Shown in pieces: positions 1-64,000 of a stretch of 64,000 bases of DNA. A model generated the notes under the pieces. That model was given only the letters and a program-made list of their open reading frames with translations, made no database searches and was not told where the DNA came from. Within the stretch, counting starts at the first letter, position 1. The number at the start of each line of letters is the position of its first letter. A program made the position numbers and the translations under genes. Source of the DNA: an uncultured Candidatus Saccharibacteria bacterium (lineage in GTDB: Bacteria > Patescibacteriota > Minisyncoccia > UBA6257 > 1-14-0-10-40-38); assembly GCA_964543265.1 (NCBI GenBank), contig CAZIWN010000001.1:38470-102469 (forward strand), written 5' to 3'.

Positions 1-792
1 ACCTAAGACATATTTTATAAAGCCCATAATTGCAATAATTGCCAATGATCCGATTATTAAAGGAATTGTTAATTTATCAAATATAGCTGTTATTATCCAA
101 ATTCCCACAGCTATAAGAGCAATACCTATTCCAAGCCTCATAAATCCTCTATGCTCTTGCCTCCAGCTTTCAAACATTTTTATAGATGATCCATAATAAA
201 CCATCGCTATAATAACTATTAGTGGCAAAACGAAAACTATATTGTAAAAAAGCAATAAAGGTAATCCGGTTATAAAATTTACACCTCCTTGGCTCATTAT
301 CGCTAAAATCGCCAAATAAGGTGCGCCAGTACACGGTAGCTCAACTAAAGTTATCAGTCCTCCAAAGAGAAACGCGGAAGTCATAGAAACTGCACTAGAT
401 GACATTCTTCTTTCTACCAGCGATATAAGTCCTTTTGGTATTGCTAGTGAATATCCCCATCCATACCAATAAAAATCTTTTACTTCCAAAAAAGCCGCTA
501 TCATAACGAATATTCCGATCACTAAATAAAGCGACTTACTTATTATTTCAATTTCTCTAACAGCATTAAAAAGAGATAGTAGCGTTAGTCCGCCAATAAT
601 ATAGGTTATATAAACTCCGGATACGTAAGCTATTCCATTAAGAAGTAGTTTTTTCTTACTTCCCATTTTTAAAAGAACAGTACACATCACGAGCAATACT
701 CCAATCACACATGGATTAATAGAATCAACCAATGCATATCCAACTATTACCGGCAACGACAATCCAGGTGCTGTTATAGATAAACTCTGCAT
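1..792 (-). CDS. ccdA: Cytochrome c-type biogenesis / thiol-disulfide transporter CcdA (DsbD family), N-terminal part; C-terminus lies beyond the window start
   Basis: Reverse translation gives MQSLSITAPGLSLPVIVGYALVDSINPCVIGVLL... with the two hallmark TM cysteines (INPCV and ELPCTGAPY). Multi-pass hydrophobic protein. ATG at 790-792 on the minus strand. Confidence 0.75.
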   Translation of the reverse strand, partial: MQSLSITAPGLSLPVIVGYALVDSINPCVIGVLLVMCTVLLKMGSKKKLLLNGIAYVSGVYITYIIGGLTLLSLFNAVREIEIISKSLYLVIGIFVMIAAFLEVKDFYWYGWGYSLAIPKGLISLVERRMSSSAVSMTSAFLFGGLITLVELPCTGAPYLAILAIMSQGGVNFITGLPLLLFYNIVFVLPLIVIIAMVYYGSSIKMFESWRQEHRGFMRLGIGIALIAVGIWIITAIFDKLTIPLIIGSLAIIAIMGFIKYVLG

Positions 793-854
793 AATACTAC
801 AAATTATAAATTGTTTTTAATATCGCGCCTAATTACTCCCTGTTAACAAGGCAT

Positions 855-1913
855 TTATCCTCTGCCCAAAACCGGAAAATTTACTGGTTTTTGTTTTAGT
901 TCTTTTTCAATCTCGAGCGAGCTCCTGTCGCTAAATTCAAAATAAATAACATCCTTGTCTTTCCATACATAGTTTGTGAAATCTGGTTTTTCTTTTCCAT
1001 TTAAGAATGCTTTTAGGGTTGCTGGTTTTCCATTGGGACATAAATTGCCATTCTTTTTGTCGGTTATATAATCTTCACTAAAAGGAACTTTAATTTCCTT
1101 GAAAAAAGCCTTAACCGTTAAATGTTCAGTATTTTTAACTTCTTTTTTTTCATTATCGTAACTTAACTGATCATGCCAATGAGCTAAATTTTTTTCTTCA
1201 TGAGTGTGGGGCATGTTAAGAGCTCCAGACTCTGTTGGTAATCTAAAATCTTCTCCACATATATTAATTGGCATATATGCGTGTATGTGAGCTGTCCAAA
1301 CACAATCTTCTCCAACTTTTGGACAGGTAATTATTCCGTTTGAAGGATTTTGTTTTTCTGTAAAAATTACAGAATAAATAAGTCCGCCCAATGCTAATAG
1401 AATTAAAAACCAAATTATTCCTAATTTATATCTCTTTTTAACTATTCCAAAAATCAAAACCAAAACAGCTAAAACAGAACATATATAAAAAGCTAAATTC
1501 TCAGAATTTAAATCTTTTGCCGGGGCATCTACCTTTATAGGGAAATCAAATTGGCTATTAGATATATTAAAGTGTATTTTGTAATCTCCTGAATCTGGAA
1601 AAGAAAACTCAAACATATATTCTTCGCCTTTTTGTTTTGCCACAATATCCTTAGCTACTATTCCAGAATTTATTTTTTCTATTTCTATAGAATTATTTAA
1701 ATTATTTAGAACCTTATCTGTTTTTATGTCTTTTACAGAAATCCATATAGGCGTTTTATATTCAGCAACAAACAAATCTGGCTGAACTATACTGGCTTTT
1801 ATGCTAGATAAATTATTATTTTCTGATTCAGTATGTGCGCTTGTCTTAGGGGATATATTTATTAATATCAAGACAAAAAAAGCTAAACCAAACGCCTTAA
1901 GAATATTTTTCAT
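855..1913 (-). CDS. Hypothetical membrane protein with a signal peptide, two central TM helices and a Cys/His-rich C-terminal domain
   Basis: 352-aa ORF. N-terminal signal-like segment, hydrophobic helices in the middle, C-terminal CPKVGEDCVWTAHIHAYMPINICGE...HTHEEKNLAHWHD. No recognisable family. Confidence 0.5.
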   Translation of the reverse strand: MKNILKAFGLAFFVLILINISPKTSAHTESENNNLSSIKASIVQPDLFVAEYKTPIWISVKDIKTDKVLNNLNNSIEIEKINSGIVAKDIVAKQKGEEYMFEFSFPDSGDYKIHFNISNSQFDFPIKVDAPAKDLNSENLAFYICSVLAVLVLIFGIVKKRYKLGIIWFLILLALGGLIYSVIFTEKQNPSNGIITCPKVGEDCVWTAHIHAYMPINICGEDFRLPTESGALNMPHTHEEKNLAHWHDQLSYDNEKKEVKNTEHLTVKAFFKEIKVPFSEDYITDKKNGNLCPNGKPATLKAFLNGKEKPDFTNYVWKDKDVIYFEFSDRSSLEIEKELKQKPVNFPVLGRG

Positions 1914-2029
1914 TTATTTTATTTTTTAGAAAAATCCAGCAGATAGGGAAGTTGCGACGATTATCACGAAAAGAATAATTAATATTATTTTTGCAAATTT
2001 TTTCATATGGTTTTTTTAAATTTTATAAT

Positions 2030-3058
2030 TTATATATTAGCAGTTTTTTTAGATAAATCTATATAATTTTTAATTAATGATATGAATATTGAGGCGATAA
2101 GTGGTCCATAAACTAATCCAATAACTCCGAATATCTTTATTCCTCCCAAAACAGATATTAATACAAAAAATGGATGAATTTTTATCTTATCTCCTATAAG
2201 TTTTGGTTTCAAAACATTATCAACAGAAGAAACTATTATTACATTATAAAGCAAGAAAACTATAGCAACCCATAGTTTGCCCTGTAAAAACATATAAGCA
2301 GCTGCTGGAACAAATATTAAATAAGGCCCCAACATTGGTATTAAGGCGAAGAATGCCATTACAAAACCCCATATTATAGGTGAACTTAAATTAAACATTA
2401 AAAATCCTAACCCACCTAAAAATCCCTGTATTCCAGCATTTATTAAAGTTCCATAAAGCACAGCTCTTCCAGATTCCTTAAATGTTTTATATAGATTCAT
2501 TTCCTCTGATGTTTCGAGTGGGCTAGAGTCTATCAAAAATTTAGCCAATCTTTTCCCGTCTTTAAGCATATAAAATATGGTCAGCAATAAAAGGAAAAAA
2601 TTAACCACTAAATTAGCAGCGTTAGATAAAAATGTGGCGATATTGCTAGTTATAAATTCTCCAACATTTCTAACAGTGGGGGCGATCTGTGAAGAAAATA
2701 GATCTTCCGTTCCGATATTTAGCTTTCTTGCTACGTATTGAATCGCTTTATCGTTTTCATAAAATTCAGCTGTTTTTATTTTTTCCAGAAATCCTTGTGT
2801 TTCTTGAAATAATAGAGAGAGTATTGTTATGAAAGGCAAGATAATAATTAAAGCAACAAGAACAGTAGAGATAAGAGATGGTATATTCGATCCATCTTTA
2901 AATTTCTTTGAAATAAAATTATTTAATGGCGTAAAAATACCAGCCAGTAATGCTCCTATTACTAACGGCGCCAAAAACTGTATAAAAACAGTGGCAAATA
3001 AAAGAGTGAATATTATAAGCAAAACAACCAAAAATCTATGCGAATGTTTATGAACCAT
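2030..3058 (-). CDS. AI-2E family transporter (UPF0118/PerM-like permease)
   Basis: 342-aa polytopic membrane protein. The N-terminal MVHKHSHRFLVVLLIIF...GALLAGIFTPLNNFISKKF and overall topology are typical of the AI-2E family. Confidence 0.7.
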   Translation of the reverse strand: MVHKHSHRFLVVLLIIFTLLFATVFIQFLAPLVIGALLAGIFTPLNNFISKKFKDGSNIPSLISTVLVALIIILPFITILSLLFQETQGFLEKIKTAEFYENDKAIQYVARKLNIGTEDLFSSQIAPTVRNVGEFITSNIATFLSNAANLVVNFFLLLLTIFYMLKDGKRLAKFLIDSSPLETSEEMNLYKTFKESGRAVLYGTLINAGIQGFLGGLGFLMFNLSSPIIWGFVMAFFALIPMLGPYLIFVPAAAYMFLQGKLWVAIVFLLYNVIIVSSVDNVLKPKLIGDKIKIHPFFVLISVLGGIKIFGVIGLVYGPLIASIFISLIKNYIDLSKKTANI

Positions 3059-3125
3059 ATTAAATATAATTGTATTATAACCCAGCTAAAATTAAAATCC
3101 GCCATAATTGTGGCGGATTTTAATT

Positions 3126-4271
3126 TTAAAAACTTCCAGAGCTTATCTTTTTTCTTATTTCTTTCAGATAATTCTCTATAAAATAAATATTATGCATAGT
3201 TAATAGTTTTCCAGCTAATTGTTCTTTAGCATGAAGCAGAAAATTAATTTGCCCGATTGAGTAATTTTTACAAGCAAAACACTTACAATTTTTTTCTATT
3301 GGTGAAAATTTATTTTTAAACTTTCCGGCATTTAAATTAAGATTTCCTTTTTTTGTTAGAGCTGTTCCATGTCTGGCAATTCGTGTTGGCATGGCGCAGT
3401 CAAAGACATCTATACCAGCCTTAATCATCAAAGGGATCGATTCCAAATCTCCAATACCTAGTAAATGATGCGGTCGCGATCGGTCGGAATAATCGGTAAC
3501 TTTAGAAATTGTTTTTATCATTTGACCTTTATCATCCGCAAACTCTCCACCGATAGCGATTCCAAAAACAGGTAATTCATTTATTTTTTTAACTGAATTC
3601 ACTCTTAAATCATCATATTTTCCTCCCTGAACTATGCCAAAAACCATTTGGTCTTTTATTTTATTTTTCTTTATATAAGACAAAAACTTTTCATACCAAG
3701 CATTAGTTAAATCTAAATTCTTTTTTACTTCTTCATAATTATCAGAAGGGGATCCACAAACATCTAGCATATATATAAAGTCTGCGCCCAGATCCATCTG
3801 TGTTTTTGCTGAAATTTCTGGGGTTAAAAATATTTCTCGGCCATTTCTAGGAGATCTAAATTTAACACCACTTTCAGATATTTTAACTAAATTCTTGCCA
3901 TTAGGAATTTTCCCGCCCTCTTTTTTATCTCCAACCTTAGATAATCCAAATTCCATTCCTTTTCCTAAAGAAAAAACCTGAAATCCTCCCGAGTCAGTAA
4001 ATATCGGTTTATTAAAATTAAAAAATTTATGCAATCCTCCAAGTTTTTTAATTTCCTGAACTCTGTCTAAATCTAAAAAATGAAAAGTATTAGTGATTTG
4101 GCACTGGGCTTCAGTAGTTAAGGTATCTTCATAATCCATTCCTCCTTTAATCACTCCTAATGTCGCCACGGGAATAAACGCAGGAGTAATAATCTCTCCG
4201 TGCGGAGTAGTGATTTTTCCAATCCTCGCCTTAGATTTTTTTGATTGTTTAGAAACTTCAAATTTAAACAT
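3126..4271 (-). CDS. tgt: Queuine tRNA-ribosyltransferase (tRNA-guanine transglycosylase)
   Basis: 381 aa. N-terminal FEV...ARIGKITTPHGEIITPAFIPVAT, a TIM-barrel core, and a C-terminal CxCxxC zinc motif (CKCFACKNY) with HNIYF. Confidence 0.88.
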   Translation of the reverse strand: MFKFEVSKQSKKSKARIGKITTPHGEIITPAFIPVATLGVIKGGMDYEDTLTTEAQCQITNTFHFLDLDRVQEIKKLGGLHKFFNFNKPIFTDSGGFQVFSLGKGMEFGLSKVGDKKEGGKIPNGKNLVKISESGVKFRSPRNGREIFLTPEISAKTQMDLGADFIYMLDVCGSPSDNYEEVKKNLDLTNAWYEKFLSYIKKNKIKDQMVFGIVQGGKYDDLRVNSVKKINELPVFGIAIGGEFADDKGQMIKTISKVTDYSDRSRPHHLLGIGDLESIPLMIKAGIDVFDCAMPTRIARHGTALTKKGNLNLNAGKFKNKFSPIEKNCKCFACKNYSIGQINFLLHAKEQLAGKLLTMHNIYFIENYLKEIRKKISSGSF

Positions 4272-4895
4272 TTAAATTTTTGCAATATATTTCCTTAAAG
4301 GACACTCTAAATGTTTGCATCTTGCGGTGCAATATTTTCTGCCATAATCTATTAATCGATAGGGGAATTGCGACCATTCTTTTTTTGGTAAAATTTTCAT
4401 TAAATCCTTTTCGATAATTTCAGGATTTTTAGACTTTGTTAACCCGAAGAGATTAGATAGGCGAATCACGTGCGTATCAACCGGAATTCCGGTAATAATT
4501 CCATAAGCATTCCACAAAATAATATTGGCAGATTTTCTGCCAATTCCATTCAATTCCAGCATTTCTTCCATAGTCTTTGGCATTTCGCCATTATGCTTAG
4601 CAACCAAAATTTTTGCAGATTCTAAAATATTTTTTGCCTTAGCTCGAAATAGCCCGATAGATTTTATATCTTTTTGAAATTCTAATAAATCAGCTTTCGC
4701 ATAAGTTTCAACGGTCGGATATTTTTTAAATAAAGCCGGAGTTACTTGATTCACTTTTTTATCCGTGCATTGGGCAGATAAAATAACCGCCACCATCAGT
4801 TCCCAATTATTTCCATAATCAAGCGCGATTTTAGACTTAGGAAAAAGCTTTTTAAGCCCTCCATTTATTTTTAGTATCTTTTTTTTCGAATCCAT
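4272..4895 (-). CDS. nth: Endonuclease III (DNA glycosylase/AP lyase, HhH-GPD, 4Fe-4S)
   Basis: 207 aa. HhH motif LELNGIGRKSANIIL, a catalytic region, and a C-terminal Cys cluster CTARCKHLECPL. Abuts tgt with no gap. Confidence 0.88.
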   Translation of the reverse strand: MDSKKKILKINGGLKKLFPKSKIALDYGNNWELMVAVILSAQCTDKKVNQVTPALFKKYPTVETYAKADLLEFQKDIKSIGLFRAKAKNILESAKILVAKHNGEMPKTMEEMLELNGIGRKSANIILWNAYGIITGIPVDTHVIRLSNLFGLTKSKNPEIIEKDLMKILPKKEWSQFPYRLIDYGRKYCTARCKHLECPLRKYIAKI

Positions 4896-4909
4896 TTATA
4901 TTATCAAAA

Positions 4910-6505
4910 CTAAACTCTAGAAATAACTCTAATCAATTTCTTAGCCTTAGAGTCATTTTCTTTCAAATATTCTGCAAAATCTGGAATCTTTTCAAATTTT
5001 CCATTCTCTATTCTATAGAAGTAATCAATCTTAACTTGTTCTATGAAATATCTGTCGTGTGAAATCAAAATCAAGCTTCCGGTATAATTTTTTAAAAATT
5101 CTTTTAAAGCAGTCACAGCTTCTGCGTCCATATGATTTGTCGGTTCGTCTAAAACTAAAACATTGGCTTTTTTAGCTGCAAAATAAATCAAAATCAATCT
5201 GGCTCTCTCTCCGGGGCTCATAGTTGAAATTTTGTTTTTTGCTTGTTCTTCTGGGAAATCAAATTTAGTTAGTAAATTATAAGCATTACTTTCTCCAATT
5301 CCAGCCATTTGAGATAAAAACTGGATAGGTGATTTTTCCGGTGGTAAGATTTCGTGCTCTTGGCTCATATTAACCAATTTCACCGATCCTCCCATATTTA
5401 TTTCTCCCGAAACAGGTTTTAAATCTCCAAGTAGGGTTTTTATTAAAGTTGATTTTCCTTCTCCGTTTCCACCGATAATACAAACTTTCTTTCCAAATTG
5501 GATATGCAAATCTATCGGCTGAGTTTTAAATGCCTTGCCACGTCCCACAACTAAATGCTTGGCTTCTATTTCGGTATTTCCTTCATTTTTAATTTCATAA
5601 GTTGGAATATTAAATAGATTTTTAATCACTGGTTTATCAAGCATTTCCATTCTCTTTAATCTATTTCCAATAACTTTCGCTGTCCTCAAAGATCTTCCGG
5701 CTTTATTGCGGTTATATCCCTGCAACATCTTGTCGTTATCAGATCTTTCCCATTTAGCTCCATCTTCAGCATCTTGCTTCTTTTCTTCAACAATGACATT
5801 TATTCTTTCAATCTCTCTTTGCTGCGCCTGATACAATTCCCATTTTCTTTTTTCGTCCCTTTCTTCATTTTCTAAGAAGTGGCTATATTTTCCATTAATA
5901 ACTTTAAAATGCCTCGTCTCTCTGTCTATCGAAAAAACTTTCTGTGTAACATTGTCTAAAAATCTCCTATCGTGAGAAACAATAACTCCAGAAATTTCAG
6001 AAGATTTTAAATAATCTTCCAGCCAAATTAAAGAGGGGAGATCTAGATTATTTGTCGGCTCGTCTAATAACAACAAATCTGCTCCTTTCATTAAAATTGA
6101 AATTAGAGCTATTTTTGCTTTTTGTCCCGAGCTTAACTCTTCCACTTTTCTATCCTCGATTCCTTCCTTAAAGCCAAATCCAGAAAGCATTATTTTGGCT
6201 TTATATTCTATTTTTTTTCTTTCTTCATCGTCTATGCCAGCGGTTTTAAAGATAAAGTCCATTACTTTTCCCTTGGCATCTAATTTTAATTCTTGAGGAA
6301 AATATCCAACTCTTATCTTTGGGTGTATTTCTAAAGTTCCAAAATCAGGCTTCTCAACTCCGGCAATTATCTTTAAAAGCGTTGATTTTCCAGTTCCATT
6401 TGGCGCAACCAAAGCCGCCTTCTGCCCTTTTTCAAGAGATAAGGATACATTATTTAAAACCTCTTTAAGGCCATAAGATTTGCTTACATTTCTAAGCTTC
6501 AACAT
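4910..6505 (-). CDS. ABC-F family ATPase (tandem ABC domains, EttA/Uup-like translation factor type)
   Basis: Two Walker A boxes (APNGTGKST, GGNGEGKST), two LSGG signatures, and a charged inter-domain linker. Start placed at MLKLRNVSKSYG (6505), which matches canonical ABC-F N-termini. The ORF track extends to 6565, but that extension overlaps an upstream hairpin. Confidence 0.85.
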   Translation of the reverse strand: MLKLRNVSKSYGLKEVLNNVSLSLEKGQKAALVAPNGTGKSTLLKIIAGVEKPDFGTLEIHPKIRVGYFPQELKLDAKGKVMDFIFKTAGIDDEERKKIEYKAKIMLSGFGFKEGIEDRKVEELSSGQKAKIALISILMKGADLLLLDEPTNNLDLPSLIWLEDYLKSSEISGVIVSHDRRFLDNVTQKVFSIDRETRHFKVINGKYSHFLENEERDEKRKWELYQAQQREIERINVIVEEKKQDAEDGAKWERSDNDKMLQGYNRNKAGRSLRTAKVIGNRLKRMEMLDKPVIKNLFNIPTYEIKNEGNTEIEAKHLVVGRGKAFKTQPIDLHIQFGKKVCIIGGNGEGKSTLIKTLLGDLKPVSGEINMGGSVKLVNMSQEHEILPPEKSPIQFLSQMAGIGESNAYNLLTKFDFPEEQAKNKISTMSPGERARLILIYFAAKKANVLVLDEPTNHMDAEAVTALKEFLKNYTGSLILISHDRYFIEQVKIDYFYRIENGKFEKIPDFAEYLKENDSKAKKLIRVISRV

Positions 6506-6555
6506 AGTTTCAAAATTTTGCCATAAAACAGCCAAAAAGTCTATATAAATTAATG

Positions 6556-6585
6556 TCCCCCGCAAAAAACATCATTCGCGGGGGA
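6556..6585. terminator. GC-rich hairpin (tcccccgc...gcggggga); likely terminator for the minus-strand micro-ORF at 6600-6707
   Basis: 8-bp perfect GC stem with a 14-nt loop. On the minus strand it lies 15 nt downstream of the micro-ORF stop and is followed by a T-containing tract. Confidence 0.4.
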
Positions 6586-6599
6586 TTATTTCATTCCCA

Positions 6600-6707
6600 T
6601 CATTCTCTCCCGAGCTCGGAAGATCGAATTTTCCTACCGGTGAATTTCAGAGTGCAACAAACATACTCGTATGCCCAGTCGCCTTCGACAAACCATTCGG
6701 TAAGCAT
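6600..6707 (-). CDS. Micro-ORF (35 aa) inside GC-rich islet 1
   Basis: Minus-strand ATG preceded by GGGAG 7 nt upstream. Translates MLTEWFVEGDWAYEYVCCTLKFTGRKIRSSELGRE. Followed by the hairpin at 6556-6585. Below the ORF-track cut-off. GC-rich. Confidence 0.3.
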   Translation of the reverse strand: MLTEWFVEGDWAYEYVCCTLKFTGRKIRSSELGRE

Positions 6708-6795
6708 TCTTGGCTCCCGGTTTTGGGTTGAGGGGTTCTAATCCATATAATAGAACTATATATAAATATTGTCAATAATTAATAGTCTTTTTTTT

Positions 6796-6830
6796 TGACA
6801 TCATTTTCTTCATCTATTAGCATATTTTAA
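6796..6830 (+). promoter_or_regulatory. Sigma70-like promoter (TTGACA -35) for the cupin gene
   Basis: ttgaca at 6796-6801, then 17 nt, then a -10-like tagcat. Followed by the RBS AGGGAGG at 6852-6858. Confidence 0.4.
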
Positions 6831-6865
6831 GTTCTTCAGATCAAAAAAACAGGGAGGATTTTCAC

Positions 6866-7282
6866 TTGCTAGCAATCAGGTCAGTCCAAGACGCCAAGGA
6901 AGCGTTTCCTCAATTGAGGTGGAAAGATCTCGTTTCGGGATCGGGAGGCAGGATGGCCTTCGCAATCGTCGGAGGCAACAAGGGGACGGGTGACATCACG
7001 ATTTTCTTGGCCATGGAAGACGGGGCAACTGCGCCCTTACATCGGCACAACAATCGTGAGGGTTGGCCTTTCAATGAATCCATTACTGTTTTAGTAGGTT
7101 CCTTGTACGACGTCGATCCGGGTCAACCAGATCTGGCTGTGGATTCCGGTAGATCAATCGACTTGATCGGCAACAGGCCTCACGCTCCGCGAGTCAACAG
7201 CGGAGGATTCGCTCTTGTCATCTATCGTCAGCCCGCTGGGATGGAGCTGATTGACGGGTCGTCACCCACAACTCCATCCTGA
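6866..7282 (+). CDS. Cupin-domain protein (RmlC-like cupin fold); GC-rich, probably horizontally acquired
   Basis: 138 aa, TTG start 7 nt after AGGGAGG. Cupin motif 1 PLHRHNNREG and a motif-2-like GNRPHAPRVN. GC ~55% against a ~31% background. Own terminator downstream. Confidence 0.6.
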   Translation: MLAIRSVQDAKEAFPQLRWKDLVSGSGGRMAFAIVGGNKGTGDITIFLAMEDGATAPLHRHNNREGWPFNESITVLVGSLYDVDPGQPDLAVDSGRSIDLIGNRPHAPRVNSGGFALVIYRQPAGMELIDGSSPTTPS

Positions 7283-7301
7283 CACGCCATGATCTTAAAA
7301 A

Positions 7302-7346
7302 GCCTCGACAGAAGAATCGTCTTCCGTTGAGGCTTTATTAATTTTT
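7302..7346 (+). terminator. Rho-independent terminator after the cupin gene
   Basis: gcctcgacagaaga...tcttccgttgaggc stem followed by tttattaatttttt. Confidence 0.6.
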
Positions 7347-7369
7347 TACTCTTTCTTTAATTTGTAATT

Positions 7370-8233
7370 TTATTTTTCTCCATTCAATAATGCCAATCCA
7401 CCCCAAAGCCCAACTTCATCCTTCAATTTAGCAATTTTTAAAACTGGGCATTCAGGAAAAACTTTCATTATTTCTTTAAAGTGTTTTTCTATTGATTCAA
7501 ATGGGATTGCTGGCGATCCGAAAATCATCGGTCCGCCCAAAATAATTATTTCTGGAGACCATAAAACGGCCGCGTTGTTCAATCCATAAGAAAGCCACAA
7601 AGCTAGCTCTTCCCAAATTCTTTGATTGTCAATTTCTTTCGGTGGTTTTTTAAATCTTTCCATCAAAGATTTTCCCGAACACATATTTTCCAAATAAGGA
7701 GGATTTTCACAATTTGGGCACAATGTTCTATCTGCGTCTATAATCATATGCCCCGGTTCAAATCCCTGAAAACTCGGAGCAATCTTTTTATTAGCAATTT
7801 TTGCTCCGCCAATTCCCGTTGAGATGGTTAAAAATCCAACTACGTCATATCCTCGCCCCTCACCGTAAACTGCTTCTCCTAAGGCTCCTAAAGCAGCATC
7901 ATTTTCCACCATCACAGAGCAGCTGAAAGCTTTTTCAAAATAACCCTTAATATCCTTAAAGTTCCAATCCGGCAAATTTGGAGCATTAGCAACTCCAGTT
8001 CTTTCATTGTTTATCGGTCCAGCAATTCCAATAGCTATTTTTTTTATTTTTTTTCCTCCAGAAAGCTTAACCGCCAAATCTTTAAATAAAACAACTGCAT
8101 CTATAAATTTTTGCGGAGTGGAAATAGATTCTGATTTATTTATCAATTTTCCGTTTTCGGAAAAGGCGATTCTTGTTTTTGTTCCTCCGATATCAAAAAG
8201 TAAATACATATCCTTCAAATGGTTTAAGTTCAA
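7370..8233 (-). CDS. ROK-family glucokinase / sugar kinase
   Basis: 287 aa. N-terminal LLFDIGGTKTRIA (ATP-binding), ROK zinc motif CPNCENPPYLENMCSGKS. Overlaps the 3' end of the upstream PGI-GH13 gene, which suggests an operon. Confidence 0.8.
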   Translation of the reverse strand: MNLNHLKDMYLLFDIGGTKTRIAFSENGKLINKSESISTPQKFIDAVVLFKDLAVKLSGGKKIKKIAIGIAGPINNERTGVANAPNLPDWNFKDIKGYFEKAFSCSVMVENDAALGALGEAVYGEGRGYDVVGFLTISTGIGGAKIANKKIAPSFQGFEPGHMIIDADRTLCPNCENPPYLENMCSGKSLMERFKKPPKEIDNQRIWEELALWLSYGLNNAAVLWSPEIIILGGPMIFGSPAIPFESIEKHFKEIMKVFPECPVLKIAKLKDEVGLWGGLALLNGEK

Positions 8234-11129
8234 AATTTTTTAATACGACTTCTTTTGGTTCTGTGTCTAGCGCGGTATTTAAAATTATTCTAGCTTTCTG
8301 AATCTGGGAATTATTTATTTTTTGGGGATTTTCAGAAAAATTAGCTACCACCAAAACTTTTTCTTTTTCAGATTCTCTAGTAAATGCGAAGACGTTTGAG
8401 TTTCCACTGTCGTAAGAAAAATATTTTCCATATTTCAGTGCTTGAGAATTTTTTCTGAAATAAGTTAGATTTTTATAGAGATTTAATATCGATTTTGGAT
8501 TTTTAGATTCCGTTTCCACATTAACATTTAAAAAATTTGGATGTATTGGTAACCATGGAGCTTCTTGTGAAAATCCGGCATTAGCACCAGCATTCCATTG
8601 CATAGGACTTCTTTCTGGGTCTCTAGCATATTTTGCGTCTTGAACTTCTTTACCCCAAGCGTCTTGAATGTTTCTTGGTGGAATCTTTACATCTTCCATT
8701 CCCAATTCCTCTCCATAATATATAAACGCCATTCCACGTAGGGTTAAAAGAATCATAGCCATCAATCTAGATTTCCTTTCTCCTATTTTTGTAGCGATTC
8801 TTGAAACGTCATGATTTCCAAGAACATAATTAGGAACCTGATCTTCTCCCACCGAGGCATTAAAATCATCTATAAATTTTTTATAAGCAGTAGCATTCCA
8901 TGGCAGATTCATTAAGTTAAAGTTTAAAGGAGCATGGAGCTTATTTCCGCAAGCCGCATAAAGTTTTTCCATTCCTTTTATATCAAGATAAGCTTCGCTT
9001 ACCAGAAACTGGTTTCCATGCTCTCCTAAAACTGAACAAAAAGAATTTGTTGTTTCTAATAGTTCTGGTTGTCCGGTAGAAAATATGTGAAGTAGGGAAT
9101 TATACGGATCATCTCTTCCGGGAACGTAGTTTGGATTTTGTGGATCGTCTCTGAATTGAGAGTCTTTTATTAAGTGATAAATAGCGTCAGTCCTAAAACC
9201 ATCAACTCCGTGATGTATCCAAAACTTTAAGACATTTTGCATCTCCTCTTTAACTTCTTTATTCCTCCAGTTTAAATCAGGTTGGCTCTCTAAAAAAGAA
9301 TGCAGATAATATTGTCCAGTTGTTTTACTAAATTTCCAAGCAGAACCACCAAAGACAGAAACCCAGTTATTTGGCGGTGAGCCGTCGCTTTTTGGATCTC
9401 TCCATATATACCAATCTCTTTTCGGATTATTTCGTGAAGATTTAGATTCCAGAAACCACGGATGTTCCGATGAGGTGTGATTTGGGACGAAGTCCATTAA
9501 AATTTTTATTCCTCTTTTATGCGCCTCTTCTGTTAGTCTGCTAAAGATTTCCAAATCTCCGAAAACAGGATCTATATCGTAATAATCAGATATATCATAT
9601 CCAAAATCTTTTTGAGGGGATTTATAAATTGGATTAAGCCATATCGCGTTTATTCCCAAAGACTCCTTAGTTCCGTCATTTAAATAATCTAGTTTTTCTA
9701 TAATACCTTCTAGGTCGCCAATGCCATTTCCGTCAGAATCTTTAAAGCTTCTTGGATATATTTGATAAACTATCGCATGATGAGACCAATTTTCTTTTGC
9801 TGGGCTTGCATATCCTGGCATTCCAACCAATAAACTTTTTGTTTTGATTTTATAATTTTCAATTTCCGGTTGATTAAACGGATTAACTTTCATTAATTTT
9901 GCCAAAAAATAAACCTCAAGCATTTTAAACTGCATCAACTCTCCCAAATCTTCTTCTTTTAAATCTTCAAGAATTATTTCTGAATAAGGCAATCCATTTT
10001 CATAAAAAGATCCTTTAACCCCTATTAATATAGAGTCCATTATTTGTCCGATAGTTTTTCTTGTTGATTCCGGATATATTTCAGGAAATTCTCTGTCTTT
10101 AGGGACATGGGAGGTTTGGTTATTTGAAATAGATGATATAAAAGAAAAATATTTATCTTTTGGTCCCGCAAGATATAGTTGGAGTACGGAATGTAGGTCA
10201 ACTGAGCCCAGCGTGACAGTTGGTGTGAAGTTTTGCTCAACTTTTTTTCCGTCTTCTGTTTTCGCTTTACCTAAAGACTCTGCAATAAGTTGCCTCATCC
10301 ATTTTCCTAAAGATTCAAGTTCTGTGTGAAAAATAAAATGATCGTAAATATTTTTTCCAGATAATAAATTTAAATAAGCCACCGAAGCGGATTCCATAGG
10401 GGAATCACTTTGGGAATTTATTTTAGAGTTAGCCCTTTTAGCTCCTAAAATTAATTTATCAATTTTTATTTTTGCTAAAATCAGTGGAAAAAATCCCACA
10501 TTAGAAAAAACAGAAAACCTGCCAGAAAGATTTTTAGGTATTTCTAGGGTAGAAATATTTTTTTCTTTAGATTTTTTCCACAAAATAGAATCTTTCTCAG
10601 TAGTAGAAACTATTCTCTCTTCAATATTTTTAAATCTTCTTTTTAAACAATGGATCGTGTATTCTGTATTAGCTATTGTCTCTAGGGTGTCTCCAGACTT
10701 GCTAATAATATTCAAAATCACCTCATCTGGGTTTTTAATCCTTGATTCTAAGAAAAAATCCAATTTTCTTAAATATTCTGGGTCGCAAGTGTCTAAAAAT
10801 ATCAGCTTAGGATATCTACTCGTTTCTAATATGTCGTAGTGTTTATGTAGAGCTTCATAGATTGCCTTTGTTCCTAAATTAGATCCGCCTATTCCTATCA
10901 CGAATACATATTTAAGATTTTTACTCCATTTTTCTTTGGCCAAATTTTTTGAATCGTTCAAGAAAGAGTCAAATTCAGGAATGCTCGCAAAAATTTCACC
11001 AGAATTATCTTTTTTCTTATCTATAAATTCAGAAATAAAAAACGCATCAGATTTTATTCTGGCCGTTGTTTCTGCTAATAATTTTTTATCCTTAATAGCC
11101 TTGTCGCTTATAAATCTCATCTCGCACAA
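8193..11129 (-). CDS. Bifunctional fusion: N-terminal glucose-6-phosphate isomerase (PGI) plus C-terminal GH13 alpha-glucosidase/oligo-1,6-glucosidase-like domain
   Basis: Single 978-aa ORF. PGI signatures (VIGIGGSNLG, SKSGDTLET, GSVDLHSVLQLYLAG). The junction ...VGMPGYASPAKENWSHHAIVYQIYPRSFKDSDGNGIGDLEGI leads into a GH13 catalytic region (FGYDISDYYDIDPVFG, GFRTDA, NHD). Confidence 0.8.
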   Translation of the reverse strand: MCEMRFISDKAIKDKKLLAETTARIKSDAFFISEFIDKKKDNSGEIFASIPEFDSFLNDSKNLAKEKWSKNLKYVFVIGIGGSNLGTKAIYEALHKHYDILETSRYPKLIFLDTCDPEYLRKLDFFLESRIKNPDEVILNIISKSGDTLETIANTEYTIHCLKRRFKNIEERIVSTTEKDSILWKKSKEKNISTLEIPKNLSGRFSVFSNVGFFPLILAKIKIDKLILGAKRANSKINSQSDSPMESASVAYLNLLSGKNIYDHFIFHTELESLGKWMRQLIAESLGKAKTEDGKKVEQNFTPTVTLGSVDLHSVLQLYLAGPKDKYFSFISSISNNQTSHVPKDREFPEIYPESTRKTIGQIMDSILIGVKGSFYENGLPYSEIILEDLKEEDLGELMQFKMLEVYFLAKLMKVNPFNQPEIENYKIKTKSLLVGMPGYASPAKENWSHHAIVYQIYPRSFKDSDGNGIGDLEGIIEKLDYLNDGTKESLGINAIWLNPIYKSPQKDFGYDISDYYDIDPVFGDLEIFSRLTEEAHKRGIKILMDFVPNHTSSEHPWFLESKSSRNNPKRDWYIWRDPKSDGSPPNNWVSVFGGSAWKFSKTTGQYYLHSFLESQPDLNWRNKEVKEEMQNVLKFWIHHGVDGFRTDAIYHLIKDSQFRDDPQNPNYVPGRDDPYNSLLHIFSTGQPELLETTNSFCSVLGEHGNQFLVSEAYLDIKGMEKLYAACGNKLHAPLNFNLMNLPWNATAYKKFIDDFNASVGEDQVPNYVLGNHDVSRIATKIGERKSRLMAMILLTLRGMAFIYYGEELGMEDVKIPPRNIQDAWGKEVQDAKYARDPERSPMQWNAGANAGFSQEAPWLPIHPNFLNVNVETESKNPKSILNLYKNLTYFRKNSQALKYGKYFSYDSGNSNVFAFTRESEKEKVLVVANFSENPQKINNSQIQKARIILNTALDTEPKEVVLKNFELKPFEGYVFTF

Positions 11130-11192
11130 TTATAACATTTTTAGAATTAGCTCTGTGTGTTAATATGATAATCAGATTTATTTATCGTTAAA

Positions 11193-12977
11193 ATGAATAT
11201 TAAAGCTTTATTAAGTAGTAAAATTTTCCAAATTATTAAGTCTTTTTCGGGTGGAATAGTGGGTTTGCTGACAGACTTATTGTTGCTTAAAATATTTTTT
11301 TATTTTGAAAGCATCCCGCCATATTTATCTGTAGTTTTAGCTTTTTTTATCGCTCTTTACGTTAATTTTGTATTTCAAAAACACGTTTCCTTTAAGCACA
11401 AAGATGAAAATGGTCTAAATTATGGCAACGCATCTTTCTTTTTTGTTTATTGGATATTTATGTCCGGGGTCAACGTGCTTCTCATAAAATTTATAGAATC
11501 AACTTTTTATTTGAATTTATTTTACAGCCAAACCATATCATCCATGTTGATGGCTCTGGTTAGTTTTTTTGTTTATAAAAAATTAATTTTTTCCAAACTT
11601 GGCAAGGCTATAGAAGCAAGGGGAAATTTTTATGCACTTAAATATGGAAAAATATTTATAATTTCTTTTTTATCCAGAATTCTCGTCTTTCTCTATTTAT
11701 TTATAAAATTTGGGGAGGAAGCAATAGTTTGGGGAGATAGCGTTAGATATCTAGGGTCCGGAGAAAGTATTTTGCGTGGGGTTTTTGAATATGGTGGATT
11801 AAAAGAGGTTTACAGGACTCCGGGATTCCCATTTTTCTTGTCTTTTTTTATATCTTTAGGTATTCCAGTTTGGGCGATGTCTCTGTTTAATATATTACTT
11901 TCAAGTTTTATTCCGGTTTTTGTAGTGTATTTCTGCTCTAGGATAAATTTATCTGGAATTTGGAAAAAAATAGCAGTCGGACTTTCAATTTTCGAGCCCC
12001 TAATGATTTATTACAGTATCCCAATACTTCCAGATGTTTTATTTTGCGTCCTTTTATTTGCAGTAATATTTTTCATCTTAAAATTTTTAGATGTAAAAAA
12101 AATAAAATTTATTTTTATCGCTTCAATTCTAATAGGTATATTAAACTACGTTCGTCCAGTCGGAATTTATTTAAGTTTAGCAATATTTTTATTCCTATTT
12201 TTCTGGATCAAGGAAACTTCGCTTAGTAAAAGATTTTTTTATGGTTTGATTATTGTCTTAATACCCATAATAACAATGATTCCATGGCAATACAGAAACT
12301 ATAAAGTTTTTGGCGTCTTTGAATTTACCTCAGCCCTTCCAGTTAATTTATTTAATTATGCCGGAGCTTCATCTCTTTCTTTTTCTGCGAATATTCCTTA
12401 TCAAGAAGCGAAACTCAAGCTCTTAGAAGAGTTTAAAAACGAAGCACCGTATCCATCTAATCAAAAAGACTTAAGAAATAGCTCTTATCTTAAAAATAAA
12501 ACCAAAGATATTATTAGTCTTTATCCTTTAGGATATATAAAAAGCGTTATTGCTGGTCTGAATACGTTTTTATTTTCTGGCAACTATCATTATTTGCTTA
12601 TGAAATATGAAATTATAGACAGGCCAGAAGAAATAAAATCATATTCTTTTATCTGGGCCAAAGAAGGGGCTTCGGGACTATTAAAAGTGGTCTTAAAAGA
12701 TATTTCCTCTCCATACACGCTCATAGCATTTTTAGGAAAGATTTTCTGGATAATTATTGTTTTAGCGTCTTTGCTCGGCGGATTAATAAAAAGAAAGGAT
12801 CCATTGTCGGTATTGTTTTTAATAATTTTGCTTTATTTTTGCTCCACCATATTGTCTGTTGGTATAGGCGTGGAAGCTCGTCACAGGTTTGCTTTAAATC
12901 CTTTGATATTCATATTTTCCTCTGTTATGATGAAATTTATATATGAAAGATTTATCCGTAGTCGTTCCGCTATATAA
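11193..12977 (+). CDS. Polytopic membrane glycosyltransferase: GtrA-like N-terminus fused to a GT-C (PMT/ArnT-like, GT39/GT83-type) domain
   Basis: 594 aa with more than 12 predicted TM helices. The first ~130 aa resemble GtrA flippase-like proteins. The remainder has the architecture of dolichyl/undecaprenyl-phosphate-sugar dependent GT-C enzymes. Confidence 0.6.
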   Translation: MNIKALLSSKIFQIIKSFSGGIVGLLTDLLLLKIFFYFESIPPYLSVVLAFFIALYVNFVFQKHVSFKHKDENGLNYGNASFFFVYWIFMSGVNVLLIKFIESTFYLNLFYSQTISSMLMALVSFFVYKKLIFSKLGKAIEARGNFYALKYGKIFIISFLSRILVFLYLFIKFGEEAIVWGDSVRYLGSGESILRGVFEYGGLKEVYRTPGFPFFLSFFISLGIPVWAMSLFNILLSSFIPVFVVYFCSRINLSGIWKKIAVGLSIFEPLMIYYSIPILPDVLFCVLLFAVIFFILKFLDVKKIKFIFIASILIGILNYVRPVGIYLSLAIFLFLFFWIKETSLSKRFFYGLIIVLIPIITMIPWQYRNYKVFGVFEFTSALPVNLFNYAGASSLSFSANIPYQEAKLKLLEEFKNEAPYPSNQKDLRNSSYLKNKTKDIISLYPLGYIKSVIAGLNTFLFSGNYHYLLMKYEIIDRPEEIKSYSFIWAKEGASGLLKVVLKDISSPYTLIAFLGKIFWIIIVLASLLGGLIKRKDPLSVLFLIILLYFCSTILSVGIGVEARHRFALNPLIFIFSSVMMKFIYERFIRSRSAI

Positions 12978-13869
12978 CGAGGAAAAGATTTTTCCAGAGC
13001 TTTTAAATAGGCTTTTTAGCTCTCTTTCTGGTCTAAATTTTGAGATTATACTAATAGACGATGGTTCTACTGATAAGACTTATGAATTAATTTCTGAATA
13101 TGCCTCTAAAGATAAGCGGATAAAGGGAATAGTTTTTTCAAGAAATTTCGGACATCAAGCAGCGGTTTCTGCCGGATTAGATATTGCGATTGGTGAATTA
13201 ATTTTAATAATTGATGGCGATCTTCAGGATCCTCCTGAACTGATACCGGAAATGATTAAAAAAATTAATACTGGTTACGATGTCGTTTATGCAGTTAGAA
13301 AAAGCAGAAAGGAAAACTTTTGTAAAAGATTTGCCTACTCTTTCTTTTATAAGATTATGGGTAAAATATCCAAAGACATAGAGCTCCCAAAAGACTCTGG
13401 AGATTTTTCCCTTATTAGAAAAAATGTTGCAGCCGCAATGAAGGAATTAGGAGAAAGAAATAGATATGTGCGAGGAATAAGAGCGTGGGTCGGTTTTAAG
13501 CAAGTAGCTTTCCCTTACGAAAGAGATAAAAGATTTGCCGGAAAGACAAAATATACCCTAAGAAAATTATTCGGATTGGCCTATAATGGAATTTTTTCTT
13601 TTTCATATTTTCCAATAAACTTTATTAGTTTTTTAGGTGCTTTCAGTTTCACTCTTTCGGTAATTGGAATATTTTTAGTTTTATACTTTAGGCTTTTTAC
13701 GGATAGAAATATTCCAGGATTTGCTTCGCTTTCTATAATTTCTTTATTTTTAGGCGGAGTCCAATTGTTATCAGTTGGTGTTTTGGGAGAATATATCAAA
13801 AGAATTTATGACGAGACAAAAGCCCGACCAAACTATATTATTAAAAAGATAATAAACAACGATAAATAA
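12943..13869 (+). CDS. GT2 polyprenyl-phosphate glycosyltransferase (DPM1/ArnC/GtrB-like)
   Basis: 308 aa. VVVPLYNEE...IILIDDGSTD, a DxD-type GT2 core, and two C-terminal TM helices. Overlaps the upstream gene by 35 nt. Confidence 0.85.
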   Translation: MKDLSVVVPLYNEEKIFPELLNRLFSSLSGLNFEIILIDDGSTDKTYELISEYASKDKRIKGIVFSRNFGHQAAVSAGLDIAIGELILIIDGDLQDPPELIPEMIKKINTGYDVVYAVRKSRKENFCKRFAYSFFYKIMGKISKDIELPKDSGDFSLIRKNVAAAMKELGERNRYVRGIRAWVGFKQVAFPYERDKRFAGKTKYTLRKLFGLAYNGIFSFSYFPINFISFLGAFSFTLSVIGIFLVLYFRLFTDRNIPGFASLSIISLFLGGVQLLSVGVLGEYIKRIYDETKARPNYIIKKIINNDK

Positions 13870-13873
13870 AAAA

Positions 13874-14638
13874 GTGAAAAAAGAAATTATTTTTTTATCT
13901 CAGCCACAAAAGGTTAATATGGGAGATGATTGGTTTGAGATTGCAGATGAAAAGCATTTTTGGATTAAGCGAAGATTTTCAGTTTTTAAAAAGATATACC
14001 AAAAATACGCCAAATCTAATTATTTAATAGGGGAAATAGGTTGCGGATCGGGAATTTTTCAAAAACAATACGAGAATTATTACAATTCAAAGATAGACGG
14101 TTTCGATCTCAATATTAAGGCTTTAGAAAATAGTTGCGCTCAAAAAAGCGATATTTTTTGCTACGATATTTCTGAAAGAAAAGTGGATTTAAAAAATAAA
14201 TACGACATCCTTATCCTTTTTGATGTTATAGAGCACATAGAAAATGATGAAAAATTTATAGAAGACGTTAAATTTCATTTAAAAAAGAACGGCAAAATTA
14301 TAATCAATGTTCCAGCTTCTCAAATGCTGTTTAGCGATTATGACAGAGTAGTGGGGCATATGAGGCGCTACAATTCTAAGGACCTTCTTAGGATAGAGAA
14401 AAAATGTAACCTTAAATTAATCCAATGGACCTATTGGGGAATTTTTTTTGTTCCGGTAATTATTTTAAGAAAATTTCTGCTTAAAAGAAAAAAAGATGTT
14501 TCAGACATAATCCAAAATGGCTTTAATCCTAAGAATATTTTTCTAAACAAGATCATGTCTTTTATTGGTAATCTAGAATTTATTCCGCAGCATTTTTTGG
14601 GTTCATCTTTGATGTGTATCTTCGAGAAGCAAGACTAA
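13874..14638 (+). CDS. Class I SAM-dependent methyltransferase
   Basis: 254 aa. Motif I IGEIGCGSGIF, and DVIEHIEND typical of Methyltransf_11/23. Start codon uncertain (GTG at 13874 or ATG at 13919). Confidence 0.75.
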   Translation: MKKEIIFLSQPQKVNMGDDWFEIADEKHFWIKRRFSVFKKIYQKYAKSNYLIGEIGCGSGIFQKQYENYYNSKIDGFDLNIKALENSCAQKSDIFCYDISERKVDLKNKYDILILFDVIEHIENDEKFIEDVKFHLKKNGKIIINVPASQMLFSDYDRVVGHMRRYNSKDLLRIEKKCNLKLIQWTYWGIFFVPVIILRKFLLKRKKDVSDIIQNGFNPKNIFLNKIMSFIGNLEFIPQHFLGSSLMCIFEKQD

Positions 14639-14644
14639 TAAATA

Positions 14645-14675
14645 TTGACAATATACTATATAGTTATATGATATA
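14645..14675 (+). promoter_or_regulatory. Sigma70-like promoter upstream of the Cys-rich islet-2 gene
   Basis: ttgaca at 14645-14650 with an AT-rich -10 region ~17 nt downstream. RBS AGGAGG at 14709-14714. Confidence 0.35.
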
Positions 14676-14721
14676 AATCAGTACCACTAAAACCATCAAT
14701 CCTGAAAGGAGGTGATTCGTC

Positions 14722-15084
14722 TTGAGTTTGAGTTTTCGGGAAATGTTCACTTGCGGCATCTGTGGTAAAGGAGAGTGCTACAGAAAGTTTTGTTTGGATT
14801 GCGTAGATAGAATCCTGAAGACCGAGTTCAAGCATGTTTTTTGCCATTGCTCTGTTTGTGGTTGGCGCGCCATACCCAAAAACTACTTCACCTATAGAAC
14901 AAGGAAGATATTTGGCGCCAAACCAGGTGTTGGTGTGGATGTTCTGATATTCAGTGATGGATGTTTCAATGGGAGATGCGCCAAATCCAAAGCTGTTTGT
15001 CGTTGCGCCCCTCGTCATCTAGTCTTGGATATTTTTCAATTGAAAGTTGCCGCCGAAGAAGTGCGCCAATTCATGGGATCATGA
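14722..15084 (+). CDS. Cysteine-rich hypothetical protein (120 aa, 14 Cys); GC-rich, probably horizontally acquired
   Basis: TTG start 7 nt after AGGAGGTG. Sequence CGICGKGECYRKFCLDCV...CHCSVCGW...CFNGRCAKSKAVCRC. GC ~45%. Terminator hairpin immediately after the stop. The antisense 120-aa ORF lacks such signals. Confidence 0.55.
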   Translation: MSLSFREMFTCGICGKGECYRKFCLDCVDRILKTEFKHVFCHCSVCGWRAIPKNYFTYRTRKIFGAKPGVGVDVLIFSDGCFNGRCAKSKAVCRCAPRHLVLDIFQLKVAAEEVRQFMGS

Positions 15085-15128
15085 CCGTGCTAGGAAGTTT
15101 CTATAACTCCAGCACGGTCCTTTTTTTA
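15084..15128 (+). terminator. Rho-independent terminator of the islet-2 gene
   Basis: gaccgtgct...agcacggtc 9-bp stem followed by T7. Confidence 0.7.
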
Positions 15129-15184
15129 TTTCTGGGGACAAAATAATCTTATTTTTTTGTTATAATTAACTAAAACATTTAAAT

Positions 15185-17263
15185 ATGCCAGAGGAAATTT
15201 TAGAGAAAAAACCATCAGCTAAGGAAGAGGTTGACTCTTCGAGTCTTTTACCGGAAGTTATTAAAGAAAAAGATAAATCAGATTTAGTTTCTGGCGAGGT
15301 TGTTGTCCAAGAAGAAGTTTTAAAAGAGGGCGACTTGGAATTAGAAGTAGGAGTTGATGGAATAGGTCAATCTGAAGTTAGACCATTAGAGATCGATCTA
15401 TCAGGAAAATCTAATGATGTTTTGCCTACTGGCGACGGTGTAGTGGGCGATGAGTTTGAGGTTGTTGGAAGGATTTCTGATTTAGAAAAAACCGCAGACG
15501 ATTTGCCTCCTAAAAAAAGTTTTAAGGATAAATTTTTAAATATTTTAGACAGAGGCAAAGATCTTGGAAAGAATTTTTTACAAAATTCCGCAACGATTGC
15601 AGGCGATTTAGGTAGGAGAAGCGCTAAAGCTATCAGGGATAAAACTTCAGATGTTGCTGAATCATTAAAGCCCAAGTTAGAAAAAGCCATTAATGGAGCA
15701 AGAGATTTTACCGATGAAGCAGTTGCCGTTATTGGGGGCATGGCAAAAGTTGGTGCCTCTAAGCTTGGGGATAAAACAGTTGAGTTGGGGGGATTTTTAA
15801 AAGATTCAGGAATTATCATAAAGGGAGAAATAACTTCTCGCCTAGAATCGGCCGTGGCTCTAGCCGCAGATACTCTGGGAAAAATTTCTAATTCAGATAT
15901 TGTGCAGGGAGCTGTAGATAGAATTTCTATTTTTAAAAATACCATGGCCGAAGCCTGGGTTGGTTCCGGTGTTGATGAATTTAATGCTTTTATTAAGCAA
16001 CAAGAGACTGGGCTGGCGGATATAGAAAAATCTTTATCTTCTAGAAGATCAGATTTAGCCAATTTAGAGCAAATTTCTAAAGATGTTGGTTTTGATGTCA
16101 GTGAAGCCGCTAGAGAAAAACTTCAAAAAGATATAGAAAAAAAAGAAGCCGATCTAAAATCTGAAAAAGATAGAATCGACACAATGAAGGCAGAAAACAG
16201 CTTTTATGAAGTCAGGCGAACTGGTTATCTCGCTAAAATAGAGTCATCTAAAAAAAATATAGCCGACAGAATTCAAGCCAAAATAGACATAAACTCAGAG
16301 CATTCGGAAGATCTCCAAGATCGTTTAGATGAATTATCTGCAAATAAAAGAAAAAATTCCGGAGAATTAGAAAAATTAACAACTCACTTTAGGGATTTGG
16401 ATAGACTAACTAGAGAAACTGATTCCGAGGGCGCAAGGCGCTCTGCGGTTAGTTTAATGCGTCAGATTGGGCCAAGAATAAATGAATTAGAGGCAGAATT
16501 GATCGCTTGTAATAAAGATGAAGGTAAAATTTTAAAACGAAAAGCCAAAATAGATCAAAAAATAGCAAAAAATGAAGAAAATCTAGATGATATAAATTAT
16601 GAAATTAAAGAAACGCTAGATAAGGCTGATGGTGTTGAGTCAAAAAGATTTTCTGAAAGAGGGTTCTTTAAGAGATGGAATGAGGCTATGAAGGATTATC
16701 CGATAAAATGGGAAGAGATGCATTGGTTTTATGGACCAGATTTAGGAGCTAGCATACCTATAAGTAGAAGGATGATGAAAGATGATAAACATAAATCTAG
16801 ATTTATACAGATGTTGGTTAAAAGCGGTATAGATCCCAAGAGGCAGGATTTAAATAAGATATTTAAAGAAGGGCTAGATGCCATATATGGAACAAGTAAT
16901 GGCGTCGGTGGTAATAGTAAATCAGAAAAAGCTATTGATAGTAATTCAGAAACCGTAGAAGAAAAGCCAGTTTATTTCGAGGATTATTTATTAGAAGAGT
17001 CGGCTGTTAAAGAAGCAGCTCATGAAACCCAAGAAGTTAAGGGCCAAGAAAAAAGACTTTCTTTGGATGAATTTTTAGCAGCTTGGAATCAAGATTTCCC
17101 AGAGTTGTCTCTAGTGAAGGGAAACTTTGCCACCGTAAGTAAAATGAGGAGGGATAAAAGCAATATGCGCCATGTCATTTTAAACCTAGTTCACGCTCAG
17201 CATCCAGGAAGCAATCCTAAAATCGTCAAAATGTGCATTGATGCAATTTATAAAAATAAATAA
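15185..17263 (+). CDS. Large acidic coiled-coil protein, no recognisable family
   Basis: 692 aa. E/K/D-rich with long heptad-like stretches (residues ~280-470) and no TM or signal sequence. Conserved-looking C-terminal globular part (KWEEMHWFYGPDLGASIPISRRMM...). Confidence 0.6.
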   Translation: MPEEILEKKPSAKEEVDSSSLLPEVIKEKDKSDLVSGEVVVQEEVLKEGDLELEVGVDGIGQSEVRPLEIDLSGKSNDVLPTGDGVVGDEFEVVGRISDLEKTADDLPPKKSFKDKFLNILDRGKDLGKNFLQNSATIAGDLGRRSAKAIRDKTSDVAESLKPKLEKAINGARDFTDEAVAVIGGMAKVGASKLGDKTVELGGFLKDSGIIIKGEITSRLESAVALAADTLGKISNSDIVQGAVDRISIFKNTMAEAWVGSGVDEFNAFIKQQETGLADIEKSLSSRRSDLANLEQISKDVGFDVSEAAREKLQKDIEKKEADLKSEKDRIDTMKAENSFYEVRRTGYLAKIESSKKNIADRIQAKIDINSEHSEDLQDRLDELSANKRKNSGELEKLTTHFRDLDRLTRETDSEGARRSAVSLMRQIGPRINELEAELIACNKDEGKILKRKAKIDQKIAKNEENLDDINYEIKETLDKADGVESKRFSERGFFKRWNEAMKDYPIKWEEMHWFYGPDLGASIPISRRMMKDDKHKSRFIQMLVKSGIDPKRQDLNKIFKEGLDAIYGTSNGVGGNSKSEKAIDSNSETVEEKPVYFEDYLLEESAVKEAAHETQEVKGQEKRLSLDEFLAAWNQDFPELSLVKGNFATVSKMRRDKSNMRHVILNLVHAQHPGSNPKIVKMCIDAIYKNK

Positions 17264-17268
17264 ATTTT

Positions 17269-17517
17269 ATGGCTAAAGATGATTTAAAAAAAATCCAGGA
17301 TATGGAAAAAAAGATTGCCGAAGATTTGCGTCGCGCAGATGCTCTTATTAAGAAATCTGCTGAATTTCGCAGTCATCTTAATCATAAAGTTGAGGAATCT
17401 GCTTTAAAAAATAATCAAGCCAATAAAAAGATAAACGACGAGATAGAAGAAATTTCTAACGACCTAGACAAGGGTTTTATTGAGGTTGTTCTCAATACTC
17501 CAACCAAGAAAGATTAA
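17269..17517 (+). CDS. Small coiled-coil protein (82 aa)
   Basis: Immediately follows the 692-aa gene (5-nt gap). Charged helical sequence. Confidence 0.4.
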   Translation: MAKDDLKKIQDMEKKIAEDLRRADALIKKSAEFRSHLNHKVEESALKNNQANKKINDEIEEISNDLDKGFIEVVLNTPTKKD

Positions 17518-18227
17518 ATAAAAAACCTATTCGCTAAATAGCTCGCAACCGTCACAGCTGTTTCTGCTCTTAAGGTTAGTTTTCCTAAAGAGGCAATTTT
17601 AAATTCATTTCTTAAGGCGAAATTAGCTTCATCCTCGCTCCATCCTCCTTCTGGTCCGATTAATATATTTATTTTTTCAAAATTAGTATTTTCAATATCA
17701 TTATTTAAAGCAAAAATATCCTGACCATCTTTATTAAAGAATAAAACTAACTCTCCCTTTTTAGGTAGAAAATCTTTTAAGTTAATTGGTTTATTGATTT
17801 TGGGAACAATGGCTCTTCCGGATTGTTCACTGGCTTCTTTTATAATTTTTTCAATTCTTTCGGAATTTATATTCAACTTAATAGTTTTTTTAGTTAAAAG
17901 GGGAGTGATTTCAGAAATTCCGCACTCAACCGCCTTTTGTGCGGCTAATTCAAAATTTTCTTTCTTTAAAACAGCTAAAAACATATGAGTTTTTACTCCC
18001 ATTTCAGCAAAGCTCTTAGTAATATTAATAATTTCGCAAACAATATTTTTTTGACTTATTTCTTTTAAGGCAGCCACGGCTTCGTTACCATCTCCATTAT
18101 ATAGGACGATGTTTTCTTCCGGTTTAAGCTTCAAAACAGATTTAATTTGGTGAATTAAATCTTTATCTTTTATTTCAAATTTTCCAACACTCAATTTTTC
18201 GTTTAGATAAAATCTATGAATTTTCAT
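17514..18227 (-). CDS. rsmE: 16S rRNA (uracil1498-N3)-methyltransferase RsmE
   Basis: 237 aa. PUA-like N-terminus and a SPOUT C-terminus ending ...ASLGKLTLRAETAVTVASYLANRF, characteristic of the RsmE family. Confidence 0.8.
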   Translation of the reverse strand: MKIHRFYLNEKLSVGKFEIKDKDLIHQIKSVLKLKPEENIVLYNGDGNEAVAALKEISQKNIVCEIINITKSFAEMGVKTHMFLAVLKKENFELAAQKAVECGISEITPLLTKKTIKLNINSERIEKIIKEASEQSGRAIVPKINKPINLKDFLPKKGELVLFFNKDGQDIFALNNDIENTNFEKINILIGPEGGWSEDEANFALRNEFKIASLGKLTLRAETAVTVASYLANRFFI

Positions 18228-18299
18228 TATTACTATATATAGTATATTTAATTCTAATTTGCTTTTTTAGGCAAATCGGTTAAAATATTTTGTATTATC

Positions 18300-18370
18300 G
18301 CTTCCATAGCTCAATGGTAGAGCAGCTGCCTTTTAAGCAGTTGACCAAGGTCCGATTCCTTGTGGAAGCA
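18300..18370 (+). tRNA. tRNA-Lys (anticodon UUU)
   Basis: Cloverleaf by hand. Acceptor gcttcca/tggaagc, D-arm gctc-aatggta-gagc, anticodon loop cuUUUaa, T-arm caagg-tccgatt-ccttg. No encoded CCA. Confidence 0.8.
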
Positions 18371-18447
18371 CTAATTTACATTGATTTTGTTTTACTTTTC
18401 CTGTAAATTAATCATTATTAGTTTTTAACGTTAATACACAGAATTAA

Positions 18448-19695
18448 ATGAGAAAAAAGGCAATTACGATTTTTATCCTTATAGTTTTAATTTCGGTTCT
18501 TGGTGCTTTCTTTATTTATCCAAAAAACTGGGGCGCAAACACTCGCGCCTGGAAGTTGGGCTTAGACCTTATCGGAGGATCTCGTCTCACGTATGAAATA
18601 GATATGTCTGGAGTTAAGTCTGCAGATCAAGACTCGGTTGCTTCTGGTCTCCGCGACGTCATCGAAAAAAGAGTTAATCTTTTCGGAGTTTCTGAGCCAC
18701 AAGTTTACAGTGCCAAATCTGGAGATGCTTATAGATTATCGGTTGAACTCGCTGGCATTAAAGATATAGCTGAAGCTATAAAACAAATTGGTGAAACACC
18801 ATATCTCTTCTTCGCTGAGGGAAAAGAGTCTAAAGTTGGAACAACCACAGAAACAAAATTCGTACCAACTGCCTTAGATGGAAGATATATTATTAATGCT
18901 TCTTTGGGCTTTAGCAGTAATAATGCCTTAAGTGGACCAGAAATTCTTTTAACCTTCAACGATGAAGGATCAAAATTATTCGAAGAAGTTACCGCAAGAA
19001 ATATTGGCAAACCAGTTGGGGTATTTTTGGATGGAAATCTAATCACTGCTCCAATAGTGCAGGGTAAAATTTCTGGAGGTAAGGCCCAAATCACTGGCAA
19101 CTTTACTCAAAAAGAAGCAAAGGAAATGGTTTCTCGTTTTAATGCCGGAGCTCTTCCTGCGCCAATTAGACTAATCAGTCAATCAACCGTTGGAGCTTCA
19201 ATCGGATCAGACTCATTAAGGCAAACTCTTTTAGCTGGTTTAGTCGGAATGATTTTAGTTATCTTCTTGATGCTAGTTTATTATGGATTGAACGGCTTAG
19301 CTGCAACCATCGCCTTAATCATCTACACAATTTTAGCCGGAGCCATCTTTAAACTTTTCGGAATAACAATGACTCTTTCTGGAATCGCCGGTTTTATCCT
19401 TTCCATAGGAATGGCTGTTGATGCCAATATTTTAATCTTTGAACGCACCAAAGAGGAATCCAAAAAGGGATTAGATAAAGCCACTTCTTTAGAAGAGGGT
19501 TTCAAGAGAGCCTGGCTTTCTATTAGGGATTCAAACATTTCAACCATCATCACTGCATTAATTCTTTATTATTCCACAACAGGATTTATTAAGGGATTTT
19601 CCCTAACTCTTTTAATCGGAGTTTTGGTTTCAATGTTTTCAGCCATCACAGTCACAAGGGCGATTTTGAGATCTTTCATTAAAAACAACAACTAA
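18448..19695 (+). CDS. secD: Protein translocase subunit SecD
   Basis: 415 aa. LGLDLIGGSRLTYEID, a periplasmic domain, and six C-terminal TM helices. Confidence 0.9.
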   Translation: MRKKAITIFILIVLISVLGAFFIYPKNWGANTRAWKLGLDLIGGSRLTYEIDMSGVKSADQDSVASGLRDVIEKRVNLFGVSEPQVYSAKSGDAYRLSVELAGIKDIAEAIKQIGETPYLFFAEGKESKVGTTTETKFVPTALDGRYIINASLGFSSNNALSGPEILLTFNDEGSKLFEEVTARNIGKPVGVFLDGNLITAPIVQGKISGGKAQITGNFTQKEAKEMVSRFNAGALPAPIRLISQSTVGASIGSDSLRQTLLAGLVGMILVIFLMLVYYGLNGLAATIALIIYTILAGAIFKLFGITMTLSGIAGFILSIGMAVDANILIFERTKEESKKGLDKATSLEEGFKRAWLSIRDSNISTIITALILYYSTTGFIKGFSLTLLIGVLVSMFSAITVTRAILRSFIKNNN

Positions 19696-19700
19696 AATCT

Positions 19701-20594
19701 ATGAATGTAATCGGAAAAAAATGGCTATTTATTAGCGTCTCGGCAATATTAGTTTTACTAAGCATATTCTCTATAAGTTTTTATGGTTTTAAATTAGGAA
19801 TAGATTTCACCGGTGGAACTCTCTGGCAGGTTAAGTTTGATTCACAAGTCTCTCGCGAAGATTTATCAAAATTTTTCAAGGAAAGTCTTAAAATAGATTC
19901 AGTTTCCATCGTTCCAGAAACTTCAAATAATTCCTTCATTATCAGATTACCAGAATTAAACGAGGTAGATCATCAAAAAAATTTTCAGGCCATCTCTAAG
20001 CAATTCGGAAAAACCGATGAACTTCTTTTTGAATCAATCGGAGCCTCTATCGGTGGGGAATTAAGAAGCAAAGCCATCACGGCCTTTATTTTAGTCTTGG
20101 TTGGTATCTCTTTATATATAGCTTTCGCTTTCAGAAAAGTTTCCAGACCAATCAGTTCTTGGAAGTATGGAGTAATCACTCTCTTAACTCTTTTCCACGA
20201 CGCTATAATCCCAGCCGGACTTTTCTCATATTTAGGTCATAAAATGGGAGTTGAAGTTGATACAAACTTCATTGTTGCAATCTTAGTGGTTATGGGTTTC
20301 TCGGTTCACGACACTATCGTTGTTTTTGATAGAATCAGAGAAAATCTAAGACGCATCGGTGGTAAAGCAGTTGATTTTAATTCTTTAGTAAATGATTCAG
20401 TCAATCAGACATTTGTTCGTTCAGTTAATACTTCTTTAACCCTTATTTTGGTTTTGATTGCTCTCTACTTCTTAGGGGCAGTAAGTCTTAAATATTTCGT
20501 TCTAACAATGCTTGTGGGAACCATAGTTGGAACTTATTCTTCAATCTTTATAGCGAGTCCATTCCTTACAATTTGGAGAAAGAAAGAAAATTAA
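19701..20594 (+). CDS. secF: Protein translocase subunit SecF
   Basis: 297 aa. GIDFTGGTLWQVKF and C-terminal TM bundle. 5-nt gap after secD. Confidence 0.9.
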   Translation: MNVIGKKWLFISVSAILVLLSIFSISFYGFKLGIDFTGGTLWQVKFDSQVSREDLSKFFKESLKIDSVSIVPETSNNSFIIRLPELNEVDHQKNFQAISKQFGKTDELLFESIGASIGGELRSKAITAFILVLVGISLYIAFAFRKVSRPISSWKYGVITLLTLFHDAIIPAGLFSYLGHKMGVEVDTNFIVAILVVMGFSVHDTIVVFDRIRENLRRIGGKAVDFNSLVNDSVNQTFVRSVNTSLTLILVLIALYFLGAVSLKYFVLTMLVGTIVGTYSSIFIASPFLTIWRKKEN

Positions 20595-20610
20595 ATTTTA
20601 CATGTTCTTA

Positions 20611-20654
20611 AAGACACAAAAAACACTCACCTTGAGTGTTTTTTGTGTCTTTTG
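20611..20654 (+). terminator. Rho-independent terminator after secF
   Basis: aagacacaaaaaacactc...gagtgttttttgtgtctt long stem. Confidence 0.75.
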
Positions 20655-20681
20655 GGGAAATCTTTTTATGTAAGCCATATA

Positions 20682-20711
20682 ATTTGACACTATTCAACAT
20701 ATCTGATATAC
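20682..20711 (+). promoter_or_regulatory. Near-consensus sigma70 promoter upstream of the HTH regulator gene
   Basis: TTGACA, 17 nt, TATACT. A second, weaker ttgaca element follows at ~20743. Confidence 0.5.
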
Positions 20712-20814
20712 TATATAAACAAAAACCTAAAACACGGATTCGCCATATTTGACATTGATTTTGTAAAGTGGTAGTCTTGTTTATATAAATAAAAGAGGTG
20801 ATTTTGGCAAAAAC

Positions 20815-21888
20815 ATGGTTACAAAAAACAAAATGTTTGAAAATGTAAATACGTTCGTCGATGACTTCTTAAAATCTAATCTTTCAGGAAGATACCAAGA
20901 AGTTATTAGGTGTCGCTATGGAATTGATGGCGCCAACCCAGAAACTTTGCAAGCTATCGGAAATCGCTATGGTATTACCAGAGAAAGAGTCCGCCAGATA
21001 GAAGCTCTCGCCTTAGAAAATCTTTTAAAAGTTGCCAAAAACTATCCAAACCTTATTAAGTTAATGGATACAGCTACAAGCAGATTAAAATCTGTAGGTG
21101 GAATAGAAGAGGAAGGATCTCTTTTGAATTATTTAAAAACATCTTTAAATCATGGAGAAATAGATGCTAGATTTGCCAATTCAATTAAGTTTGTTTTAGA
21201 GCTTTCTGGAAAAATCAATCGCCACAGCGATAATTATGATAAAGATTGGAGATGTTATTGGTATTTAGGAAAGGAAGAAGAGTCTAAAGCAAAAGGCTTC
21301 ATTACTAAACTTGTTTCATCTCTAAATTCAAAAAAGAACGCTATCGTTTCAGGAAATAATTTTAATGAAGTTTTTGCTCAGGTAACAAAGCAAAGCAACT
21401 TAAAAGAAGAGACAGCTAAAAATCTATTAGCTATTTCTAAAAAGTTTGTCACTGGTCCTTTTGGGCACTTCGGTCTTGCTGATTGGTCAGAAATAAATCC
21501 AAAAACAGCCAGAGATTGGGCTTATGCTATTTTAAAGAAAGAACAAAAACCGCTTCACTTCTCCGAGCTTTACAAAATGATCTCTGGACATAGATCTGAT
21601 AAAAAGACTAATCTCCAAACTGTTCACAACGAATTAATTAAAGACGAAAGATTTGTCTTAGTCGGTCGCGGACTTTATGGATTAAAAGAGCACGGATTAA
21701 TCCCTGGAACTGCCAAAGAAATAATTGCTCATTTCTTGAAAAAGCATGGTCCAATGACTCATAAAGAAATCAGCGAGCTTGTCTTAGGTCAAAGGATGAT
21801 CAAGCCAACAACAATAATGATCAATCTTCAAAATAAGAAGCACTTCGTAAGCACTCCAGACGGAAAATACGACGTAAAAGAAGCTTAA
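20815..21888 (+). CDS. DNA-binding protein with an N-terminal sigma-70 region-4-like HTH and a C-terminal HARE-HTH-like winged helix; candidate regulator of the downstream operon
   Basis: 357 aa. EVIRCRYGIDGANPETLQAIGNRYGITRERVRQIEALALENL resembles sigma region 4.2. The C-terminal ...HNELIKDERFVLVGRGLYGLKEHG matches the HARE-HTH motif seen in RpoE (delta). Confidence 0.55.
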   Translation: MVTKNKMFENVNTFVDDFLKSNLSGRYQEVIRCRYGIDGANPETLQAIGNRYGITRERVRQIEALALENLLKVAKNYPNLIKLMDTATSRLKSVGGIEEEGSLLNYLKTSLNHGEIDARFANSIKFVLELSGKINRHSDNYDKDWRCYWYLGKEEESKAKGFITKLVSSLNSKKNAIVSGNNFNEVFAQVTKQSNLKEETAKNLLAISKKFVTGPFGHFGLADWSEINPKTARDWAYAILKKEQKPLHFSELYKMISGHRSDKKTNLQTVHNELIKDERFVLVGRGLYGLKEHGLIPGTAKEIIAHFLKKHGPMTHKEISELVLGQRMIKPTTIMINLQNKKHFVSTPDGKYDVKEA

Positions 21889-21890
21889 TA

Positions 21891-21927
21891 AAAAAACAGT
21901 CCCGATATATATCGCGACTGTTTTTTT
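21891..21927 (+). terminator. Rho-independent terminator separating the regulator gene from the five-gene operon
   Basis: acagtcccgatat/atatcgcgactgt stem followed by T7. Confidence 0.6.
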
Positions 21928-21952
21928 ATGTTAATATATATCTAATACAGAT

Positions 21953-23275
21953 ATGTTTGATTTTATAAAAAACTTCTTAGGATCAGATGTTCTAAATTAT
22001 GTTTTAGTTGGAATTAAGGCGATATACCCAATCATAATTTTTCCGATAATATTTGAAGTCACCAGATCTCTCTGGTTATTTTGGAGGCAATCAATTTTTA
22101 AAGCAGGAATTAAATTTGTTGTTTTAGAAATGAGAATTCCTAGAGAAATCTTGAAAAGCCCTCAGGCCATGGAGCAAGTTTTAGTCGGAATGCATTCATT
22201 GAGAAATTCCCCAAGTGATTTTAATAGAAATATAAGAGAAAAATATTGGGACGGAGAGGTTACTAAATGGTTTACCTTAGAAATAGTTTCCGATGGTGGG
22301 GAGCTTCATTTTTATATAGTTACAGATAAAAAATTAAGAAGTTTAGTTGAAACATCTTTTTTTTCATATTATCCAGATCTAGAACTTGTTGAGGTTCCAG
22401 ATTATATGCCTCGTATTCCCAAAAATACTGGAGAACTCGAAGCTCAAGATAAAGATATTTGGGGTGTTGAATTGGTGCTTGGCAAGGAAGAAGCATATCC
22501 AATCAAAAGCTACACCGAGTTTGAATCTCCCGACGATGCTAAAAAATTTGATCCAGCTTCAGTCTTTTTAGAAATAATGAGTAAAATCCAGAAAGTTGAA
22601 TTTTTAAGTATACAAATAGTAATAGCTCCAGGAGATCCAAAATGGTTTGAAGCTTTCGATGATTTATTAGAAGAAATTAAAGGATTGAAACAAGAAGAAG
22701 ATTCAGATATAAAAAATTTAAGCAAACTCTACGCTAGAACTCCTGGTGAAACGGAGGTATTAAAGGCTGTTGAAAAAAATCTCTCCAAACCTTGTTTTGA
22801 TACTATTATTAGAATTTTCTATCTTTCCTCTAAGGGAACGTTCTTGGATTCTTATGCCAGAAGGGGTATGATCGGAGCTTTTAATCAATATAGTAATTTA
22901 GAGTTAAATTCTTTTAAACAAAATTTTCCAACCGGAACAGGAGTTCTTCCTTGGGCTCCACCATTCTTTTTCTCAGACATAAGATCAAAATATAGGAAAA
23001 ATAGATTTTTGAATTGGTATATAAATAGAGAAGTTCCCCCAGAAACTAAAATGGGCAGATGGATAACCTCTTATTTTTGGAATAAAAATTACGGCTCAAA
23101 ATTTGTTAAATTAAACACAGAATCAATTGCCAGCATCTTTCATCCGCCAACCAATCTTGTCTTAACAGCTCCTCACATCAAAAGAATGGAAAGTAAAAAA
23201 GCTTCTCCATCTGCTGGAATGTCTATTTTTGGAGATGAGAAAGATATAGAAATGTTTACCAAGAAGCAAAAATAA
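21953..23275 (+). CDS. Hypothetical protein with an N-terminal membrane anchor and a large C-terminal domain of unknown function (operon gene 1)
   Basis: 440 aa. Hydrophobic segment VLNYVLVGIKAIYPIIIFPIIF near the N-terminus. The rest is soluble and matches nothing I recognise. Confidence 0.6.
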   Translation: MFDFIKNFLGSDVLNYVLVGIKAIYPIIIFPIIFEVTRSLWLFWRQSIFKAGIKFVVLEMRIPREILKSPQAMEQVLVGMHSLRNSPSDFNRNIREKYWDGEVTKWFTLEIVSDGGELHFYIVTDKKLRSLVETSFFSYYPDLELVEVPDYMPRIPKNTGELEAQDKDIWGVELVLGKEEAYPIKSYTEFESPDDAKKFDPASVFLEIMSKIQKVEFLSIQIVIAPGDPKWFEAFDDLLEEIKGLKQEEDSDIKNLSKLYARTPGETEVLKAVEKNLSKPCFDTIIRIFYLSSKGTFLDSYARRGMIGAFNQYSNLELNSFKQNFPTGTGVLPWAPPFFFSDIRSKYRKNRFLNWYINREVPPETKMGRWITSYFWNKNYGSKFVKLNTESIASIFHPPTNLVLTAPHIKRMESKKASPSAGMSIFGDEKDIEMFTKKQK

Positions 23276-23276
23276 T

Positions 23277-23882
23277 ATGAATAATTCTTTCGATTTTAAT
23301 ATAATAAATTCATTTATAGATAATCCTTTTGGGTTTGTTAACGTTATTTGGAAATTTATAGTATCTTTATTCACTGGAACAGATGTTGGTGGTTACACGT
23401 TTTCTGCCTTCGGAATAATTAGAACTATGTTTTTAATTTTAGATATTATTCTAATAATTTTATTTTTTATCGCCTTTTTTGCTTCATTAAAATTCAAACC
23501 AGATCTTGTTCCAAGGAAACCTAAACCAGAAACAAAGTCTAGAGAGTTAAAAATTAGAGAAAAAGCTTTTCGTGATCGCTGGATTAATGTCTTAAAGGTT
23601 GCCTCTCAAGGAACACCAGAAGCATTAAAAGTTGCCATAATCGACGCCGACAAACTGGCCGACGATTCCCTAAAGCAATTAGGTATTATAGGGGAGACTA
23701 TGGCAGATAGGATCGAAGAAATAACTTCAGACGAAGTGGCTTCGATAGATAGATTATTATCTGCCCACAGAGTCAGAAACGATCTAGTTCATAATCCTGG
23801 CTTTGAAATTTCAAAACACAAAGCCAAAAATCTTCTCGAAGACTACGAAGCATTCTTTAAAGACATAGATTTATTAAGTTAG
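23277..23882 (+). CDS. Small membrane protein with a C-terminal alpha-helical domain carrying an Rx4H (HEPN-like) motif (operon gene 2)
   Basis: 201 aa. TM helix MFLILDIILIILFFIAFFASL, and a C-terminal ...LSAHRVRNDLVHNPGFE (R-N-x3-H). 1-nt gap from the upstream gene. Confidence 0.55.
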   Translation: MNNSFDFNIINSFIDNPFGFVNVIWKFIVSLFTGTDVGGYTFSAFGIIRTMFLILDIILIILFFIAFFASLKFKPDLVPRKPKPETKSRELKIREKAFRDRWINVLKVASQGTPEALKVAIIDADKLADDSLKQLGIIGETMADRIEEITSDEVASIDRLLSAHRVRNDLVHNPGFEISKHKAKNLLEDYEAFFKDIDLLS

Positions 23883-23892
23883 TTCCAGCAAT

Positions 23893-25323
23893 ATGCCAAA
23901 ATCAAGCAAGGTTCAGATAATAAAATACGCGCCACCGCCGTCAGAACTTCCAATTTACGGCAAAGTTGAATCAAGTAAGGTTTCTTTTATTGGAAGAACT
24001 AATTACACGGCAGCATTAGAAGAAAAAAAATTCATCTTCGGCATTAAGAGGGCCGATAGGCGCCGTCATGTTTATATCATTGGTAAATCTGGTGTTGGCA
24101 AATCCAAATTATTAGAGCTTTTTATTCGCCAAGATATTTCTTGGGGTTATGGAGTTTGCTTAGTCGATCCGCACGGAGACGTGATAGATAATATTTTGGA
24201 TTTTATTCCAGAAAACAGAATTAACGATGTTTTATTAATAGATCCTTCAGATAAAGATTTTCCGGTTTCTTTCAATCCATTAAAGAATGTCGATCCTAAT
24301 TTCAAACACCAGCTTGCTCAAGGCCTTATTGAGGTTATGCAAAAACAATTTGGCGCCAATTGGACACCTCGTTTAGAGCACGTTTTCAGATTCACTATTC
24401 TTGCATTGCTAGATTATCCAGATGCGACGATGAAAGGTATGATTTTGATTTTAACCGACAGGAGTTATCGCCAAAAAGTAATTGAACATATTACAGACGA
24501 TATGGTTAAGCGTTTTTGGGCCACAGAATTTGCCGACTGGTCAGAAAAATTTGATACAGAAGCCATTATTCCTTTAGTAAATAAATTAGGGCAGTTTCTT
24601 TCCAATCCTTTATTAAGGAATATTTTCGGGCAAACCGAAAACAAAGTTGATTTCGAAAAACTAATGAACGAACAAAAGATTATTTTAATTAATCTTTCAA
24701 AAGGTAAACTTGGAGAAGAAAATTCCAGTTTTTTAGGTTCAATGTTTATTACTAAGATAAAACAAGCTGGTATGGCTCGCGCCAATTTAAGAGAAAAGGA
24801 AAGAAAAGATTTTTATCTCTACGTGGATGAATTTCACAATCTTGTTACGGCAACTTTTGAAAATCTTCTATCCGAAGCTAGAAAATACGGTCTTTGCTTA
24901 ACTGTCGCTCATCAATATTCCGGACAATTAATTCCAATTGTTCAAGCTGCGGTTTTGGGCAATACTGGTTGTTTAATTGTTTTCAGAATTGGCGGGGAAG
25001 ATGCTGTTAAACTCCAACCAGAAATGGCGCCAGTTTTTGAAGTGAAAGATATGATTAATCTTGGTATGCAGGAATTTTATATAAAAATGACTATAGATGG
25101 AGAAACTTATGATCCATTTTCCGCAGAAACATTAAAAATTCTCCCAAGCGTTCATTCCTCGTTCAGAGATAAAATTATAGAATCTTCTAGAAAAAAATAT
25201 GCTATTTCTCTTTCAGAATTAAATGTAGACCCAAACACTTCAAAAAAATCAGAATCTAAAATTATTGAAAATAAAAATAATTCAGAAACAAATCTCCACT
25301 CTCAACCAGAACCTCTAATATGA
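23893..25323 (+). CDS. TraD/VirD4/TrwB-like FtsK-HerA superfamily ATPase, soluble with no TM anchor (paralog 1)
   Basis: 476 aa. Walker A IIGKSGVGKS followed by LVDPHGD (the DPxGE box of coupling proteins), Walker B FYLYVDEFH, and AHQYSGQL (the Q-rich motif of TraG/VirD4). Confidence 0.75.
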   Translation: MPKSSKVQIIKYAPPPSELPIYGKVESSKVSFIGRTNYTAALEEKKFIFGIKRADRRRHVYIIGKSGVGKSKLLELFIRQDISWGYGVCLVDPHGDVIDNILDFIPENRINDVLLIDPSDKDFPVSFNPLKNVDPNFKHQLAQGLIEVMQKQFGANWTPRLEHVFRFTILALLDYPDATMKGMILILTDRSYRQKVIEHITDDMVKRFWATEFADWSEKFDTEAIIPLVNKLGQFLSNPLLRNIFGQTENKVDFEKLMNEQKIILINLSKGKLGEENSSFLGSMFITKIKQAGMARANLREKERKDFYLYVDEFHNLVTATFENLLSEARKYGLCLTVAHQYSGQLIPIVQAAVLGNTGCLIVFRIGGEDAVKLQPEMAPVFEVKDMINLGMQEFYIKMTIDGETYDPFSAETLKILPSVHSSFRDKIIESSRKKYAISLSELNVDPNTSKKSESKIIENKNNSETNLHSQPEPLI

Positions 25324-27065
25324 TAAAAATCTGCCAATTCTGTAAAAAAGATTTTGAAGTAACTCCAGACGATGTGGTTTTTTACGAATCCGTAAAAGTC
25401 CCTCATCCTACATGGTGCGAAGAATGCAGAATGCTCCGCAGATTTATTTGGATGAATCAAAGAGTTCTATACAGAAGAAAGGATTCTTTAACAGGTAAAG
25501 AGATATTTTCTGGAATCCACGAATCAGCTCCGGTGAAAGTTTGCGATAGGGATTTTTGGTGGGGTGATGGCTGGGATCCTATAATTTTCGGTAAAGAGTA
25601 TGATTCTTCTAAAACATTTTTTGGGCAATTTAAAGATTTGATGCAGTCCGTTCCTTGGGCGGCTAGAAATGTAGTTAACTTAAACAATTCAGATTACACC
25701 AACGATGCTAGCGAGCTTAAAAATTCTTATCTATGTTTTTCCTCTTCTAGAATAGAAAACAGTGGTTATTTAATGATGGCAACAGATATCAAAGACAGTT
25801 TCGATCTTTTCGAAACAGGGGATAGCGAACTTTGTTATGAGGGTTATATGGTAGACGATTCTTATAAGGTTTTTTATTCCATCAATTGCGATAATTGTTC
25901 AAATATCTGGTTCTCAAAGGATTTAATGGGTTGTGAAAATTGTTTTGGCTGCGTTAATTTAGTTAATAAATCTTATTGCATTTGGAACGAGCAAAAAACC
26001 AAAGAGGAATTTGAGGAATTTATGAATAAGTTTAAATCCGGATCTTATTCCGAAATTTCTTCGACTATTAAAAAGTCTAGAGAATTTTGGAGCAATTTTC
26101 CTGTCAGGTTTACTCTCGGATTTAGAAACTTTGATTGTTGGGGCGAACACATCCAAGATTCAAAAAACGTTAAGCACTCATTTGACATTCATTCTTCCGA
26201 AAATCTTAAATATTGCCAAATGATAGATGATGGCAATAATTCCTATGACCAAACCCTTTGGGGAGACAATTCTTCTTATGTTTATGAGGGTGTAAATCTT
26301 GGAGCTAACGTTAATAACATAAAATTTTCATACAATATCTGGCCAGAATCTTTTGATGTGGAATATTCTGCATTTTGCCATTCTTCGTCAAATCTTTTCG
26401 GATGTTTCGGCTTGAGAAAAAAAGAATATTGCATCTTAAATAAGCAATATCCTAAAGAAGAATATTTTAAGCTCAAAGAAAAAATTGTTCAGGAAATGAA
26501 TTTAAATCCATATACAGATAAAATGGGTATTATTTATAAATATGGAGAATTTTTCCCAATTGAATTTTCCCCATTCGGCTATAACGAAACTATGCTCAAT
26601 AAGTTCTTTCCAAAAACAGAGACAGAAGCAGTTTCGTTAGGATTTAAGTGGTTAAAAGAAAATAAAAAAGAGTTTCAGTCCACTGTCGAATCAAATAATT
26701 TAGCGGACGATATTTCTAATATCGGTCAATATATTTTAAAAGAAATCATAAAATGCAGCTCTTGCGCTTCTGTTTACAGAATAATTCCTTTAGAGTTGGA
26801 ATTTTTAAAGCAAAACAAATTGCCTGTTCCACGAAGCTGTCCAGATTGCAGATTTAAAGACAGATTTCAATTTGTAAATCCTCCTAAGTATTGGGATAAG
26901 TCTTGTGATTGTGGATCTACGGAAGCGACAAGAATATATAAAAACAATAATTCTAATCACGCCCATCAAAACTCTCAATGTCAGAATAAATTCAAAACCA
27001 GCTATCCTCCAGGCAAAGCCAAAATAATATACTGCGAAGATTGTTATCGCAGTGAGATTATATAA
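25320..27065 (+). CDS. Multi-zinc-ribbon protein with internal tandem Cys-repeat modules (operon gene 4)
   Basis: 581 aa. N-terminal CQFCKK...CEECRM ribbon. Central repeated ~45-aa units (…NIWFSKDLMGCENCFGCVNLVNKSYCIWNEQ / …SSSNLFGCFGLRKKEYCILNKQ). C-terminal CSSC...CPDC...CDCG...CEDC ribbons. ATGA start/stop overlap with the upstream ATPase gene. Confidence 0.6.
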   Translation: MIKICQFCKKDFEVTPDDVVFYESVKVPHPTWCEECRMLRRFIWMNQRVLYRRKDSLTGKEIFSGIHESAPVKVCDRDFWWGDGWDPIIFGKEYDSSKTFFGQFKDLMQSVPWAARNVVNLNNSDYTNDASELKNSYLCFSSSRIENSGYLMMATDIKDSFDLFETGDSELCYEGYMVDDSYKVFYSINCDNCSNIWFSKDLMGCENCFGCVNLVNKSYCIWNEQKTKEEFEEFMNKFKSGSYSEISSTIKKSREFWSNFPVRFTLGFRNFDCWGEHIQDSKNVKHSFDIHSSENLKYCQMIDDGNNSYDQTLWGDNSSYVYEGVNLGANVNNIKFSYNIWPESFDVEYSAFCHSSSNLFGCFGLRKKEYCILNKQYPKEEYFKLKEKIVQEMNLNPYTDKMGIIYKYGEFFPIEFSPFGYNETMLNKFFPKTETEAVSLGFKWLKENKKEFQSTVESNNLADDISNIGQYILKEIIKCSSCASVYRIIPLELEFLKQNKLPVPRSCPDCRFKDRFQFVNPPKYWDKSCDCGSTEATRIYKNNNSNHAHQNSQCQNKFKTSYPPGKAKIIYCEDCYRSEII

Positions 27066-27085
27066 TTCTTTGATATACTTAATTT

Positions 27086-28864
27086 ATGGCAGAAGAACCA
27101 AGAAATAATAAAGATTTCATCTATTTAGGAAAAACAAACTTCCGAAACGCCGAGCGCCTTTTCGGCATAAAAAGAAAAGATAGGCGACAGCACACATATA
27201 TCATCGGTAAATCTGGCGGTGGTAAAAGCGCCTTGATTCACAATATGATCGTTCAAGACATTATGAATGGAGACGGATTAGCTATTGTTGATCCTCACGG
27301 AGAGCTTGTTGAATCAATCTTGGATAAAATTCCAGAAAGTAGAGTTAATGATGTTGTTTATTTAAATCCAGCCGATCCCGATTTTCATATTGGCTTTAAT
27401 GTTTTAGAGGTTCCAGATCCAAACTATAGGCATTTAATCGCCTCTGGCTTAATGTCTATTTTCACTAAAATCTGGGCAGGAGTTTGGTCCGCTAGAATGG
27501 AATACATTTTAAACAATGCCGTCTTAGCTCTTCTAGAAAATCCAGGCTCGACACTTTTAGGTTTAACTAGAATTTTGGTTGATAGAGGCTATAGGCAAAA
27601 ACTTGTGGCTAATATTAAAGATCCAGTAGTTAAAGCTTTTTGGGTTAATGAGTATGAACAATGGGAGCCAAAATTTAGAAACGAAGCCATAGCTCCAATT
27701 CAAAACAAGGTTGGTCAGTTTCTTTCCAGTAGCATCATTAGGAATATTGTTGGCCAAGCCAAAAGCACCATCAATTTTTTTGACATAATGAACGAGAAAA
27801 AAATTCTTCTCGTTAACGTTTCAAAAGGAAGAGTTGGAGAGGATAATTCTGCCCTACTTGGCGCAATGTTTATCACTAAAATCCAACTTGCCTCAATGGA
27901 GCGCGTCCGCATTGAAGAATCAGAAAGACAAGATTTCTATTTATATGTAGACGAATTTCAAAATTTTGCCACAGATTCTTTTGCCAGCATTCTTTCGGAA
28001 TCTAGAAAATATCGTCTAGATTTAATTATTGCTCATCAATACGTGGGGCAATTAGTCACATCTTCTTCGACCAAGGTTCGCGATGCAGTTTTTGGAAACG
28101 TGGGAACTATGATTGTCTTTAGGATCGGCGCAGCCGATGCCGAATTTTTACTGAACGAATTTTCTCCAGAAATAACTGAAGAAGATATGGTCAGTCTTCC
28201 AAATTACAACATCTATATCAAACTTTTAGTAGACGGAGTTTCAACTAGGCCATTTTCAGCTGTCACTTTGCCTCCATTTAATATTCCAGCAGTCTGCGCC
28301 CCAAGAGAGGCCGTTATAGAAAGCTCTAGGCGCCTTTATGCTAAATCTAGGGAATCTATAGAAAGAGAAATAGGTCGCTGGAGTGGAATGTCTGGTCCAG
28401 ATGTTGAAGATGATAAAGATTCAAAAGATAATCATAAAAATTCAGATCCAAAAACCGCTTCAGCTCCAAAAAGCGGAGAAGGTAAGTACGAGGCCAAGTG
28501 CGCCTCTTGTGGCAAGAACACTAAAGTTCATTTTAAGCCAACAGACGACAAGCCTGCCTATTGCGACGATTGTTTTAAGAAGATTAAAGCCAACAAATCA
28601 GAAGTAACTAAAAGCTATGAGTCCACTTTAGACACTTCCGATTTGGCCTCTATGGGAATTGAATTTGAGGTTAAAAAAGGTAATCCTAAACCAAAGGAGC
28701 CTGATAATAAAAAGATTAAACCAGCAGAAGAGATTCATTTAAAAGATCTTCCAGAAAGTAATTTCGTAAAGCATGAACACAAAAAAACAGACAAACAAAA
28801 AGCCGATATGGAAGAGTTAAAAAACGCTCTTCGAGACGCTTTAAATAAAAACGGTAAAGAATAA
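27086..28864 (+). CDS. TraD/VirD4/TrwB-like FtsK-HerA superfamily ATPase (paralog 2) with a C-terminal CxxC...CxxC zinc ribbon and a K/E-rich tail
   Basis: 592 aa, ~50% identical to paralog 1 over the ATPase core (IIGKSGGGKS, VDPHGE, LYVDEFQ, AHQYVGQL). Extra C-terminal CASCGKNTKVHFKPTDDKPAYCDDC and a low-complexity basic/acidic tail. Confidence 0.75.
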   Translation: MAEEPRNNKDFIYLGKTNFRNAERLFGIKRKDRRQHTYIIGKSGGGKSALIHNMIVQDIMNGDGLAIVDPHGELVESILDKIPESRVNDVVYLNPADPDFHIGFNVLEVPDPNYRHLIASGLMSIFTKIWAGVWSARMEYILNNAVLALLENPGSTLLGLTRILVDRGYRQKLVANIKDPVVKAFWVNEYEQWEPKFRNEAIAPIQNKVGQFLSSSIIRNIVGQAKSTINFFDIMNEKKILLVNVSKGRVGEDNSALLGAMFITKIQLASMERVRIEESERQDFYLYVDEFQNFATDSFASILSESRKYRLDLIIAHQYVGQLVTSSSTKVRDAVFGNVGTMIVFRIGAADAEFLLNEFSPEITEEDMVSLPNYNIYIKLLVDGVSTRPFSAVTLPPFNIPAVCAPREAVIESSRRLYAKSRESIEREIGRWSGMSGPDVEDDKDSKDNHKNSDPKTASAPKSGEGKYEAKCASCGKNTKVHFKPTDDKPAYCDDCFKKIKANKSEVTKSYESTLDTSDLASMGIEFEVKKGNPKPKEPDNKKIKPAEEIHLKDLPESNFVKHEHKKTDKQKADMEELKNALRDALNKNGKE

Positions 28865-28866
28865 AA

Positions 28867-28898
28867 CTAAAAACCTCGCATTAATGCGAGGTTTTTAG
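28867..28898. terminator. Bidirectional terminator between the ATPase operon (+) and efp (-)
   Basis: aaaaacctcgca-ttaa-tgcgaggttttt. Perfect palindrome with A/T tracts on both sides. Confidence 0.8.
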
Positions 28899-28906
28899 TT
28901 AAAAGC

Positions 28907-29482
28907 TTATTCTTTTCCTTTTTCTACTCTTTCGTAGTATTCGCCAGTCTGCGTATTAACTTTCACAATATCTCCTTCATTTACGAATAGTGGGGCATTA
29001 ACCACGGCTCCGGTTTCTAAAACAATTTGCTTTGTTCCGCCGGTTGCTGTATCTCCCTTATATCCAGGAGGAGCTTCTTTTACTTTTAAGTCCATTTTTA
29101 CAGGAACATCTATTCCTATAATCCTTTCTCCAAACTTAATAGCGTTAACTTCTGTATTAGCTTTTAAAAATTTTCCAGGATTTCCAACCAATTCTTCTTT
29201 TAAAGAAAATCTCTTAGAAGGATCTTTTATTTCACAGAACCAAAATTCTCCTTTTGTATTATATAAATACTTAATAGGTCTCTTTTCGATTTCAGCTTCA
29301 TCAAAACTTTCACTGGAGTGGAATGATTGTTCCGTGATTTTTCCAGTTATCAAATTTCTAAGCTTTGTTTTAGATACTGGTTTTCTCTGTTGCATTCTCA
29401 AAAACTCGTAATCTAATACTTCGTATGGCTCTCCATTCATTACGAAAACAATACCTTTTTTTAATTCGTTATAAGCTAACAT
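28907..29482 (-). CDS. efp: Elongation factor P
   Basis: 191 aa. MLAYNELKKGIVFVMNGEPYEVLDYEFL... and the KOW/OB arrangement typical of EF-P. Confidence 0.9.
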   Translation of the reverse strand: MLAYNELKKGIVFVMNGEPYEVLDYEFLRMQQRKPVSKTKLRNLITGKITEQSFHSSESFDEAEIEKRPIKYLYNTKGEFWFCEIKDPSKRFSLKEELVGNPGKFLKANTEVNAIKFGERIIGIDVPVKMDLKVKEAPPGYKGDTATGGTKQIVLETGAVVNAPLFVNEGDIVKVNTQTGEYYERVEKGKE

Positions 29483-29536
29483 GTTATTAATGTTTGAATT
29501 TAATAGTTTATAGATTATAATCCCAAATACATAGAA

Positions 29537-30589
29537 ATGTCAAAGGCGAGGCAAAATAACAAAAAAACCGTTTTTATTGGTATGTCGGGGGGTGTAGACT
29601 CTTCTGTTTCCGCTGCAATTTTAAAGACTCAAGGATATCAAGTTATTGGAGTTTATATGAAGTGTTGGAATGTCGATGGTTGTGAAGAGCGCGACGCAGA
29701 AGATGCCAGACGCGCCGCAGAATCTCTCGATATTCCTTTTTATGTCTTTGATTTTAAAGAAGAATATAAAAAAAGGGTTGTTGAATATATGGTTGAGGGC
29801 TATAAATCTGGAATCACGCCAAACCCAGACGTTGAATGCAATCGCGAAATTAAATTCGGTCTTTTTTACGATAAAGCCATTTCTCTAGGCGCAGATTTTA
29901 TTGCCACTGGGCATTATGTTGAAAATAAAAACGGAAAACTTTTCGCAGCCAAAGACAAAAATAAAGATCAGTCTTATTTTTTATGGACACTAAAACCAGA
30001 ACAAATAAAAAAATGTATTTTCCCATTAGGAAAAATTAACAAGCCAGAAGTCAGGGTTTTGGCTAAGAAATTTAATCTTCACAACGCCGAAAAGAAAGAT
30101 TCTCAAGGAATTTGTTTTTTAGGTATGGTTTCAATTGAAGATTTTTTAAAGCAATATATTCCAGAAAAAGCAGGAGATATTTTAAACGAAAACGGAGAAA
30201 AAATCGGCACACATAAGGGCGCCTATTATTACACCATCGGTCAGCGTCACGGATTGGGCGTGGGCGGATCCAAAAATCCATTATTCGTTAAGGAAAAAGA
30301 TATTAAAAAAAATATTATAGTTTTAGCCGAGGGGGAAGATAATCCAAGTCTTTTAACTTCAAAGATAATTATTTCCGGAATCAATTTAATAAATAAAAGT
30401 CTAAAATTTCCATTAAATTGTTTTGGGCGCGTTCGTTATCGTCAGCCATTATTTTCGTGTAAAATTAATAAAGTAGGTGATAATCTAGAAGTTGTTTTTA
30501 ACAAACCGCAAAAATTCGTGGCTTCCGGTCAATCTTTTGTTTTTTATTCAAAGTCTGGCGAGATGCTTGGTGGAGGTATAATAAATTAA
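29537..30589 (+). CDS. mnmA: tRNA-specific 2-thiouridylase MnmA
   Basis: 350 aa. PP-loop VFIGMSGGVDSSVSAAIL, and catalytic Cys-containing regions (CFLG). Confidence 0.88.
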   Translation: MSKARQNNKKTVFIGMSGGVDSSVSAAILKTQGYQVIGVYMKCWNVDGCEERDAEDARRAAESLDIPFYVFDFKEEYKKRVVEYMVEGYKSGITPNPDVECNREIKFGLFYDKAISLGADFIATGHYVENKNGKLFAAKDKNKDQSYFLWTLKPEQIKKCIFPLGKINKPEVRVLAKKFNLHNAEKKDSQGICFLGMVSIEDFLKQYIPEKAGDILNENGEKIGTHKGAYYYTIGQRHGLGVGGSKNPLFVKEKDIKKNIIVLAEGEDNPSLLTSKIIISGINLINKSLKFPLNCFGRVRYRQPLFSCKINKVGDNLEVVFNKPQKFVASGQSFVFYSKSGEMLGGGIIN

Positions 30590-31932
30590 TGGAAATCAAA
30601 GGAAAATCAACTCTAATACTTGGTTTTGGAAAAGAGGGTAAGAGCGTCTTTAGTTTTTTACAAAAAAACTACCCAAAGATTAAAATCGGTATAGCTGATA
30701 AAAAAAAGATAAAAAACTTAAAAGCATCCGAGATTTTTCACGGCGATAATTACCTTTCTTCGATTAATTCTGGAAAATACGACACAATCATCCGTTCTCC
30801 GGGAATAAAATACAGTAAAGAATTATTAGAGTTTAAAAATAATAGTGGTAATATCACAACCCTTATTAATATATTTTTCAGTCTAGCTAAGGGAAAAATT
30901 GTAGGCATCACCGGCACAAAAGGCAAAAGCACCACCACATCTCTTATATATAAGATTTTAAAAACCAGATACAAAGATCTTCGCTTAGTCGGCAATATCG
31001 GCCGTCCAGCTTTGGATTATCTTGAAAATCAAACCAAGGATACAGTTTTCGTCTGCGAGCTTTCCAGTCAGCAGCTAGAAGATATTAAATACAGTCCCCA
31101 CGTGGCAGTTTTTTTAAATGTCGTAGCAGATCACATTAATTATCATGGAAGTTTTGAATCTTATTTGGATTCAAAAAAGAATATTTTCAAACTACAAAAA
31201 CCTGGAGATTTCTTCATTACCAACCCAGGATATAGAACAATTTCTCCAAAAGAAATTCCAAGCGGCGTAAAAATCATAAATTTTGGACTCAAGCAATCGG
31301 GTAATCAGGTTTATTTTGAAAATAGCGGAATCTATTCAGATGGCGAGAAGATTATTGATCAAAAAGATATTCCTCTTATTGGAAGGGGTAACATTGAAAA
31401 TGTGATGGCTTCCATTTCTGCCGGCTTAGCTTTAGGTTGCGATATAAAAAATATCGAAAAATCTATTAAAAAATTTAAATCCCTTCCTCACAGAATAGAA
31501 TTCATTGGAGAAGTTAAGGGTGTTAAATACTATAATGATTCAATTTCAACCGTTCCAGAGGCCGCTATTCATGCCCTAGAGGGATTAAAAGAAAAAGGCG
31601 AGCGCGTAGAAGTTTTAATCGCCGGTGGTTTTGATAAGGGTGGGGACTATGAGTTATTTGGAAAATTTCTAGGAAATTTTAAAGATTTGCGCCATGTAAG
31701 TCTTTTCCCAGAAACCGGAAGCAAGATTCTAGAGTTTTATAAAAAGTATAGCCAAGATGGAAAAATAATCTTTCATAATATTTCCAATATGAAAGACGCC
31801 GTGAGTATTTGTAAAAAATATTCCTCCAAAGGATCGGTTTGTCTTCTTTCTCCAGGAAGTGCTAGTTTCGGAATATTTAAAGATTACAAAGATCGCGGAA
31901 ATCAATTTAAAAAATTAGCAAAAGAGCTTTAA
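30589..31932 (+). CDS. murD: UDP-N-acetylmuramoylalanine--D-glutamate ligase MurD
   Basis: 447 aa. N-terminal Rossmann LILGFGKEGKSV, Mur ligase P-loop GITGTKGKSTTTSLI, and C-terminal domain. Confidence 0.85.
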   Translation: MEIKGKSTLILGFGKEGKSVFSFLQKNYPKIKIGIADKKKIKNLKASEIFHGDNYLSSINSGKYDTIIRSPGIKYSKELLEFKNNSGNITTLINIFFSLAKGKIVGITGTKGKSTTTSLIYKILKTRYKDLRLVGNIGRPALDYLENQTKDTVFVCELSSQQLEDIKYSPHVAVFLNVVADHINYHGSFESYLDSKKNIFKLQKPGDFFITNPGYRTISPKEIPSGVKIINFGLKQSGNQVYFENSGIYSDGEKIIDQKDIPLIGRGNIENVMASISAGLALGCDIKNIEKSIKKFKSLPHRIEFIGEVKGVKYYNDSISTVPEAAIHALEGLKEKGERVEVLIAGGFDKGGDYELFGKFLGNFKDLRHVSLFPETGSKILEFYKKYSQDGKIIFHNISNMKDAVSICKKYSSKGSVCLLSPGSASFGIFKDYKDRGNQFKKLAKEL

Positions 31933-31944
31933 TTTAGTTTCGGA

Positions 31945-32430
31945 ATGAAAAACCTAGAGGATTACTACAAAAATCGCCCCCAAAAAATGATGGGCTCATG
32001 TTGCATCTTCTTTAATGAAAAAAACGAGGTGCTTTTGGTTAAGCCTACTTATAAAGATTATTGGGCTTTGCCAGGGGGCGGAGTTGAGTTAAATGAATCC
32101 CCGATGTCTGCCTGTATTAGAGAGGTTAAGGAAGAGGTGGGTCTTAATATTAAAAATATAGATTTTATTTGCGTAGACTATAATCCCAATAACGGAAAAT
32201 ATAATAGTGATTCTTTAGAATTTTTATTCTTCGGCGGTATTTTGGATAAAAATCAAATTAAGAAAATAAAATTAGCCAAAGGAGAAATAGAAAATTTCAA
32301 ATTTGCTCCACAAGAAGAAGCTTTTTTAATAATAGGCGGAAGACTCAAAAACAGATTGCCGGTAGCCCTGAAACTTATCAAAAACAATACCCCATCATAT
32401 CTCGAAAACGCCAACCTTTTACAAGCTTGA
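31945..32430 (+). CDS. NUDIX hydrolase
   Basis: 161 aa. Nudix box [27 protein letters not shown] stop. Confidence 0.85.
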
Positions 32431-32518
32431 TTTTTGAGCTATTTTGCCGGAAAATGGGTAATTGTCTGCTCCCAATTCGGGAAAAAGACAAGGAATTCAA
32501 CAAAGTAAGGAGGCTTAA

Positions 32519-32668
32519 GTGCGCGTCATCTACGATGCAGTTCTGGGGCTACTGGCTTTTGCCCGTGGCTCCTGGAACAAGTTGTTCGAGGAAGATGCCA
32601 TCACGAGGGTGAGGAGAAGGATCGAGCGAGCTCGAGATGAGGGCAGGATTCCAAGACGAGCAGCATGA
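32519..32668 (+). CDS. Arg-rich micro-protein (49 aa) in GC-rich islet 3
   Basis: GTG start 5 nt after AAGGAGG. Translates VRVIYDAVLGLLAFARGSWNKLFEEDAITRVRRRIERARDEGRIPRRAA. GC >55%. Strong terminator immediately downstream. Not in the ORF track because it is shorter than 60 aa. Confidence 0.4.
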   Translation: MRVIYDAVLGLLAFARGSWNKLFEEDAITRVRRRIERARDEGRIPRRAA

Positions 32669-32675
32669 ATTTCAA

Positions 32676-32725
32676 CAGGGCCTTTTATCGGAACGCAGTT
32701 TCCGGTCGAAAGGCCCTTTTTTTAT
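32676..32725 (+). terminator. Rho-independent terminator of the islet-3 micro-gene
   Basis: agggccttt...aaaggccct stem with an extended inner helix, followed by T7. Confidence 0.7.
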
Positions 32726-32751
32726 TCCAATTTAAGTTTTAAGATTATTCT

Positions 32752-33321
32752 ATGCTTATCGTAGTTACTGGAAACGGAAAGGGTAAAACAACTTCCGCCC
32801 TAGGCCAATCTTTAAGAATGATTGGGCGCGGAAAAAAAGTTTTATTTATTCAGTTTATTAAAGGACCTTGGAAATCTGGTGAAGATGAATTTGTGGCAAA
32901 ACTTCAAAATCAAAAAGCTAAATTAAGCTCAGAACAGTCTTTGGGTTTAGAAAATCTCTATAATTTTGAAATTCGAAAAATGGGCAAGGGTTTTGTGGGG
33001 ATCTTAGACGACAATCTTCCGTTTGAGGAGCATAAAAAATCAGCTCAAATTGCTTTAAAAGAGTTCGAAACAGAACTTGCTTCAAATAAATGGGACATGA
33101 TTGTTTTAGACGAAATAAATGTGGCCACATCTTTAAATCTTTTAACTCCACAAGAAGTTTTAAGATCTCTTAAAAATGTCCCGCTAGAAAAATTTGTAAT
33201 GCTTACGGGCCGCAGCGCTCCTCAAGAGTTTATAGACGCCGCAGATTTAGTTTCTGAAGTAAAAGAAATTAAACATCCTTTCAATGATGGAAAACTTGCA
33301 AAAATCGCTCTCGAATTTTAG
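32752..33321 (+). CDS. CobA/CobO/BtuR-family P-loop protein (ATP:corrinoid adenosyltransferase-like)
   Basis: 189 aa. MLIVVTGNGKGKTTSALGQSLRMIG... matches the GNGKGKTT P-loop of cob(I)yrinic acid a,c-diamide adenosyltransferases. Confidence 0.7.
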   Translation: MLIVVTGNGKGKTTSALGQSLRMIGRGKKVLFIQFIKGPWKSGEDEFVAKLQNQKAKLSSEQSLGLENLYNFEIRKMGKGFVGILDDNLPFEEHKKSAQIALKEFETELASNKWDMIVLDEINVATSLNLLTPQEVLRSLKNVPLEKFVMLTGRSAPQEFIDAADLVSEVKEIKHPFNDGKLAKIALEF

Positions 33322-34753
33322 TTCGGAAAAATTGAATCCATACGACTTCTTCTTCTATTTCATACTATTTTTCTTTCTTGGTATTTTATTATTTGAGTCT
33401 CCTGTCTCCATTCTTTTATTGATACTAATTTTAATTTTCGGCACTATAATTTTCTTTTTCGGCTTTAAAAAACCGATATTTTTAATCTTTCCACTATTTA
33501 GTATTTTGGGATTTTTATACGCCATCGGTTATGATCTCGCTTCAAAAAAAGAAAATAATTTAATCTTCGATCAAAAAATTTCAGCCATCGGTATTGTTGA
33601 AGATTCCAAAATCCAAGTAGAAGATCAAAAGCTAATTTTAAATATCAAAACTCCCTTCACGGGTAAGATAGAGATAAAAACGCAGAAATATCCGGCATTT
33701 GAATATGGAGATATCGTTTCATTTCAGGGAACCATAAAAAAACCAGAAGGGGGATACGCAAAATACTTAGAGAAAGAAAATGTTTACGGCACCTCTAATT
33801 TTGCTAACATTTCTCTCTTGAAAAAGAATAAATCCTTTTCATTTAAATCAATACTCTTCAAATCAAGAAGATTTTTCGAAAAATCTATCGACGATAATGT
33901 TTCTGGCATCTATGCTCCGCTTATAAAAGGAGTAGTTTTGGGCGACACTTCATCTTTTCCCCAAGAATTAAAGCAAGAAATGCGCTTAACTGGCACCACT
34001 CACGTTGTGGCGCTTTCCGGATATAACGTTCAAGTCATAGAATCTTTTGTGATTCTTTTATTTTCCTATTTTTTAAAAAGAAAAAAAGCATTTTTCATTT
34101 CCGCCCCGATAATAATCTGTTTTGTTTTTATGGTTGGCGCTCCGGCCTCCCTCGTTCGCGCCGCAATCATGAGCGGGATCTTAGCGGTGGCAGAATTTTC
34201 CAAGCGCACTTATGGAGTTAGAAATTCTCTTTTCGCCTGCGCCCTGATTATGATTTTAATTAATCCGAAAATTCTAGTTTGGGACATTGGTTTCCAGCTT
34301 TCTTTCTTTTCAGTCTTGGGCCTAGCTTATGTTAGTCCATTTTTAACCAAATTGTTGAAAATTGAGAATGCCGGTTTCCTAAACTGGAAAAGTAATTTAA
34401 TTAGCTCCATATCTGCCTTAATAGCAGTATTAGGAATCACGATTTATAACTTCTCTTTCTTTTCGCCGATCTCATTGCTGGTTAATATCTTAATTCTTCC
34501 CGTAATTCCATTTTTAATGTTTTTTGGTTTCACTATAGTTTTCTCTAATATATTTTTAAGTTTCTTTGCCTCACTATTTGGAATTTTAGCCAACGCCTTT
34601 TCGGCATATTTTTTATGGATTTTAAATATCTTCAGCCATTTAGGAAAATTTGGTTTTAATTTCGGAGCTTTCTCGCCATATTTTACAATTATCTATTACC
34701 TAATTTTGTCATTCATGTTTTATAGATACATATTAAAACCAAAACGCATTTAA
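33284..34753 (+). CDS. comEC: ComEC/Rec2 competence membrane channel (DUF4131 OB-fold plus Competence domain), lacking the metallo-beta-lactamase domain
   Basis: 489 aa polytopic. Competence-domain motif LTGTTHVVALSGYNVQVI. Ends with TAA one nucleotide before the next ATG. Confidence 0.8.
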   Translation: MMENLQKSLSNFSSEKLNPYDFFFYFILFFFLGILLFESPVSILLLILILIFGTIIFFFGFKKPIFLIFPLFSILGFLYAIGYDLASKKENNLIFDQKISAIGIVEDSKIQVEDQKLILNIKTPFTGKIEIKTQKYPAFEYGDIVSFQGTIKKPEGGYAKYLEKENVYGTSNFANISLLKKNKSFSFKSILFKSRRFFEKSIDDNVSGIYAPLIKGVVLGDTSSFPQELKQEMRLTGTTHVVALSGYNVQVIESFVILLFSYFLKRKKAFFISAPIIICFVFMVGAPASLVRAAIMSGILAVAEFSKRTYGVRNSLFACALIMILINPKILVWDIGFQLSFFSVLGLAYVSPFLTKLLKIENAGFLNWKSNLISSISALIAVLGITIYNFSFFSPISLLVNILILPVIPFLMFFGFTIVFSNIFLSFFASLFGILANAFSAYFLWILNIFSHLGKFGFNFGAFSPYFTIIYYLILSFMFYRYILKPKRI

Positions 34754-34754
34754 T

Positions 34755-35618
34755 ATGGAAAATTTTCACAGAAAATTATATTTCCCAATTTTTTGTCTAG
34801 TTATTTTAAATATCTTTATTTGGAATCTTATTTTTTCAGTTAAAACTGGAATAAAATTATATTTTCTAAATGTCGGGCAAGGGGATTCAGAGTTAATAGA
34901 GTTTTCTAGCGGGAGATTCTCCAATCCCGTTCATATTCTAATCGACGCAGGCGTAGCCAATGGCGAATCGCTTAAGAATTTAGATAAAATAATCTCTCCT
35001 TTTTCTAAAAAAATAGATTTAGCCATAGCAACGCACGCCCAACTAGATCATTTCGGGGGATTTATGGATATATTTCAAAAATATAAAGTTGGATATTTTA
35101 TTTCAAACGGCAAGCCAAATACCACCAGATCATATGAATCTTTAATGAATATTATTGATGCTCAAAAAATAAACACAATAAAGCTCGTAGAGGGGGATTC
35201 AATTTCCTATGGAGACTACAAATTAAAAGTATTATCTCCCGACGCGCCATCGTTGGCCTCGAAAGAATTAAACGACGGTTGCTTGGTCACAAAACTAGAA
35301 TCAAAAGATTTAACCGCCCTTTTCACCTGCGACATTGGCTTTAATATAGAAGATATTTTAGTAAAAAAATATAATCTCGCTTCAGACGTCTTAAAAGTTC
35401 CCCATCACGGCTCCAGATTTTCCTCCAGTGCCAGTTTCCTCTCCGCAGTTTCTCCAAAAGTTTCAATTATAGAAGTTGGCAAAAACACCTACGGCCACCC
35501 CACGCCCGATGCCCTAAAGCGCCTATCCAGCTCCGCCAGTTTAATTTTCACCACAAAAGACAATGGGACAATCCTAGTTGAACCAATAAATAATTTATTA
35601 AAAGTTTATAAAATGTAA
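34755..35618 (+). CDS. Membrane-anchored MBL-fold metallo-hydrolase corresponding to the ComEC C-terminal beta-lactamase domain
   Basis: 287 aa. N-terminal TM helix, HxHxDH motif ATHAQLDHFGG, and LKVPHHGSRFSS as in ComEC nuclease domains. Confidence 0.8.
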   Translation: MENFHRKLYFPIFCLVILNIFIWNLIFSVKTGIKLYFLNVGQGDSELIEFSSGRFSNPVHILIDAGVANGESLKNLDKIISPFSKKIDLAIATHAQLDHFGGFMDIFQKYKVGYFISNGKPNTTRSYESLMNIIDAQKINTIKLVEGDSISYGDYKLKVLSPDAPSLASKELNDGCLVTKLESKDLTALFTCDIGFNIEDILVKKYNLASDVLKVPHHGSRFSSSASFLSAVSPKVSIIEVGKNTYGHPTPDALKRLSSSASLIFTTKDNGTILVEPINNLLKVYKM

Positions 35619-35657
35619 AATAAGGAGTTGGGTTTATCTTATTCCACCAATACCATT

Positions 35658-35690
35658 TGACATTCGGTAGCCCTTTATTATAAACTCTAT
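35658..35690 (+). promoter_or_regulatory. Sigma70-like promoter upstream of tuf
   Basis: ttgaca, 16 nt, tataaa. Confidence 0.45.
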
Positions 35691-35773
35691 CTACACTATT
35701 TTTTATAAAAAAATATTAAGAAATATACAAATTAAGCAACGTCGAATTCAAAAATTTTTATTAATTTAAAAAA

Positions 35774-36976
35774 ATGGCAGAAAAAGAGAAGTTCCAAAGA
35801 AGTAAGCCGCACGTTAACGTCGGCACAATCGGTCACGTCGACCACGGTAAAACCACTTTAAGCGCAGCCTTAAGCCACGTCCAATCTTTAACCGGACAAG
35901 CTAAGGAAAAGAGCTATGCTGATATCGCTAAAGGAGGAGTAGTTCGCGATGATTCCAAAATCGTAACCATCGCAGTCTCTCACTTAGAATATGAGAGCGA
36001 AAAGAGGCACTATGCCCACATCGACTGCCCAGGGCACGCCGATTACATTAAAAACATGATCACAGGAGCCGCTCAAATGGACGGAGCAATTTTGGTTGTT
36101 TCCGCTGTTGACGGTCCAATGCCTCAAACCAGAGAGCACATCTTGCTTGCTAGACAAGTAGGTGTTCCTCAAATCGTAGTTTTCTTGAACAAGGTAGATT
36201 TAGTCGACGATAAAGAAATCTTAGACTTAGTCGAAGACGAAATCAGGGAATTATTGAAGAAATATGAATATCCAGGAGATAAGACTCCTATTATAAGAGG
36301 TTCAGCTTCCTTAGCTTTAGCCGCTAAAGCAGCTACCGATCCAAACACCGAATGCATTAAGCAGTTAGTTAAGGCTTTGGATGAATTCATCCCAGAACCA
36401 GTCAGAGACACAGCCAAACCATTCCTTATGCCAGTAGAAGACATCTTCTCTATTGAAGGAAGAGGAACTGTAGTCACAGGAAGAATCGAAAGAGGAATCG
36501 TTAAGACTGGAGAAGAAGTTGAAATCGTTGGATTAAAACCAACAGCTAAGAGCGTTATTACCGGAGTTGAAATGTTCCAAAAGACATTAGATGAAGGACG
36601 CGCTGGAGACAACGTTGGTCTCTTAATGAGAGGATTAAAGAAAGAGGATGTTGAGCGTGGTCAGGTTATCTCTAAGCCTGGATCAATCACTCCTCATACT
36701 GAATTCGACGCAGAAGTATATATCTTAAGCAAAGAAGAAGGAGGAAGACACACCCCATTCTTTAAGGGCTATAAACCACAGTTCTATATCAGAACAACCG
36801 ACGTAACCGGAGAAGTAGTTTTGGCTGCCGGAGTTGAAATGGTAATGCCAGGAGACAGAACAACTTTCCACGTTAAGCTTATTGCCCCAGTAGCTATGGA
36901 AGAAAAGATGAAATTCGCTATCAGAGAAGGAGGAAGAACTGTCGGAGCAGGAGTTGTTACAAAAATAACAGCCTAA
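35774..36976 (+). CDS. tuf: Elongation factor Tu
   Basis: 400 aa. [41 protein letters not shown]. Confidence 0.97.
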
Positions 36977-37008
36977 ATTTAATTCCTTCAAGAATTAATT
37001 AAAACAAC

Positions 37009-37332
37009 ATGGTTCAAACCCTTGAAAAAGACAGAATAAGATTGAGGATCAGGTCATACGATCATAAATTGATCGATGCCACCTGCAAGCAGATAATCGA
37101 GACAGCTAAGCGCCACGAGGCAAAAATTGCTGGCCCGATTCCTCTGCCAACCGATATGAAAAAATATACGGTTAACAGGTCCACATTCGTTCATAAGAAT
37201 TCAAGAGAGCAATTTGAGATGAGAATGCATAAAAGATTAATAGATATCTTAAATCCAAATCAGGCTCTCATGGAATCACTTTCAAGGATGAATCTTCCTT
37301 CAGGAGTGGACATTGAGATAAAAATGTCTTAG
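37009..37332 (+). CDS. rpsJ: 30S ribosomal protein S10
   Basis: 107 aa. IRIRLRSYDHKLIDATCKQIIETAKR... Confidence 0.95.
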   Translation: MVQTLEKDRIRLRIRSYDHKLIDATCKQIIETAKRHEAKIAGPIPLPTDMKKYTVNRSTFVHKNSREQFEMRMHKRLIDILNPNQALMESLSRMNLPSGVDIEIKMS

Positions 37333-37389
37333 TATATAATCAGTTTTGACAGGCAGACGATAAGTTTCCGAATCGAGGTAACTAATAGA

Positions 37390-37419
37390 AACTGCCGAAT
37401 GATTGTCGGCAGTTTTTAT
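37390..37419 (+). terminator. Intra-operon hairpin plus T-run between rpsJ and rplC (possible attenuator or partial terminator)
   Basis: aactgccga-atgattg-tcggcagtt followed by ttttta. Confidence 0.45.
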
Positions 37420-37437
37420 TAGAATCAATAAAAAACA

Positions 37438-37863
37438 ATGAAGATAAAAGGTTTAAAACTTAAAATGACTCAAATCTGGGGCGAAAACGACGCTGTTTTC
37501 GGCGTAACCCCTGTAAAATTTGATGAAAAAGCCGATTTATCAGGTTTAAAAGCCGGAGAATTAGTAATGGTTTCCGGTTTAACTAAGGGAAGAGGTTTTC
37601 AGGGTGTAGTTAAGCGCCATGGCTTCCACGGAGGACCAAAAACCCACGGTCAGAAAAACAGACACAGGGCTCCTGGTTCTATTGGTAATACGGCTCCTCA
37701 GAGAGTTTTGCCTGGAAGAAGAATGGCTGGACACATGGGAATGACCACATCTACTTCTAAAAATATCAAAATAGTTAAAATCGAAGACTCGATTAAGACT
37801 ATTTATTTAAACGGATCAGCTCCTGGACACATCGGAACTCCAGTCGTTATTTCAAAAAAATAG
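37438..37863 (+). CDS. rplC: 50S ribosomal protein L3 (short form with an internal deletion)
   Basis: 141 aa, compared with ~205-210 aa typically. The N-terminus (MKIKGLKLKMTQIWGENDAVFGVTPV) and C-terminus (KGRGFQGVVKRHGF...PGSIGN...RMAGHMG...) align to L3, but ~65 residues are missing from the middle. Confidence 0.85.
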   Translation: MKIKGLKLKMTQIWGENDAVFGVTPVKFDEKADLSGLKAGELVMVSGLTKGRGFQGVVKRHGFHGGPKTHGQKNRHRAPGSIGNTAPQRVLPGRRMAGHMGMTTSTSKNIKIVKIEDSIKTIYLNGSAPGHIGTPVVISKK

Positions 37864-37879
37864 ACATTTAATTATTATC

Positions 37880-38533
37880 ATGGAGGCAAAAGTTTACAAT
37901 TTTAATAAGGAAGTCGTAGGAAAAGTTTCTCTTCCAGAATCAGTTTTCGGAAGAAAATGGAATCCAGACCTAGTTGATCAAGCTCTAAAAGCAGAAGTTG
38001 CTAATAGGCGCGTTGTTACTGCGCACGCCAAGGGCAGAGGAGAAGTTTCCGGAGGAGGAAAGAAGCCTTGGAGACAAAAAGGAACAGGCCGTGCTCGTCA
38101 TGGATCCATCAGATCTCCATTGTGGAGCGGAGGAGGAGTCTCTTTGGGACCAAATGAAAATCGCAATTTTTCTTTAAAGATTAATAAAAAGATGAAGCGC
38201 GGTGCTCTTTATTCTTTACTTTCAAAGAAATTAACATCTGAAAATGTAATGTTTTTAGACACTTTAAATTCAAAATTCACAAAAACCAAAGAATTAGATA
38301 AGGCTTTAAAAACTTTCTTAAAAGCTGATAAATCTGCCAAAAATCTTTCAGTTCTTTTAGTTGCAGATAAAGATAATCAATCAATATTTAAAATTTCAAG
38401 AAATATTCCAAAAGTTTCTTCTGTTAGGGCTAAAGATTTAGATATCGAATCAGTTTTAAAATATAAAAATATCCTAATAGAAAAAAATTCAGTCCCTGAA
38501 TTTAAAGAAGTTAAATCTAAAATCGTTAAATAA
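37880..38533 (+). CDS. rplD: 50S ribosomal protein L4
   Basis: 217 aa, conserved position and sequence. Confidence 0.9.
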   Translation: MEAKVYNFNKEVVGKVSLPESVFGRKWNPDLVDQALKAEVANRRVVTAHAKGRGEVSGGGKKPWRQKGTGRARHGSIRSPLWSGGGVSLGPNENRNFSLKINKKMKRGALYSLLSKKLTSENVMFLDTLNSKFTKTKELDKALKTFLKADKSAKNLSVLLVADKDNQSIFKISRNIPKVSSVRAKDLDIESVLKYKNILIEKNSVPEFKEVKSKIVK

Positions 38534-38538
38534 AATCC

Positions 38539-38817
38539 ATGGATAAGTTTTTAATTAAAAAACCAATAGTCACTGAAAAATCTGTAAGCGAAGCCGAGAT
38601 CGGCAAGTACGTGTTTTTAGTCAGTGATTCTGCAACTAAGCCAGAAGTTAAAAAAGCTTTAAAGGGTATTTATAAAGTTGATACTGTAAAAATCAATATA
38701 GTAAATTCCAGACCAAAAACAAAAAGAATGGGTAATTACCTTTACAGCAAATCAGGATATAAAAAGGCGATTGTCACCCTTAAAAAGGGCCAAAAACTAG
38801 ACATTTTACAAAGTTAA
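38539..38817 (+). CDS. rplW: 50S ribosomal protein L23
   Basis: 92 aa, conserved position and sequence. Confidence 0.9.
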   Translation: MDKFLIKKPIVTEKSVSEAEIGKYVFLVSDSATKPEVKKALKGIYKVDTVKINIVNSRPKTKRMGNYLYSKSGYKKAIVTLKKGQKLDILQS

Positions 38818-38839
38818 ATATAGAATTATCTCCACTCAA

Positions 38840-39676
38840 ATGAAGACTTATAAGCCTACAACTCCATCAAGACGCCAAATGACCAATATTAATTATTCGG
38901 AGGTTTTGACGTCTAACGTTGAGAGACATAAGCCTTTGACTATGAGGATTTTGGCCAGTGCCGGAAGAAATAACAGGGGAGTAATCACTGTTAGACATCA
39001 AGGATCTGGAAATAAAAAACTCTATAGAATAATCGACTTTTTACAGAACAAATTAAACGTTCCAGGTAGAGTTGAGACTATTGAATATGATCCATACAGA
39101 ACTGCTTTCATAGCTTTAGTTTGCTATAAAGACGGAGAAAGAAGATATGTTTTAGCTCCAAAAGATTTAAGGGTTGGAGAAGAAATTATCGTATCAGAAT
39201 CAGCCCCTATTAAGTTGGGCAATCGCTTAAAGTTAAAAAACCTTCCTTTAGGAACTCTAGTTCATAATATCGAAATGGTTCCAAACGAAGGAGGAAAGCT
39301 CGCCAGATCTGCCGGATCTTTTGCTGAAGTTTTTGGAATTGAAGGCAAGTACTGCATTTTAAAGTTGGGTTCTAAGGAAGTTAGAAAAGTTCCTTCAGAA
39401 TGTTTCGCTACCGTTGGCCAAGTTTCTAATCCAGATTGGAATTTGGTAAATATAGGAAAGGCTGGAAAATCTCGTGGTTTGGGAATTAGGCCAACTGTCC
39501 GCGGAAGCGTAATGAACCCATGTGATCACCCATATGGAGGAGGAGAAGGTAGACAACCAAGAGGAACCAAGAGACCAAAGACCATGTGGGGTAAGGTTAC
39601 TGGTGGAAGAAAAACAAGACACAAAAAGAAGTCTTCAACAAGGCTTATTATGCAACGTCGTCCAAAAATAAGATAA
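38840..39676 (+). CDS. rplB: 50S ribosomal protein L2
   Basis: 278 aa. ...[19 protein letters not shown]...HPYGGGEGR... Confidence 0.95.
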
Positions 39677-39680
39677 AACT

Positions 39681-40031
39681 ATGTCTAGATCAAGCAGAAA
39701 AGGGCCTTATGTTGACCCAAGGCTTTTGAAAAAAATATCAAAATTAAAAATCAACGATCCTTCAGTTATCAAAACCTGGAGCCGTTCTTCTGAAATTTCT
39801 CCAGAAATGGTTGGTTTTACTTTTGGAGTTCACAATGGAAAGACTCATGTCGAGGTGACTGTTCGCGAAGAAATGGTTGGACACCGCTTGGGTGAATTTT
39901 CTCCAACAACTAAATTCGTTAAACACGGAGGAAAAATGCAAAGAGAATTAGAAGCCAGCCAAAAAGCGGCTGAAGTTGAAAAAGCAAAAGCAGCCAAAGC
40001 TCCTGCAGCTTCTGCGCTTCCTAAGAAATAG
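39681..40031 (+). CDS. rpsS: 30S ribosomal protein S19 with an Ala/Lys-rich C-terminal extension
   Basis: 116 aa. Core ...[18 protein letters not shown], followed by a ~25-aa [15 protein letters not shown] tail. Confidence 0.92.
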
Positions 40032-40039
40032 ACAAAAAC

Positions 40040-40576
40040 ATGAATCAAGAAACAGTAAAATTAAGTTTTCTAAAAATAGCACCAAGAAAAGTCCGCTTAA
40101 TAGCGAATACTTTGCGTGGTCTTTCTTATAGCGAAGCAGAAGCTCAATTAATGCTTAGACCACAAAGAGCTTCAGATCCTTTATTAAAGCTTTTAAGATC
40201 AGCCGGAGCTAATGTCAGAAACAATAAAAAATCTTCACCAGAAAAATATATAGTTTCAGAGATTTTTGTTAATCAAGGACCAGTTTTAAAGAGAATCTTG
40301 CCTCGTGCTAAAGGTATGGCTACTCCAATACATAAAATAATGAGCCATGTCGTTTTAGTTTTAAAAGAGTCAGAAAAAGAAAATCCATCTAGATTCTTAA
40401 TTGTTAAAAAAGAAAAGCCTAAGAAAGAAGAAAAAAAGAATAAAAGAAAAGCAACCGACAAAAAAGTAGAAGTTCACACAGATTCAAAGAAGCACGTGGA
40501 TTCTCATAAAGAAAAAGGAGAGGTTGCTCCAAAAGAAGGTCTTATGAAAAAAATGTTTAGAAGAAAATCAGTATAA
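40040..40576 (+). CDS. rplV: 50S ribosomal protein L22 with a ~65-aa lysine/glutamate-rich C-terminal extension
   Basis: 178 aa, compared with ~110 typically. Core ...ILPRAKGMATPIHKIMSHVVLVLKE, then a KEKPKKEEKKNKRK... tail. Confidence 0.92.
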   Translation: MNQETVKLSFLKIAPRKVRLIANTLRGLSYSEAEAQLMLRPQRASDPLLKLLRSAGANVRNNKKSSPEKYIVSEIFVNQGPVLKRILPRAKGMATPIHKIMSHVVLVLKESEKENPSRFLIVKKEKPKKEEKKNKRKATDKKVEVHTDSKKHVDSHKEKGEVAPKEGLMKKMFRRKSV

Positions 40577-40582
40577 AATAAT

Positions 40583-41302
40583 ATGGGACAAAAAATTCGC
40601 CCCGACTCACTAAGGTTGGGAATAATCGGAGACTGGCAGAGTAAATGGTTTCCTAAAAATGGATACAAGAACAGCTTACAAGAAGACGAGCTTATTAGAG
40701 ATATTATTAAAGCAAAATTAAAAGATGCTGGAATTATTTCTATAATCATCGAAAGACCATTAGATAATTCTTGGAGAGTAACTGTTAAAGTTGGACGCCC
40801 TGGAATAGCTATCGGCCGCGGAGGAAAAGGAATCGAAGAGTTAACCAAAGAAATTGAAGCTAAATTAAAAGCTCTTTTAAAGAAAAGAGTTATTAGAGAT
40901 ATTAAAATCACTGATAAAACAAAAGTTCCTCCAGTTTCCGTAAAGATGAACGTAGAAGAGCTTAAGAGAAACGATATTTCCGCCATGTATGTTGCTCAAT
41001 TAATCGCTTGGGATTTGGAAAAAAGAACTCCAGGAAGACGTGTTTTAAAAAGACACTTAGATTTAATGATTCAAAATAGAGAAGTTAAAGGTGCCAAAAT
41101 AAAACTTTCTGGAAGAATTGACGGTGCAGAAATCTCCAGACGCGAAATGCTTTCCGCCAAAAAACTTCCACTTCAGACCTTACGTGCCAATATCGATTAT
41201 GGAACAGCAACTGCTCATAACACATATGGAACAGTTGGCGTAAAAGTCTGGATATATAAGGGCGATGTTTTTGAACAAAAATCAAAAAAATTGGACAATT
41301 AG
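40583..41302 (+). CDS. rpsC: 30S ribosomal protein S3
   Basis: 239 aa. MGQKIRPDSLRLGII..., KH domain. Confidence 0.95.
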   Translation: MGQKIRPDSLRLGIIGDWQSKWFPKNGYKNSLQEDELIRDIIKAKLKDAGIISIIIERPLDNSWRVTVKVGRPGIAIGRGGKGIEELTKEIEAKLKALLKKRVIRDIKITDKTKVPPVSVKMNVEELKRNDISAMYVAQLIAWDLEKRTPGRRVLKRHLDLMIQNREVKGAKIKLSGRIDGAEISRREMLSAKKLPLQTLRANIDYGTATAHNTYGTVGVKVWIYKGDVFEQKSKKLDN

Positions 41303-41330
41303 TTTTTATTTGTGCTATTTTATATAAACC

Positions 41331-41750
41331 ATGCTTATACCGAAAAAAGTAAAACATAGAAAGTGGATGAAGGGACGTTCCTTGAGTAGAATGGTTGAAA
41401 CTCGCGGAACTAGTCTTGCTTTTGGCTCTTTCGGATTAAAAGCAGAAAGTGCAGCTTGGCTCAATTCAAAACAGATTGAAGCCGGCAGACGTTCTTTGAC
41501 TAATTTCTTAAAGAGGCAAGGAAAAGTCTTTATCAGGGTTTTCCCAGATAAGCCAATCACCAAACAAGCCCCAGAAAAAACTCTTGGAGGAGGTAAGGGA
41601 GCTGTTGATCATTATGTTTTTCCTGTTAAACCGGGAAGGATTATTTTTGAGGTTGATGGAGTTTCTAGAGAAATCGCCAGAGAGGCTTTAAGGGTCACAG
41701 GATTTAAGATGCCTATGAGAACAAGAATCATAGAAAAAGAGCAGAAATAA
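41331..41750 (+). CDS. rplP: 50S ribosomal protein L16
   Basis: 139 aa. MLIPKKVKHRK... Confidence 0.95.
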   Translation: MLIPKKVKHRKWMKGRSLSRMVETRGTSLAFGSFGLKAESAAWLNSKQIEAGRRSLTNFLKRQGKVFIRVFPDKPITKQAPEKTLGGGKGAVDHYVFPVKPGRIIFEVDGVSREIAREALRVTGFKMPMRTRIIEKEQK

Positions 41751-41754
41751 AAAC

Positions 41755-41958
41755 ATGAAAAGAAAAGATTTTTTGAAGGACATAGCAAATAAAGGAGAGA
41801 AAGAATTAAAGAAGGACTTATCTGATTTAAAAGATAAGCTCTGGGATTTGAATTCTCAATTTATTGCTGGAAAAACTAAAAATTTCCAAGAGATAAGTTC
41901 TGTCAAAAAAAATATCGCAAGAATTTTCACAAAGTTAAATAGTCAGAATAAAAAATAA
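41755..41958 (+). CDS. rpmC: 50S ribosomal protein L29
   Basis: 67 aa, conserved position. Confidence 0.85.
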
Positions 41959-41962
41959 AATC

Positions 41963-42190
41963 ATGAAGAAGCTTACAGGCGAAGTCGTCAGCGACAAAAT
42001 GAATAAGACAAGAGTCATAGAAATCGTTCAATGGAAAAAGAACGAGAAGTATTTGAAGTATTTCAAAATTTCAAAGCGCTTTAAAGCTCATGATGAAAAA
42101 AATGAATATAAAATTGGAGATAAGGTTGAAATAGTGGAAACCAAGCCAATGAGTCGTGAAAAGAGATGGGTTATTTCTAAAAAGATTTAA
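41963..42190 (+). CDS. rpsQ: 30S ribosomal protein S17
   Basis: 75 aa. ...[18 protein letters not shown]... Confidence 0.9.
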
Positions 42191-42199
42191 AATAAAAAC

Positions 42200-42568
42200 A
42201 TGGTACAAGAAAGGGCGATATTAAAAGTTGCAGATAATTCAGGCGCAAAATTCATCAGAGTTTTCCGCGTCTTAGGTGGTTCTAGAAAGCGCTATTCCCA
42301 TTTAGGAGAAATTGTCGTTGCTTCTGTTCAGAGCGCAGAACCAAGAAAAGCTATTAAAAAGAAAGATATCGTCAAAGCTGTAATAGTCAGAACAAGAAAT
42401 CCAATTAGACGTGCTGACGGAGTTGTCTTAAGGTTTGATGAAAATGCCGCAGTTATTATAGATGATAAAAAGGCTCCTAAGGCAACCAGAATCTTCGGAC
42501 CTATTCCAAGAGAAATTAAAAAATTTGGTTACGATCAAATTTTCAGCATGGCTGAAGAAATTGTTTAA
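42200..42568 (+). CDS. rplN: 50S ribosomal protein L14
   Basis: 122 aa. MVQERAILKVADNSGAK... Confidence 0.95.
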   Translation: MVQERAILKVADNSGAKFIRVFRVLGGSRKRYSHLGEIVVASVQSAEPRKAIKKKDIVKAVIVRTRNPIRRADGVVLRFDENAAVIIDDKKAPKATRIFGPIPREIKKFGYDQIFSMAEEIV

Positions 42569-42576
42569 TTAAATCT

Positions 42577-42882
42577 ATGAATATTAAGAAAGGAGACATA
42601 GTCCAGGTAATATCTGGAAAAGAATCAGGAAAAAAGGGCAAGGTCCTTGGCTTAGATTTGAAAAAAAATAGAATCACGGTTGAGGGTTTGAATTTGTATA
42701 AAAAGAATGTCCGCCCAAAAAGAGAAGGAGAAAAGGGACAAATCGTAGAACTTCCTCGCTCTATTAGCTACTCTAATATATTGCTCTATTGTTCTCATTG
42801 CGAGAAAGGAGTGAGATTTGGGGTAAAGGTAGAGAAGGATTCAAAGTCTAGGTATTGCAAAAAATGCAAAATTTCTTTATAA
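42577..42882 (+). CDS. rplX: 50S ribosomal protein L24 with an unusual C-terminal CxxC...CxxC (zinc-ribbon-like) segment
   Basis: 101 aa. KOW N-terminus MNIKKGDIVQVISGKESGKKGKVLG, and C-terminal ...YCSHCEKGVRFGVKVEKDSKSRYCKKCKISL. Confidence 0.88.
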   Translation: MNIKKGDIVQVISGKESGKKGKVLGLDLKKNRITVEGLNLYKKNVRPKREGEKGQIVELPRSISYSNILLYCSHCEKGVRFGVKVEKDSKSRYCKKCKISL

Positions 42883-42910
42883 ATAATATCTTCAAGAATT
42901 ATATAAAAAC

Positions 42911-43411
42911 ATGGATAAAGTAAGGTCGGAAATATTGAATAATTTGGAAAAAGTAGTAATAAACTCCGGTTTAGGAAAAATTTCCTCTTCAGGTAATGAT
43001 TTTGAAGGGAAAATTTTGCCTGGAATAATTGCCGATTTTAGAAGTATCACCGGACAAGCTCCTTCAACTAGAGCTGCTAAAATTTCAATCTCCGGCTTTA
43101 AATTAAGAGAAGGTTCTATTGTTGGATTAATGACAACCCTCAGAGGAAAGAGAATGGCAGACTTCTTAACTAAGCTTAATAATTCAGTATTTCCTAGAAT
43201 CAGGGACTTCAGGGGTATAAATAAAACTAGCGTTGATAATTCTGGAAATCTTTCTATGGGAATAAAAGAATCTGTTGCTTTTCCAGAAATAAGCCCAGAC
43301 GTTCAGAGAAACAATTTCGGAGTCGAGATAACTTTGACCCTAAAAAATAGAACTCCTAGGGAAGAAGCTATTGCTTTTTATACTAAAATCGGAATACCAT
43401 TTAAAAAATAA
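42911..43411 (+). CDS. rplE: 50S ribosomal protein L5
   Basis: 166 aa, conserved position and sequence. Confidence 0.92.
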
Positions 43412-43413
43412 AT

Positions 43414-43599
43414 ATGGCAAAGACATCTGTAATGGCAAGGTCTCTCAAAAGACCAAAATATATGACTCGCACTGTAAGACGCTGCTTCCGCTGTGGAAGA
43501 AAAGCCGGCTTCTTGAGAGATTTTGGAATGTGCAGAATCTGTTTTAGGGAAATGGCTAGTCGCGGAGAAATTCCAGGAGTTAAAAAAGCAAGTTGGTAA
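43414..43599 (+). CDS. rpsZ: 30S ribosomal protein S14, type Z (zinc-binding)
   Basis: 61 aa. [23 protein letters not shown]. Confidence 0.92.
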
Positions 43600-43612
43600 G
43601 AAATTCAAGAAT

Positions 43613-43993
43613 ATGTATACAGACTTAATAACAAAAATCAAAAATTCGCAAAGAGCTAAAAAAGAGTACTTAAAAGTGCCATTTTCAAACATGGATAGCT
43701 CTATTTTAGATTTAATGCAGAAATATGGATTCATCGAGTCTGTATCTAAAAAAGGAAGACTTCCAAAAAGAGTTTTAGAGATCAAACTTAAATATGAAGG
43801 TGGAGAAGGATATATAAGAGGATCTAAATTCTTAAGTAAATCAGGTAGACGTCTCTATGGCGGATATTCAGATTTAAAAACCGTTGCTCAGGGTTATGGT
43901 TTGGGAGTAATTTCAACACCAAAAGGAATAATGAGCTATAATGACGCAAAAAAATCAAAGGTTGGCGGAGAACTTTTATTTGAAATTTGGTAA
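43613..43993 (+). CDS. rpsH: 30S ribosomal protein S8
   Basis: 126 aa from MYTDLITKIKNSQRAKKEY... The ORF track's upstream extension overlaps rpsZ in another frame. Confidence 0.9.
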   Translation: MYTDLITKIKNSQRAKKEYLKVPFSNMDSSILDLMQKYGFIESVSKKGRLPKRVLEIKLKYEGGEGYIRGSKFLSKSGRRLYGGYSDLKTVAQGYGLGVISTPKGIMSYNDAKKSKVGGELLFEIW

Positions 43994-44003
43994 AAATTAA
44001 AAC

Positions 44004-44549
44004 ATGTCAAAAATAGCTAAAAAACCAATAAGCATTCTAGATGGCGTCAAGGCTGAAGTTTCTGGAAAAGAAATTAAATTTTCCGGACCTCTCGGTAGCT
44101 TAACTATGCCTGTTATGGAATTTATTTCTTGTGAAATTAAAGATAATGCTTTTCTTTTAACTAAGAAATCAGATTCAGTTCAAGCCAGAGCCAACTGGGG
44201 AACAATGGCTTCTTTAATCAGAAACTGTATGGAGGGTGTAAAATTAGGATTTACCAAATCTTTAGAAATAGAAGGAATAGGTTTTAAGGCTCAAATGGAG
44301 GGAAAAAATTTAGTTCTTTCTGTGGGCTTCACTCACACCGTAAAAATAACTCCTAAGGCAGGAATTACTCTTTCAGTTGAAAAAAACGTTATTAAAGTTT
44401 CTGGAATGGATAAAAATGTTGTTGGTCAAACAGCTGCTGAAATAAGAAAAGTCAAAAAACCAGAACCATATAAGGGTAAGGGAATTCATTACGTCGGAGA
44501 AAGAATAATTAGGAAAGAAGGTAAAAAAGTTGCCGGTTCAACAGCATAG
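44004..44549 (+). CDS. rplF: 50S ribosomal protein L6
   Basis: 181 aa, conserved position and sequence. Confidence 0.92.
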   Translation: MSKIAKKPISILDGVKAEVSGKEIKFSGPLGSLTMPVMEFISCEIKDNAFLLTKKSDSVQARANWGTMASLIRNCMEGVKLGFTKSLEIEGIGFKAQMEGKNLVLSVGFTHTVKITPKAGITLSVEKNVIKVSGMDKNVVGQTAAEIRKVKKPEPYKGKGIHYVGERIIRKEGKKVAGSTA

Positions 44550-44565
44550 TTAAAATCATAAAAAT

Positions 44566-44913
44566 ATGAGAAAAGTTTTGAGACAGAATTTAATAAGAGA
44601 AAGAAGAAAAATAAGAGTTTCTAAAAAGATAAACGGTTCTTCAACTATGCCAAGAATTTCCGTATTCAGAAGTAATAAATATCTTCAGGTTCAATTAATT
44701 GATGATGTTGCAGAAAAAACCTTAATAGGCGGAACAACCAAGTCCCTTAAGGGTAAAAAAACAGAACAATCTATTGAATTAGGAAAGACAATAGCTCAGA
44801 AAGCTATAAAAGCCGGAATTAAATCCGCGGTCTTAGACAGAAATAAATATAGATATCACGGAAGAATCAAAGCCTTTGTCGAAAGTTTAAGGAATAACGG
44901 AATTAAGATATAA
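44566..44913 (+). CDS. rplR: 50S ribosomal protein L18
   Basis: 115 aa, conserved position and sequence. Confidence 0.9.
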   Translation: MRKVLRQNLIRERRKIRVSKKINGSSTMPRISVFRSNKYLQVQLIDDVAEKTLIGGTTKSLKGKKTEQSIELGKTIAQKAIKAGIKSAVLDRNKYRYHGRIKAFVESLRNNGIKI

Positions 44914-44918
44914 AAATT

Positions 44919-45392
44919 ATGAAGCCAAGAGAAAGATTTCAAAAAAAGGAAGAATTTCAAGACAAAGTCTTAGACTTGAGACGTGTTACTCGTGTAACAA
45001 AGGGAGGTAAACGTTTTAGATTTAGGGCCACCGTTATCATCGGTGATGGAAAGGGAAGAGTTGGTGCAGGAATCGCAAAAGGAAGCGATGCTTCTCAGGC
45101 CATATCTAAAGCCAGAACCAAGGCTACTAAAAACGTAATCAATGTTCCTTTAAGAGGAAGAACAATCATCCATCAAGTTGATGCTAAATTCAGCGCCGCA
45201 AGAATTATTCTCAAACCAGCCACAGAAGGTCACGGACTTATCGCTGGAGGTTCGGCTAGAACCGTTCTTTCTTTAGCTGGAGTACGCGATATAACAGCAA
45301 AAAGCTTAGGCAGAACTCCTAATAAATTGACTAATGCTCTAGCTACAATCGAAGCGTTGAAGAAATTAAGAGTAAGAAAGATGATAAAATAA
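44919..45392 (+). CDS. rpsE: 30S ribosomal protein S5
   Basis: 157 aa. ...RVTRVTKGGKRFRFRATVIIGDGKGRVG... Confidence 0.95.
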   Translation: MKPRERFQKKEEFQDKVLDLRRVTRVTKGGKRFRFRATVIIGDGKGRVGAGIAKGSDASQAISKARTKATKNVINVPLRGRTIIHQVDAKFSAARIILKPATEGHGLIAGGSARTVLSLAGVRDITAKSLGRTPNKLTNALATIEALKKLRVRKMIK

Positions 45393-45396
45393 AAAC

Positions 45397-45816
45397 ATGC
45401 AACTTCACGAACTACAAAGAAATAATCCCCTTAAGAGGAAGAAAGCTCCAGTTGGCCGCGGAGGTAAACGTGGAACTTATTCCGGAAAAGGAACCAAGGG
45501 ACAAAAAGCCAGATCAGGACACAGAATTCGTCCAGCTCAAAGGGATCTTATTCAGAGACTTCCTAAAATGAGAGGTTATAAAAATAAGATTAAAGATGAA
45601 GCTTCGACAGAAGTCAGCTTAAATGATTTATCTAAATTAAATTTAAAAGAAATCTCAAAGAAAACTCTTTTAGAAGCTGGAGTTATTAAAAAGATCGGCC
45701 AGAATGTAAAAATTTTAGGAACCGGTGAAATTAAAAATGCTTTACACATTAAAGGCATAAAGCTTTCCGCATCTGCTAAGGAAAAAATATTAGCATCTGG
45801 TGGAAAAGTTGAATAA
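45397..45816 (+). CDS. rplO: 50S ribosomal protein L15 (directly after S5; no L30 gene)
   Basis: 139 aa. ...GRGGKRGTYSGKGTKGQKARSG... Only a 4-nt gap after rpsE, leaving no room for rpmD. Confidence 0.92.
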   Translation: MQLHELQRNNPLKRKKAPVGRGGKRGTYSGKGTKGQKARSGHRIRPAQRDLIQRLPKMRGYKNKIKDEASTEVSLNDLSKLNLKEISKKTLLEAGVIKKIGQNVKILGTGEIKNALHIKGIKLSASAKEKILASGGKVE

Positions 45817-45832
45817 TTACAACTGATTTAAA

Positions 45833-47110
45833 ATGTTTAATAAAATAGCTCAAATATTCAAAGTTAAAGATATTAGGTCCAAAATTCTAATGACCTTGCT
45901 TTGGCTGGGAGTTTTTAGATTATTGGCCATAATTCCAATTCCAGGAGTTAATGCTGCTAACCTTAAGGGATTTCTTAATTCTAATCAGCTATTCGGTTTC
46001 TTAAATATTTTTTCAGGAGGATCTCTAAGCAGGCTTTCGGTGATGATGTTAGGAGTTGGTCCATACATTACTTCAACTATTATCATGCAGCTCTTAACCA
46101 TGGTTTTCCCTCGCTTTAAAGAAATGTATAACGAAGAGGGTAGCGCAGGTAAAGCTAAATTTAATCGCTATTCAAGATTTTTAATGATTCCTTTAGCGGC
46201 TCTTCAAGGATTTACATTTTTAAAACTTTTACAGAATCAGGGAGTTATAGCCCCTCTCGGAATTTTTGAAGTTATTGCCAACGTTATTGTGATAGTCACT
46301 GGTTCGGTTATCTTGATGTGGATTGGAGAAATTATCAGTGAATATAAGATAGGTAATGGAACATCTCTTATAATCTTAAGCGGTATAGTTTCCAGTATTC
46401 CCACAACAATTAAAAATGCTTTAGTTTCTTACGATGCCAGTCTTATTGCAACCTATATTGCTTTTGTAGTCTTAAGTATCGTGATTATAGCTGGAATAGT
46501 TTTTGTTAACCAAGGAGAAAGAAGAATTGCAGTTTCTTATTCAAAAAGAATTAAGGGCAATAAAATGTATGGAGGCTCAATGAGTCATCTCCCATTAAAA
46601 GTTAACCAGGCAGGAGTTATTCCAATTATATTCGCCATCTCAATCATGCTCTTTCCTCAATTTTTAGCTCAAATAGTTGCCACTTTTTCCAAGGGAGGAT
46701 TAGCTACAAGAATTACGGATTATATTAACGCCTTTTTCAACAATCAAGCAGTTTACTCAATTTCATATTTTCTTTTAGTTGTAATTTTCACTTATTTCTA
46801 CACCTCAATCACATTTGATTCAAAAGAGATTTCAAAAAATTTGCAAAGAAGCGGAGCTTTCATTCCGGGTATTCGCCCAGGAGATCCGTCTTCAGAATTT
46901 TTATCTAAAACAACTAAGAAAGTCACTTTCTTTGGAGCTGTGTTTTTGGGAATAGTTGCTATTTTACCAAATTTAACTAGAGCCCTAACCGGACTTCAGA
47001 TTTTATCAATCGGAGGAACAAGTTTACTTATCGTTGTCTCGGTTGCGCTAGAAACAATGAAGCAGTTAAATTCTCAATTAGTCGCCAGAGAATATGAAGG
47101 ATTTGAATAA
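45833..47110 (+). CDS. secY: Preprotein translocase subunit SecY
   Basis: 425 aa, 10 TM helices, conserved SecY motifs. Confidence 0.95.
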   Translation: MFNKIAQIFKVKDIRSKILMTLLWLGVFRLLAIIPIPGVNAANLKGFLNSNQLFGFLNIFSGGSLSRLSVMMLGVGPYITSTIIMQLLTMVFPRFKEMYNEEGSAGKAKFNRYSRFLMIPLAALQGFTFLKLLQNQGVIAPLGIFEVIANVIVIVTGSVILMWIGEIISEYKIGNGTSLIILSGIVSSIPTTIKNALVSYDASLIATYIAFVVLSIVIIAGIVFVNQGERRIAVSYSKRIKGNKMYGGSMSHLPLKVNQAGVIPIIFAISIMLFPQFLAQIVATFSKGGLATRITDYINAFFNNQAVYSISYFLLVVIFTYFYTSITFDSKEISKNLQRSGAFIPGIRPGDPSSEFLSKTTKKVTFFGAVFLGIVAILPNLTRALTGLQILSIGGTSLLIVVSVALETMKQLNSQLVAREYEGFE

Positions 47111-47162
47111 TTTTAGTTTGACAATAGTATCAATTTTTAATAAAATATCTAAACATTAAACG

Positions 47163-47588
47163 ATGTCTACAATCTCTCAATTAGTTAGAAAAGGAAGGAA
47201 AAAGACCACATATAAATCAAAATCCCCAGCTATGGGAAGATATTTTAATACCATACAAAATAAGCCGGTTTTTTCCGCATCTCCATTCAAGAGAGGTGTT
47301 TGCATCAAGGTTGGAACTACCACTCCTAAAAAACCAAACTCAGCCGTTAGAAAAATTGCTAGAGTTCGTCTAACTAACGGAACCGAAGTAACCGCTTACA
47401 TCCCAGGAGAAAAACATAATCTTCAGGAACACTCCGTTGTTATGATCAGGGGTGGACGTGTCAAAGATTTGCCAGGAGTTAGATATCATATTGTTCGCGG
47501 AGTATTAGATGCTTCAGGAGTCGAAGGTCGTCGCCAGCAAAGATCGGGATATGGAGCCAAAACTCCAAAAGATGACGCCAAAAAATAG
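47163..47588 (+). CDS. rpsL: 30S ribosomal protein S12
   Basis: 141 aa. [14 protein letters not shown]...PKKPNSA... Confidence 0.95.
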
Positions 47589-47606
47589 AATCAAGAATAA
47601 ATTAAA

Positions 47607-48074
47607 ATGAGAAAGAAAAGAGTTTACAGAAAAAATTATAAGCCAGATCCAAAATTCCAAAGCATTCAGAATGGAAGGTTTATTAACTATATAATGCAAG
47701 AAGGAAAGAAAGATGTTGCCACCAAAATCTTTTATGACACTTTAGAGGTTATTAAAAAGCAGACCAAAGAAGAGGGAATTGCTGTTTTTGAAAAAGCTCT
47801 TTTAAATGTTACTCCAGAAGTTGAAGTTGGAACAAAGAGAGTCGGAGGAGCTAACTATCAAGTTCCAAAAGAAGTTAGACCTGAAAGAAAATTTATGTTG
47901 GCCGCTCGTTGGATTATTGCTGCTGCCAGAGCCAAGAAGGGAAAGCCAATCGCTGAAAGGCTAGCCGAAGAAATTATTTTGGCTTCTAAAAATGAAGGAT
48001 CAGCTATTAAAAAGAAGTTGGATACGCATCGTATGGCAGAAGCCAACCGCGCTTTCGCTCATTTTTCCTGGTAA
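47607..48074 (+). CDS. rpsG: 30S ribosomal protein S7
   Basis: 155 aa, conserved sequence. Confidence 0.95.
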   Translation: MRKKRVYRKNYKPDPKFQSIQNGRFINYIMQEGKKDVATKIFYDTLEVIKKQTKEEGIAVFEKALLNVTPEVEVGTKRVGGANYQVPKEVRPERKFMLAARWIIAAARAKKGKPIAERLAEEIILASKNEGSAIKKKLDTHRMAEANRAFAHFSW

Positions 48075-48155
48075 TCTTTATTATAAAATTAAAAGCCCAG
48101 ATTTTCTTTTCAAGAATCTGGGCTTTGGTGAAAATATTAAATCGAAAATTTATTT

Positions 48156-50285
48156 ATGTCTAAATATCCAATTGAAAGAGTCCGCGATATAGGTATCACA
48201 GCTCATATCGATGCTGGTAAAACAACAGTTTCAGAACGTGTTCTTTATTACACGGGAGTTTCTCATAAAATAGGAGAAGTTCACACTGGCGATACCGTCA
48301 TGGACTGGATGGATCAAGAGCGCGAAAGAGGAATCACTATCACTTCCGCTGCCACCACTTGCTTTTGGATACCTTCATATCTAAAAAGAGATAACCCAAA
48401 CAAATCGATCGCAGATCTTAAAAAAGATAGCGAATACAGAATAAACTTAATTGACACTCCTGGGCACATCGACTTTACCGTTGAGGTTAAGCGCTCATTG
48501 AGAGTTTTAGATGGTGCCGTCGTTGTTTTTGATGGTGTTTCTGGTGTTGAGCCTCAATCTGAAACCAACTGGAGATATGCAGACGAGTTCGGAGTTCCAA
48601 GAATCTGCTTCATAAATAAATTAGATAGAATGGGTGCTTCTTTTATGGATTCATTAAAATCAATTCATGAAAGATTGAATCCAAACGCAATTCCAGTTCA
48701 GCTTCCTATGGGATCAGAAGCTAATTTTAAGGGCGTCATAGACTTAATCAGAAACACAGCTGTTTATTTCGAGGGAGAAATGGGAGGAGATATTATTGAA
48801 AAAGAAATTCCAGAAGAATTTAAAAAAGAAGCAGCTGAATGGAGACAAAAATTAATAGAAAAAATTGTAGAACAAGACGAAAAACTTCTTGAAAAATATT
48901 TAGCAGGAGAAGAAATTCCGGTTGCTGATTTGAAAAAAACTTTAAGAAAAGCCACTTTAGCCGTAAAGCTTATTCCAGTCTTTACCGGAACAGCTTTAAA
49001 AAATAAAGGAGTCCAGTTGGTTTTGGATGGTGTTATTGATTATCTTCCGGCCCCAACAGATTTGCCTCCAACTAAAGGAACAGATTTTAAAACAGGAGCC
49101 CCAGTTTCTCGTATTCCAAAAGATACCGAGCCATTCTGTGCTTTAGCTTTCAAGATTGCCGCAGATCCTTTCGTCGGTTCTTTAACCTTTTTCCGTGTTT
49201 ATTCAGGAAGTTTGAAAAAAGGAAGCTATATTTTAAATTCCACTAAAAATGTTCAAGAACGTATTGGTAGAATCGTTAGAATGCACGCTAATAAGCGCGA
49301 AGAGGTAGACGAAATTCCAGCCGGAGATATTGGAGCCATTGTAGGACTTAAGGGAACCACAACTGGAGACACTCTCTGCGATCCAGAAAATCCATTAGTC
49401 TTAGAAAAAATTGTCTTCCCAGAACCAGTTATTTCTCAAAAGATTGAACCTAAGAGTAAAGCTGACCAAGAGAAGATGGGTATGGCTTTAAATAGATTAA
49501 GAGAAGAAGATCCAACCTTCCACGTTAAAGGAGATGCTGATACGGGAGAAACTATTATCTCTGGAATGGGAGAGCTTCATCTTGAGGTTTTAGTTGAAAG
49601 AATGAAGCGCGAATTCGGAGTTGAGGCCAACGTTGGCCGTCCACAGGTTGCCTATAAGGAAACCATTAAAGGCACAGCCGAAGCGCAGGGTAAATATATC
49701 AAGCAGTCTGGAGGACGCGGACAATATGGAGACGTTAAAATTAAAGTTGAGCCATTGGAGCGCGGAAAAGGATTTGAATTCGTTGACGCCATTAAATCTG
49801 GTGCTATTCCAAGAGAATTTATTCCAGCCGTTGAAAAAGGTATTACGGCTGAAAAAGAAAAGGGAGTTGTCGCCGGTTTCCCTATGGTGGACTTCAGAGT
49901 CACTTTAATAGACGGTTCATATCACGATGTCGACTCTTCTGAAATGGCCTTCAAATTTGCCGGTTCAATGGCCTACAAAGAAGGTGTTAAAAACGCCAAA
50001 CCAGTCATTCTTGAACCTATTATGAAAGTCCAAGTTATTATCCCAACAGAATTTATGGGTGATATTACCGGAGATATTTCCTCTAAGAGGGGACGCATTG
50101 AAGAAATGTCAGATCGTATGAACACTAAAGTTGTGGACGCCAAAGTTCCTCTTTCGGAAATGTTCGGTTATGCAACCAGATTAAGATCAATGACACAGGG
50201 AAGAGGAAACTTCACTATGGAATTCTCCAACTACGAAGAAGCTCCAGCATCAGTTACCGCTTTGATTAAGGAAGGAAAGAAATAG
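48156..50285 (+). CDS. fusA: Elongation factor G
   Basis: 709 aa. [23 protein letters not shown], and domains II-V. Confidence 0.97.
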
Positions 50286-50295
50286 AAAAATCATC

Positions 50296-50326
50296 AAAAA
50301 ACCACCCAATTTTGGGTGGTTTTTTG
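50296..50326 (+). terminator. Rho-independent terminator after fusA
   Basis: aaaaaaccaccca-attt-tgggtggtttttt. Confidence 0.85.
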
Positions 50327-50357
50327 ATATCTGTAAACTTTCTCAAAATAAAATTCC

Positions 50358-50393
50358 TTACTATATATTGACTATTTAATGCGTATTGTGCTA
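50358..50393 (+). promoter_or_regulatory. Sigma70-like promoter in the fusA-aspS spacer
   Basis: ttgact, 18 nt, tataaat. Confidence 0.35.
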
Positions 50394-50500
50394 TAAATAT
50401 AAAAGTTTTGTTACGAACATTAACCAATTAAAGCTAATTTCTCGTATAGGGCGCGAGCTCTCAAGAGGGATGTAGCTTTAAAAGAAAAGGGAGATCTGCG

Positions 50501-50602
50501 ATGTGTCTAGGGCGAAAGAATAGTATTATTTTTGCGCACATTTCAACCATCCTCGTAATCATAAGTGGACTTTTGTTGTTTTTGTGCTCAAGAACTGCAT
50601 AA
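50501..50602 (+). CDS. Small hydrophobic peptide (33 aa, single TM); type I toxin-like
   Basis: ATG 8 nt after AAGGGAG. Translates MCLGRKNSIIFAHISTILVIISGLLLFLCSRTA. Own terminator at 50624-50668. Not in the ORF track because of its size. Confidence 0.3.
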   Translation: MCLGRKNSIIFAHISTILVIISGLLLFLCSRTA

Positions 50603-50623
50603 AGGCAGCACGAAGATCTGTAA

Positions 50624-50668
50624 AAACACCCAAAGGGCGATATGTTTGTCTGGCGGGTGTTTTAATTT
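50624..50668 (+). terminator. Hairpin plus T-run after the small peptide ORF
   Basis: aaaacaccc...gggtgtttt arms, with A-tract and T-tract flanks. Confidence 0.5.
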
Positions 50669-50738
50669 GTAAATTATTCTAGTCTAGTGGCTATTGGCTA
50701 AACCCTATACCCTATGTATAATTTAACGCATACGAAAC

Positions 50739-52157
50739 ATGCAAAGAACTCTTATTGGCGAGTTGAAAAATCACATTGGTAAAGAAGTTTTATTAAAAGG
50801 CTGGGTAGATGTCCGTCGCGACCATGGAAAATTAATTTTCTTTGATCTCCGCGATGTCTCTGGAATCGTCCAGATGGTAGTCCTTCCAAACCACAAAGAA
50901 GCTATGGAAAAATCTCAACCTATTCGCGATGAATGGGTTCTTGAGGTTAAAGGTAAAGTTAATTCGAGACCTGAAAAAATGGTTAATGCCAATGAATTAA
51001 ATGGCTCAATCGAATTAGAAGTTTTGGAAATAAATATCTTAAACGAGGCCAAAACTCCTCCATTTGATTTGCACTCCGACGGAAAAGAGATAAACGAAGA
51101 AGCTAGATTAAAATATAGATATTTAGATTTGCGTCGTGGAAGAATGCAAAAAAATATCAGAAATAGATTTAAGGTTGAAAATTTTGTCCGTAATTTCTTG
51201 GAAAAAGAAAATTTTACCGAAATTGAATCACCTCTTCTTTCTGCTCCAACACCAGAAGGTTCCAGAAGCTATATTGTGCCAAGTCGCCTATGGAATGGCA
51301 GTTTCTATTCTCTGCCCCAATCTCCTCAGCAGTATAAGCAATTATTAATGGTTGCTGGTTTTGAAAAATATTTCCAATTCGCTCGCTGTATGAGAGACGA
51401 AGATACTCGAGGCGACCGCCAGCCAGAATTCACCCAGTTAGACATGGAGTTATCTTTCGTGTCAGAAGAGGACGTAATAAGTCTTAATGAAAGACTTTTA
51501 ATAGACATTGTTAAAAAATTTTATCCAGAGAAAAAAATCCAAGAGATTCCTTTTCCTAGAATCACCTATAAGGAAGTTATGGAGCGTTATGGTTCCGACA
51601 AGCCTGATATTAGGAAAGACAAAAACGATCCAAATCTTTTAGCTTTCCTTTGGGTTACTGATTTTCCATTTTTCGAAAAAACAGGAGAAGACAATATTGA
51701 TGGAACGGGGGAATGGACATTCACTCATAATCCATTTTCAAGACCAAAAGAATCTGATTTAGAAAACTTTAGGAATAAAAAGAATATCGGCAGTATTTTA
51801 ACCACCCAATATGATGTTACTTTAAACGGTTTCGAGATCGCCGGCGGAAGCATCAGGAATTATAGATCATCCGATCTTAAAACCACTTTCCAAATTATGG
51901 GTTACAGCGATGAACGTATCCAAAAAAACTTCGGGCATATGTTGACCGCCCTAGATTTTGGTGCTCCGCCCCACGGAGGAATTGCTTGGGGCTTCGATCG
52001 CTTAATGATGATTTTGGAAAATGAGCCAAACATCAGAGAAGTCATTCCATTTGCTAAAACTGGAGAAGGCAAGGATCTAATGATGGAAGCACCATCAGAA
52101 GTTTCCGAGCGCCAACTTAAAGAATTGGGTATTACCATAAAACCAAAAAAGAAATAA
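50739..52157 (+). CDS. aspS: Aspartyl-tRNA synthetase, bacterial-type catalytic core but lacking the GAD insertion domain
   Basis: 472 aa. N-terminal OB fold, motif 2 FRDEDTRGDRQPEFTQLDME, and motif 3 GGSIRN...GFDRL. RYGSDKPDIRK is followed directly by FLWVTDFPFF, where ~130 aa of GAD domain sit in typical bacterial AspRS. Confidence 0.88.
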   Translation: MQRTLIGELKNHIGKEVLLKGWVDVRRDHGKLIFFDLRDVSGIVQMVVLPNHKEAMEKSQPIRDEWVLEVKGKVNSRPEKMVNANELNGSIELEVLEINILNEAKTPPFDLHSDGKEINEEARLKYRYLDLRRGRMQKNIRNRFKVENFVRNFLEKENFTEIESPLLSAPTPEGSRSYIVPSRLWNGSFYSLPQSPQQYKQLLMVAGFEKYFQFARCMRDEDTRGDRQPEFTQLDMELSFVSEEDVISLNERLLIDIVKKFYPEKKIQEIPFPRITYKEVMERYGSDKPDIRKDKNDPNLLAFLWVTDFPFFEKTGEDNIDGTGEWTFTHNPFSRPKESDLENFRNKKNIGSILTTQYDVTLNGFEIAGGSIRNYRSSDLKTTFQIMGYSDERIQKNFGHMLTALDFGAPPHGGIAWGFDRLMMILENEPNIREVIPFAKTGEGKDLMMEAPSEVSERQLKELGITIKPKKK

Positions 52158-52168
52158 AATATAAAAAT

Positions 52169-52771
52169 ATGCACAGAAAATCAGAAAAAACATTAGTAAT
52201 CTTAAAACCAGATTCAGTTCAGAGAGGATTAATCGGAGAAATAATTAGCAGATTCGAAAGAGCTGGCCTAAAAATGATCGGAGTTAAATTAGTGGTTCCA
52301 ACCGCAGCCATGGCGGAAAAACACTATACAACCGATCCAGAATGGATTATGAAGACAGGTAGAAAAGCTATAGAAGCCTATAAGAAAAACGGCAAAAAAC
52401 CACCATCAGAAGACCCAGAAGAAGTAGGCAAAAAGGTTTTAAATAACTTAAAACACTATTTAACCTGTGGACCGGTAGTTGTTATGGCCTGGAGGGGAAT
52501 TCACGCTGTAGGGGTCGTTAGAAAGCTTGTTGGTTCAACAGAACCAATGTCTTCCGACGTGGGAACTATCCGAGGAGACTATACGATAGATTCTTATGAG
52601 ATCGCAGATTTAGACGGACGAGCAGTCAGAAACTTGATTCATGCATCGGGCACAGAAGACGAAGCCGATAAAGAAATTAATTTATGGTTTAAGAAAGATG
52701 AAATCTTAAAATATAATTTGGTTTCCGAAAGAATCCTTTACGATATAAATCTAGACGGCATCCTAGAATAA
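52169..52771 (+). CDS. ndk: Nucleoside diphosphate kinase (long form)
   Basis: 200 aa. LVILKPDSVQRGLIGEIISRFERAGLKMIG and an active-site His region, with an inserted segment. Confidence 0.8.
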   Translation: MHRKSEKTLVILKPDSVQRGLIGEIISRFERAGLKMIGVKLVVPTAAMAEKHYTTDPEWIMKTGRKAIEAYKKNGKKPPSEDPEEVGKKVLNNLKHYLTCGPVVVMAWRGIHAVGVVRKLVGSTEPMSSDVGTIRGDYTIDSYEIADLDGRAVRNLIHASGTEDEADKEINLWFKKDEILKYNLVSERILYDINLDGILE

Positions 52772-52775
52772 AAAA

Positions 52776-52808
52776 TAAAAAACCCGCACAATGCGGGTTT
52801 TTTATTTT
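52776..52808. terminator. Bidirectional terminator between ndk (+) and doxX (-)
   Basis: aaaaacccgca-caat-gcgggttttt palindrome. Confidence 0.85.
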
Positions 52809-52815
52809 TCAAATC

Positions 52816-53268
52816 TTATACATTCATTCCACCACCCATACCAGAGGTATTATCAGCTGTTTTCCTGCAGTCGACAGAATATTTTCCAGGACCAGTAATC
52901 ATTAAAGAAACTAAGCCAGCTAATAATGAGAGTGGTAATTCCATTGAGTTTGGCCCAATAAGTCCAACCTTCATATGTACTGTAAATATTGCCACCAACA
53001 TTACAATTCCAAGCAATTTAGTTGCCCAATGCGTTAAGAATCCTAATAAAACCGCAATTCCTCCCAAGAATTCAACCCAAGATACTAAGACGGCAAAAAA
53101 TCCAGCAGCAGGAATTCCAACTTGAGAGAAAAATCCCTCAACCATTCCATCCGGAGCTCCAATCTTCTGCCAGCCATGAGCTATAAATATAACACCAATC
53201 ACAACTCTTAATATTAATGGGGCAATCTCTTGCCATTTATCAGAACACTTACATTTCAATAAGTTCAT
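52816..53268 (-). CDS. DoxX-family membrane protein
   Basis: 150 aa, four TM helices. ...LILRVVIGVIFIAHGWQKI... Confidence 0.75.
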   Translation of the reverse strand: MNLLKCKCSDKWQEIAPLILRVVIGVIFIAHGWQKIGAPDGMVEGFFSQVGIPAAGFFAVLVSWVEFLGGIAVLLGFLTHWATKLLGIVMLVAIFTVHMKVGLIGPNSMELPLSLLAGLVSLMITGPGKYSVDCRKTADNTSGMGGGMNV

Positions 53269-53328
53269 TTTTTTTATAATTTATATTTTAATGTGATACA
53301 ATTATAGCATTAAAAATCGGTTAATTCT

Positions 53329-53643
53329 ATGAAAATATTAAAAGAATTGATTTTAATAATTGTTTTAGTCGGCGTTTTTTATTTTTTTGGAATTCCTTGG
53401 TATAAAAACCAAACAACTAAAAATTTCAAAGAAACTTCTTTTACATTTTCCGAAGGCGTATGCAAATTTGCTAAAGATTGTTCTTATGCTGGTGACGGTT
53501 GTGGCGGTGGGCACGGAGTTTGTACTAACGATCCTAAAAAGCACGAAAATGATATCAGCACTTGCAATATAAATGCCACACATCCTAAAAATAATGGATT
53601 TGAATGTTCTTGTATTAATACAAAATGTGGTTGGGGTAAGTAA
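53329..53643 (+). CDS. Small secreted/anchored cysteine-rich protein (104 aa, 10 Cys)
   Basis: N-terminal hydrophobic signal/anchor, then CKFAKDCSYAGDGCGGGHGVCTND...CNINATHPKNNGFECSCINTKCGWGK. Confidence 0.5.
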   Translation: MKILKELILIIVLVGVFYFFGIPWYKNQTTKNFKETSFTFSEGVCKFAKDCSYAGDGCGGGHGVCTNDPKKHENDISTCNINATHPKNNGFECSCINTKCGWGK

Positions 53644-53682
53644 TTTTTGTAATAATTTTAAAAACTAAACGACATAATACAT

Positions 53683-54219
53683 ATGTATATACCAATAATT
53701 TTAGGGACATCCAGAGACGGTAGTGTTTCCGAGCATGTTGCCGATTTTGTTTTTAATTACATTAAGGGATTAAATAAATTCGAAACAGAGCTTTTAAAGA
53801 CAAAAGATTTTGTTTCGATTCCTTCTACGGGCGGAGCTATGAATAAAGAAATGCACGATAAGTGGCAATCTTCAGCTAATCGCGCCGACGGATTTATAAT
53901 TGTTTCTCCAGAATATAATCACGGTTATCCTGGTGAATTAAAGCTAATGATTGATGAATTTTTAAAAGAATACGAACATAAACCATTCGGAATTTGTGGG
54001 GTTTCAATTAGTCCAATGGGAGGGGTGAGAATGGTAGAGGCCTTAAAGGGAGTTATTTCTGAACTGAGGGGAGTCAGCTTAAGAAATTCTGTGTATTTTT
54101 CTACTGGTAATAAAATTTTAGACGATAATGAATACAAAGAGGGTAAAAAACCCCAAATCAATACAATGGTTGATGAGCTTCTCTGGTATGCTGAAGCATT
54201 AAAGGCAAAAAGGGGTTAA
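53683..54219 (+). CDS. NADPH-dependent FMN reductase family flavoprotein
   Basis: 178 aa. MYIPIILGTSRDGSVSEHVA... and a flavodoxin-like fold signature. Confidence 0.75.
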   Translation: MYIPIILGTSRDGSVSEHVADFVFNYIKGLNKFETELLKTKDFVSIPSTGGAMNKEMHDKWQSSANRADGFIIVSPEYNHGYPGELKLMIDEFLKEYEHKPFGICGVSISPMGGVRMVEALKGVISELRGVSLRNSVYFSTGNKILDDNEYKEGKKPQINTMVDELLWYAEALKAKRG

Positions 54220-54255
54220 TCTAACCTTTATTAGTATTTTTATGTTATAAAATAT

Positions 54256-54663
54256 ATGAATAAATTTAATGAAGAAGAATTAAAAAAGAAATTAACTCCA
54301 GAAGAATATAGGGTTTTGCGCGAAAAGGGTACAGAGGCCCCTTTTGCCGGAGAATATGTAAACGAACACTCTAGGGGGATGTATAAGTGTAAGGTCTGCG
54401 ATGCCGTATTATTTTCATCGGACGCTAAATTCGATTCTGGAACTGGTTGGCCAAGCTTTACAGATCCTGCTAATACCAAAAACATAGAATTAAAAACGGA
54501 TGAATCTCATGGCATGAATCGAACCGAAGTTTTATGTAAAAATTGCGGAAGCCATTTAGGTCATGTTTTTAATGATGGTCCAACTAGTATGGACGGTAAA
54601 AAAGCCAGTGGCCAAAGATTTTGTATTAATTCTGTTTGTTTGAAACTAGAGAAAGAAAAATAA
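54256..54663 (+). CDS. msrB: Peptide-methionine (R)-S-oxide reductase MsrB
   Basis: 135 aa. CKVCDAVLF...GWPSF...[16 protein letters not shown]. Confidence 0.9.
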
Positions 54664-54694
54664 AAAAAATCCGCCTTGAGGCGGATTTTTTTTA
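54663..54694. terminator. Bidirectional terminator between msrB (+) and the HlyD-like gene (-)
   Basis: aaaaaatccgcc-ttga-ggcggatttttttt. Confidence 0.85.
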
Positions 54695-56233
54695 TTATTT
54701 AGTAGAGTTGCTTAATATCTCATCTCCTTCGCCCAATCCAGAAACCACCTCAACTAATCCATTAGTTCCACGAATTCCAGTTTCTATCTTAATTTCTGAA
54801 ATTTCTCCTCCAATCATTTTTTTAACATAAGATCCATCATTTTTTTCAGTTATTGCATATTGCGGAGCAATTAAAATATTTTCTTTTTTCAAGGTTTCAA
54901 TTCTTAAATTAGACGTTAATCCACTTTTAATTCTAGGATCATATGAATCAAATTGCGCCTTTATTTTAAAATTAACTACTCCATCAACAATAGTTTCTCC
55001 CGGTTCAATCTCATATATTTTAGCTGTAAAATTTTCTTTTCCAAAAGCATCCATAGTTAAATTAATAATATTTCCTATATTAACTTTTCCAATATCTGTT
55101 TCTGGAATATTTGCTTCAATTATTAAACCTCCTTCAGAGTGAACAGTTAAAATATTTTTATTTATATTTGCAATTTCTCCGACTTCGGCATCTTTCTTGG
55201 TTATTTTTCCATCAATAGGTGATCGCAAAGATGCCTTTGCTAGTTTAGCTCTAATTGATTGAATTTTTGCTTTTGTTTGATCTATTGATGCTTTCTGTAT
55301 AGCTATTTCTTCTGGCGATCCTCCAGATTTTTTAAGAGCTAAGGTCTTTTCTTCTATGTCGAGAGTAGATTTAGCCGATTCATATGCTTGAATATAGCTA
55401 TTTAAGCTAGACAATACCGTATTTACATTCGTTCTTGCTGTTGAAATATTTGATTTATAAGTATCCAAAGAAGTTGCCGAAAGAGAGCTGCTTGGATTTG
55501 CATTATTAACAGCTATTCCAGCATTATCTAATAAAGATTTTGCTTTATCCACTACATTTTTAGCATCAGAATAATAATTTTCTATTTCTGAATAAGAATT
55601 TAACGTATTAATTTTAGTATAAAGCGCCCCCAAAAGACCTTCCACCTCAGACCTTCCGATTTCGAGGTTTAATTTAAGTTGCGAATCAGAGACTGGTATA
55701 TTAAAAATTGGAGATATTCCTTTTGGGTTTGTGTATAAAGCATCTAATTTATTTCTAATAGAATCGTCTGTTGTAGTGTAGCTACTATATATAGAACTAA
55801 TTAAATTTTCTTTGGAAGTTTTTAAATTTGTTTCAGCACTTAAAACTTTTGCCTCCTGAACTCCAACTTCTTCAGATTTAGCCCCGCTCAATATATTGGC
55901 GAGCTTTAAGTTTTCTATGTTTAACCCAGCTTCGCTTTCTGCTAAGTCTGCATATAAATCAGTTTTATCAATTTCAGCCAAAAGCTGTCCGGCATATACT
56001 TCTTCGCCAACTTTTACATAAATATTGCTTATTTTCCCCGCTGTTTCAAAACCAAGAGATATCTCTTTTAGCGGAGCAGTTTTTCCAGTCACTACAACTT
56101 CTTCTGAAAGAGATCCTTTAGTTATCCTTATCGATTCATAATTATTTCCATTTTTCGCTTTTACAACAAAAAAAGTAATCAAAATTACGGCCAAAATTCC
56201 AACACCCAATAAAATCTTTTTGTTTTTATTCAT
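54695..56233 (-). CDS. HlyD/membrane-fusion-protein family periplasmic adaptor with a long coiled-coil hairpin
   Basis: 512 aa. N-terminal TM anchor, biotin-lipoyl-like TGKTAPLKEISLGFETAGKISNIYVKVGEEVYAGQLLAEID, a long helical insert, and C-terminal beta-barrel. Confidence 0.75.
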   Translation of the reverse strand: MNKNKKILLGVGILAVILITFFVVKAKNGNNYESIRITKGSLSEEVVVTGKTAPLKEISLGFETAGKISNIYVKVGEEVYAGQLLAEIDKTDLYADLAESEAGLNIENLKLANILSGAKSEEVGVQEAKVLSAETNLKTSKENLISSIYSSYTTTDDSIRNKLDALYTNPKGISPIFNIPVSDSQLKLNLEIGRSEVEGLLGALYTKINTLNSYSEIENYYSDAKNVVDKAKSLLDNAGIAVNNANPSSSLSATSLDTYKSNISTARTNVNTVLSSLNSYIQAYESAKSTLDIEEKTLALKKSGGSPEEIAIQKASIDQTKAKIQSIRAKLAKASLRSPIDGKITKKDAEVGEIANINKNILTVHSEGGLIIEANIPETDIGKVNIGNIINLTMDAFGKENFTAKIYEIEPGETIVDGVVNFKIKAQFDSYDPRIKSGLTSNLRIETLKKENILIAPQYAITEKNDGSYVKKMIGGEISEIKIETGIRGTNGLVEVVSGLGEGDEILSNSTK

Positions 56234-56399
56234 ATATCTTTTTATGTGTTATATGATAATATTTTTTACCATTTTTAGCAATTTATAAGCAATATAATTA
56301 AATCTATTTTTTATCTGAAATATGTGCTATCATTGCCATACATACCCCCCAGTCCCTGGGAATGGGGTGATTTTTCGTATCCATAACCCAACTAAATCA

Positions 56400-58397
56400 A
56401 TGAGTAAATTTGAATTAATCTCAAAAAACCAACCAGCAGGTGACCAGCCTAAAGCGATTAAGTCGCTTGTTTCAGGTTTAAAAAATGGATATGACTACCA
56501 GACTCTTTTGGGAGTAACCGGCTCTGGAAAAACTTTTACCATTGCCAATGTAATTGCTGAAATCCAAAAACCAACACTCGTGATTGCTCACAACAAAACT
56601 TTAGCCGCCCAGCTTTGTAATGAGTTACGTGAATTGTTCCCCAAAAATTCCGTAAACTATTTTGTTTCTTACTACGACTACTATCAACCAGAGGCCTATA
56701 TGCCAAATTCTGATACTTATATCGGCAAAGAATCTATGGTTAACGAAGAAATAGATAAACTTCGCCACGAAGCCACAGTTTCTCTCCTTACTAGAAAAGA
56801 TGTTATCGTGGTTGCTTCTGTTTCTTGTATTTATGGATTAGGAGCTCCAACGGCATACGCAGAAAATATTTATAAACTCACCTCGGGAATGGATATTGAT
56901 AGGGCAGAATTTTCCCGTAGGTTGGTGACTTTACAATATTCTAGAACTTCTGTTGATTTAAAAAGAGGCAATTTTCGCCTTCGAGGAGAAAATTGGGAAA
57001 TCATGCCTCCAGGAAAAGATGTTATTTATTCTTTTGAGGTTAAAAACGGAAAAATCCAAAAAATCTACGAAGTAGATCCAATTTTAGGTTTCCAACCAGG
57101 CAAAACTCCAGAAATGGAAGAGGTGATAATTTCTCCAGTTAAGCATTTCATCACTCCCAAGCAAGATATGGATAAAGCCATCGTAAGAATCCAAGAGGAG
57201 TTAAAAAACAGATTAAAATATTTTGAAAAAAACGGAAAATTATTAGAAGCAGAACGTTTAGAGAGAAGAACTAAATTTGATTTAGCTATGATGCGCGAAA
57301 TTGGCTATTGTAATGGCATAGAAAACTATTCTCAGCCAATTTCAGGGCGCAATCCAGGTGAACCCCCAGAAACTTTATTGGATTATTTTCCTAAAAAAGA
57401 AGACGGCTCACCAGACTTTTTAACCGTCATAGACGAATCACACGTCACCGTTCCTCAATTAAATGGAATGCACGCAGGAGACGCTTCCAGAAAAGAAACT
57501 TTAGTTGAATATGGGTTTAGGCTTCCCTCCGCTAAAGATAATAGGCCCTTAAGATTTGAAGAATTTAAAGAAAGAATAGGGCAGACTATTTTTACTTCCG
57601 CAACGCCTGCGAAATTCGAATATGAAAACTCCAAGCAGATAGTGGAGCAGATTATTCGTCCAACCGGTCTTTTAGATCCAGAAATAGAAATTAAGCCAGT
57701 TAAGGGTCAGGTTGATGATGCTATTTTAAGAATCAAAGAAATAGTTGAGAAAAAAGAGAGGGTTTTAGTCACGACTCTAACTAAAAAAATGGCCGAAGAT
57801 TTAAGTTCTTATCTGGCAGAAAAAAATATTAAAGTCAGCTATCTGCATAGTGATGTAAAAACGCTAGACAGAATTAAAATTCTTACCAATTTAAGAAAAG
57901 GCAATTTTGACTGTTTGGTTGGGGTAAACCTCTTAAGAGAAGGTTTGGACTTGCCAGAAGTTTCTTTAGTTTTAATTTTAGATGCAGACAAGGAGGGATT
58001 TTTAAGAAGTGAAACGTCTCTTACTCAAACTATCGGCCGCGCTGCCAGAAACTCTGCAGGAAAAGTTATTCTTTATGCAGATAATATTACCGGCTCTATA
58101 GAAAAAGCCGTAACAGAAACAAGGCGCAGACGCACTCTCCAAGAGGCCTATAACAAGCTTCATAATATAACTCCAAAAACTATTATTAAAGAAATAAAAG
58201 ACATCTTACCAGCCGAAGAGATTTTAAAAATAGAAACCATGCCTCTTCCAAAATCTAAACGTGCTATGACTGCTTTAATTAAAGAAAAGGAAAGAGAGAT
58301 GAAGATCGCCGCCGAAGGATTAGATTTCGAACTCGCTACGATTTTAAGAGATGAAATTAAAAGGTTGAAAAGTAAAGACGCAATAAAAGAAAAATAA
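56400..58397 (+). CDS. uvrB: Excinuclease ABC subunit B
   Basis: Start chosen at MSKFELISKNQPAGDQPKAIK by homology to canonical UvrB N-termini (the ORF track begins 26 codons upstream at 56322). Helicase motifs GVTGSGKT and DESH, and a C-terminal UVR domain. Confidence 0.9.
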   Translation: MSKFELISKNQPAGDQPKAIKSLVSGLKNGYDYQTLLGVTGSGKTFTIANVIAEIQKPTLVIAHNKTLAAQLCNELRELFPKNSVNYFVSYYDYYQPEAYMPNSDTYIGKESMVNEEIDKLRHEATVSLLTRKDVIVVASVSCIYGLGAPTAYAENIYKLTSGMDIDRAEFSRRLVTLQYSRTSVDLKRGNFRLRGENWEIMPPGKDVIYSFEVKNGKIQKIYEVDPILGFQPGKTPEMEEVIISPVKHFITPKQDMDKAIVRIQEELKNRLKYFEKNGKLLEAERLERRTKFDLAMMREIGYCNGIENYSQPISGRNPGEPPETLLDYFPKKEDGSPDFLTVIDESHVTVPQLNGMHAGDASRKETLVEYGFRLPSAKDNRPLRFEEFKERIGQTIFTSATPAKFEYENSKQIVEQIIRPTGLLDPEIEIKPVKGQVDDAILRIKEIVEKKERVLVTTLTKKMAEDLSSYLAEKNIKVSYLHSDVKTLDRIKILTNLRKGNFDCLVGVNLLREGLDLPEVSLVLILDADKEGFLRSETSLTQTIGRAARNSAGKVILYADNITGSIEKAVTETRRRRTLQEAYNKLHNITPKTIIKEIKDILPAEEILKIETMPLPKSKRAMTALIKEKEREMKIAAEGLDFELATILRDEIKRLKSKDAIKEK

Positions 58398-58398
58398 T

Positions 58399-60942
58399 AT
58401 GAAAGAAAATAAAATCATCGTCAAAGGCGCTCGTCAGCATAATCTCAAAAACATCAATCTAGAAATTCCCAGAGACAAGATGGTTGTTTTTACTGGTCTT
58501 TCTGGATCTGGTAAATCTTCCCTAGCTTTCGACACAATTTTTGCCGAAGGACAAAGAAGATATATTGAGTCTCTTTCTGCCTATGCCAGGCAATTTTTAG
58601 GCAAACTAGATAAGCCAGACGTGGACGAAATAACTGGCCTTTCTCCGGCAATTTCAATAGATCAAAAAAGCCACTCTGCCAATCCTCGTTCAACGGTAGC
58701 CACCATCACAGAAATCTACGACTATCTAAGAGTTCTTTTCGCCCGCGCGGGAAAACCTCATTGCCCAAACTGTGGCAGTGAAATTAAAAAACTTACCAAC
58801 GAAGAAATCGTTGATATCGCCATAGATTTCGCTCGTGAAAATAAAGGAGAAAATAATTTAAGCATTTTAGCTCCAGTTATTCGCGGTAGAAAAGGGGAAT
58901 ATTATCAGTTGCTTTATGATCTATTAAATTCGGGATATAGAGAAGTTAGAATCGACGGCAAATATCATAACCTAAAAGAAAGAATTGAGCTTTCAAAATA
59001 TAAAATCCACAATATCGATCTACTCTTAGATAGAATTCCTGGAATGTTAGATTTCAAAGATAAAGACAATCGCTTAAGGGTTTCGGAAGCCATAGAAAAT
59101 GCTTTGAAATATGGAAATGGAGTGGTAACCGTCATCACTAATAAAGAAATATCTTTGTCTTCAAAATTCACTTGCGCCAACGACGGTTTTTCTTTCCCAG
59201 AAATAGAGCCAAGATTATTCTCTTTCAATTCTCCCTATGGCGCCTGCGAAGCCTGCGGCGGTTTGGGAACAGAGTCAATTTTTTCTGAAAAAATCTGTCC
59301 AAAATGCGATGGCAAAAGGCTAAAACCAGAATCTTTAAGTGTTTTAATTCAAGGCAAGAATATCGCCAACGTTGTTTCGATGTCTATTCAGGATGTTTAC
59401 GATTACTTTTTAGAACTTATAAAAAAACTAAAAGACGACAAGAAAAAAGAAAATACTTTTCATATTGCCGAAGCTCCGATAAAAGAAATTTCATCTCGTC
59501 TTAAATTCTTACTAGATGTGGGTTTGGATTATTTATCGCTTGAAAGAAAAGCTGGAACTTTATCTGGCGGAGAAGCGCAAAGGATTCGCTTAGCTTCACA
59601 AATCGGTTCCCGCCTTGTCGGCACTCTTTATATCTTAGATGAACCAACAATAGGCCTTCATCAAAGGGATAATGAAAAATTAATTCATACCCTCTTAGAT
59701 TTAAGAGACATTGGGAACACCATCATTGTCGTTGAGCACGACGAAGACACCATTAGATCTTCCGATTATTTAGTTGATATCGGCCCAGAAGCCGGAATCC
59801 ACGGGGGTAAAATTGTTGCCGAAGGACCAATCCCTCAAATTTTAAATGATAAAAAAGCAGAAAGTGCATCTTTAACCATTCAATATCTTAATGGAAAGAA
59901 ATTTATAGAAACTCCCGCCAAGAGAAGGGAGATCAAAAAAAATCACGACTTCTTAAAATTGAAAGGAGTTGATGCTAATAACTTAAAAAATATTGATTTA
60001 GAAATTCCTCTAAGAAGATTTGTGGCGGTAACGGGTGTCTCTGGCTCAGGAAAAAGCACTTTAGTCTACGATGTCTTATATAAAACTCTCGCTAATAAAT
60101 TTAACGGTGCTGAATACAAACCAGGCAGTCATAAGGCCATTTTGGGATTGGAATATATCAATCGTGTGGTAAACGTGGATCAATCAGCCATTGGGCGAAC
60201 TCCAAGGTCAAATCCGGCAACCTATGTTGGCGCTTGGACTTATATCAGGGATCTTTTCGCCTCTTCGCCCGACGCCAAAGTCCGCGGCTATAAACCAGGC
60301 AGATTCAGTTTTAATGTTCCAGGCGGACGCTGCGAAAACTGCGAAGGCCATGGAGTAATTGCCATTGAAATGCATTTCTTACCGACGGTGTATGTTGAGT
60401 GCGATATTTGCCGTGGAAAAAGATTTGATCGTGAAACTCTTGAAGTTCTTTATAATGGAAAAAATATTTACGAAGTTTTAAAAATGAATGTCACGGAGGC
60501 CGCCAGTTTTTTCTACGATATTCCATGGCTCTATGACAGATTAAAAATCTTAGAAGATGTGGGATTAGGTTATCTTGAGATCGGCCAATCGGCTACAACT
60601 CTCTCCGGTGGAGAAGCTCAAAGAATTAAACTATCTGCCGAACTTGGGAAAAAAGATACTAGACGCAGTGTTTATATTTTAGACGAACCAACAACCGGTC
60701 TTCACTTCGCCGACATCCAAAAACTCTTAGAAGTTTTAAATAAGCTCGTTGATAGAGGAAACAGCGTTGTAGTAATTGAGCATAATTTAGATGTCATCAA
60801 AACCGCAGATTGGGTGATAGATTTAGGTCCAGAAGGGGGAGAAAAAGGAGGGAAAATAATCGCCGAAGGCACGCCAGAAGAAATCGCCAAAAAAGCCGGC
60901 AGTTTCACAGGAGAATATCTAAAGAAGGTTTTAAAGAAATAA
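58399..60942 (+). CDS. uvrA: Excinuclease ABC subunit A, short form apparently lacking the insertion domain
   Basis: 847 aa, compared with ~940. Two ABC modules ([18 protein letters not shown]) and zinc modules (CPNC, CEAC, CPKC, CENC). The segment between ...CGGLG and ...ICPKCDG is ~10 aa where E. coli UvrA has ~110. Confidence 0.9.
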
Positions 60943-60943
60943 T

Positions 60944-61513
60944 ATGGAAAAAATCAGATGCGAATGGTGCCTAAAAACTCCTTTATATATCAAATATCAT
61001 GATGAAGAGTGGGGCGTTCCAGTTCACGACGATAAAAAACTCTTTGAATTTTTAGTTTTAGAAAGCTTTCAAGCAGGACTTTCTTGGCTAACAATCTTAA
61101 ATAAACGAGAAAACTTTAGAAAAGCTTTCAAAAACTTCGATCCAATTAAAGTTTCTAAATTCACTAAAGTAGATTTTAATCGTTTAATTAAGGATGCCGG
61201 AATCATCCGAAATAAATTAAAAATTGAGGCCGCTATAAATAACGCCAAGCGATTTTTAGAAATTCAAAAAGAATTTGGAACTTTCGACAAATATGTCTGG
61301 AGTTTTATTAAAAACAACACAGTAATTAATAAAAATAAATCCATGAAAGACTATGTCGCAAAAAGCGAAGTTTCGGATGCTATGAGCGAAGATATGGGTC
61401 GTCGTGGTTTCAAGTTTCGCGGCTCAACCATCTGTTATGCCTTTATGCAGGCAGTTGGAATGGTTAATGACCACTTAGTTAATTGTTTCAGATATAAAGA
61501 ACTCACAAAATAG
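60944..61513 (+). CDS. tag: DNA-3-methyladenine glycosylase I
   Basis: 189 aa. CEWCLK...YHDEEWGVPVHDDKKLFEFLVLESFQAGLSWLTIL. Confidence 0.9.
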   Translation: MEKIRCEWCLKTPLYIKYHDEEWGVPVHDDKKLFEFLVLESFQAGLSWLTILNKRENFRKAFKNFDPIKVSKFTKVDFNRLIKDAGIIRNKLKIEAAINNAKRFLEIQKEFGTFDKYVWSFIKNNTVINKNKSMKDYVAKSEVSDAMSEDMGRRGFKFRGSTICYAFMQAVGMVNDHLVNCFRYKELTK

Positions 61514-61539
61514 GATTTCTTATTGTATAATTAAACCCA

Positions 61540-61821
61540 ATGAGGAAATATATTCTTTTTGGATTTTTAATTCTCGCTTTGGTATTTTTAGTCCGTGAAG
61601 CTAAAATTGTATATAATCAAAGACAAGATTTAGAAAAGCATTTTTCTGAACTGCAATCAGATTATGATGCTATGAAAAACAGGAATCAAAAATTAGCCGA
61701 AACTTTAGAGGCAATGAAAGATCCTGAGTTTAGAGAAAAATCATTAAAATCAACTTCAAATTATAGAAAAGCAGACGAAAAACTTTATATAGTTGTTCCT
61801 GGCAAAAAACAAAATGAATAA
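61540..61821 (+). CDS. FtsB/DivIC-like septum formation initiator (membrane-anchored coiled coil)
   Basis: 93 aa. N-terminal TM, coiled coil, and C-terminal ...EFREKSLK...YRKADEKLYIV. Confidence 0.55.
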   Translation: MRKYILFGFLILALVFLVREAKIVYNQRQDLEKHFSELQSDYDAMKNRNQKLAETLEAMKDPEFREKSLKSTSNYRKADEKLYIVVPGKKQNE

Positions 61822-62383
61822 ATATCACATAACTCTTCTTTCTTTCTTAGGTGTAGGAATGTTTATCTATTTTTTAACTATTAGCGGTAATTATCCCATT
61901 GCTTATGTTAATGGAGATTTTATTTCTCAAAAATCATATAACGAATATTTAGTTTCGGCAGTTCATTATTATTCAGAAGCTAGTAAGGTTGCTAATAACG
62001 GGGAGCCTATTCAGGATTTCTCTCCATATATACCGGAAATTAGGCGGTCAATTTTAGACAAAATAATTTCAGATTCAATTATAGAAAGCAGACTAGAGGA
62101 TGTTTTAGGAAGTGATTTAGATGGTATGGTTAGTAAAAAAATTGAACCAGCGATTCAAAGCGACAAATTTCCACAATATGCTTCTTCCTTATATGGAATT
62201 TCTTTTGAGAGAGTCAGAAAAATAGTTTTAGAGCCACAAGCTAGACAGGAAATCTTACAGGGCAGATTATCTCTTGAAAATCTTAATTTTGATAATTGGA
62301 TTTCAGAGGCTAAGAAAAATGCTAAAATACACATCTTTATAAACGACTTAAAATGGGACGGCTCTGCTGTTGCTTTTAAATAG
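61814..62383 (+). CDS. Membrane-anchored hypothetical protein, SurA-N-like chaperone domain possible
   Basis: Start at MNKYHITLLSFLGVGMFIYF, overlapping the upstream stop. ...IAYVNGDFISQKSYNEYL resembles SurA/PpiC N-terminal regions. Confidence 0.4.
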   Translation: MNKYHITLLSFLGVGMFIYFLTISGNYPIAYVNGDFISQKSYNEYLVSAVHYYSEASKVANNGEPIQDFSPYIPEIRRSILDKIISDSIIESRLEDVLGSDLDGMVSKKIEPAIQSDKFPQYASSLYGISFERVRKIVLEPQARQEILQGRLSLENLNFDNWISEAKKNAKIHIFINDLKWDGSAVAFK

Positions 62384-62410
62384 GGTCTTTTCTAGAATCT
62401 AATTGGATCA

Positions 62411-62484
62411 GCGGAATTAGTACAGTGGTAGTACGCGACCTTCCCAAGGTTGAGACACGAGTTCGATTCTCGCATTCCGCTCCA
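62411..62484 (+). tRNA. tRNA-Gly (anticodon CCC), with encoded 3' CCA
   Basis: Acceptor gcggaat/attccgc, anticodon loop uuCCCaa, T-loop ttcgatt, then t-cca. Confidence 0.8.
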
Positions 62485-62485
62485 T

Positions 62486-62558
62486 GCCACCTTAGCTCAG
62501 CCGGTAGAGCAACACTTTCGTAAAGTGGAGGTCCCGAGTTCGATTCTCGGAGGTGGCT
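62486..62558 (+). tRNA. tRNA-Thr (anticodon CGU), no encoded CCA
   Basis: Acceptor gccacct/aggtggc, D-arm gctc-agccggta-gagc, anticodon loop uuCGUaa, T-arm ccgag-ttcgatt-ctcgg. Begins 1 nt after tRNA-Gly. Confidence 0.75.
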
Positions 62559-62707
62559 CTAAATCTTGAACAATTGATTGATTTTGTTATGCTTTAAACA
62601 TACATGATTGCAATTCCAAAAAGAATTAATGGAAGTTGGTGGTTCGCCCAAATATCTAGAAGGGCGAGCTTTGTATTTGCATAATACTTTTATATAATTT
62701 CAAATCT

Positions 62708-62745
62708 AAAACCCGCCCTTTAAACAGGGCGGGTTTCTTTTTCAT
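62708..62745 (+). terminator. Terminator after the tRNA-Gly/tRNA-Thr pair
   Basis: aaacccgccct-ttaaaca-gggcgggttt followed by ctttttc. Confidence 0.75.
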
Positions 62746-62761
62746 AAGGAGTTTGAAAATC

Positions 62762-62932
62762 ATGGGTGGATGGATAGATCCAGATGACAGAGTTTTTATT
62801 AAGTCGCCCCTAGAAAGGAAAGGGGTTGAAGTTAAATGTGGATGCCTTAACTCTGATAGTGGCAAAAAGGAGTCTGATTGTGGATGTAGTTGCGATAATT
62901 GCTCAAGAGGCAAATGTCCTTTAAGGAAATAA
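62762..62932 (+). CDS. Cysteine-rich micro-protein (56 aa, 7 Cys), metallothionein-like
   Basis: ATG 9 nt after AAGGAG. Translates MGGWIDPDDRVFIKSPLERKGVEVKCGCLNSDSGKKESDCGCSCDNCSRGKCPLRK. Bracketed by terminators at 62708-62745 and 62942-62985. Below the ORF-track cut-off. Confidence 0.45.
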   Translation: MGGWIDPDDRVFIKSPLERKGVEVKCGCLNSDSGKKESDCGCSCDNCSRGKCPLRK

Positions 62933-62941
62933 ATAAAACCA

Positions 62942-62985
62942 TAGACCTGAATGTAACAAGTTTCATTCAGGTCTATTATTATTTT
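62942..62985 (+). terminator. Terminator after the Cys-rich micro-gene
   Basis: tagacctgaatg...cattcaggtcta 12-bp stem, then ttattatttt. Confidence 0.7.
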
Positions 62986-63019
62986 ACATTTTTCACTTCA
63001 TTCTTATACTTAAAGTATC

Positions 63020-63769
63020 ATGTTTAGTAACCTAACCGGCAAATACGACAAATTAAACGCTCATTTAACCATTTTCCCTGGTGCGGGTGGAGATGATGCT
63101 AAAGATTGGGCAGACATGCTTTTTAGTATGTATCTTAAATATGCCCAAAAAAGAAACTGGAAAGTTATTGAAACAGGTGATAGATCTTTGGAAATAAAAG
63201 GTGAATACGCTTATGGAAATTTAAAAAAAGAAATGGGAGTTCATCGCTTAGTAAGAATCTCTCCATTTTCAGCTAAAAAACTTCGCCACACTTCTTTTGC
63301 CTTAGTAGAGATTATTCCAGTCTTTGAAGCGGTAGAATTAAAAAATTTAAATATTCCTCCAGAAGACTTTAGGGTTGAGTTTACCCGTTCAAGCGGCCCT
63401 GGTGGACAAAACGTAAATAAAAGAGAAACTGCCGTTCGGGTGGTTCATATTCCAACTGGTCTAGCTTGCGAATCCCAAGCCGAGCGTGGTCAGGGCCAGA
63501 ACAGGGAAAAAGCCATGAATCTTTTAAAAGCCAAGCTTTTTCATATGATGCAGGCTAGTCAAATGAAAGAAATTTCAGAGCTTCGCACCAAAGTTAAACC
63601 AGAATGGGGAAATCAGATCCGTTCCTATGTGCTTCATCCATATAAACAGGTGGTAGATCACAGAACGAAGCTTAAAGTTCATAATCCAGAAGAAGTCTTA
63701 AATGGAGAATTGGATAAATTTATAGACGCAGAGCTAGATTTTCCAATGCAGGAAAATAATCCAATATAG
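63020..63769 (+). CDS. prfB: Peptide chain release factor 2-like protein lacking N-terminal domain 1 (SPF and GGQ motifs present)
   Basis: 249 aa. ...RISPFSA... (SPF) and ...[11 protein letters not shown]... (GGQ) with canonical spacing. The start aligns to residue ~120 of E. coli RF2. An in-frame TAA sits 6 nt upstream of the ATG, and only 35 nt separate it from the preceding terminator. Confidence 0.8.
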
Positions 63770-63842
63770 CTTACTTATTGATTGTGTATTGCGGTTTGCG
63801 CTAACAGCTTCCTTTTGTGTTAAAATATATCATACAAGATAT

Positions 63843-64000
63843 ATGATAACTTTTTCGAACGTATCAAAGGCATATGATAAAAATTCTCCAGCGCTAGACA
63901 ATGTAGATCTCTTTATTAAAGACGGGGAATTTGTTTCTCTGGTTGGTAAATCCGGCGCCGGAAAATCAACCTTAATCAAGCTTTTAATAGGAGAAGAGAA
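63843..64000 (+). CDS. ftsE: FtsE-like ABC transporter ATP-binding protein (5' part; continues beyond the window)
   Basis: [48 protein letters not shown]... Walker A. Confidence 0.75.

Follow-up and report, generated by a model that had tools for sequence, protein, structure and literature searches.

The attC site of an integron cassette is arranged as R''-L''-L'-R', measures about 57-141 nt, and lies 3' of the ORF. Arrays of integron cassettes that lack an integrase are known as CALIN (IntegronFinder 2.0, PMC9024848), and single cassettes also insert outside att sites, at genomic attG sites, where they persist in isolation and are termed SALIN (Loot et al., bioRxiv 10.1101/2022.09.11.507474). 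A different kind of small upstream element is known from ABC-F genes of the ribosomal protection type, for which leader-peptide attenuation is the classical mode of control, e.g., msrD and its leader MsrDL, where a stalled ribosome blocks the terminator upstream of the gene (PMC10314930).

In this study, we analyzed a locus that invites comparison with both kinds of system. It lies in a 64,000-nt stretch of DNA (hereafter the window) from an uncultured Candidatus Saccharibacteria bacterium (GCA_964543265.1 CAZIWN010000001.1:38470-102469), where a GC-rich islet with a cupin gene and a very short ORF occupies the space between a ROK gene and an ABC-F gene. A first-pass annotation had read the whole islet as a cassette acquired recently, possibly from a higher-GC organism. 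Our analysis indicates that the islet is likely to be composite, consisting of an acquired cupin module placed beside a native minus-strand micro-ORF unit.

Composition and expression signals of the islet

No other part of the window deviates as strongly in GC as the islet. In a scan with 150-nt windows (mean GC 0.350, sd 0.058), the longest and highest GC islet spans positions 6555-7352 and peaks at 0.587, compared with a background of 0.35 ± 0.06. The cupin ORF has a third-position GC content (GC3) of 0.572, which ranks first among all ORFs of the window with 100 aa or more (n = 69; 0.29 ± 0.06 for the others; z = +5.8). By both measures, sliding GC and GC3, the islet is not uniform with the rest of the window. 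Its two junctions are 100% identical in an independently assembled Logan contig of 1202 nt (L004), which confirms the filled site and shows that the junctions are not an artefact of one assembler. The islet holds two transcription units arranged back to back, with divergent promoters 19 nt apart (Table 1).

Table 1. Features of the GC-rich islet and its surroundings, numbered from the first nucleotide of the window
Feature	Position	Strand	GC	Evidence or comparison
31-nt element between hairpin and ABC-F ATG: TATAGACTTTTTGGC[T/G]GTTTTATGGCAAAAT	6515-6545	-		30/31 identical in sister
GC-rich 11-bp hairpin, weak U-tract, 50 nt before ABC-F start	6556-6585	-		Stem conserved in sister, loop varies
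Block A	6556-6745		0.48	
Micro-ORF unit	6556-6775	-		
Micro-ORF, 35 aa + stop: MLTEWFVEGDWAYEYVCCTLKFTGRKIRSSELGRE	6600-6707	-		Coding pattern compared with sister
SD-like GGGAG, 6 nt before ATG (6707)	6714-6718	-		GGAGA in sister
Spacer	6746-6850		0.19	
Micro-ORF promoter, TTGACA-17-TATTAT, 11/12	6747-6775	-		Promoter scan; conserved in sister
Cupin module, segment without sister counterpart	~6776-7360	+		Alignment with L085; edges ±10 nt
Sigma-70-like promoter, TTGACA-17-TAGCAT, 10/12	6795-6823	+		Promoter scan; promoter likewise placed in homologous modules
Shine-Dalgarno (SD) AGGGAGG, 8 nt before TTG	6851-6857	+		All homologues with AAGGAGG-type SD
Cupin ORF, 138 aa, TTG start, stop included	6866-7282	+	0.54 (whole window 0.35)	10 homologues align from residue 1
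Intrinsic-terminator-like hairpin (7299-7336) and T-rich tail	7299-7349	+		-22.5 kcal/mol, z = -5.5

The signals that had been attributed to the cupin gene on first reading, i.e., an AGGGAGG ribosome-binding site with a TTG start, a TTGACA promoter, and a strong terminator, are all found where they had been placed, as are the 35-aa minus-strand ORF, its GGGAG site, and its GC-rich hairpin. Since the cupin homologues align from their first residue, the TTG start is validated. The description of a self-contained expression cassette holds for the cupin module, which has its own promoter, SD, ORF, and hairpin.

The first-pass annotation had also remarked that native genes of this genome essentially lack SD sequences, and the counts bear this out. 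When ORFs of at least 150 aa were scanned with any candidate start within the first 40 codons allowed, a strong SD was found in one of 51, compared with 2.1 ± 1.3 at random positions, and the 4-mer SD core was depleted (5/51 ORFs vs. 11 ± 2.6 at random positions). Four further copies of AGGGAGG occur in the window (3622, 34146, 45001, and 46692), and the three that were inspected (34146, 45001, and 46692) all lie within long ORFs. From these counts, the host seems to do without SD sequences.

The sister locus

The closest relative of the window, as judged by the ABC-F protein (93% identity), is a MAG labelled Ca. Pacebacteria, whose contig L085 shows the genes in the order of the window (PGI/amylase, ROK, ABC-F, Nth, TGT), with ROK proteins that are 93% identical. 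The gap between ROK and ABC-F measures 865 nt in the window and 470 nt in L085, where 8 nt stand at the junction in place of ~585 nt of the window. The cupin module is absent, and no more than 20 nt separate the ROK stop codon from the -35 TTGACA of the micro-ORF promoter. The same empty site is found, without any difference, in a second, independent Logan assembly (L086). Block A, on the other hand, is kept in L085 at ~80% nucleotide identity, complete with the promoter, the SD, the micro-ORF, the hairpin, and the 31-nt element. L085 also carries a separate segment of ~175 nt between the hairpin and the ABC-F start that has no counterpart in the window.

The initial claim that the whole islet had been acquired horizontally is thus divided: it stands for the cupin module, which is absent in the sister, and falls for the micro-ORF unit, which is present there. 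In this one relative, the cupin half of the islet is missing and the micro-ORF half is shared, i.e., native at the depth sampled. The genes flanking the locus share 83-85% of their nucleotides, with identities of 0.59-0.65 at third positions; because of this divergence, the window and L085 must be regarded as different species, and the word 'recent', used at first without a reference point, applies only to the time since their split, during which ~35-40% of third positions in the flanking genes have come to differ. L085 is the sole syntenic relative of the locus (n = 1). The next relative (ABC-F 68% identical) has a different gene order and is therefore unusable as an outgroup.

The micro-ORF

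The sister version of the micro-ORF encodes the peptide MLTEWVVFGDWAYEYVCCTLRFTGNKILASSLGRSN. Across codons 1-24, the two versions differ by nine synonymous and three non-synonymous codon differences, and this preponderance of synonymous differences indicates purifying selection on the peptide and not on an RNA structure. The ORF was omitted by the gene callers in every assembly examined. It has no match in Rfam, Pfam, or NCBIfam, and no relative was found in JGI metagenome contigs, by exact look-up, or by tblastn of all fetched loci. Single-sequence AlphaFold2 modelling gave a three-stranded beta sheet (pLDDT 81 for the best model, lower for the others), for which Foldseek returned no significant structural neighbour. 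The GC3 of the micro-ORF is 0.50 in the window and 0.46 in L085, i.e., above background by ~2.7 sd at 35 codons, and the hairpins, together with a peptide rich in Trp, Gly, Cys, and Ala, would account for part of the GC excess of the unit. Judged from its pattern of substitutions, the micro-ORF is a native protein-coding gene that lies outside the acquired piece. The conserved 31-nt element between its hairpin and the ABC-F gene may be the ABC-F promoter (TAGACT-17-CAAAAT, 8/12, a score below the threshold of the promoter scan).

The cupin protein and its family

The cupin has few relatives. A search of 5.8 billion protein clusters returned ten, at 52-58% identity, of which two have names, both being hypothetical proteins from MAGs of Ca. 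Uhrbacteria; when 1.84 billion representatives were searched with a profile, only two passed E < 1e-30 and 20 passed E < 1e-10. None was found in viral contigs, JGI metagenomes, or plasmid and phage collections. Residues H59, H61, E71, and H106 are invariant in all ten sequences of the protein alignment, and AlphaFold2 run on this alignment produced a beta-barrel (pLDDT 85, pTM 0.80). Foldseek against the PDB gave 105 matches at E ≤ 1e-3, the top ones being almost all cupins (TM 0.5-0.65), and the closest folds are those of single-domain cupins, namely RemF, TM1010, TM1459, KdgF, DddK, and the cupin domain of ChrR. The sole sequence-level match in the PDB, marginal at E = 0.02, is the N-terminal cupin domain of the quercetin 2,3-dioxygenase YxaG, with which the metal ligands are aligned. 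The window protein scores 15.2 bits with Pfam Cupin_7 (cutoff 27) and the best family member 23.6, so that neither Cupin_7 nor Cupin_2 reaches its gathering threshold anywhere in the family. Taken with the structural model, these results indicate that the product is a real, albeit divergent, single-domain cupin with a His/His/Glu/His site that is predicted to bind a metal. It would probably act as a small-molecule enzyme.

Most of the homologous genes are GC-rich (GC 0.64-0.66, GC3 0.81-0.86). Those on contigs L002, L092, L095, and L096 have GC3 values of 0.83-0.86 in surroundings of 0.36-0.49 GC; the gene on L090, from a Ca. Uhrbacteria MAG, has a GC3 of 0.81 and matches its background (0.62). 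As the copy on L001 has a GC3 of 0.31 in a genome of 0.34 GC, the family is not exclusively high-GC. All copies of the homologous module have an AAGGAGG-type SD and a hairpin after the ORF, and those that are close also have a TTGAC...TATAAA promoter in common, so the self-contained architecture is a property of the family and not of the window copy in particular. When L002 was compared with L093, the homology was limited to 636 nt around the cupin gene, with flanks unrelated at both the DNA and the protein levels; the module is therefore mobile in these other contigs. As compared here, the cupin family is very small, and outside the window its members act as GC-rich modules that are portable. 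An insertion sequence of the IS1595 family adjoins one of the homologous modules.

A donor with a higher GC content had been suspected from the composition of the islet. That the homologues are mostly GC-rich, the named ones being from Ca. Uhrbacteria, is in line with this suspicion; the search by protein homologues turned up no candidate donor closer than 58% amino-acid identity. The donor group is probably the mobile gene pool of higher-GC relatives.

Cassette-like arrays carrying the cupin family

One contig of 11.2 kb (L097) places a cupin homologue among ~10 small, unrelated, and mostly co-oriented genes, including EamA, SET, AAA_18, GrpB, a ParE toxin pair, and YdjM. These genes are parted by imperfect palindromes of 60-110 nt, which open with an inverse core such as CCGATAAC (...GATAAC) and end with ...CATAT.CC.GGAAC/GTTRRRY. 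The sequence GGAACGTTA occurs three times on this contig, compared with 0.06 copies expected, and all three copies are intergenic and on one strand. On L095, the cupin gene has on either side a copy of a 28-nt direct repeat that ends in GGAACGTTA, downstream of a sequence that is tRNA-like by eye. In three of the contigs (L002, L092, and L096), the homology of the modules starts exactly at G/TTATCGG or G/TTAGCGG, and the inverse core at the 3' end of the module itself, CCGATAAC, is complementary to the G/TTATCGG start. MITE-like ends were considered for the homologous modules and rejected, as the inverted repeats are the arms of the attC-like palindromes that are shared with the neighbouring cassettes.

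No integrase was called on the 11.2-kb contig. Its organization resembles that of CALIN, and by this analogy the palindromes may be described as attC-like sites; repeats of this kind also lie on both sides of the cupin gene on L095. The 11.2-kb contig is not among the two named cupin contigs, both of which belong to Ca. Uhrbacteria, and its PALP protein matched no named sequence. The literature searched holds no record of integrons in this group.

Ends of the module in the window

Such sites are not seen around the window copy. The window has no GGAACGTTA, and an nhmmer profile built from 12 attC-like 3' halves found no match in it at E ≤ 10. The only palindrome of the module is the tight 38-nt hairpin that follows the ORF. 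This hairpin contains GTTGAGG, which agrees with GTTRRRY at 6 of 7 positions; its small length and tight pairing preclude an attC site, and it is followed by a T-run, as in an ordinary terminator. Neither edge of the module, each placed to about ±10 nt, in AT-rich sequence with 80% identity to that of the sister, has a core-like sequence. The best terminal inverted repeat (12/14) does not count as significant: it is matched or beaten by 2.7% of shuffles (p ~0.03), and its left arm overlaps the conserved host promoter, a sequence shared with the empty site. The alignment with the sister shows no target-site duplication at the edges, and the non-coding flanks have no similarity to the flanks of the other modules.

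It is conceivable that the window module is a decayed, isolated integron-type cassette, similar to a SALIN and captured from cassette arrays in circulation among the ultra-small genomes of Patescibacteria/CPR. This proposal, which is drawn by analogy with the arrays described above, seems to us unlikely. If true, it would mean that cassette traffic of the integron style reaches a CPR genome away from any integron, and the module's own promoter and SD would allow its expression at any site that it enters, including in hosts without SD usage.

Discussion

The reading that we consider likely for this locus is a composite one. The cupin module would have entered the intergenic region between ROK and ABC-F after the split from the closest sampled relative, and its source would be the mobile gene pool of higher-GC relatives, whose only named members are Ca. 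Uhrbacteria. The micro-ORF unit would be a native small-protein gene with its own promoter and hairpin, situated directly upstream of a ribosomal-protection-like ABC-F gene. The islet is anomalous in composition, the cupin module is present in one genome and absent from the other, and both ORFs are under coding selection. The fold of the cupin and its ligands are likewise clear from model and alignment. That the event was a gain rather than a loss, and that the cupin is expressed in its host, we infer from these data.

Several other readings of the islet were weighed against the composite one. That its entire length (6556-7346), micro-ORF and cupin together, represents a single foreign cassette might be argued from the fact that both halves are GC-rich and both have SD-like sites in an SD-poor genome, and from the close spacing of their divergent promoters. 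Yet the micro-ORF unit occurs without the cupin in the sister, in both of the assemblies L085 and L086, and no relative of the micro-ORF accompanies the cupin at any homologous locus, which makes a single cassette extremely unlikely. A structured RNA is harder still to credit. GC-rich islets in AT-rich genomes are often RNA genes, and the fold of block A is somewhat more stable than those of its shuffled versions (z = -2.8); the notion that structured non-coding RNA genes, and not protein-coding ones, make up the GC-rich blocks is nonetheless scarcely credible. A permissive scan of 6450-7450 found no Rfam family at E < 0.4, its best match (E = 0.42) being spurious, and Rfam 15 at gathering thresholds reported three tRNAs and nothing else in the whole window. 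ARAGORN placed neither a tRNA nor a tmRNA in the islet. The micro-ORF shows third-position changes, in agreement with conservation at the protein level, and the cupin has a ten-member protein alignment as well as a confident fold. Rfam, ARAGORN, and the coding pattern of substitutions thus rule out a structured RNA for either GC block. The cupin might also be ancestral at this locus and have been cleanly deleted in the sister lineage. Presence and absence in two genomes are symmetric, particularly with a single syntenic relative and no outgroup, and the region is prone to indels, as seen from the ~175-nt segment of L085. However, the GC3 of the cupin gene and the presence of its SD, in a genome whose genes lack them, both speak against a long stay in this genome; the other members of the family come from distant lineages and mobile contexts, and L085 retains no remnant of the cupin. 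We consider such a loss very unlikely.

The micro-ORF and its hairpin might, in turn, serve as a ribosome-sensing leader (attenuator) of the downstream ABC-F gene, in the manner of MsrDL and msrD. The layout is suggestive, as a strong promoter, the 35-codon ORF, the hairpin, and, 50 nt further on, the ATG of ABC-F follow each other on the same strand, and in the stretch from the hairpin to the ABC-F start the scan found no promoter of 9/12 or better. The poor U-tract of the hairpin makes read-through plausible. The ABC-F protein itself passes the NCBIfam model NF000355 for 'ribosomal protection-like ABC-F' (393 bits, cutoff 380), and msrD provides a precedent (PMC10314930). The folding analysis speaks against a leader: the hairpin stays intact with a 27-nt ribosome footprint placed at each of 37 codon positions in both genomes, constrained folding gave no competitive antiterminator in either of them, and the distance of 16-17 nt from the stop codon to the stem is too great for simple occlusion. 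In addition, an ABC-F orthologue with 68% identity has no such leader, the 175-nt insert of L085 parts the hairpin from the ABC-F start, and there is selection on the N-terminal 24 residues of a peptide that is predicted to fold as a beta sheet. A leader function is therefore doubtful, and an independent small-protein gene is the reading that we favour for the micro-ORF.

If the composite reading is correct, the locus offers a clean and well-bounded case of horizontal acquisition of a single gene in a reduced, AT-rich CPR genome whose genes appear to do without SD sequences. Both the filled and the empty site are at hand for comparison, and the acquired unit comes with the full set of its own expression signals. 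It is an ordinary, if unusually clean, example that is not surprising and leaves the current understanding of gene transfer unchanged. The study also records two unannotated gene families, namely a rare and portable clade of cupins and a 35-aa protein maintained by purifying selection. The lead of greatest interest is to be found beyond the window, namely in the attC-like cassette arrays in which the cupin family occurs.

Comparison with known systems

Among integron cassettes, the parallel is closest for the cupin homologue that stands as a single unit among small unrelated genes arrayed on one strand. The window module differs from such cassettes in having no attC-like site and in carrying its own promoter; as a lone module, it is comparable to a SALIN. 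Mobile insertion cassettes and passenger MITEs are likewise modules of ~0.6 kb with one passenger gene and no transposase, and, as in these elements, inverted repeats flank the homologous modules, here without a target-site duplication.

In common with msrD and MsrDL, the window has a short ORF and a GC-rich hairpin immediately before an ABC-F gene of the same orientation. In contrast to that system, it has neither an antiterminator nor a geometry suited to occlusion, and its ORF is long (35 codons) with a conserved N-terminus.

The cupin family departs from the textbook motif in its longer spacer between HxH and Glu (9 residues, 'RExGWPFRE'), and from known metallo-cupins in scoring below the Pfam gathering thresholds and having marginal sequence similarity to the PDB. 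It nevertheless shares with the single-domain metallo-cupins (Cupin_2, PF07883; Cupin_7/ChrR-like, PF12973) the beta-barrel fold (TM 0.6-0.65, prob 1.0), the order His-x-His...Glu...His in alignment with the YxaG ligands, and a size of 125-138 aa. The locus holds an orphan cupin, probably acquired horizontally, and an unannotated small protein, both of which are of known kinds.

Organization of the ROK/ABC-F intergenic region

The intergenic region between the ROK and ABC-F genes, in which the GC-rich cupin module of the window lies, combines close conservation with length variation (coordinates in the table). A 31-nt element is the same in the window and the sister genome at 30/31 positions, as against about 80% identity in the non-coding DNA around it, and it may be the promoter of the ABC-F gene (TAGACT-17-CAAAAT) or a protein-binding site. 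On the sister contig, which has no cupin module, there is an extra segment of about 175 nt that contains an imperfect inverted repeat and has no counterpart in the window. Therefore, both lineages have a hotspot for indels between ROK and ABC-F.

Features discussed in the text, with positions on the window or on the named contig
Feature	Location	Strand	Description
31-nt element	window 6515-6545; L085 (sister genome) 5797-5827	minus (window)	after the micro-ORF hairpin, ahead of the ABC-F start
Extra segment, ~175 nt	L085 5826-6000		AT-rich; between the 31-nt element and the ABC-F ATG
978-aa ORF	window 8193-11129	minus	phosphoglucose-isomerase domain fused to alpha-amylase-family domain
GC islet	window 32435-32743		intergenic, ~320 nt; flanked by NUDIX-like and CobO/BtuR-like adenosyltransferase ORFs
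49-aa ORF	window 32519-32668	plus	GC-rich; inside the GC islet
tRNA-Ser(CGA)	L001 4750-4838		upstream of cupin homologue; ARAGORN-confirmed
tRNA-like sequence	L095 ~2195-2270		putative tRNA-Asn, read by eye; upstream of cupin homologue
IS1595-family insertion sequence	L092 709-1566; L093 1253-2110		inserted exactly at the cupin module's 3' attC-like site
Small-gene array	L097 (L002 extended) 1-8300; L095 2290-2940		attC-like palindromes between genes

Other features of the window

Shine-Dalgarno motifs are essentially missing from the host genes: over the whole window, the corresponding 4-mers occur upstream of candidate starts in 5 of 51 ORFs, compared with 11 ± 2.6 at random positions, a depletion. 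Rfam gives no match at E≤0.1 for the second strongest GC islet (150-nt GC up to 0.567); the islet could represent a further foreign micro-gene or else an undescribed leader RNA. The large fusion ORF is conserved in the sister genome as a 975-aa protein with the Pfam domains PGI and Alpha-amylase.

Genomic settings of the cupin homologues

Two other genomes have a tRNA gene, in one case a tRNA-like sequence, 100-160 nt upstream of the cupin homologue. In two further contigs, the module carries at its 3' end an IS1595-family element with terminal inverted repeats of 25-35 nt (GGTAATTAGTGGGAAACGTAACCAA), probably accompanied by an 8-bp AT-rich duplication. The relatives of the cupin that bear names belong to Ca. 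Uhrbacteria.

A cupin homologue also occupies one cassette of a gene array, and a ParE toxin pair another. The array comprises about ten small, unrelated, co-oriented genes separated by attC-like palindromes of 60-110 nt, of the form ...GGAAC|GTTRRRY with the inverse core CCGATAAC. The 11-kb array contig carries no integrase. The arrangement looks like an integron cassette array of the CALIN type.

Follow-up and report, generated by a model that had tools for sequence, protein, structure and literature searches.

A native, overlooked cysteine-rich gene founds a small orphan family, probably metal-binding, in a narrow clade of Candidatus Paceibacterota

Zinc-ribbon and treble-clef domains are, in their ligand pattern, among the closest described counterparts of the protein reported here. 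They are organised around rubredoxin-type knuckles, a zinc ribbon taking the four ligands of one metal from two CxxC(G) knuckles at beta-turns, and both the CxxCG knuckle and a CxxC pair that leads into a helix are typical features of structural zinc sites; rapid divergence is likewise typical where metal ligands fix the fold of a small protein. RING and PHD fingers are cross-brace domains in which eight ligands hold two Zn ions, and the RING (C3HC4) signature has the spacing C-x2-C-x(9-39)-C-x(1-3)-H-x(2-3)-C-x2-C-x(4-48)-C-x2-C. Two further classes bear on the comparison, the DnaJ-type cysteine-rich domain with its four CxxCxGxG repeats, and the ferredoxins, of which the plant type belongs to the beta-grasp fold class. 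A comparison of a different kind is offered by the orphan small proteins of the Patescibacteria (CPR), which occur in few related genomes, are unannotated and short, and are easily missed or placed on the wrong strand. The gene described below is like these orphans in all of these respects but differs in that comparison supports both its coding status and a defined ligand pattern, its regulatory signals are conserved and its neighbour is fixed.

The window, by which we mean the whole stretch of 64,000 nucleotides that was analysed, is a segment of an AT-rich chromosome (35.0% GC) that carries a ribosomal-protein cluster, EF-Tu, SecDF and three tRNAs, and its closest relatives are Candidatus Paceibacterota MAGs. 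The sequence and the list of its open reading frames place a TTG-start frame of 120 codons on the + strand at 14722-15084. Its product contains 12 cysteines, at residues 11, 14, 19, 24, 27, 41, 43, 46, 81, 86, 93 and 95; an earlier sequence-only reading, which had correctly described the frame, its promoter, its strong Shine-Dalgarno (SD) sequence, its hairpin terminator and an antisense ORF of equal length, had counted 14. The promoter (14645-14672, + strand) is sigma-70-like, consists of a -35 TTGACA (14645-14650), a 16-nt spacer and a -10 TATGAT (14667-14672), matches the consensus at 11 of 12 positions and is the top site within 13800-15600. The ribosome-binding site GAAAGGAGGTGAT (14704-14716, +) contains AGGAGG at 14707-14712, 9 nt ahead of the start codon. 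Transcription is predicted to end at an intrinsic terminator (15083-15130, +) whose 37-nt hairpin (15083-15119) begins inside the stop codon, precedes a T-run and folds with -21.5 kcal/mol (z = -7.6); a consensus terminator scan overlooked this hairpin, presumably owing to internal bulges or a long apical part. Directly downstream on the same strand lies a gene for a 692-aa coiled-coil protein (15185-17263) that has no family or PDB match. Between the two genes are an element TTTCTGGGGACAAAA (15129-15143, +), a motif unique in the window, and an extended -10 TGTTATAAT (15158-15166, +), presumably the promoter of the coiled-coil gene.

Three orthologues were recovered, each by a different route. 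The upstream methyltransferase, used as a query, led to a Lake Baikal Paceibacterota MAG (L001) whose methyltransferase is 87% identical and which carries, at 4110-4457, a GTG-start gene for a protein of 115 aa, 35% identical to the window protein (E = 2e-17). Exhaustive phmmer found a second one (P0001), likewise of 115 aa but with an ATG start, at 152-499 of a 580-bp groundwater contig (L026) that ends in the promoter of the coiled-coil gene, that gene itself lying beyond the contig. The sole homologue found for the coiled-coil protein (P0006) pointed to a further Paceibacterota genome (L027), where a GTG-start gene of 118 codons occupies the same place at 7556-7912 and no gene had been called. 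The resulting family of four shares 34-67% amino acid identity over lengths of 115-120 aa, and its start codons, TTG in the window, GTG in L001 and L027 and ATG in L026, each lie near a conserved SD sequence. In the window, L001 and L027 alike, the gene directly upstream of the coiled-coil gene is the cysteine-rich one.

Beyond these four sequences the protein stands alone, and the impression of the sequence-only reading that it matched no recognised family was borne out. Pfam, NCBIfam, PHROG, PADLOC and the PDB returned no significant match; a PADLOC REase_II match (E = 8e-4) covered 26 residues in one orthologue only and was judged to be due to chance. In a word-indexed search of 5.8 billion proteins the single sequence had no match and the profile retrieved only the two relatives already known, and exhaustive phmmer against 1.8 billion representatives yielded one true relative. 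Two giant repeat proteins listed by the latter (P0002 and P0003) are not homologous: their E-values come from adding up five to six short RTX-like 'DVLxFGxG' matches that fall on residues 58-84 of the window protein, and they were rejected because the other family members lack this stretch. Back-translated patterns of the cysteine-rich family or of its coiled-coil neighbour found nothing in metagenome (JGI) and viral contigs, tblastn found no relatives in phage and plasmid records, and a literature search brought up nothing relevant. The family does not extend beyond a narrow clade of Candidatus Paceibacterota.

Eight of the cysteines (C11, C14, C24, C27, C43, C46, C81 and C86) are invariant among the four orthologues, and they fall into four pairs, C11-x2-C14, which forms a CxxCG knuckle, C24-x2-C27, C43-x2-C46 and C81-x4-C86. 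The overall pattern is C-x2-C-x9-C-x2-C-x15-C-x2-C-x34-C-x4-C. His99 is invariant too, as are several hydrophobic residues common to all four sequences, and conservation extends over the whole length of the protein. All four proteins are basic, with a pI of 8.8-9.4 (9.2 for the window protein) and a net charge of +5 to +10, and no membrane helix is expected in any of them, the top 19-residue hydropathy staying below 1.5. They also diverge fast, since their dN of 0.66-0.70 compares with 0.05-0.10 in housekeeping neighbours and corresponds to a 7- to 15-fold faster evolution. The suggestion of the sequence-only reading that the product might be a zinc-ribbon or metal-binding protein sits well with this pattern of four cysteine pairs, invariant over four diverged orthologues.

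The likeness to zinc ribbons and treble clefs thus lies in the paired CxxC motifs (CxxCG at 11-15, CxxC at 24-27 and at 43-46, all invariant), of which the first is a CxxCG knuckle and the second is followed by a helix in a structure model, and in a small, basic protein of which only the ligands and a few hydrophobic residues are conserved and the rest evolves fast. It is unlike them in that no sequence or fold match reaches significance and that there are four pairs rather than two; unlike described fingers, it moreover has a C-terminal part of about 75 residues with strands and a long helix. The weak Pfam matches are all to zinc-finger families (ADD/GATA-like, RING, DZR, NMD3 and IBR; E = 0.03-0.2), the best zinc-ribbon score being that of DZR_2 (E = 0.057, for one member), and no model passes. 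AlphaFold2 (AF2) run on three sequences gave one usable model of low reliability (pLDDT 70.5, pTM 0.59; the other four models had a pLDDT of 35-54), in which the second CxxC runs straight into a helix and the third sits at the turn of a beta-hairpin, followed by two more strands and the long C-terminal helix. The orthologue P0001 gave similar secondary-structure elements at a pLDDT of only 42. As the structure prediction is fragile, the assignment of the metal sites is drawn from the sequence pattern.

The cross-brace domains agree with the family in number, eight ligands in four pairs, and some of the weak Pfam matches are of the RING/PHD kind, namely zf-C3HC4_5, IBR and the ADD finger of DNMT3. 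They are unlike it in geometry: the second and third pairs are separated by 15 residues here, against 2-3 in RING and 4-5 in PHD domains, the last pair is Cx4C and not CxxC, and the ligand at the fourth position is a cysteine, with no histidine. A RING finger was rejected on these grounds, as the x15 and x4 spacings fall outside the permitted ranges and zf-C3HC4_5 reaches 14.7 bits where the cut-off is 27. A DnaJ-type cysteine-rich domain was rejected as well, because only the first pair is similar (CGICGKG fits CxxCGxG), the second to fourth pairs do not have the glycine pattern, and there is no Pfam match.

The most serious competitor for the identity of the cysteine scaffold is a small ferredoxin-like or redox-sensing protein in which the eight cysteines would bind one or more iron-sulfur clusters. 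In favour of this reading, eight cysteines are invariant, and many of the top Foldseek matches, none of them significant, are to ubiquitin-like folds (PB1, Atg8/LC3, SAMP), which belong to the beta-grasp class. Every one of these fold matches has E > 0.1, Foldseek gave nothing significant in either the PDB or BFVD, and neither of the canonical spacings, CxxCxxCxxxC or Cx4Cx2Cx29C, fits the alignment; a plant-type [2Fe-2S] or a [4Fe-4S] ferredoxin was therefore discarded, with spacings absent among the invariant cysteines and no sequence match in Pfam or the PDB. The CxxCG knuckle and the CxxC before a helix point instead to structural zinc, and we regard an iron-sulfur protein as improbable.

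Whether the gene belongs to this genome is a separate question, and the sequence-only reading had answered it by proposing that a cassette had entered between the methyltransferase gene and the coiled-coil gene. A recently acquired, horizontally transferred and self-contained cassette would account for the gene's own promoter and terminator, for its composition, with a GC3 of 0.446 against a median of 0.285 and the third-lowest CAI among 63 ORFs, and for the way in which the gene content upstream of the promoter differs among the relatives: a methyltransferase in the window, a GC-rich radical SAM gene and an NTP-transferase remnant in L001, and a radical SAM gene and PMT_2 in L027. What stands against it is the conservation of the locus. 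In the window, L001 and L027 the gene keeps its place beside the coiled-coil gene, and its signals recur on the L026 contig. The -35 TTGACA is invariant at all four orthologous loci; the GAAAGGAGGTGATT ribosome-binding site is among the conserved elements, the full GAAAGGAGGTGAT being identical in L001 and L027 with its 9-nt spacing kept, and its counterpart in L026 reading GAAAGGGGGTGGG at a spacing of 7 nt. The terminator hairpins fold alike, with compensatory changes at two stem pairs, and the downstream TTTCTGGGGACAAAA ... TGTTATAAT element is conserved along with promoter, ribosome-binding site and terminator.

These signals have been retained between well-diverged genomes. SecD, SecF and RsmE are 83-92% identical at the protein level and show a pS of 0.59-0.62, that is, the housekeeping genes are saturated at synonymous sites, which does not fit a recent arrival. 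Nor do the flanks resemble those of an insertion, as they are better conserved than the gene itself: between genomes, identity is 73-86% over the stretch that separates the stop codon from the next ATG, against 57-69% over the coding sequence (nucleotide identity), and the non-coding flanks are 73-91% identical, the 81 nt upstream in L026 alone falling to 60-64%. The phage, plasmid, viral and metagenome collections searched hold no relatives, and the GC-rich islets of the window, of which this gene is the second, have no common repeats and no att-like ends. A mobile gene cassette or genomic islet was thus rejected on account of the fixed neighbour and the lack of common flanking repeats and of mobile relatives. 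The sequence-only reading had itself set a conserved and native region against its cassette, and a conserved and native region is what was found. Because gene, promoter, SD sequence and terminator are all conserved in the same position beside the coiled-coil gene, the cysteine-rich gene is native and not an inserted cassette, and we give a recent insertion little probability. An ancient acquisition by the ancestor of the clade could still lie behind it.

The GC content of the ORF is indeed elevated (44.4% against 35.0% for the window), but only modestly so (z = 2.2, within the top 1.8% of 363-nt windows) and to a degree similar to EF-Tu; it shows more strongly at the third codon positions. The orthologues also retain a high GC3, 0.38-0.48 against 0.25-0.27 in neighbouring genes, and this persists even though synonymous sites show saturation and no site-by-site conservation. 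The codon pattern is unlike that of EF-Tu, and the low CAI makes for a poor fit to simple translational selection for high expression. RNA structure as the cause was ruled out by the folding and RNAalifold results given below. Such stable GC-rich codon usage within AT-rich genomes is a small anomaly.

Only the first and third islets of the window have a higher GC3 than the cysteine-rich gene. Islet 1 (6866-7282, +) holds a 138-aa TTG-start ORF with 54% GC, a GC3 of 0.57 and the second-lowest CAI; its product has an HxHxxxE motif like that of cupins (PLHRHNNREGW), matches cupins weakly by sequence in the PDB (1lr5, E = 0.15; 2vqa, E = 0.2), and has no match in Pfam, NCBIfam, PHROG or PADLOC. 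With a composition far from that of the genome, unlike that of islet 2, it is the better candidate for a foreign gene. Islet 3 (32519-32722, +; 56% GC) carries a 49-aa GTG-start ORF (MRVIYDAVLGLLAFARGSWNKLFEEDAITRVRRRIERARDEGRIPRRAA) behind GGAGG, and after the ORF come a GC-rich hairpin (GGGCCTTT...AAAGGCCC) and a T-run; of all ORFs in the window this one has the lowest CAI, and it matches no family. The three islets have no repeats in common beyond a 24-nt similarity, AAGACTAWTAAWTATTGACAATAT, which is 22/24 identical between 6766-6789 (-) and 14631-14654 (+). We rejected it as a cassette boundary, since it is promoter context only: the copy at 6766-6789 is a TTGACA-17-TATTAT promoter that points left to the gene at 4910-6565, and the GC-richer leader in between (6566-6740) measures about 170 nt and has no Rfam match.

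A third possibility, raised in the sequence-only reading as a precursor-like peptide, is a cysteine-rich RiPP precursor matured by a nearby radical SAM enzyme. The product is cysteine-rich, and in L001 and L027 a B12-binding radical SAM gene does lie 1.6-2 kb upstream; the window, however, has no radical SAM gene, so that no maturase is conserved next to the family. Radical SAM genes also occur 1.3-2.5 kb from the methyltransferase match in two Bacteroidota loci fetched via distant methyltransferase homologues (L022 and L023), and the enzyme thus appears to be tied to the methyltransferase/glycosylation cluster and not to the cysteine-rich gene. With 115-120 aa the proteins are also long for a precursor, they are conserved from end to end, paired CxxC motifs and C-terminal helix included, with no division into leader and core, and no peptidase or transporter is adjacent. 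A RiPP precursor was accordingly rejected and is, in our judgement, very improbable. The radical SAM gene itself (L001:978-2522 and L027:4311-5975; about 52% GC, GC3 about 0.55) adjoins the methyltransferase in both genomes, and the glycosylation cluster of which the latter is part (GtrA, GT2, methyltransferase, PMT_2) is rearranged between genomes.

That the islet encodes a protein at all, and on which strand, was settled by comparison of the orthologues. In a frame-by-frame test of three sequences (window, L001 and L026) only the + frame is open throughout. Indels in the coding sequence measure 12 nt and 3 nt and are thus multiples of three, the codons of conserved Cys, Gly and Lys residues vary at their third positions, and the closest pair, L001 and L026, has a pN of 0.23 and a pS of 0.71, equivalent to a dN/dS of about 0.12. 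From the open + frame, the in-frame indels, the third-position changes and the excess of pS over pN it follows that the + strand protein is real and under purifying selection.

This evidence also bears on the view that the islet specifies a structured non-coding RNA and that the two 120-aa ORFs arose by chance in a GC-rich stretch. In AT-rich genomes, islets of high GC are often RNA genes, and here the GC content is equal at the three codon positions (0.44/0.45/0.45) and both strands are open in the window. Yet the codon-periodic substitutions and the in-frame indels are those of coding sequence, and the two strands fold no better than shuffled sequence (z = -1.4 and -0.7). RNAalifold on the four orthologues supports the terminator only. 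A curated RNA family was discarded, as Rfam 15 run on 14300-15500 at E = 10 gave only chance matches (E > 1), and at the gathering threshold the whole window yielded just three tRNAs, located elsewhere. A non-coding RNA is therefore extremely unlikely.

The reading adopted in public records, finally, takes the ATG-start minus-strand ORF (14656-15018, 120 aa) for the gene; a gene caller picked it on an identical Logan contig (L030:2222-2584), and its product (P0007) stands on record as a singleton cluster in NCBI/Logan, sourced from NCBI. The ORF runs codon for codon antisense to the + frame, and it is open in the window because the + frame has no TTA, CTA or TCA codons before 15019. Since the antisense frame is interrupted by four stops in L001 and five in L026, since the L027 antisense strand offers nothing but ORFs of 33-63 aa, and since neither an SD sequence, a promoter nor a family match was found for this ORF or its product, it can be dismissed as a spurious shadow ORF with next to no chance of being the real gene.

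We conclude that a real, native, + strand gene for a protein built on a cysteine scaffold is very likely, and our best explanation of the locus, which we consider probable, is a native, monocistronic + strand gene for a small, basic, cytoplasmic protein, probably with two tetra-cysteine metal sites. Its fold would be held by these two sites, formed from the CxxCG knuckle, the CxxC before the helix, the CxxC at the hairpin turn and the Cx4C pair. The metal would most likely be zinc, and two zinc sites are, judged from the ligand pattern, slightly favoured. With a strong promoter of its own, a consensus SD sequence and a terminator, the gene would be transcribed separately and expressed strongly, and its product would be expected to reside in the cytoplasm.

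What such a protein might do can be outlined more tentatively, from its composition and its neighbourhood. It may act as an adaptor or regulator that binds nucleic acid or protein, possibly together with the coiled-coil neighbour. The basic surface suggests binding of nucleic acid or of a partner, and given the invariant adjacency this partner could be the coiled-coil protein or the conserved promoter/terminator region; the coiled-coil protein is a possible functional partner, and a nucleic-acid-binding or regulatory role is no better than possible. The intergenic stretch 15085-15184, whose conserved parts include the terminator loop (AAGTTTCWAYAACTC) and the unique TTTCTGGGGACAAAA motif, is conserved beyond what a plain terminator and promoter would need, and it may contain a regulatory site. 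As a separate observation, the coiled-coil gene is a single ORF in the window and in L027 (633 aa), and in the Baikal MAG it is present as two ORFs (4556-5617 and 5783-6667; 353 and 294 aa); a frameshift, a faulty assembly or a true split could be the cause.

A bolder version of the preferred reading, which we consider doubtful, goes further. The gene would be the founding member of a clade-specific, fast-evolving metal-binding family that acts with the coiled-coil protein, for example as a metal-dependent regulator or assembly factor in a lineage-specific module for cell structure or host contact (these bacteria are episymbiotic); some force would hold its GC3 unusually high, and gene callers would have kept the family largely out of the databases.

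Ordinary but overlooked, the cysteine-rich gene is the founder of a small orphan family. Public annotation of this genome places a conserved gene on the wrong strand, and in one relative it was left uncalled. The first protein search came back empty because the antisense ORF was the one on record and the gene in L027 had not been called; more generally, searches of protein databases under-report the family, as gene callers skip the gene or take the antisense strand. A six-frame, synteny-guided survey of the Patescibacteria could uncover more such hidden small proteins. For the biology of this little-understood phylum, the finding adds one small orphan family, probably zinc-binding, that is linked to an uncharacterised coiled-coil protein.

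Follow-up and report, generated by a model that had tools for sequence, protein, structure and literature searches.

A chromosomal secDF-efp module with two VirD4/TraD-like ATPases and a DUF8128 membrane anchor: a possible Paceibacteria form of a Patescibacteria-wide ATPase pair

Coupling proteins of the VirD4/TraD/TrwB type are P-loop ATPases of the FtsK-HerA superfamily with an all-alpha insert and an N-terminal transmembrane (TM) domain within the same polypeptide. VirB4, represented by TrwK of R388, consists of an N-terminal alpha/beta domain and a C-terminal ATPase, and VirB3-VirB4 fusions add an N-terminal TM segment. The archaeal proteins CedB and CedD are two chromosomal paralogues outside conjugative elements, each with a TM segment, a VirB4-N-terminal-domain-like fold, and a HerA/VirB4-type ATPase domain of the HerA clade, and their partners are the CedA/CedE channel and Ups pili. 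In Patescibacteria, 5,713 VirD4-type homologues are recorded in 2,918 of 3,035 genomes (~2 per genome, ~96%), with 148 of them near virB4, and the family already appears there as "T4CP homologues far from virB4" (PMC12102498). The same source reports separate, bona fide VirB4 proteins in 2,417 Patescibacteria genomes, fewer than the 2,918 with T4CP homologues. The T4CP-like family is near-universal in Patescibacteria.

The module described here occupies positions 20682-28898 of the window, which is the whole stretch of DNA analysed: 64 kb (64,000 nt) from an uncultured Candidatus Saccharibacteria bacterium (GCA_964543265.1 CAZIWN010000001.1:38470-102469). Its six open reading frames (ORFs) all lie on the plus strand, between secD/secF (18448-20594) and efp (28907-29482, minus strand, convergent with the operon). 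REG (20815-21888; 357 aa) forms its own transcription unit and is followed by P2 (21953-23275; 440 aa), P3 (23277-23882; 201 aa), ATPase A (23893-25323; 476 aa), P5 (25320-27065; 581 aa), and ATPase B (27086-28864; 592 aa), with successive junctions of 1 nt, 10 nt, a 4-nt ATGA overlap, and 20 nt. A sigma-70-like REG promoter lies on the plus strand at 20684-20712 (TTGACA-17-TATACT with an extended -10 TG; 11/12 matches); the promoter-like sites in the region do not exceed shuffles in total, so this site counts as a consensus match only. Hairpin terminators with z-scores of -7 to -9.5 follow secF (-26.6 kcal/mol), REG (21888-21929, plus strand; -19.5 kcal/mol, z = -9.5, then a T-run), and ATPase B (28865-28900; 16-bp stem, -23.0 kcal/mol, z = -9.5), the last of which is bidirectional and serves both the operon and efp, which converges on it.

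Recomputed from the sequence, the six genes with their coordinates, spacing and secDF/efp flanks, the promoter, the terminators, and the ATPase motifs all agree with an earlier note on this DNA. Its claim of host-like base composition agrees with a uniform GC content of 0.33-0.36, and its report that VirB-type channel, relaxase, integrase, and phage genes are missing is matched by their absence among the window ORFs scanned. Relaxase/Dtr or Mpf genes (VirB4 etc.) are found neither in the 64-kb window nor in related loci. The judgement that the module is chromosomal and not a named system is also borne out, and no description of the module appears in the literature searched.

ATPases A and B belong, by Pfam thresholds, to the VirD4/TraD coupling-protein family. 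TrwB_AAD_bind (PF10412) scores 33.9 bits for A and 48.9 for B (cut-off 20.5), TraG-D_C (PF12696) scores 22.9 and 28.3 bits (cut-off 22), and both proteins pass the Pfam cut-off for T4SS-DNA_transf and also match DUF87, in the case of A above its cut-off. All of the TraD/VirD4 signatures claimed earlier occur in both: Walker A (GKSGVGKS / GKSGGGKS), the DPHGD/E box, hhhhDEF in the form YLYVDEF, and AHQYxGQL. The sequence of the TrwB structure (1e9r/1gl6) gives a weak direct match (E = 0.006). The two ATPases are paralogues as proposed, although the measured identity is 46% rather than ~50%. TM segments are predicted in neither, and the Pfam matches and TM prediction together support their description as TraD/VirD4-family paralogues without TM anchors of their own.

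The curated equivalog cut-offs are all failed by both ATPases, with NCBIfam TraD at 43-46 bits against 366, SXT_TraD at 35 against 250, and CD1115 at 26 against 521. Each of these thresholds is at least 7 times the score reached, which separates A and B from VirD4/TraD/TrwB proper. Unlike those proteins, the two are chromosomal paralogues that do not sit beside relaxase or Mpf genes, and the N-terminal TM domain is absent from their polypeptides; the anchor would instead be P2, acting in trans with a VirB4-N-terminal-domain-like fold. Among other families, CagE_TrbE_VirB gives no match, AAA_10 reaches 18.2 bits against 27.5 (E = 0.0014), TIGR00929 reaches 15.6 against 643, and the FtsK_SpoIIIE motor (PF01580) matches neither ATPase at E <= 0.1.

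The termini of the two paralogues are distinct. ATPase A begins with a junction motif, IIKYAPPPSELPIYG, and ends in PEPLI, and an F-E-E-P-[LI]-[LI] C-terminal tail is found in 117/118 A-type fusions. This acidic-hydrophobic tail of A-type proteins is reminiscent of the tail by which TraD docks TraM. ATPase B carries a CxxC-x17-CxxC zinc ribbon at residues 468-500 (zf_Tbcl_2, 2e-13; TIGR04272, 1e-13) and a tail rich in K/E, both of which had been noted before.

P2 is predicted to be a single-pass membrane anchor carrying DUF8128 (PF26449), with a VirB4-N-terminal-domain-like fold. One TM helix is predicted at residues 12-37, and the positive-inside rule places the bulk of the protein in the cytoplasm. 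A precomputed PF26449 match is on record for the identical P2 protein and nearly all of the homologues listed, and in a Foldseek search with the P2 model TrwK accounts for 13 of the 13 top matches and is the sole strong structural match. The protein had been described earlier as N-terminally membrane-anchored and of unknown fold; the anchor stands and the second part gives way to DUF8128. At the sequence level, P2 shows no similarity to PDB chains or to TrsD/TrsE of pSK41. The TrsD/TraD protein of pGO1/pSK41 is a split VirB4 N-terminus; hhalign of A1 gave E = 0.44 against pSK41 TrsD and E = 0.27 against TrsE, although setting one sequence against a profile is of low sensitivity.

P2-like domains are fused N-terminally to the ATPase in 61/150 of the nearest ATPase representatives, 28 of these 61 with a TM helix, and the operon therefore represents a split [TM]-[VirB4-NTD-like]-[VirD4-like ATPase] protein with paralogues A and B. 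P2 aligns with the N-terminus of P0253 at 99.8% probability (hhalign, E = 5e-28). Precomputed Pfam matches place PF26449, DUF87, and T4SS-DNA_transf on one chain in 107/119 of the P0327 homologues listed, some of which NCBI names as Gracilibacteria or Bdellovibrionota, and the phrog_5156 profile aligns with P2 at positions 76-212 and with the ATPases at 383-815. The domain is fused in 37/100 B-type relatives, and P2 matches B-type fusions (median E 1e-33) far more strongly than A-type fusions (1e-11). In alignment, the C-terminus of P2 and the N-terminus of ATPase A share the junction motif, which in A is what remains of a DUF8128 linker. These comparisons show that the ancestral form of each ATPase was a single chain of TM helix, DUF8128, and VirD4-like P-loop ATPase with all-alpha insert; that the B protein is split here into P2 (anchor and DUF8128) and ATPase B, its detached C-terminal half; and that ATPase A has lost its N-domain and kept the junction motif alone. 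The earlier note did not recognise P2 as the DUF8128 (VirB4-NTD-like) part cut away from the B-type ATPase, nor did it see the two gene pairs, the spread of the family across Patescibacteria, or the essential probable counterpart of one paralogue.

The ancestral fusion has the VirB4-type order, an N-terminal domain of that fold followed by a C-terminal ATPase and sometimes preceded by a TM segment as in VirB3-VirB4 fusions. It differs from VirB4 in that P2 lacks sequence similarity to VirB4, the ATPase domains score as VirD4-like, and A and B are not encoded with VirB3, VirB6, or VirB8. By Pfam content, the Patescibacteria T4CP homologues (Quinonero-Coronel et al. 2025; SEML1_0142/SEML1_0293) are the same family, and they share its ~two copies per genome, distance from virB4, and standing as a Patescibacteria-enriched core family. 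The earlier T4CP papers treated these genes as isolated T4CPs, in contrast with the operon reading given here, which adds the DUF8128 domain, the split and fused forms, the A/B/X clades, and the P3 and P5 partners. EccB/EccD and Dot/Icm components are absent from the module; EccC-EccE and Dot/Icm are analogies only. Among the known anti-phage systems in PADLOC (MADS, HerA-type), the full gene complement of none is present.

REG contains a Sigma70 region 4 (residues 22-70) and a HARE-HTH winged helix (233-292) by profile matches, and its domain content predicts a DNA-binding protein. A REG-type gene lies upstream of the B-type ATPase gene in 25/38 metagenome loci with enough upstream sequence.

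P3 has one predicted TM helix (residues 41-78) and a cytoplasmic helical C-terminal domain bearing AHRxRNxLVH, with the RNDLVH motif present. In its orthologues H164 and R167 are invariant, N168 is nearly so, and H172 occurs in 10/12. The Rx4H motif in a TM protein was thus correctly noted, but its HEPN assignment is weak: HEPN_Swt1 reaches E = 0.045 and 14.5 bits against a cut-off of 27.5, and 3/12 members are matched, at E >= 0.035. The C-terminal domain may be HEPN-like. P3 has been detected so far in Paceibacteria-type loci only.

P5 contains 27 Cys and 8 CxxC motifs, as expected of the Cys-rich zinc-ribbon protein described before. From N- to C-terminus it has a zinc ribbon, two acidic beta-solenoid segments, another zinc ribbon, and a terminal finger of treble-clef-like type. 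Neither signal peptide nor TM segment is predicted, in keeping with a cytoplasmic protein. P5-type genes occur with A-type ATPase genes in 4/7 loci against 1/80 (p = 8e-5), and the ATGA overlap of the ATPase A and P5 genes suggests translational coupling. Two conserved gene pairs lie side by side in the cluster: REG goes with P2/B, and A with P5. Coupling ATPases can carry small zinc-binding and adaptor subunits, as in the Legionella DotL-DotN-IcmSW assembly, which is a possible model for P5 by analogy and not by claimed sequence kinship.

The gene order secDF-REG-P2-P3-A-(P5)n-B-efp is kept in 16 genome loci, with a variable number of P5 genes. Identity across loci is 71-80% for ATPase A, 48-62% for SecD, and 51-56% for EF-P, and ATPase A seems to evolve much more slowly than is usual for a coupling protein. 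P5 ranges from 0 to 5 copies per locus at 29-48% identity. In Bdellovibrionota and Gracilibacteria the fused orthologues lie singly among housekeeping genes, and T4SS genes are absent within 8-10 kb. The module is a housekeeping system, neither a mobile element nor a defence island. On the favoured reading, Patescibacteria as a whole have a pair of VirD4/VirB4-family ATPases, A and B, and the module is the form that this pair takes in Paceibacteria.

Its function is most likely that of a membrane-tethered translocation motor, probably serving a Patescibacteria T4SS encoded elsewhere. P2 would sit in the membrane with DUF8128 facing the cytoplasm and recruit ATPase B, and probably also A, to form ATP-driven motor rings on the inner face of the membrane, which would resemble VirB4 or CedB/CedD assemblies. 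Least certain of all, the A/B motors may be the coupling or energising ATPases that the chromosomal T4SS otherwise lacks, and would feed it a macromolecular substrate (DNA or protein) or pull one through. The zinc-ribbon/beta-solenoid protein P5, variable and multi-copy, is linked to A and could act as an adaptor or cargo; REG, linked to B, could be a DNA-binding partner or regulator, and P3 a lineage-specific membrane accessory. Taken whole, from split A/B motors through membrane assembly to T4SS service, this account could about equally be right or wrong. T4SS channel genes are absent from the 64-kb window, and the T4SS linkage is one that we infer. The occurrence of T4CP homologues in more genomes than VirB4, the solitary fused orthologues, and the seemingly unusual slowness of ATPase A evolution speak against this account.

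Several observations in other genomes bear on that linkage, and they point in the direction of the minimised T4SS-related translocation device that was one of two functions suggested earlier. The T4SS cluster of Southlakia epibionticum lacks a recognisable coupling protein (PMC10633639). In Tn-seq of this species (Wang et al. 2023), T4CP-like SEML1_0142 (1019 aa) scored ES/ES/ES, REG-like SEML1_0294 scored ES, and T4CP-like SEML1_0293 scored NE. SEML1_0294 has the same architecture as REG and lies directly upstream of SEML1_0293. SEML1_0142 and SEML1_0293 are assigned to the A/B family by annotation, size, and gene order rather than by sequence. SEML1_0142, the probable counterpart of one ATPase paralogue, is essential in this species, the only relative with Tn-seq results. 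The homologue in this species has been called non-essential (Quinonero-Coronel et al. 2025), a verdict that holds for SEML1_0293 only. An Embleya plasmid T4CP, 29% identical and with a similarly long N-terminus, lies between a VirB4-like gene and a relaxase gene, with PrgI and NlpC/P60 encoded in the same cluster, and Phage G gp156 adjoins a gene annotated "VirB-like".

It is conceivable, though rather unlikely, that the A/B pair and its DUF8128 anchor form a T4SS-independent nucleic-acid translocase for import or handling at the membrane, like CedB/CedD and perhaps with ComEC and type IV pili. CedB/CedD have the same architecture and two paralogues and are needed for DNA import (bioRxiv 10.1101/2024.09.27.615246), in other lineages the fused orthologues occur by themselves in housekeeping surroundings, and T4CP-like genes occur in more genomes than VirB4. 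Treble-clef-like zinc fingers on ATPase B and P5 and the high conservation, which fits a universal substrate such as DNA, point the same way. The NCBIfam CedD matches are weak, however (NF053655, 40.1 bits for A and 24.6 for B against 600), and the operon has no polytopic membrane protein and no CedA/VirB6-like channel protein. ComEC lies within ~10 kb of the module in the window and in L001, L008, L010, and L016, but this nearness carries little weight because it is part of a broadly conserved housekeeping order (secDF...efp-mnmA), and the ComEC link drawn earlier has synteny as its only basis. Reviews of Wang et al. 2023 describe comEC and competence as dispensable in S. epibionticum, whereas SEML1_0142 is essential. 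A separate, improbable reading makes the pair a dedicated protein-export or handling motor, in which ATPase A would recognise the P5 family as cargo for delivery to the envelope or host cells, by analogy with effector-T4CP pairs or the EccC-EccE module of type VII secretion. The linkage of P5 to A-type genes, the ATGA overlap, the variable copy number and fast divergence of P5 beside a conserved ATPase, and the frequency of beta-solenoids in secreted adhesins would suit it. P5 nevertheless lacks an export signal or TM segment and has several zinc sites of the Cys4 type that is usual in cytoplasmic proteins, its conserved residues are spread along the full length rather than concentrated in a terminal signal, and many loci (L008, L014, L016, L017-L019) keep the ATPases without it.

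The other function suggested earlier, an anti-phage or anti-plasmid defence module that pairs DNA-translocase ATPases with P3 as a membrane HEPN-like RNase effector, is very improbable. PADLOC reports mad8 matches (2e-13, 1e-13) and weak HerA matches, P3 has an RNxxxH motif with sub-threshold HEPN_Swt1 and HepT-like matches, and the variability of P5 resembles an arms race. Yet the PADLOC matches are confined to the generic P-loop core, other MADS/HerA-system components are absent, and P2, P3, and P5 return nothing, while the HEPN histidine is missing in 2/12 orthologues. Unlike defence islands, the locus keeps its place between secDF and efp throughout a whole class, and ATPase A changes more slowly than either SecD or EF-P. 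The family occurs in ~96% of Patescibacteria genomes (PMC12102498), and SEML1_0142, the inferred counterpart of one paralogue, is essential for growth. Slightest of all is the prospect of a decayed integrated conjugative element or prophage of which the coupling-protein genes alone were kept. Distant relatives do occur on plasmids (best 39%, then 29%) and in Bacillus phages (up to 29%), some of them beside VirB4-like genes, but P2 has no plasmid match and the window contains no integrase, relaxase, repeats, or compositional shift. The position, the sequence, and the intact reading frames of the module are conserved across many genomes.

The window encodes two paralogous VirD4/TraD-family ATPases within a six-gene module that is real, conserved, and uncharacterised. 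The module fits best as a variant among VirB4/VirD4-type ATPase systems and is not assigned to any curated T4CP, VirB4, Ced, HEPN, or defence family. Its plus-strand genes encode the DNA-binding protein REG (20815-21888), the membrane anchor P2 (21953-23275), the membrane protein P3 (23277-23882), ATPase A (23893-25323), the Cys-rich protein P5 (25320-27065), and ATPase B (27086-28864). The six ORFs, and the gaps from P2 onward (1 nt, 10 nt, an ATGA overlap, and 20 nt), are as the earlier note described them, as are the flanking secD/secF and efp genes and the lack of VirB-type, relaxase, integrase, or phage genes in the window. The efp gene is convergent, and GC is flat at 0.33-0.36. REG likewise has the sigma-70-like promoter claimed for it (11/12 matches, extended -10) and its own hairpin terminator. 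Hairpins 3' of secF, REG, and ATPase B have folding energies of -26.6, -19.5, and -23.0 kcal/mol (z-scores -7 to -9.5). Only ~23 nt (21930-21952) lie between the REG terminator and the start codon of P2, with neither a clear -35 element nor a clear Shine-Dalgarno sequence, and expression of the operon may depend on read-through of the terminator or on a near-leaderless mRNA.

ATPase A and ATPase B both contain the Walker A, DPHGD/E, YLYVDEF, and AHQYxGQL motifs, and a TM helix is predicted in neither, as first proposed; their identity, put earlier at ~50%, is 46%. Both score above the gathering cut-offs of the Pfam models TrwB_AAD_bind, T4SS-DNA_transf, and TraG-D_C. They score far below all of the curated NCBIfam models TraD, SXT-TraD, CD1115, and CedD, and a PDB sequence search with the ATPases returned TrwB as its sole, weak match.

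P2 and P3 each have the one predicted TM helix expected of them, and basic residues follow the helix in both proteins, so the bulk of each should face the cytoplasm. P2 has no match in the local Pfam copy; an identical protein bears the precomputed domain PF26449 (DUF8128), and literature searches on PF26449/DUF8128 found no paper mentioning DUF8128. The AlphaFold model of P2 is confident (pLDDT 85.5, pTM 0.83), and the top 13 Foldseek matches to it are TrwK chains (E = 5e-6 to 5e-5). P2 lacks a P-loop, and hhalign of P2 against ATPase A aligns only a 17-residue junction motif, beyond which no similarity in sequence to the ATPase domain is detected; the structural match of the predicted model is therefore taken as probably to the VirB4 N-terminal domain. 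PDB sequence searches with P2 and P3 profiles gave nothing meaningful.

P2 and the ATPases correspond to parts of a single protein in other genomes. Scanned in full with HMMER, 1.8 billion cluster representatives yielded 5,802 ATPase A relatives at E <= 1e-30; a P2-like domain is fused N-terminal to the ATPase in 61 of the closest 150, and 28 of these 61 fusions carry an N-terminal TM helix. The P2 profile aligns with one fused representative, P0253, at 99.8% probability (hhalign, E = 5e-28), and in precomputed Pfam annotation PF26449, DUF87, and T4SS-DNA_transf occur within single chains, some of them NCBI-named as Gracilibacteria, Bdellovibrionota, or Oligoflexia. In phrog_5156, P2 matches the N-terminal region and the two ATPases match the C-terminal region. 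The N-domains of B-type relatives match P2 at a median E of 1e-33 versus 1e-11 for A-type relatives, and the start of ATPase A, IIKYAPPPSELPIYG, corresponds to the end of P2, HIKRMESKKASPSAGMSIFG, within the junction motif. In our reading of these sequences, P2 and ATPase B would be the two parts of a split B-type protein, and ATPase A would be an A-type protein whose N-domain is gone. Ancestrally, the layout would be [TM]-[VirB4-NTD-like]-[VirD4-like ATPase], a hybrid of the two T4SS ATPase families.

The gene-neighbourhood check bore out a conserved gene order: secD-secF-REG-P2-P3-A-(P5 x 0-5)-B-efp-mnmA recurs in 16 genome loci, with a minimal variant (L016) that holds only REG-P2-one ATPase-efp. 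ATPase A is under strong purifying selection. Measured against the window proteins in the same loci, true orthologues of ATPase A are 71-80% identical, followed by ATPase B (58-74%), SecD (48-62%), SecF (44-58%), EF-P (51-56%), MnmA (54-55%), P2 (31-54%), REG (33-53%), and P5 (29-48%). A small CutA1-like gene lies beside or between the two ATPase genes in three loci (L008, 13603-13908; L020, 9192-9467; L021, 18616-18921) and is missing from the window operon.

A further 80 metagenome loci, recovered with B-type fusions, contain three ATPase clades. A-type proteins (~750 aa) end in F-E-E-P-[LI]-[LI], B-type proteins (900-1170 aa) are fused or split, and X-type proteins (~800 aa) end in ..SRLKYGR..VEAEI..RARL. 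Where enough upstream sequence was available, REG is the gene immediately preceding the B-type gene in 25 of 38 loci, versus 0 of 14 for X-type genes. P5 genes occur no more than 6 kb from 4 of 7 A-type genes versus 1 of 80 others (p = 8e-5); the loci are not phylogenetically independent, so the p-values for these linkages overstate the evidence. Given these two linkages, the window module combines a conserved REG-P2/B pair and a conserved A-P5 pair with P3, which is lineage-specific. In other CPR lineages (L032, L033, L043, L048, L075, L108), the X-type gene precedes the B-type gene in tandem, and precedes REG as well where REG was detected (L043, L108).

The A-type tail is nearly invariant: F-E-E-P-[LI]-[LI]-COOH occurs at the extreme C-terminus of 117 of 118 fused A-type proteins (P0395-P0512), where ~1 would be expected by chance. 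Some of these fusions are named as Gracilibacteria or Bdellovibrionota, and ATPase A of the window ends in PEPLI (25303-25323). The motif looks like a docking peptide. P5 has 3,858 homologues but belongs to no described family. Its confident model (pLDDT 81.8, pTM 0.84) places two acidic beta-solenoid segments between zinc ribbons, and a fold search returned generic beta-solenoids only, with no functional lead. Related treble-clef-like zinc fingers (zf_Tbcl_2) are found in ATPase B residues 468-500 (28487-28585; 2e-13) and at the P5 C-terminus (26973-27065; 0.048), and their kinship hints at a common ligand. REG consists of sigma-70 region 4 and a HARE-HTH domain.

Both paralogues probably have counterparts in S. 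epibionticum. Wang et al. (PMC10633639) found its T4SS to be essential, with a T4SS gene cluster that has no recognisable coupling protein, and their Tables S1 and S2 contain two T4CP-like proteins, each extended N-terminally by ~360-400 aa. The Tn-seq data of Table S1 class SEML1_0293 as non-essential and SEML1_0142 as essential at each of the three time points (ES/ES/ES). The gene immediately upstream of SEML1_0293, SEML1_0294, encodes an essential 349-aa protein with Sigma70_r4 and HARE-HTH domains, which is exactly the architecture of REG; all three genes are flagged as Patescibacteria-enriched core families (PMC10633639). From gene order and annotation, SEML1_0293 is probably the B-type protein and SEML1_0142 the other paralogue. 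Published data thus already mark one paralogue and a REG-like gene as essential. A 2025 survey (PMC12102498) called the S. epibionticum t4cp homologue not essential; since the Tn-seq table has two T4CP-like genes, one of them essential, that statement covers one paralogue only.

The proposed mechanism is that P2 would tether ring-forming A and B motors at the cytoplasmic face of the membrane, with P5 as the putative partner of A and REG that of B. In the most speculative step, the motors may serve a chromosomal T4SS encoded elsewhere in the genome, perhaps importing host macromolecules. The translocation device related to T4SS that the earlier note offered as one option is broadly right. Service to a T4SS is favoured by a distant actinomycete plasmid relative that has a similar long N-terminus and sits inside a real T4SS/relaxase cluster, and by gp156 of phage G, which adjoins a VirB-like gene. 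It is disfavoured by the fused orthologues of Bdellovibrionota and Gracilibacteria, which are solitary amid housekeeping genes, and by the presence of T4CP-like genes in more genomes than VirB4. Quinonero-Coronel et al. (PMC12102498) surveyed 3,035 Patescibacteria genomes and counted 5,713 VirD4-type homologues, spread over 2,918 of the genomes; just 148 of the homologues lay near virB4, and the authors proposed exaptation of VirD4-type genes as a possibility.

The main rival to T4SS service is an autonomous nucleic-acid translocase resembling Ced. CedB/CedD of Sulfolobales are the closest characterised architectural analogue, being two paralogues with TM, VirB4-NTD-like, and ATPase parts that are needed for DNA import. 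The distance from the operon to the downstream ComEC is 4.4 kb, and ComEC pieces are also within ~10 kb in L001, L008, L010, and L016; this proximity, however, is part of the general synteny, and the competence machinery is reportedly dispensable in S. epibionticum. We consider it rather improbable that the A/B DUF8128-ATPases are an autonomous, T4SS-independent housekeeping motor of bacteria living on bacteria (Patescibacteria including Gracilibacteria; Bdellovibrionota/Oligoflexia), importing or processing host-derived nucleic acid or another macromolecule, with the F-E-E-P-L-I tail, P5, and the sigma-r4/HARE-HTH protein as docking, specificity, and DNA-recognition parts. If true, they would be a translocation machine of a new class, with its origin in type IV secretion but no longer part of a T4SS. 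The other option raised earlier, an anti-phage or anti-plasmid defence module with a HEPN-like effector, is not supported: PADLOC matches only the generic P-loop, and the HEPN matches of P3 (motif AHRxRNxLVH) are sub-threshold. Signatures of mobility and defence are absent.

Patescibacteria are a large part of bacterial diversity and depend on host cells. Their T4SS is essential with a role described as 'completely unknown', and import of host macromolecules through it has been proposed (PMC11665869). Split or fused VirB4-NTD/VirD4 hybrids are offered here as candidates for the missing coupling ATPase, none being recognisable in the Patescibacteria T4SS gene cluster, with their anchor identified as DUF8128, in Pfam a domain of unknown function, and their conserved partners defined as REG for B and P5 for A. 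Together with the essentiality calls, these yield specific hypotheses that are experimentally addressable in S. epibionticum, and the hybrid architecture is relevant to the divergence between the VirB4 and VirD4 lineages.

Prophage and plasmid/ICE origins were considered and rejected. PHROGs and tblastn against phages gave distant relatives only (<= 29% identity), and tblastn against plasmids gave <= 39% identity for ATPase A and zero matches for P2. By hhalign, P2 has no similarity to pSK41 TrsD or TrsE and matches the N-terminus of an Embleya T4CP at E = 0.03; shared motifs suggest that the two may be related. Distant relatives that likewise join a long N-terminus to a VirD4-like ATPase adjoin VirB4-like genes both on the Embleya plasmid (L023), in a T4SS cluster with PrgI, relaxase, and NlpC/P60, and in the jumbo Bacillus phage G (L027; gp155-gp156).

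The remaining window genes are housekeeping (tgt, glycosyltransferases, rsmE, mnmA, murD, split comEC, tuf, fusA, an asnS/aspS-type synthetase, uvrB, and uvrA), and an Rfam scan of the window found three tRNAs only. ComEC is encoded by two adjacent ORFs, one with the Competence and DUF4131 domains (33284-34753) and the next with the metallo-beta-lactamase part (34755-35618). A 978-aa ORF on the minus strand (8193-11129) joins a phosphoglucose-isomerase domain (69-424) to an alpha-amylase catalytic domain (456-901), an unusual fusion. Upstream of rsmE, a 692-aa K/E-rich protein without a Pfam family (15185-17263), probably a coiled coil, is kept in the closest relative, L001, at 61% identity.
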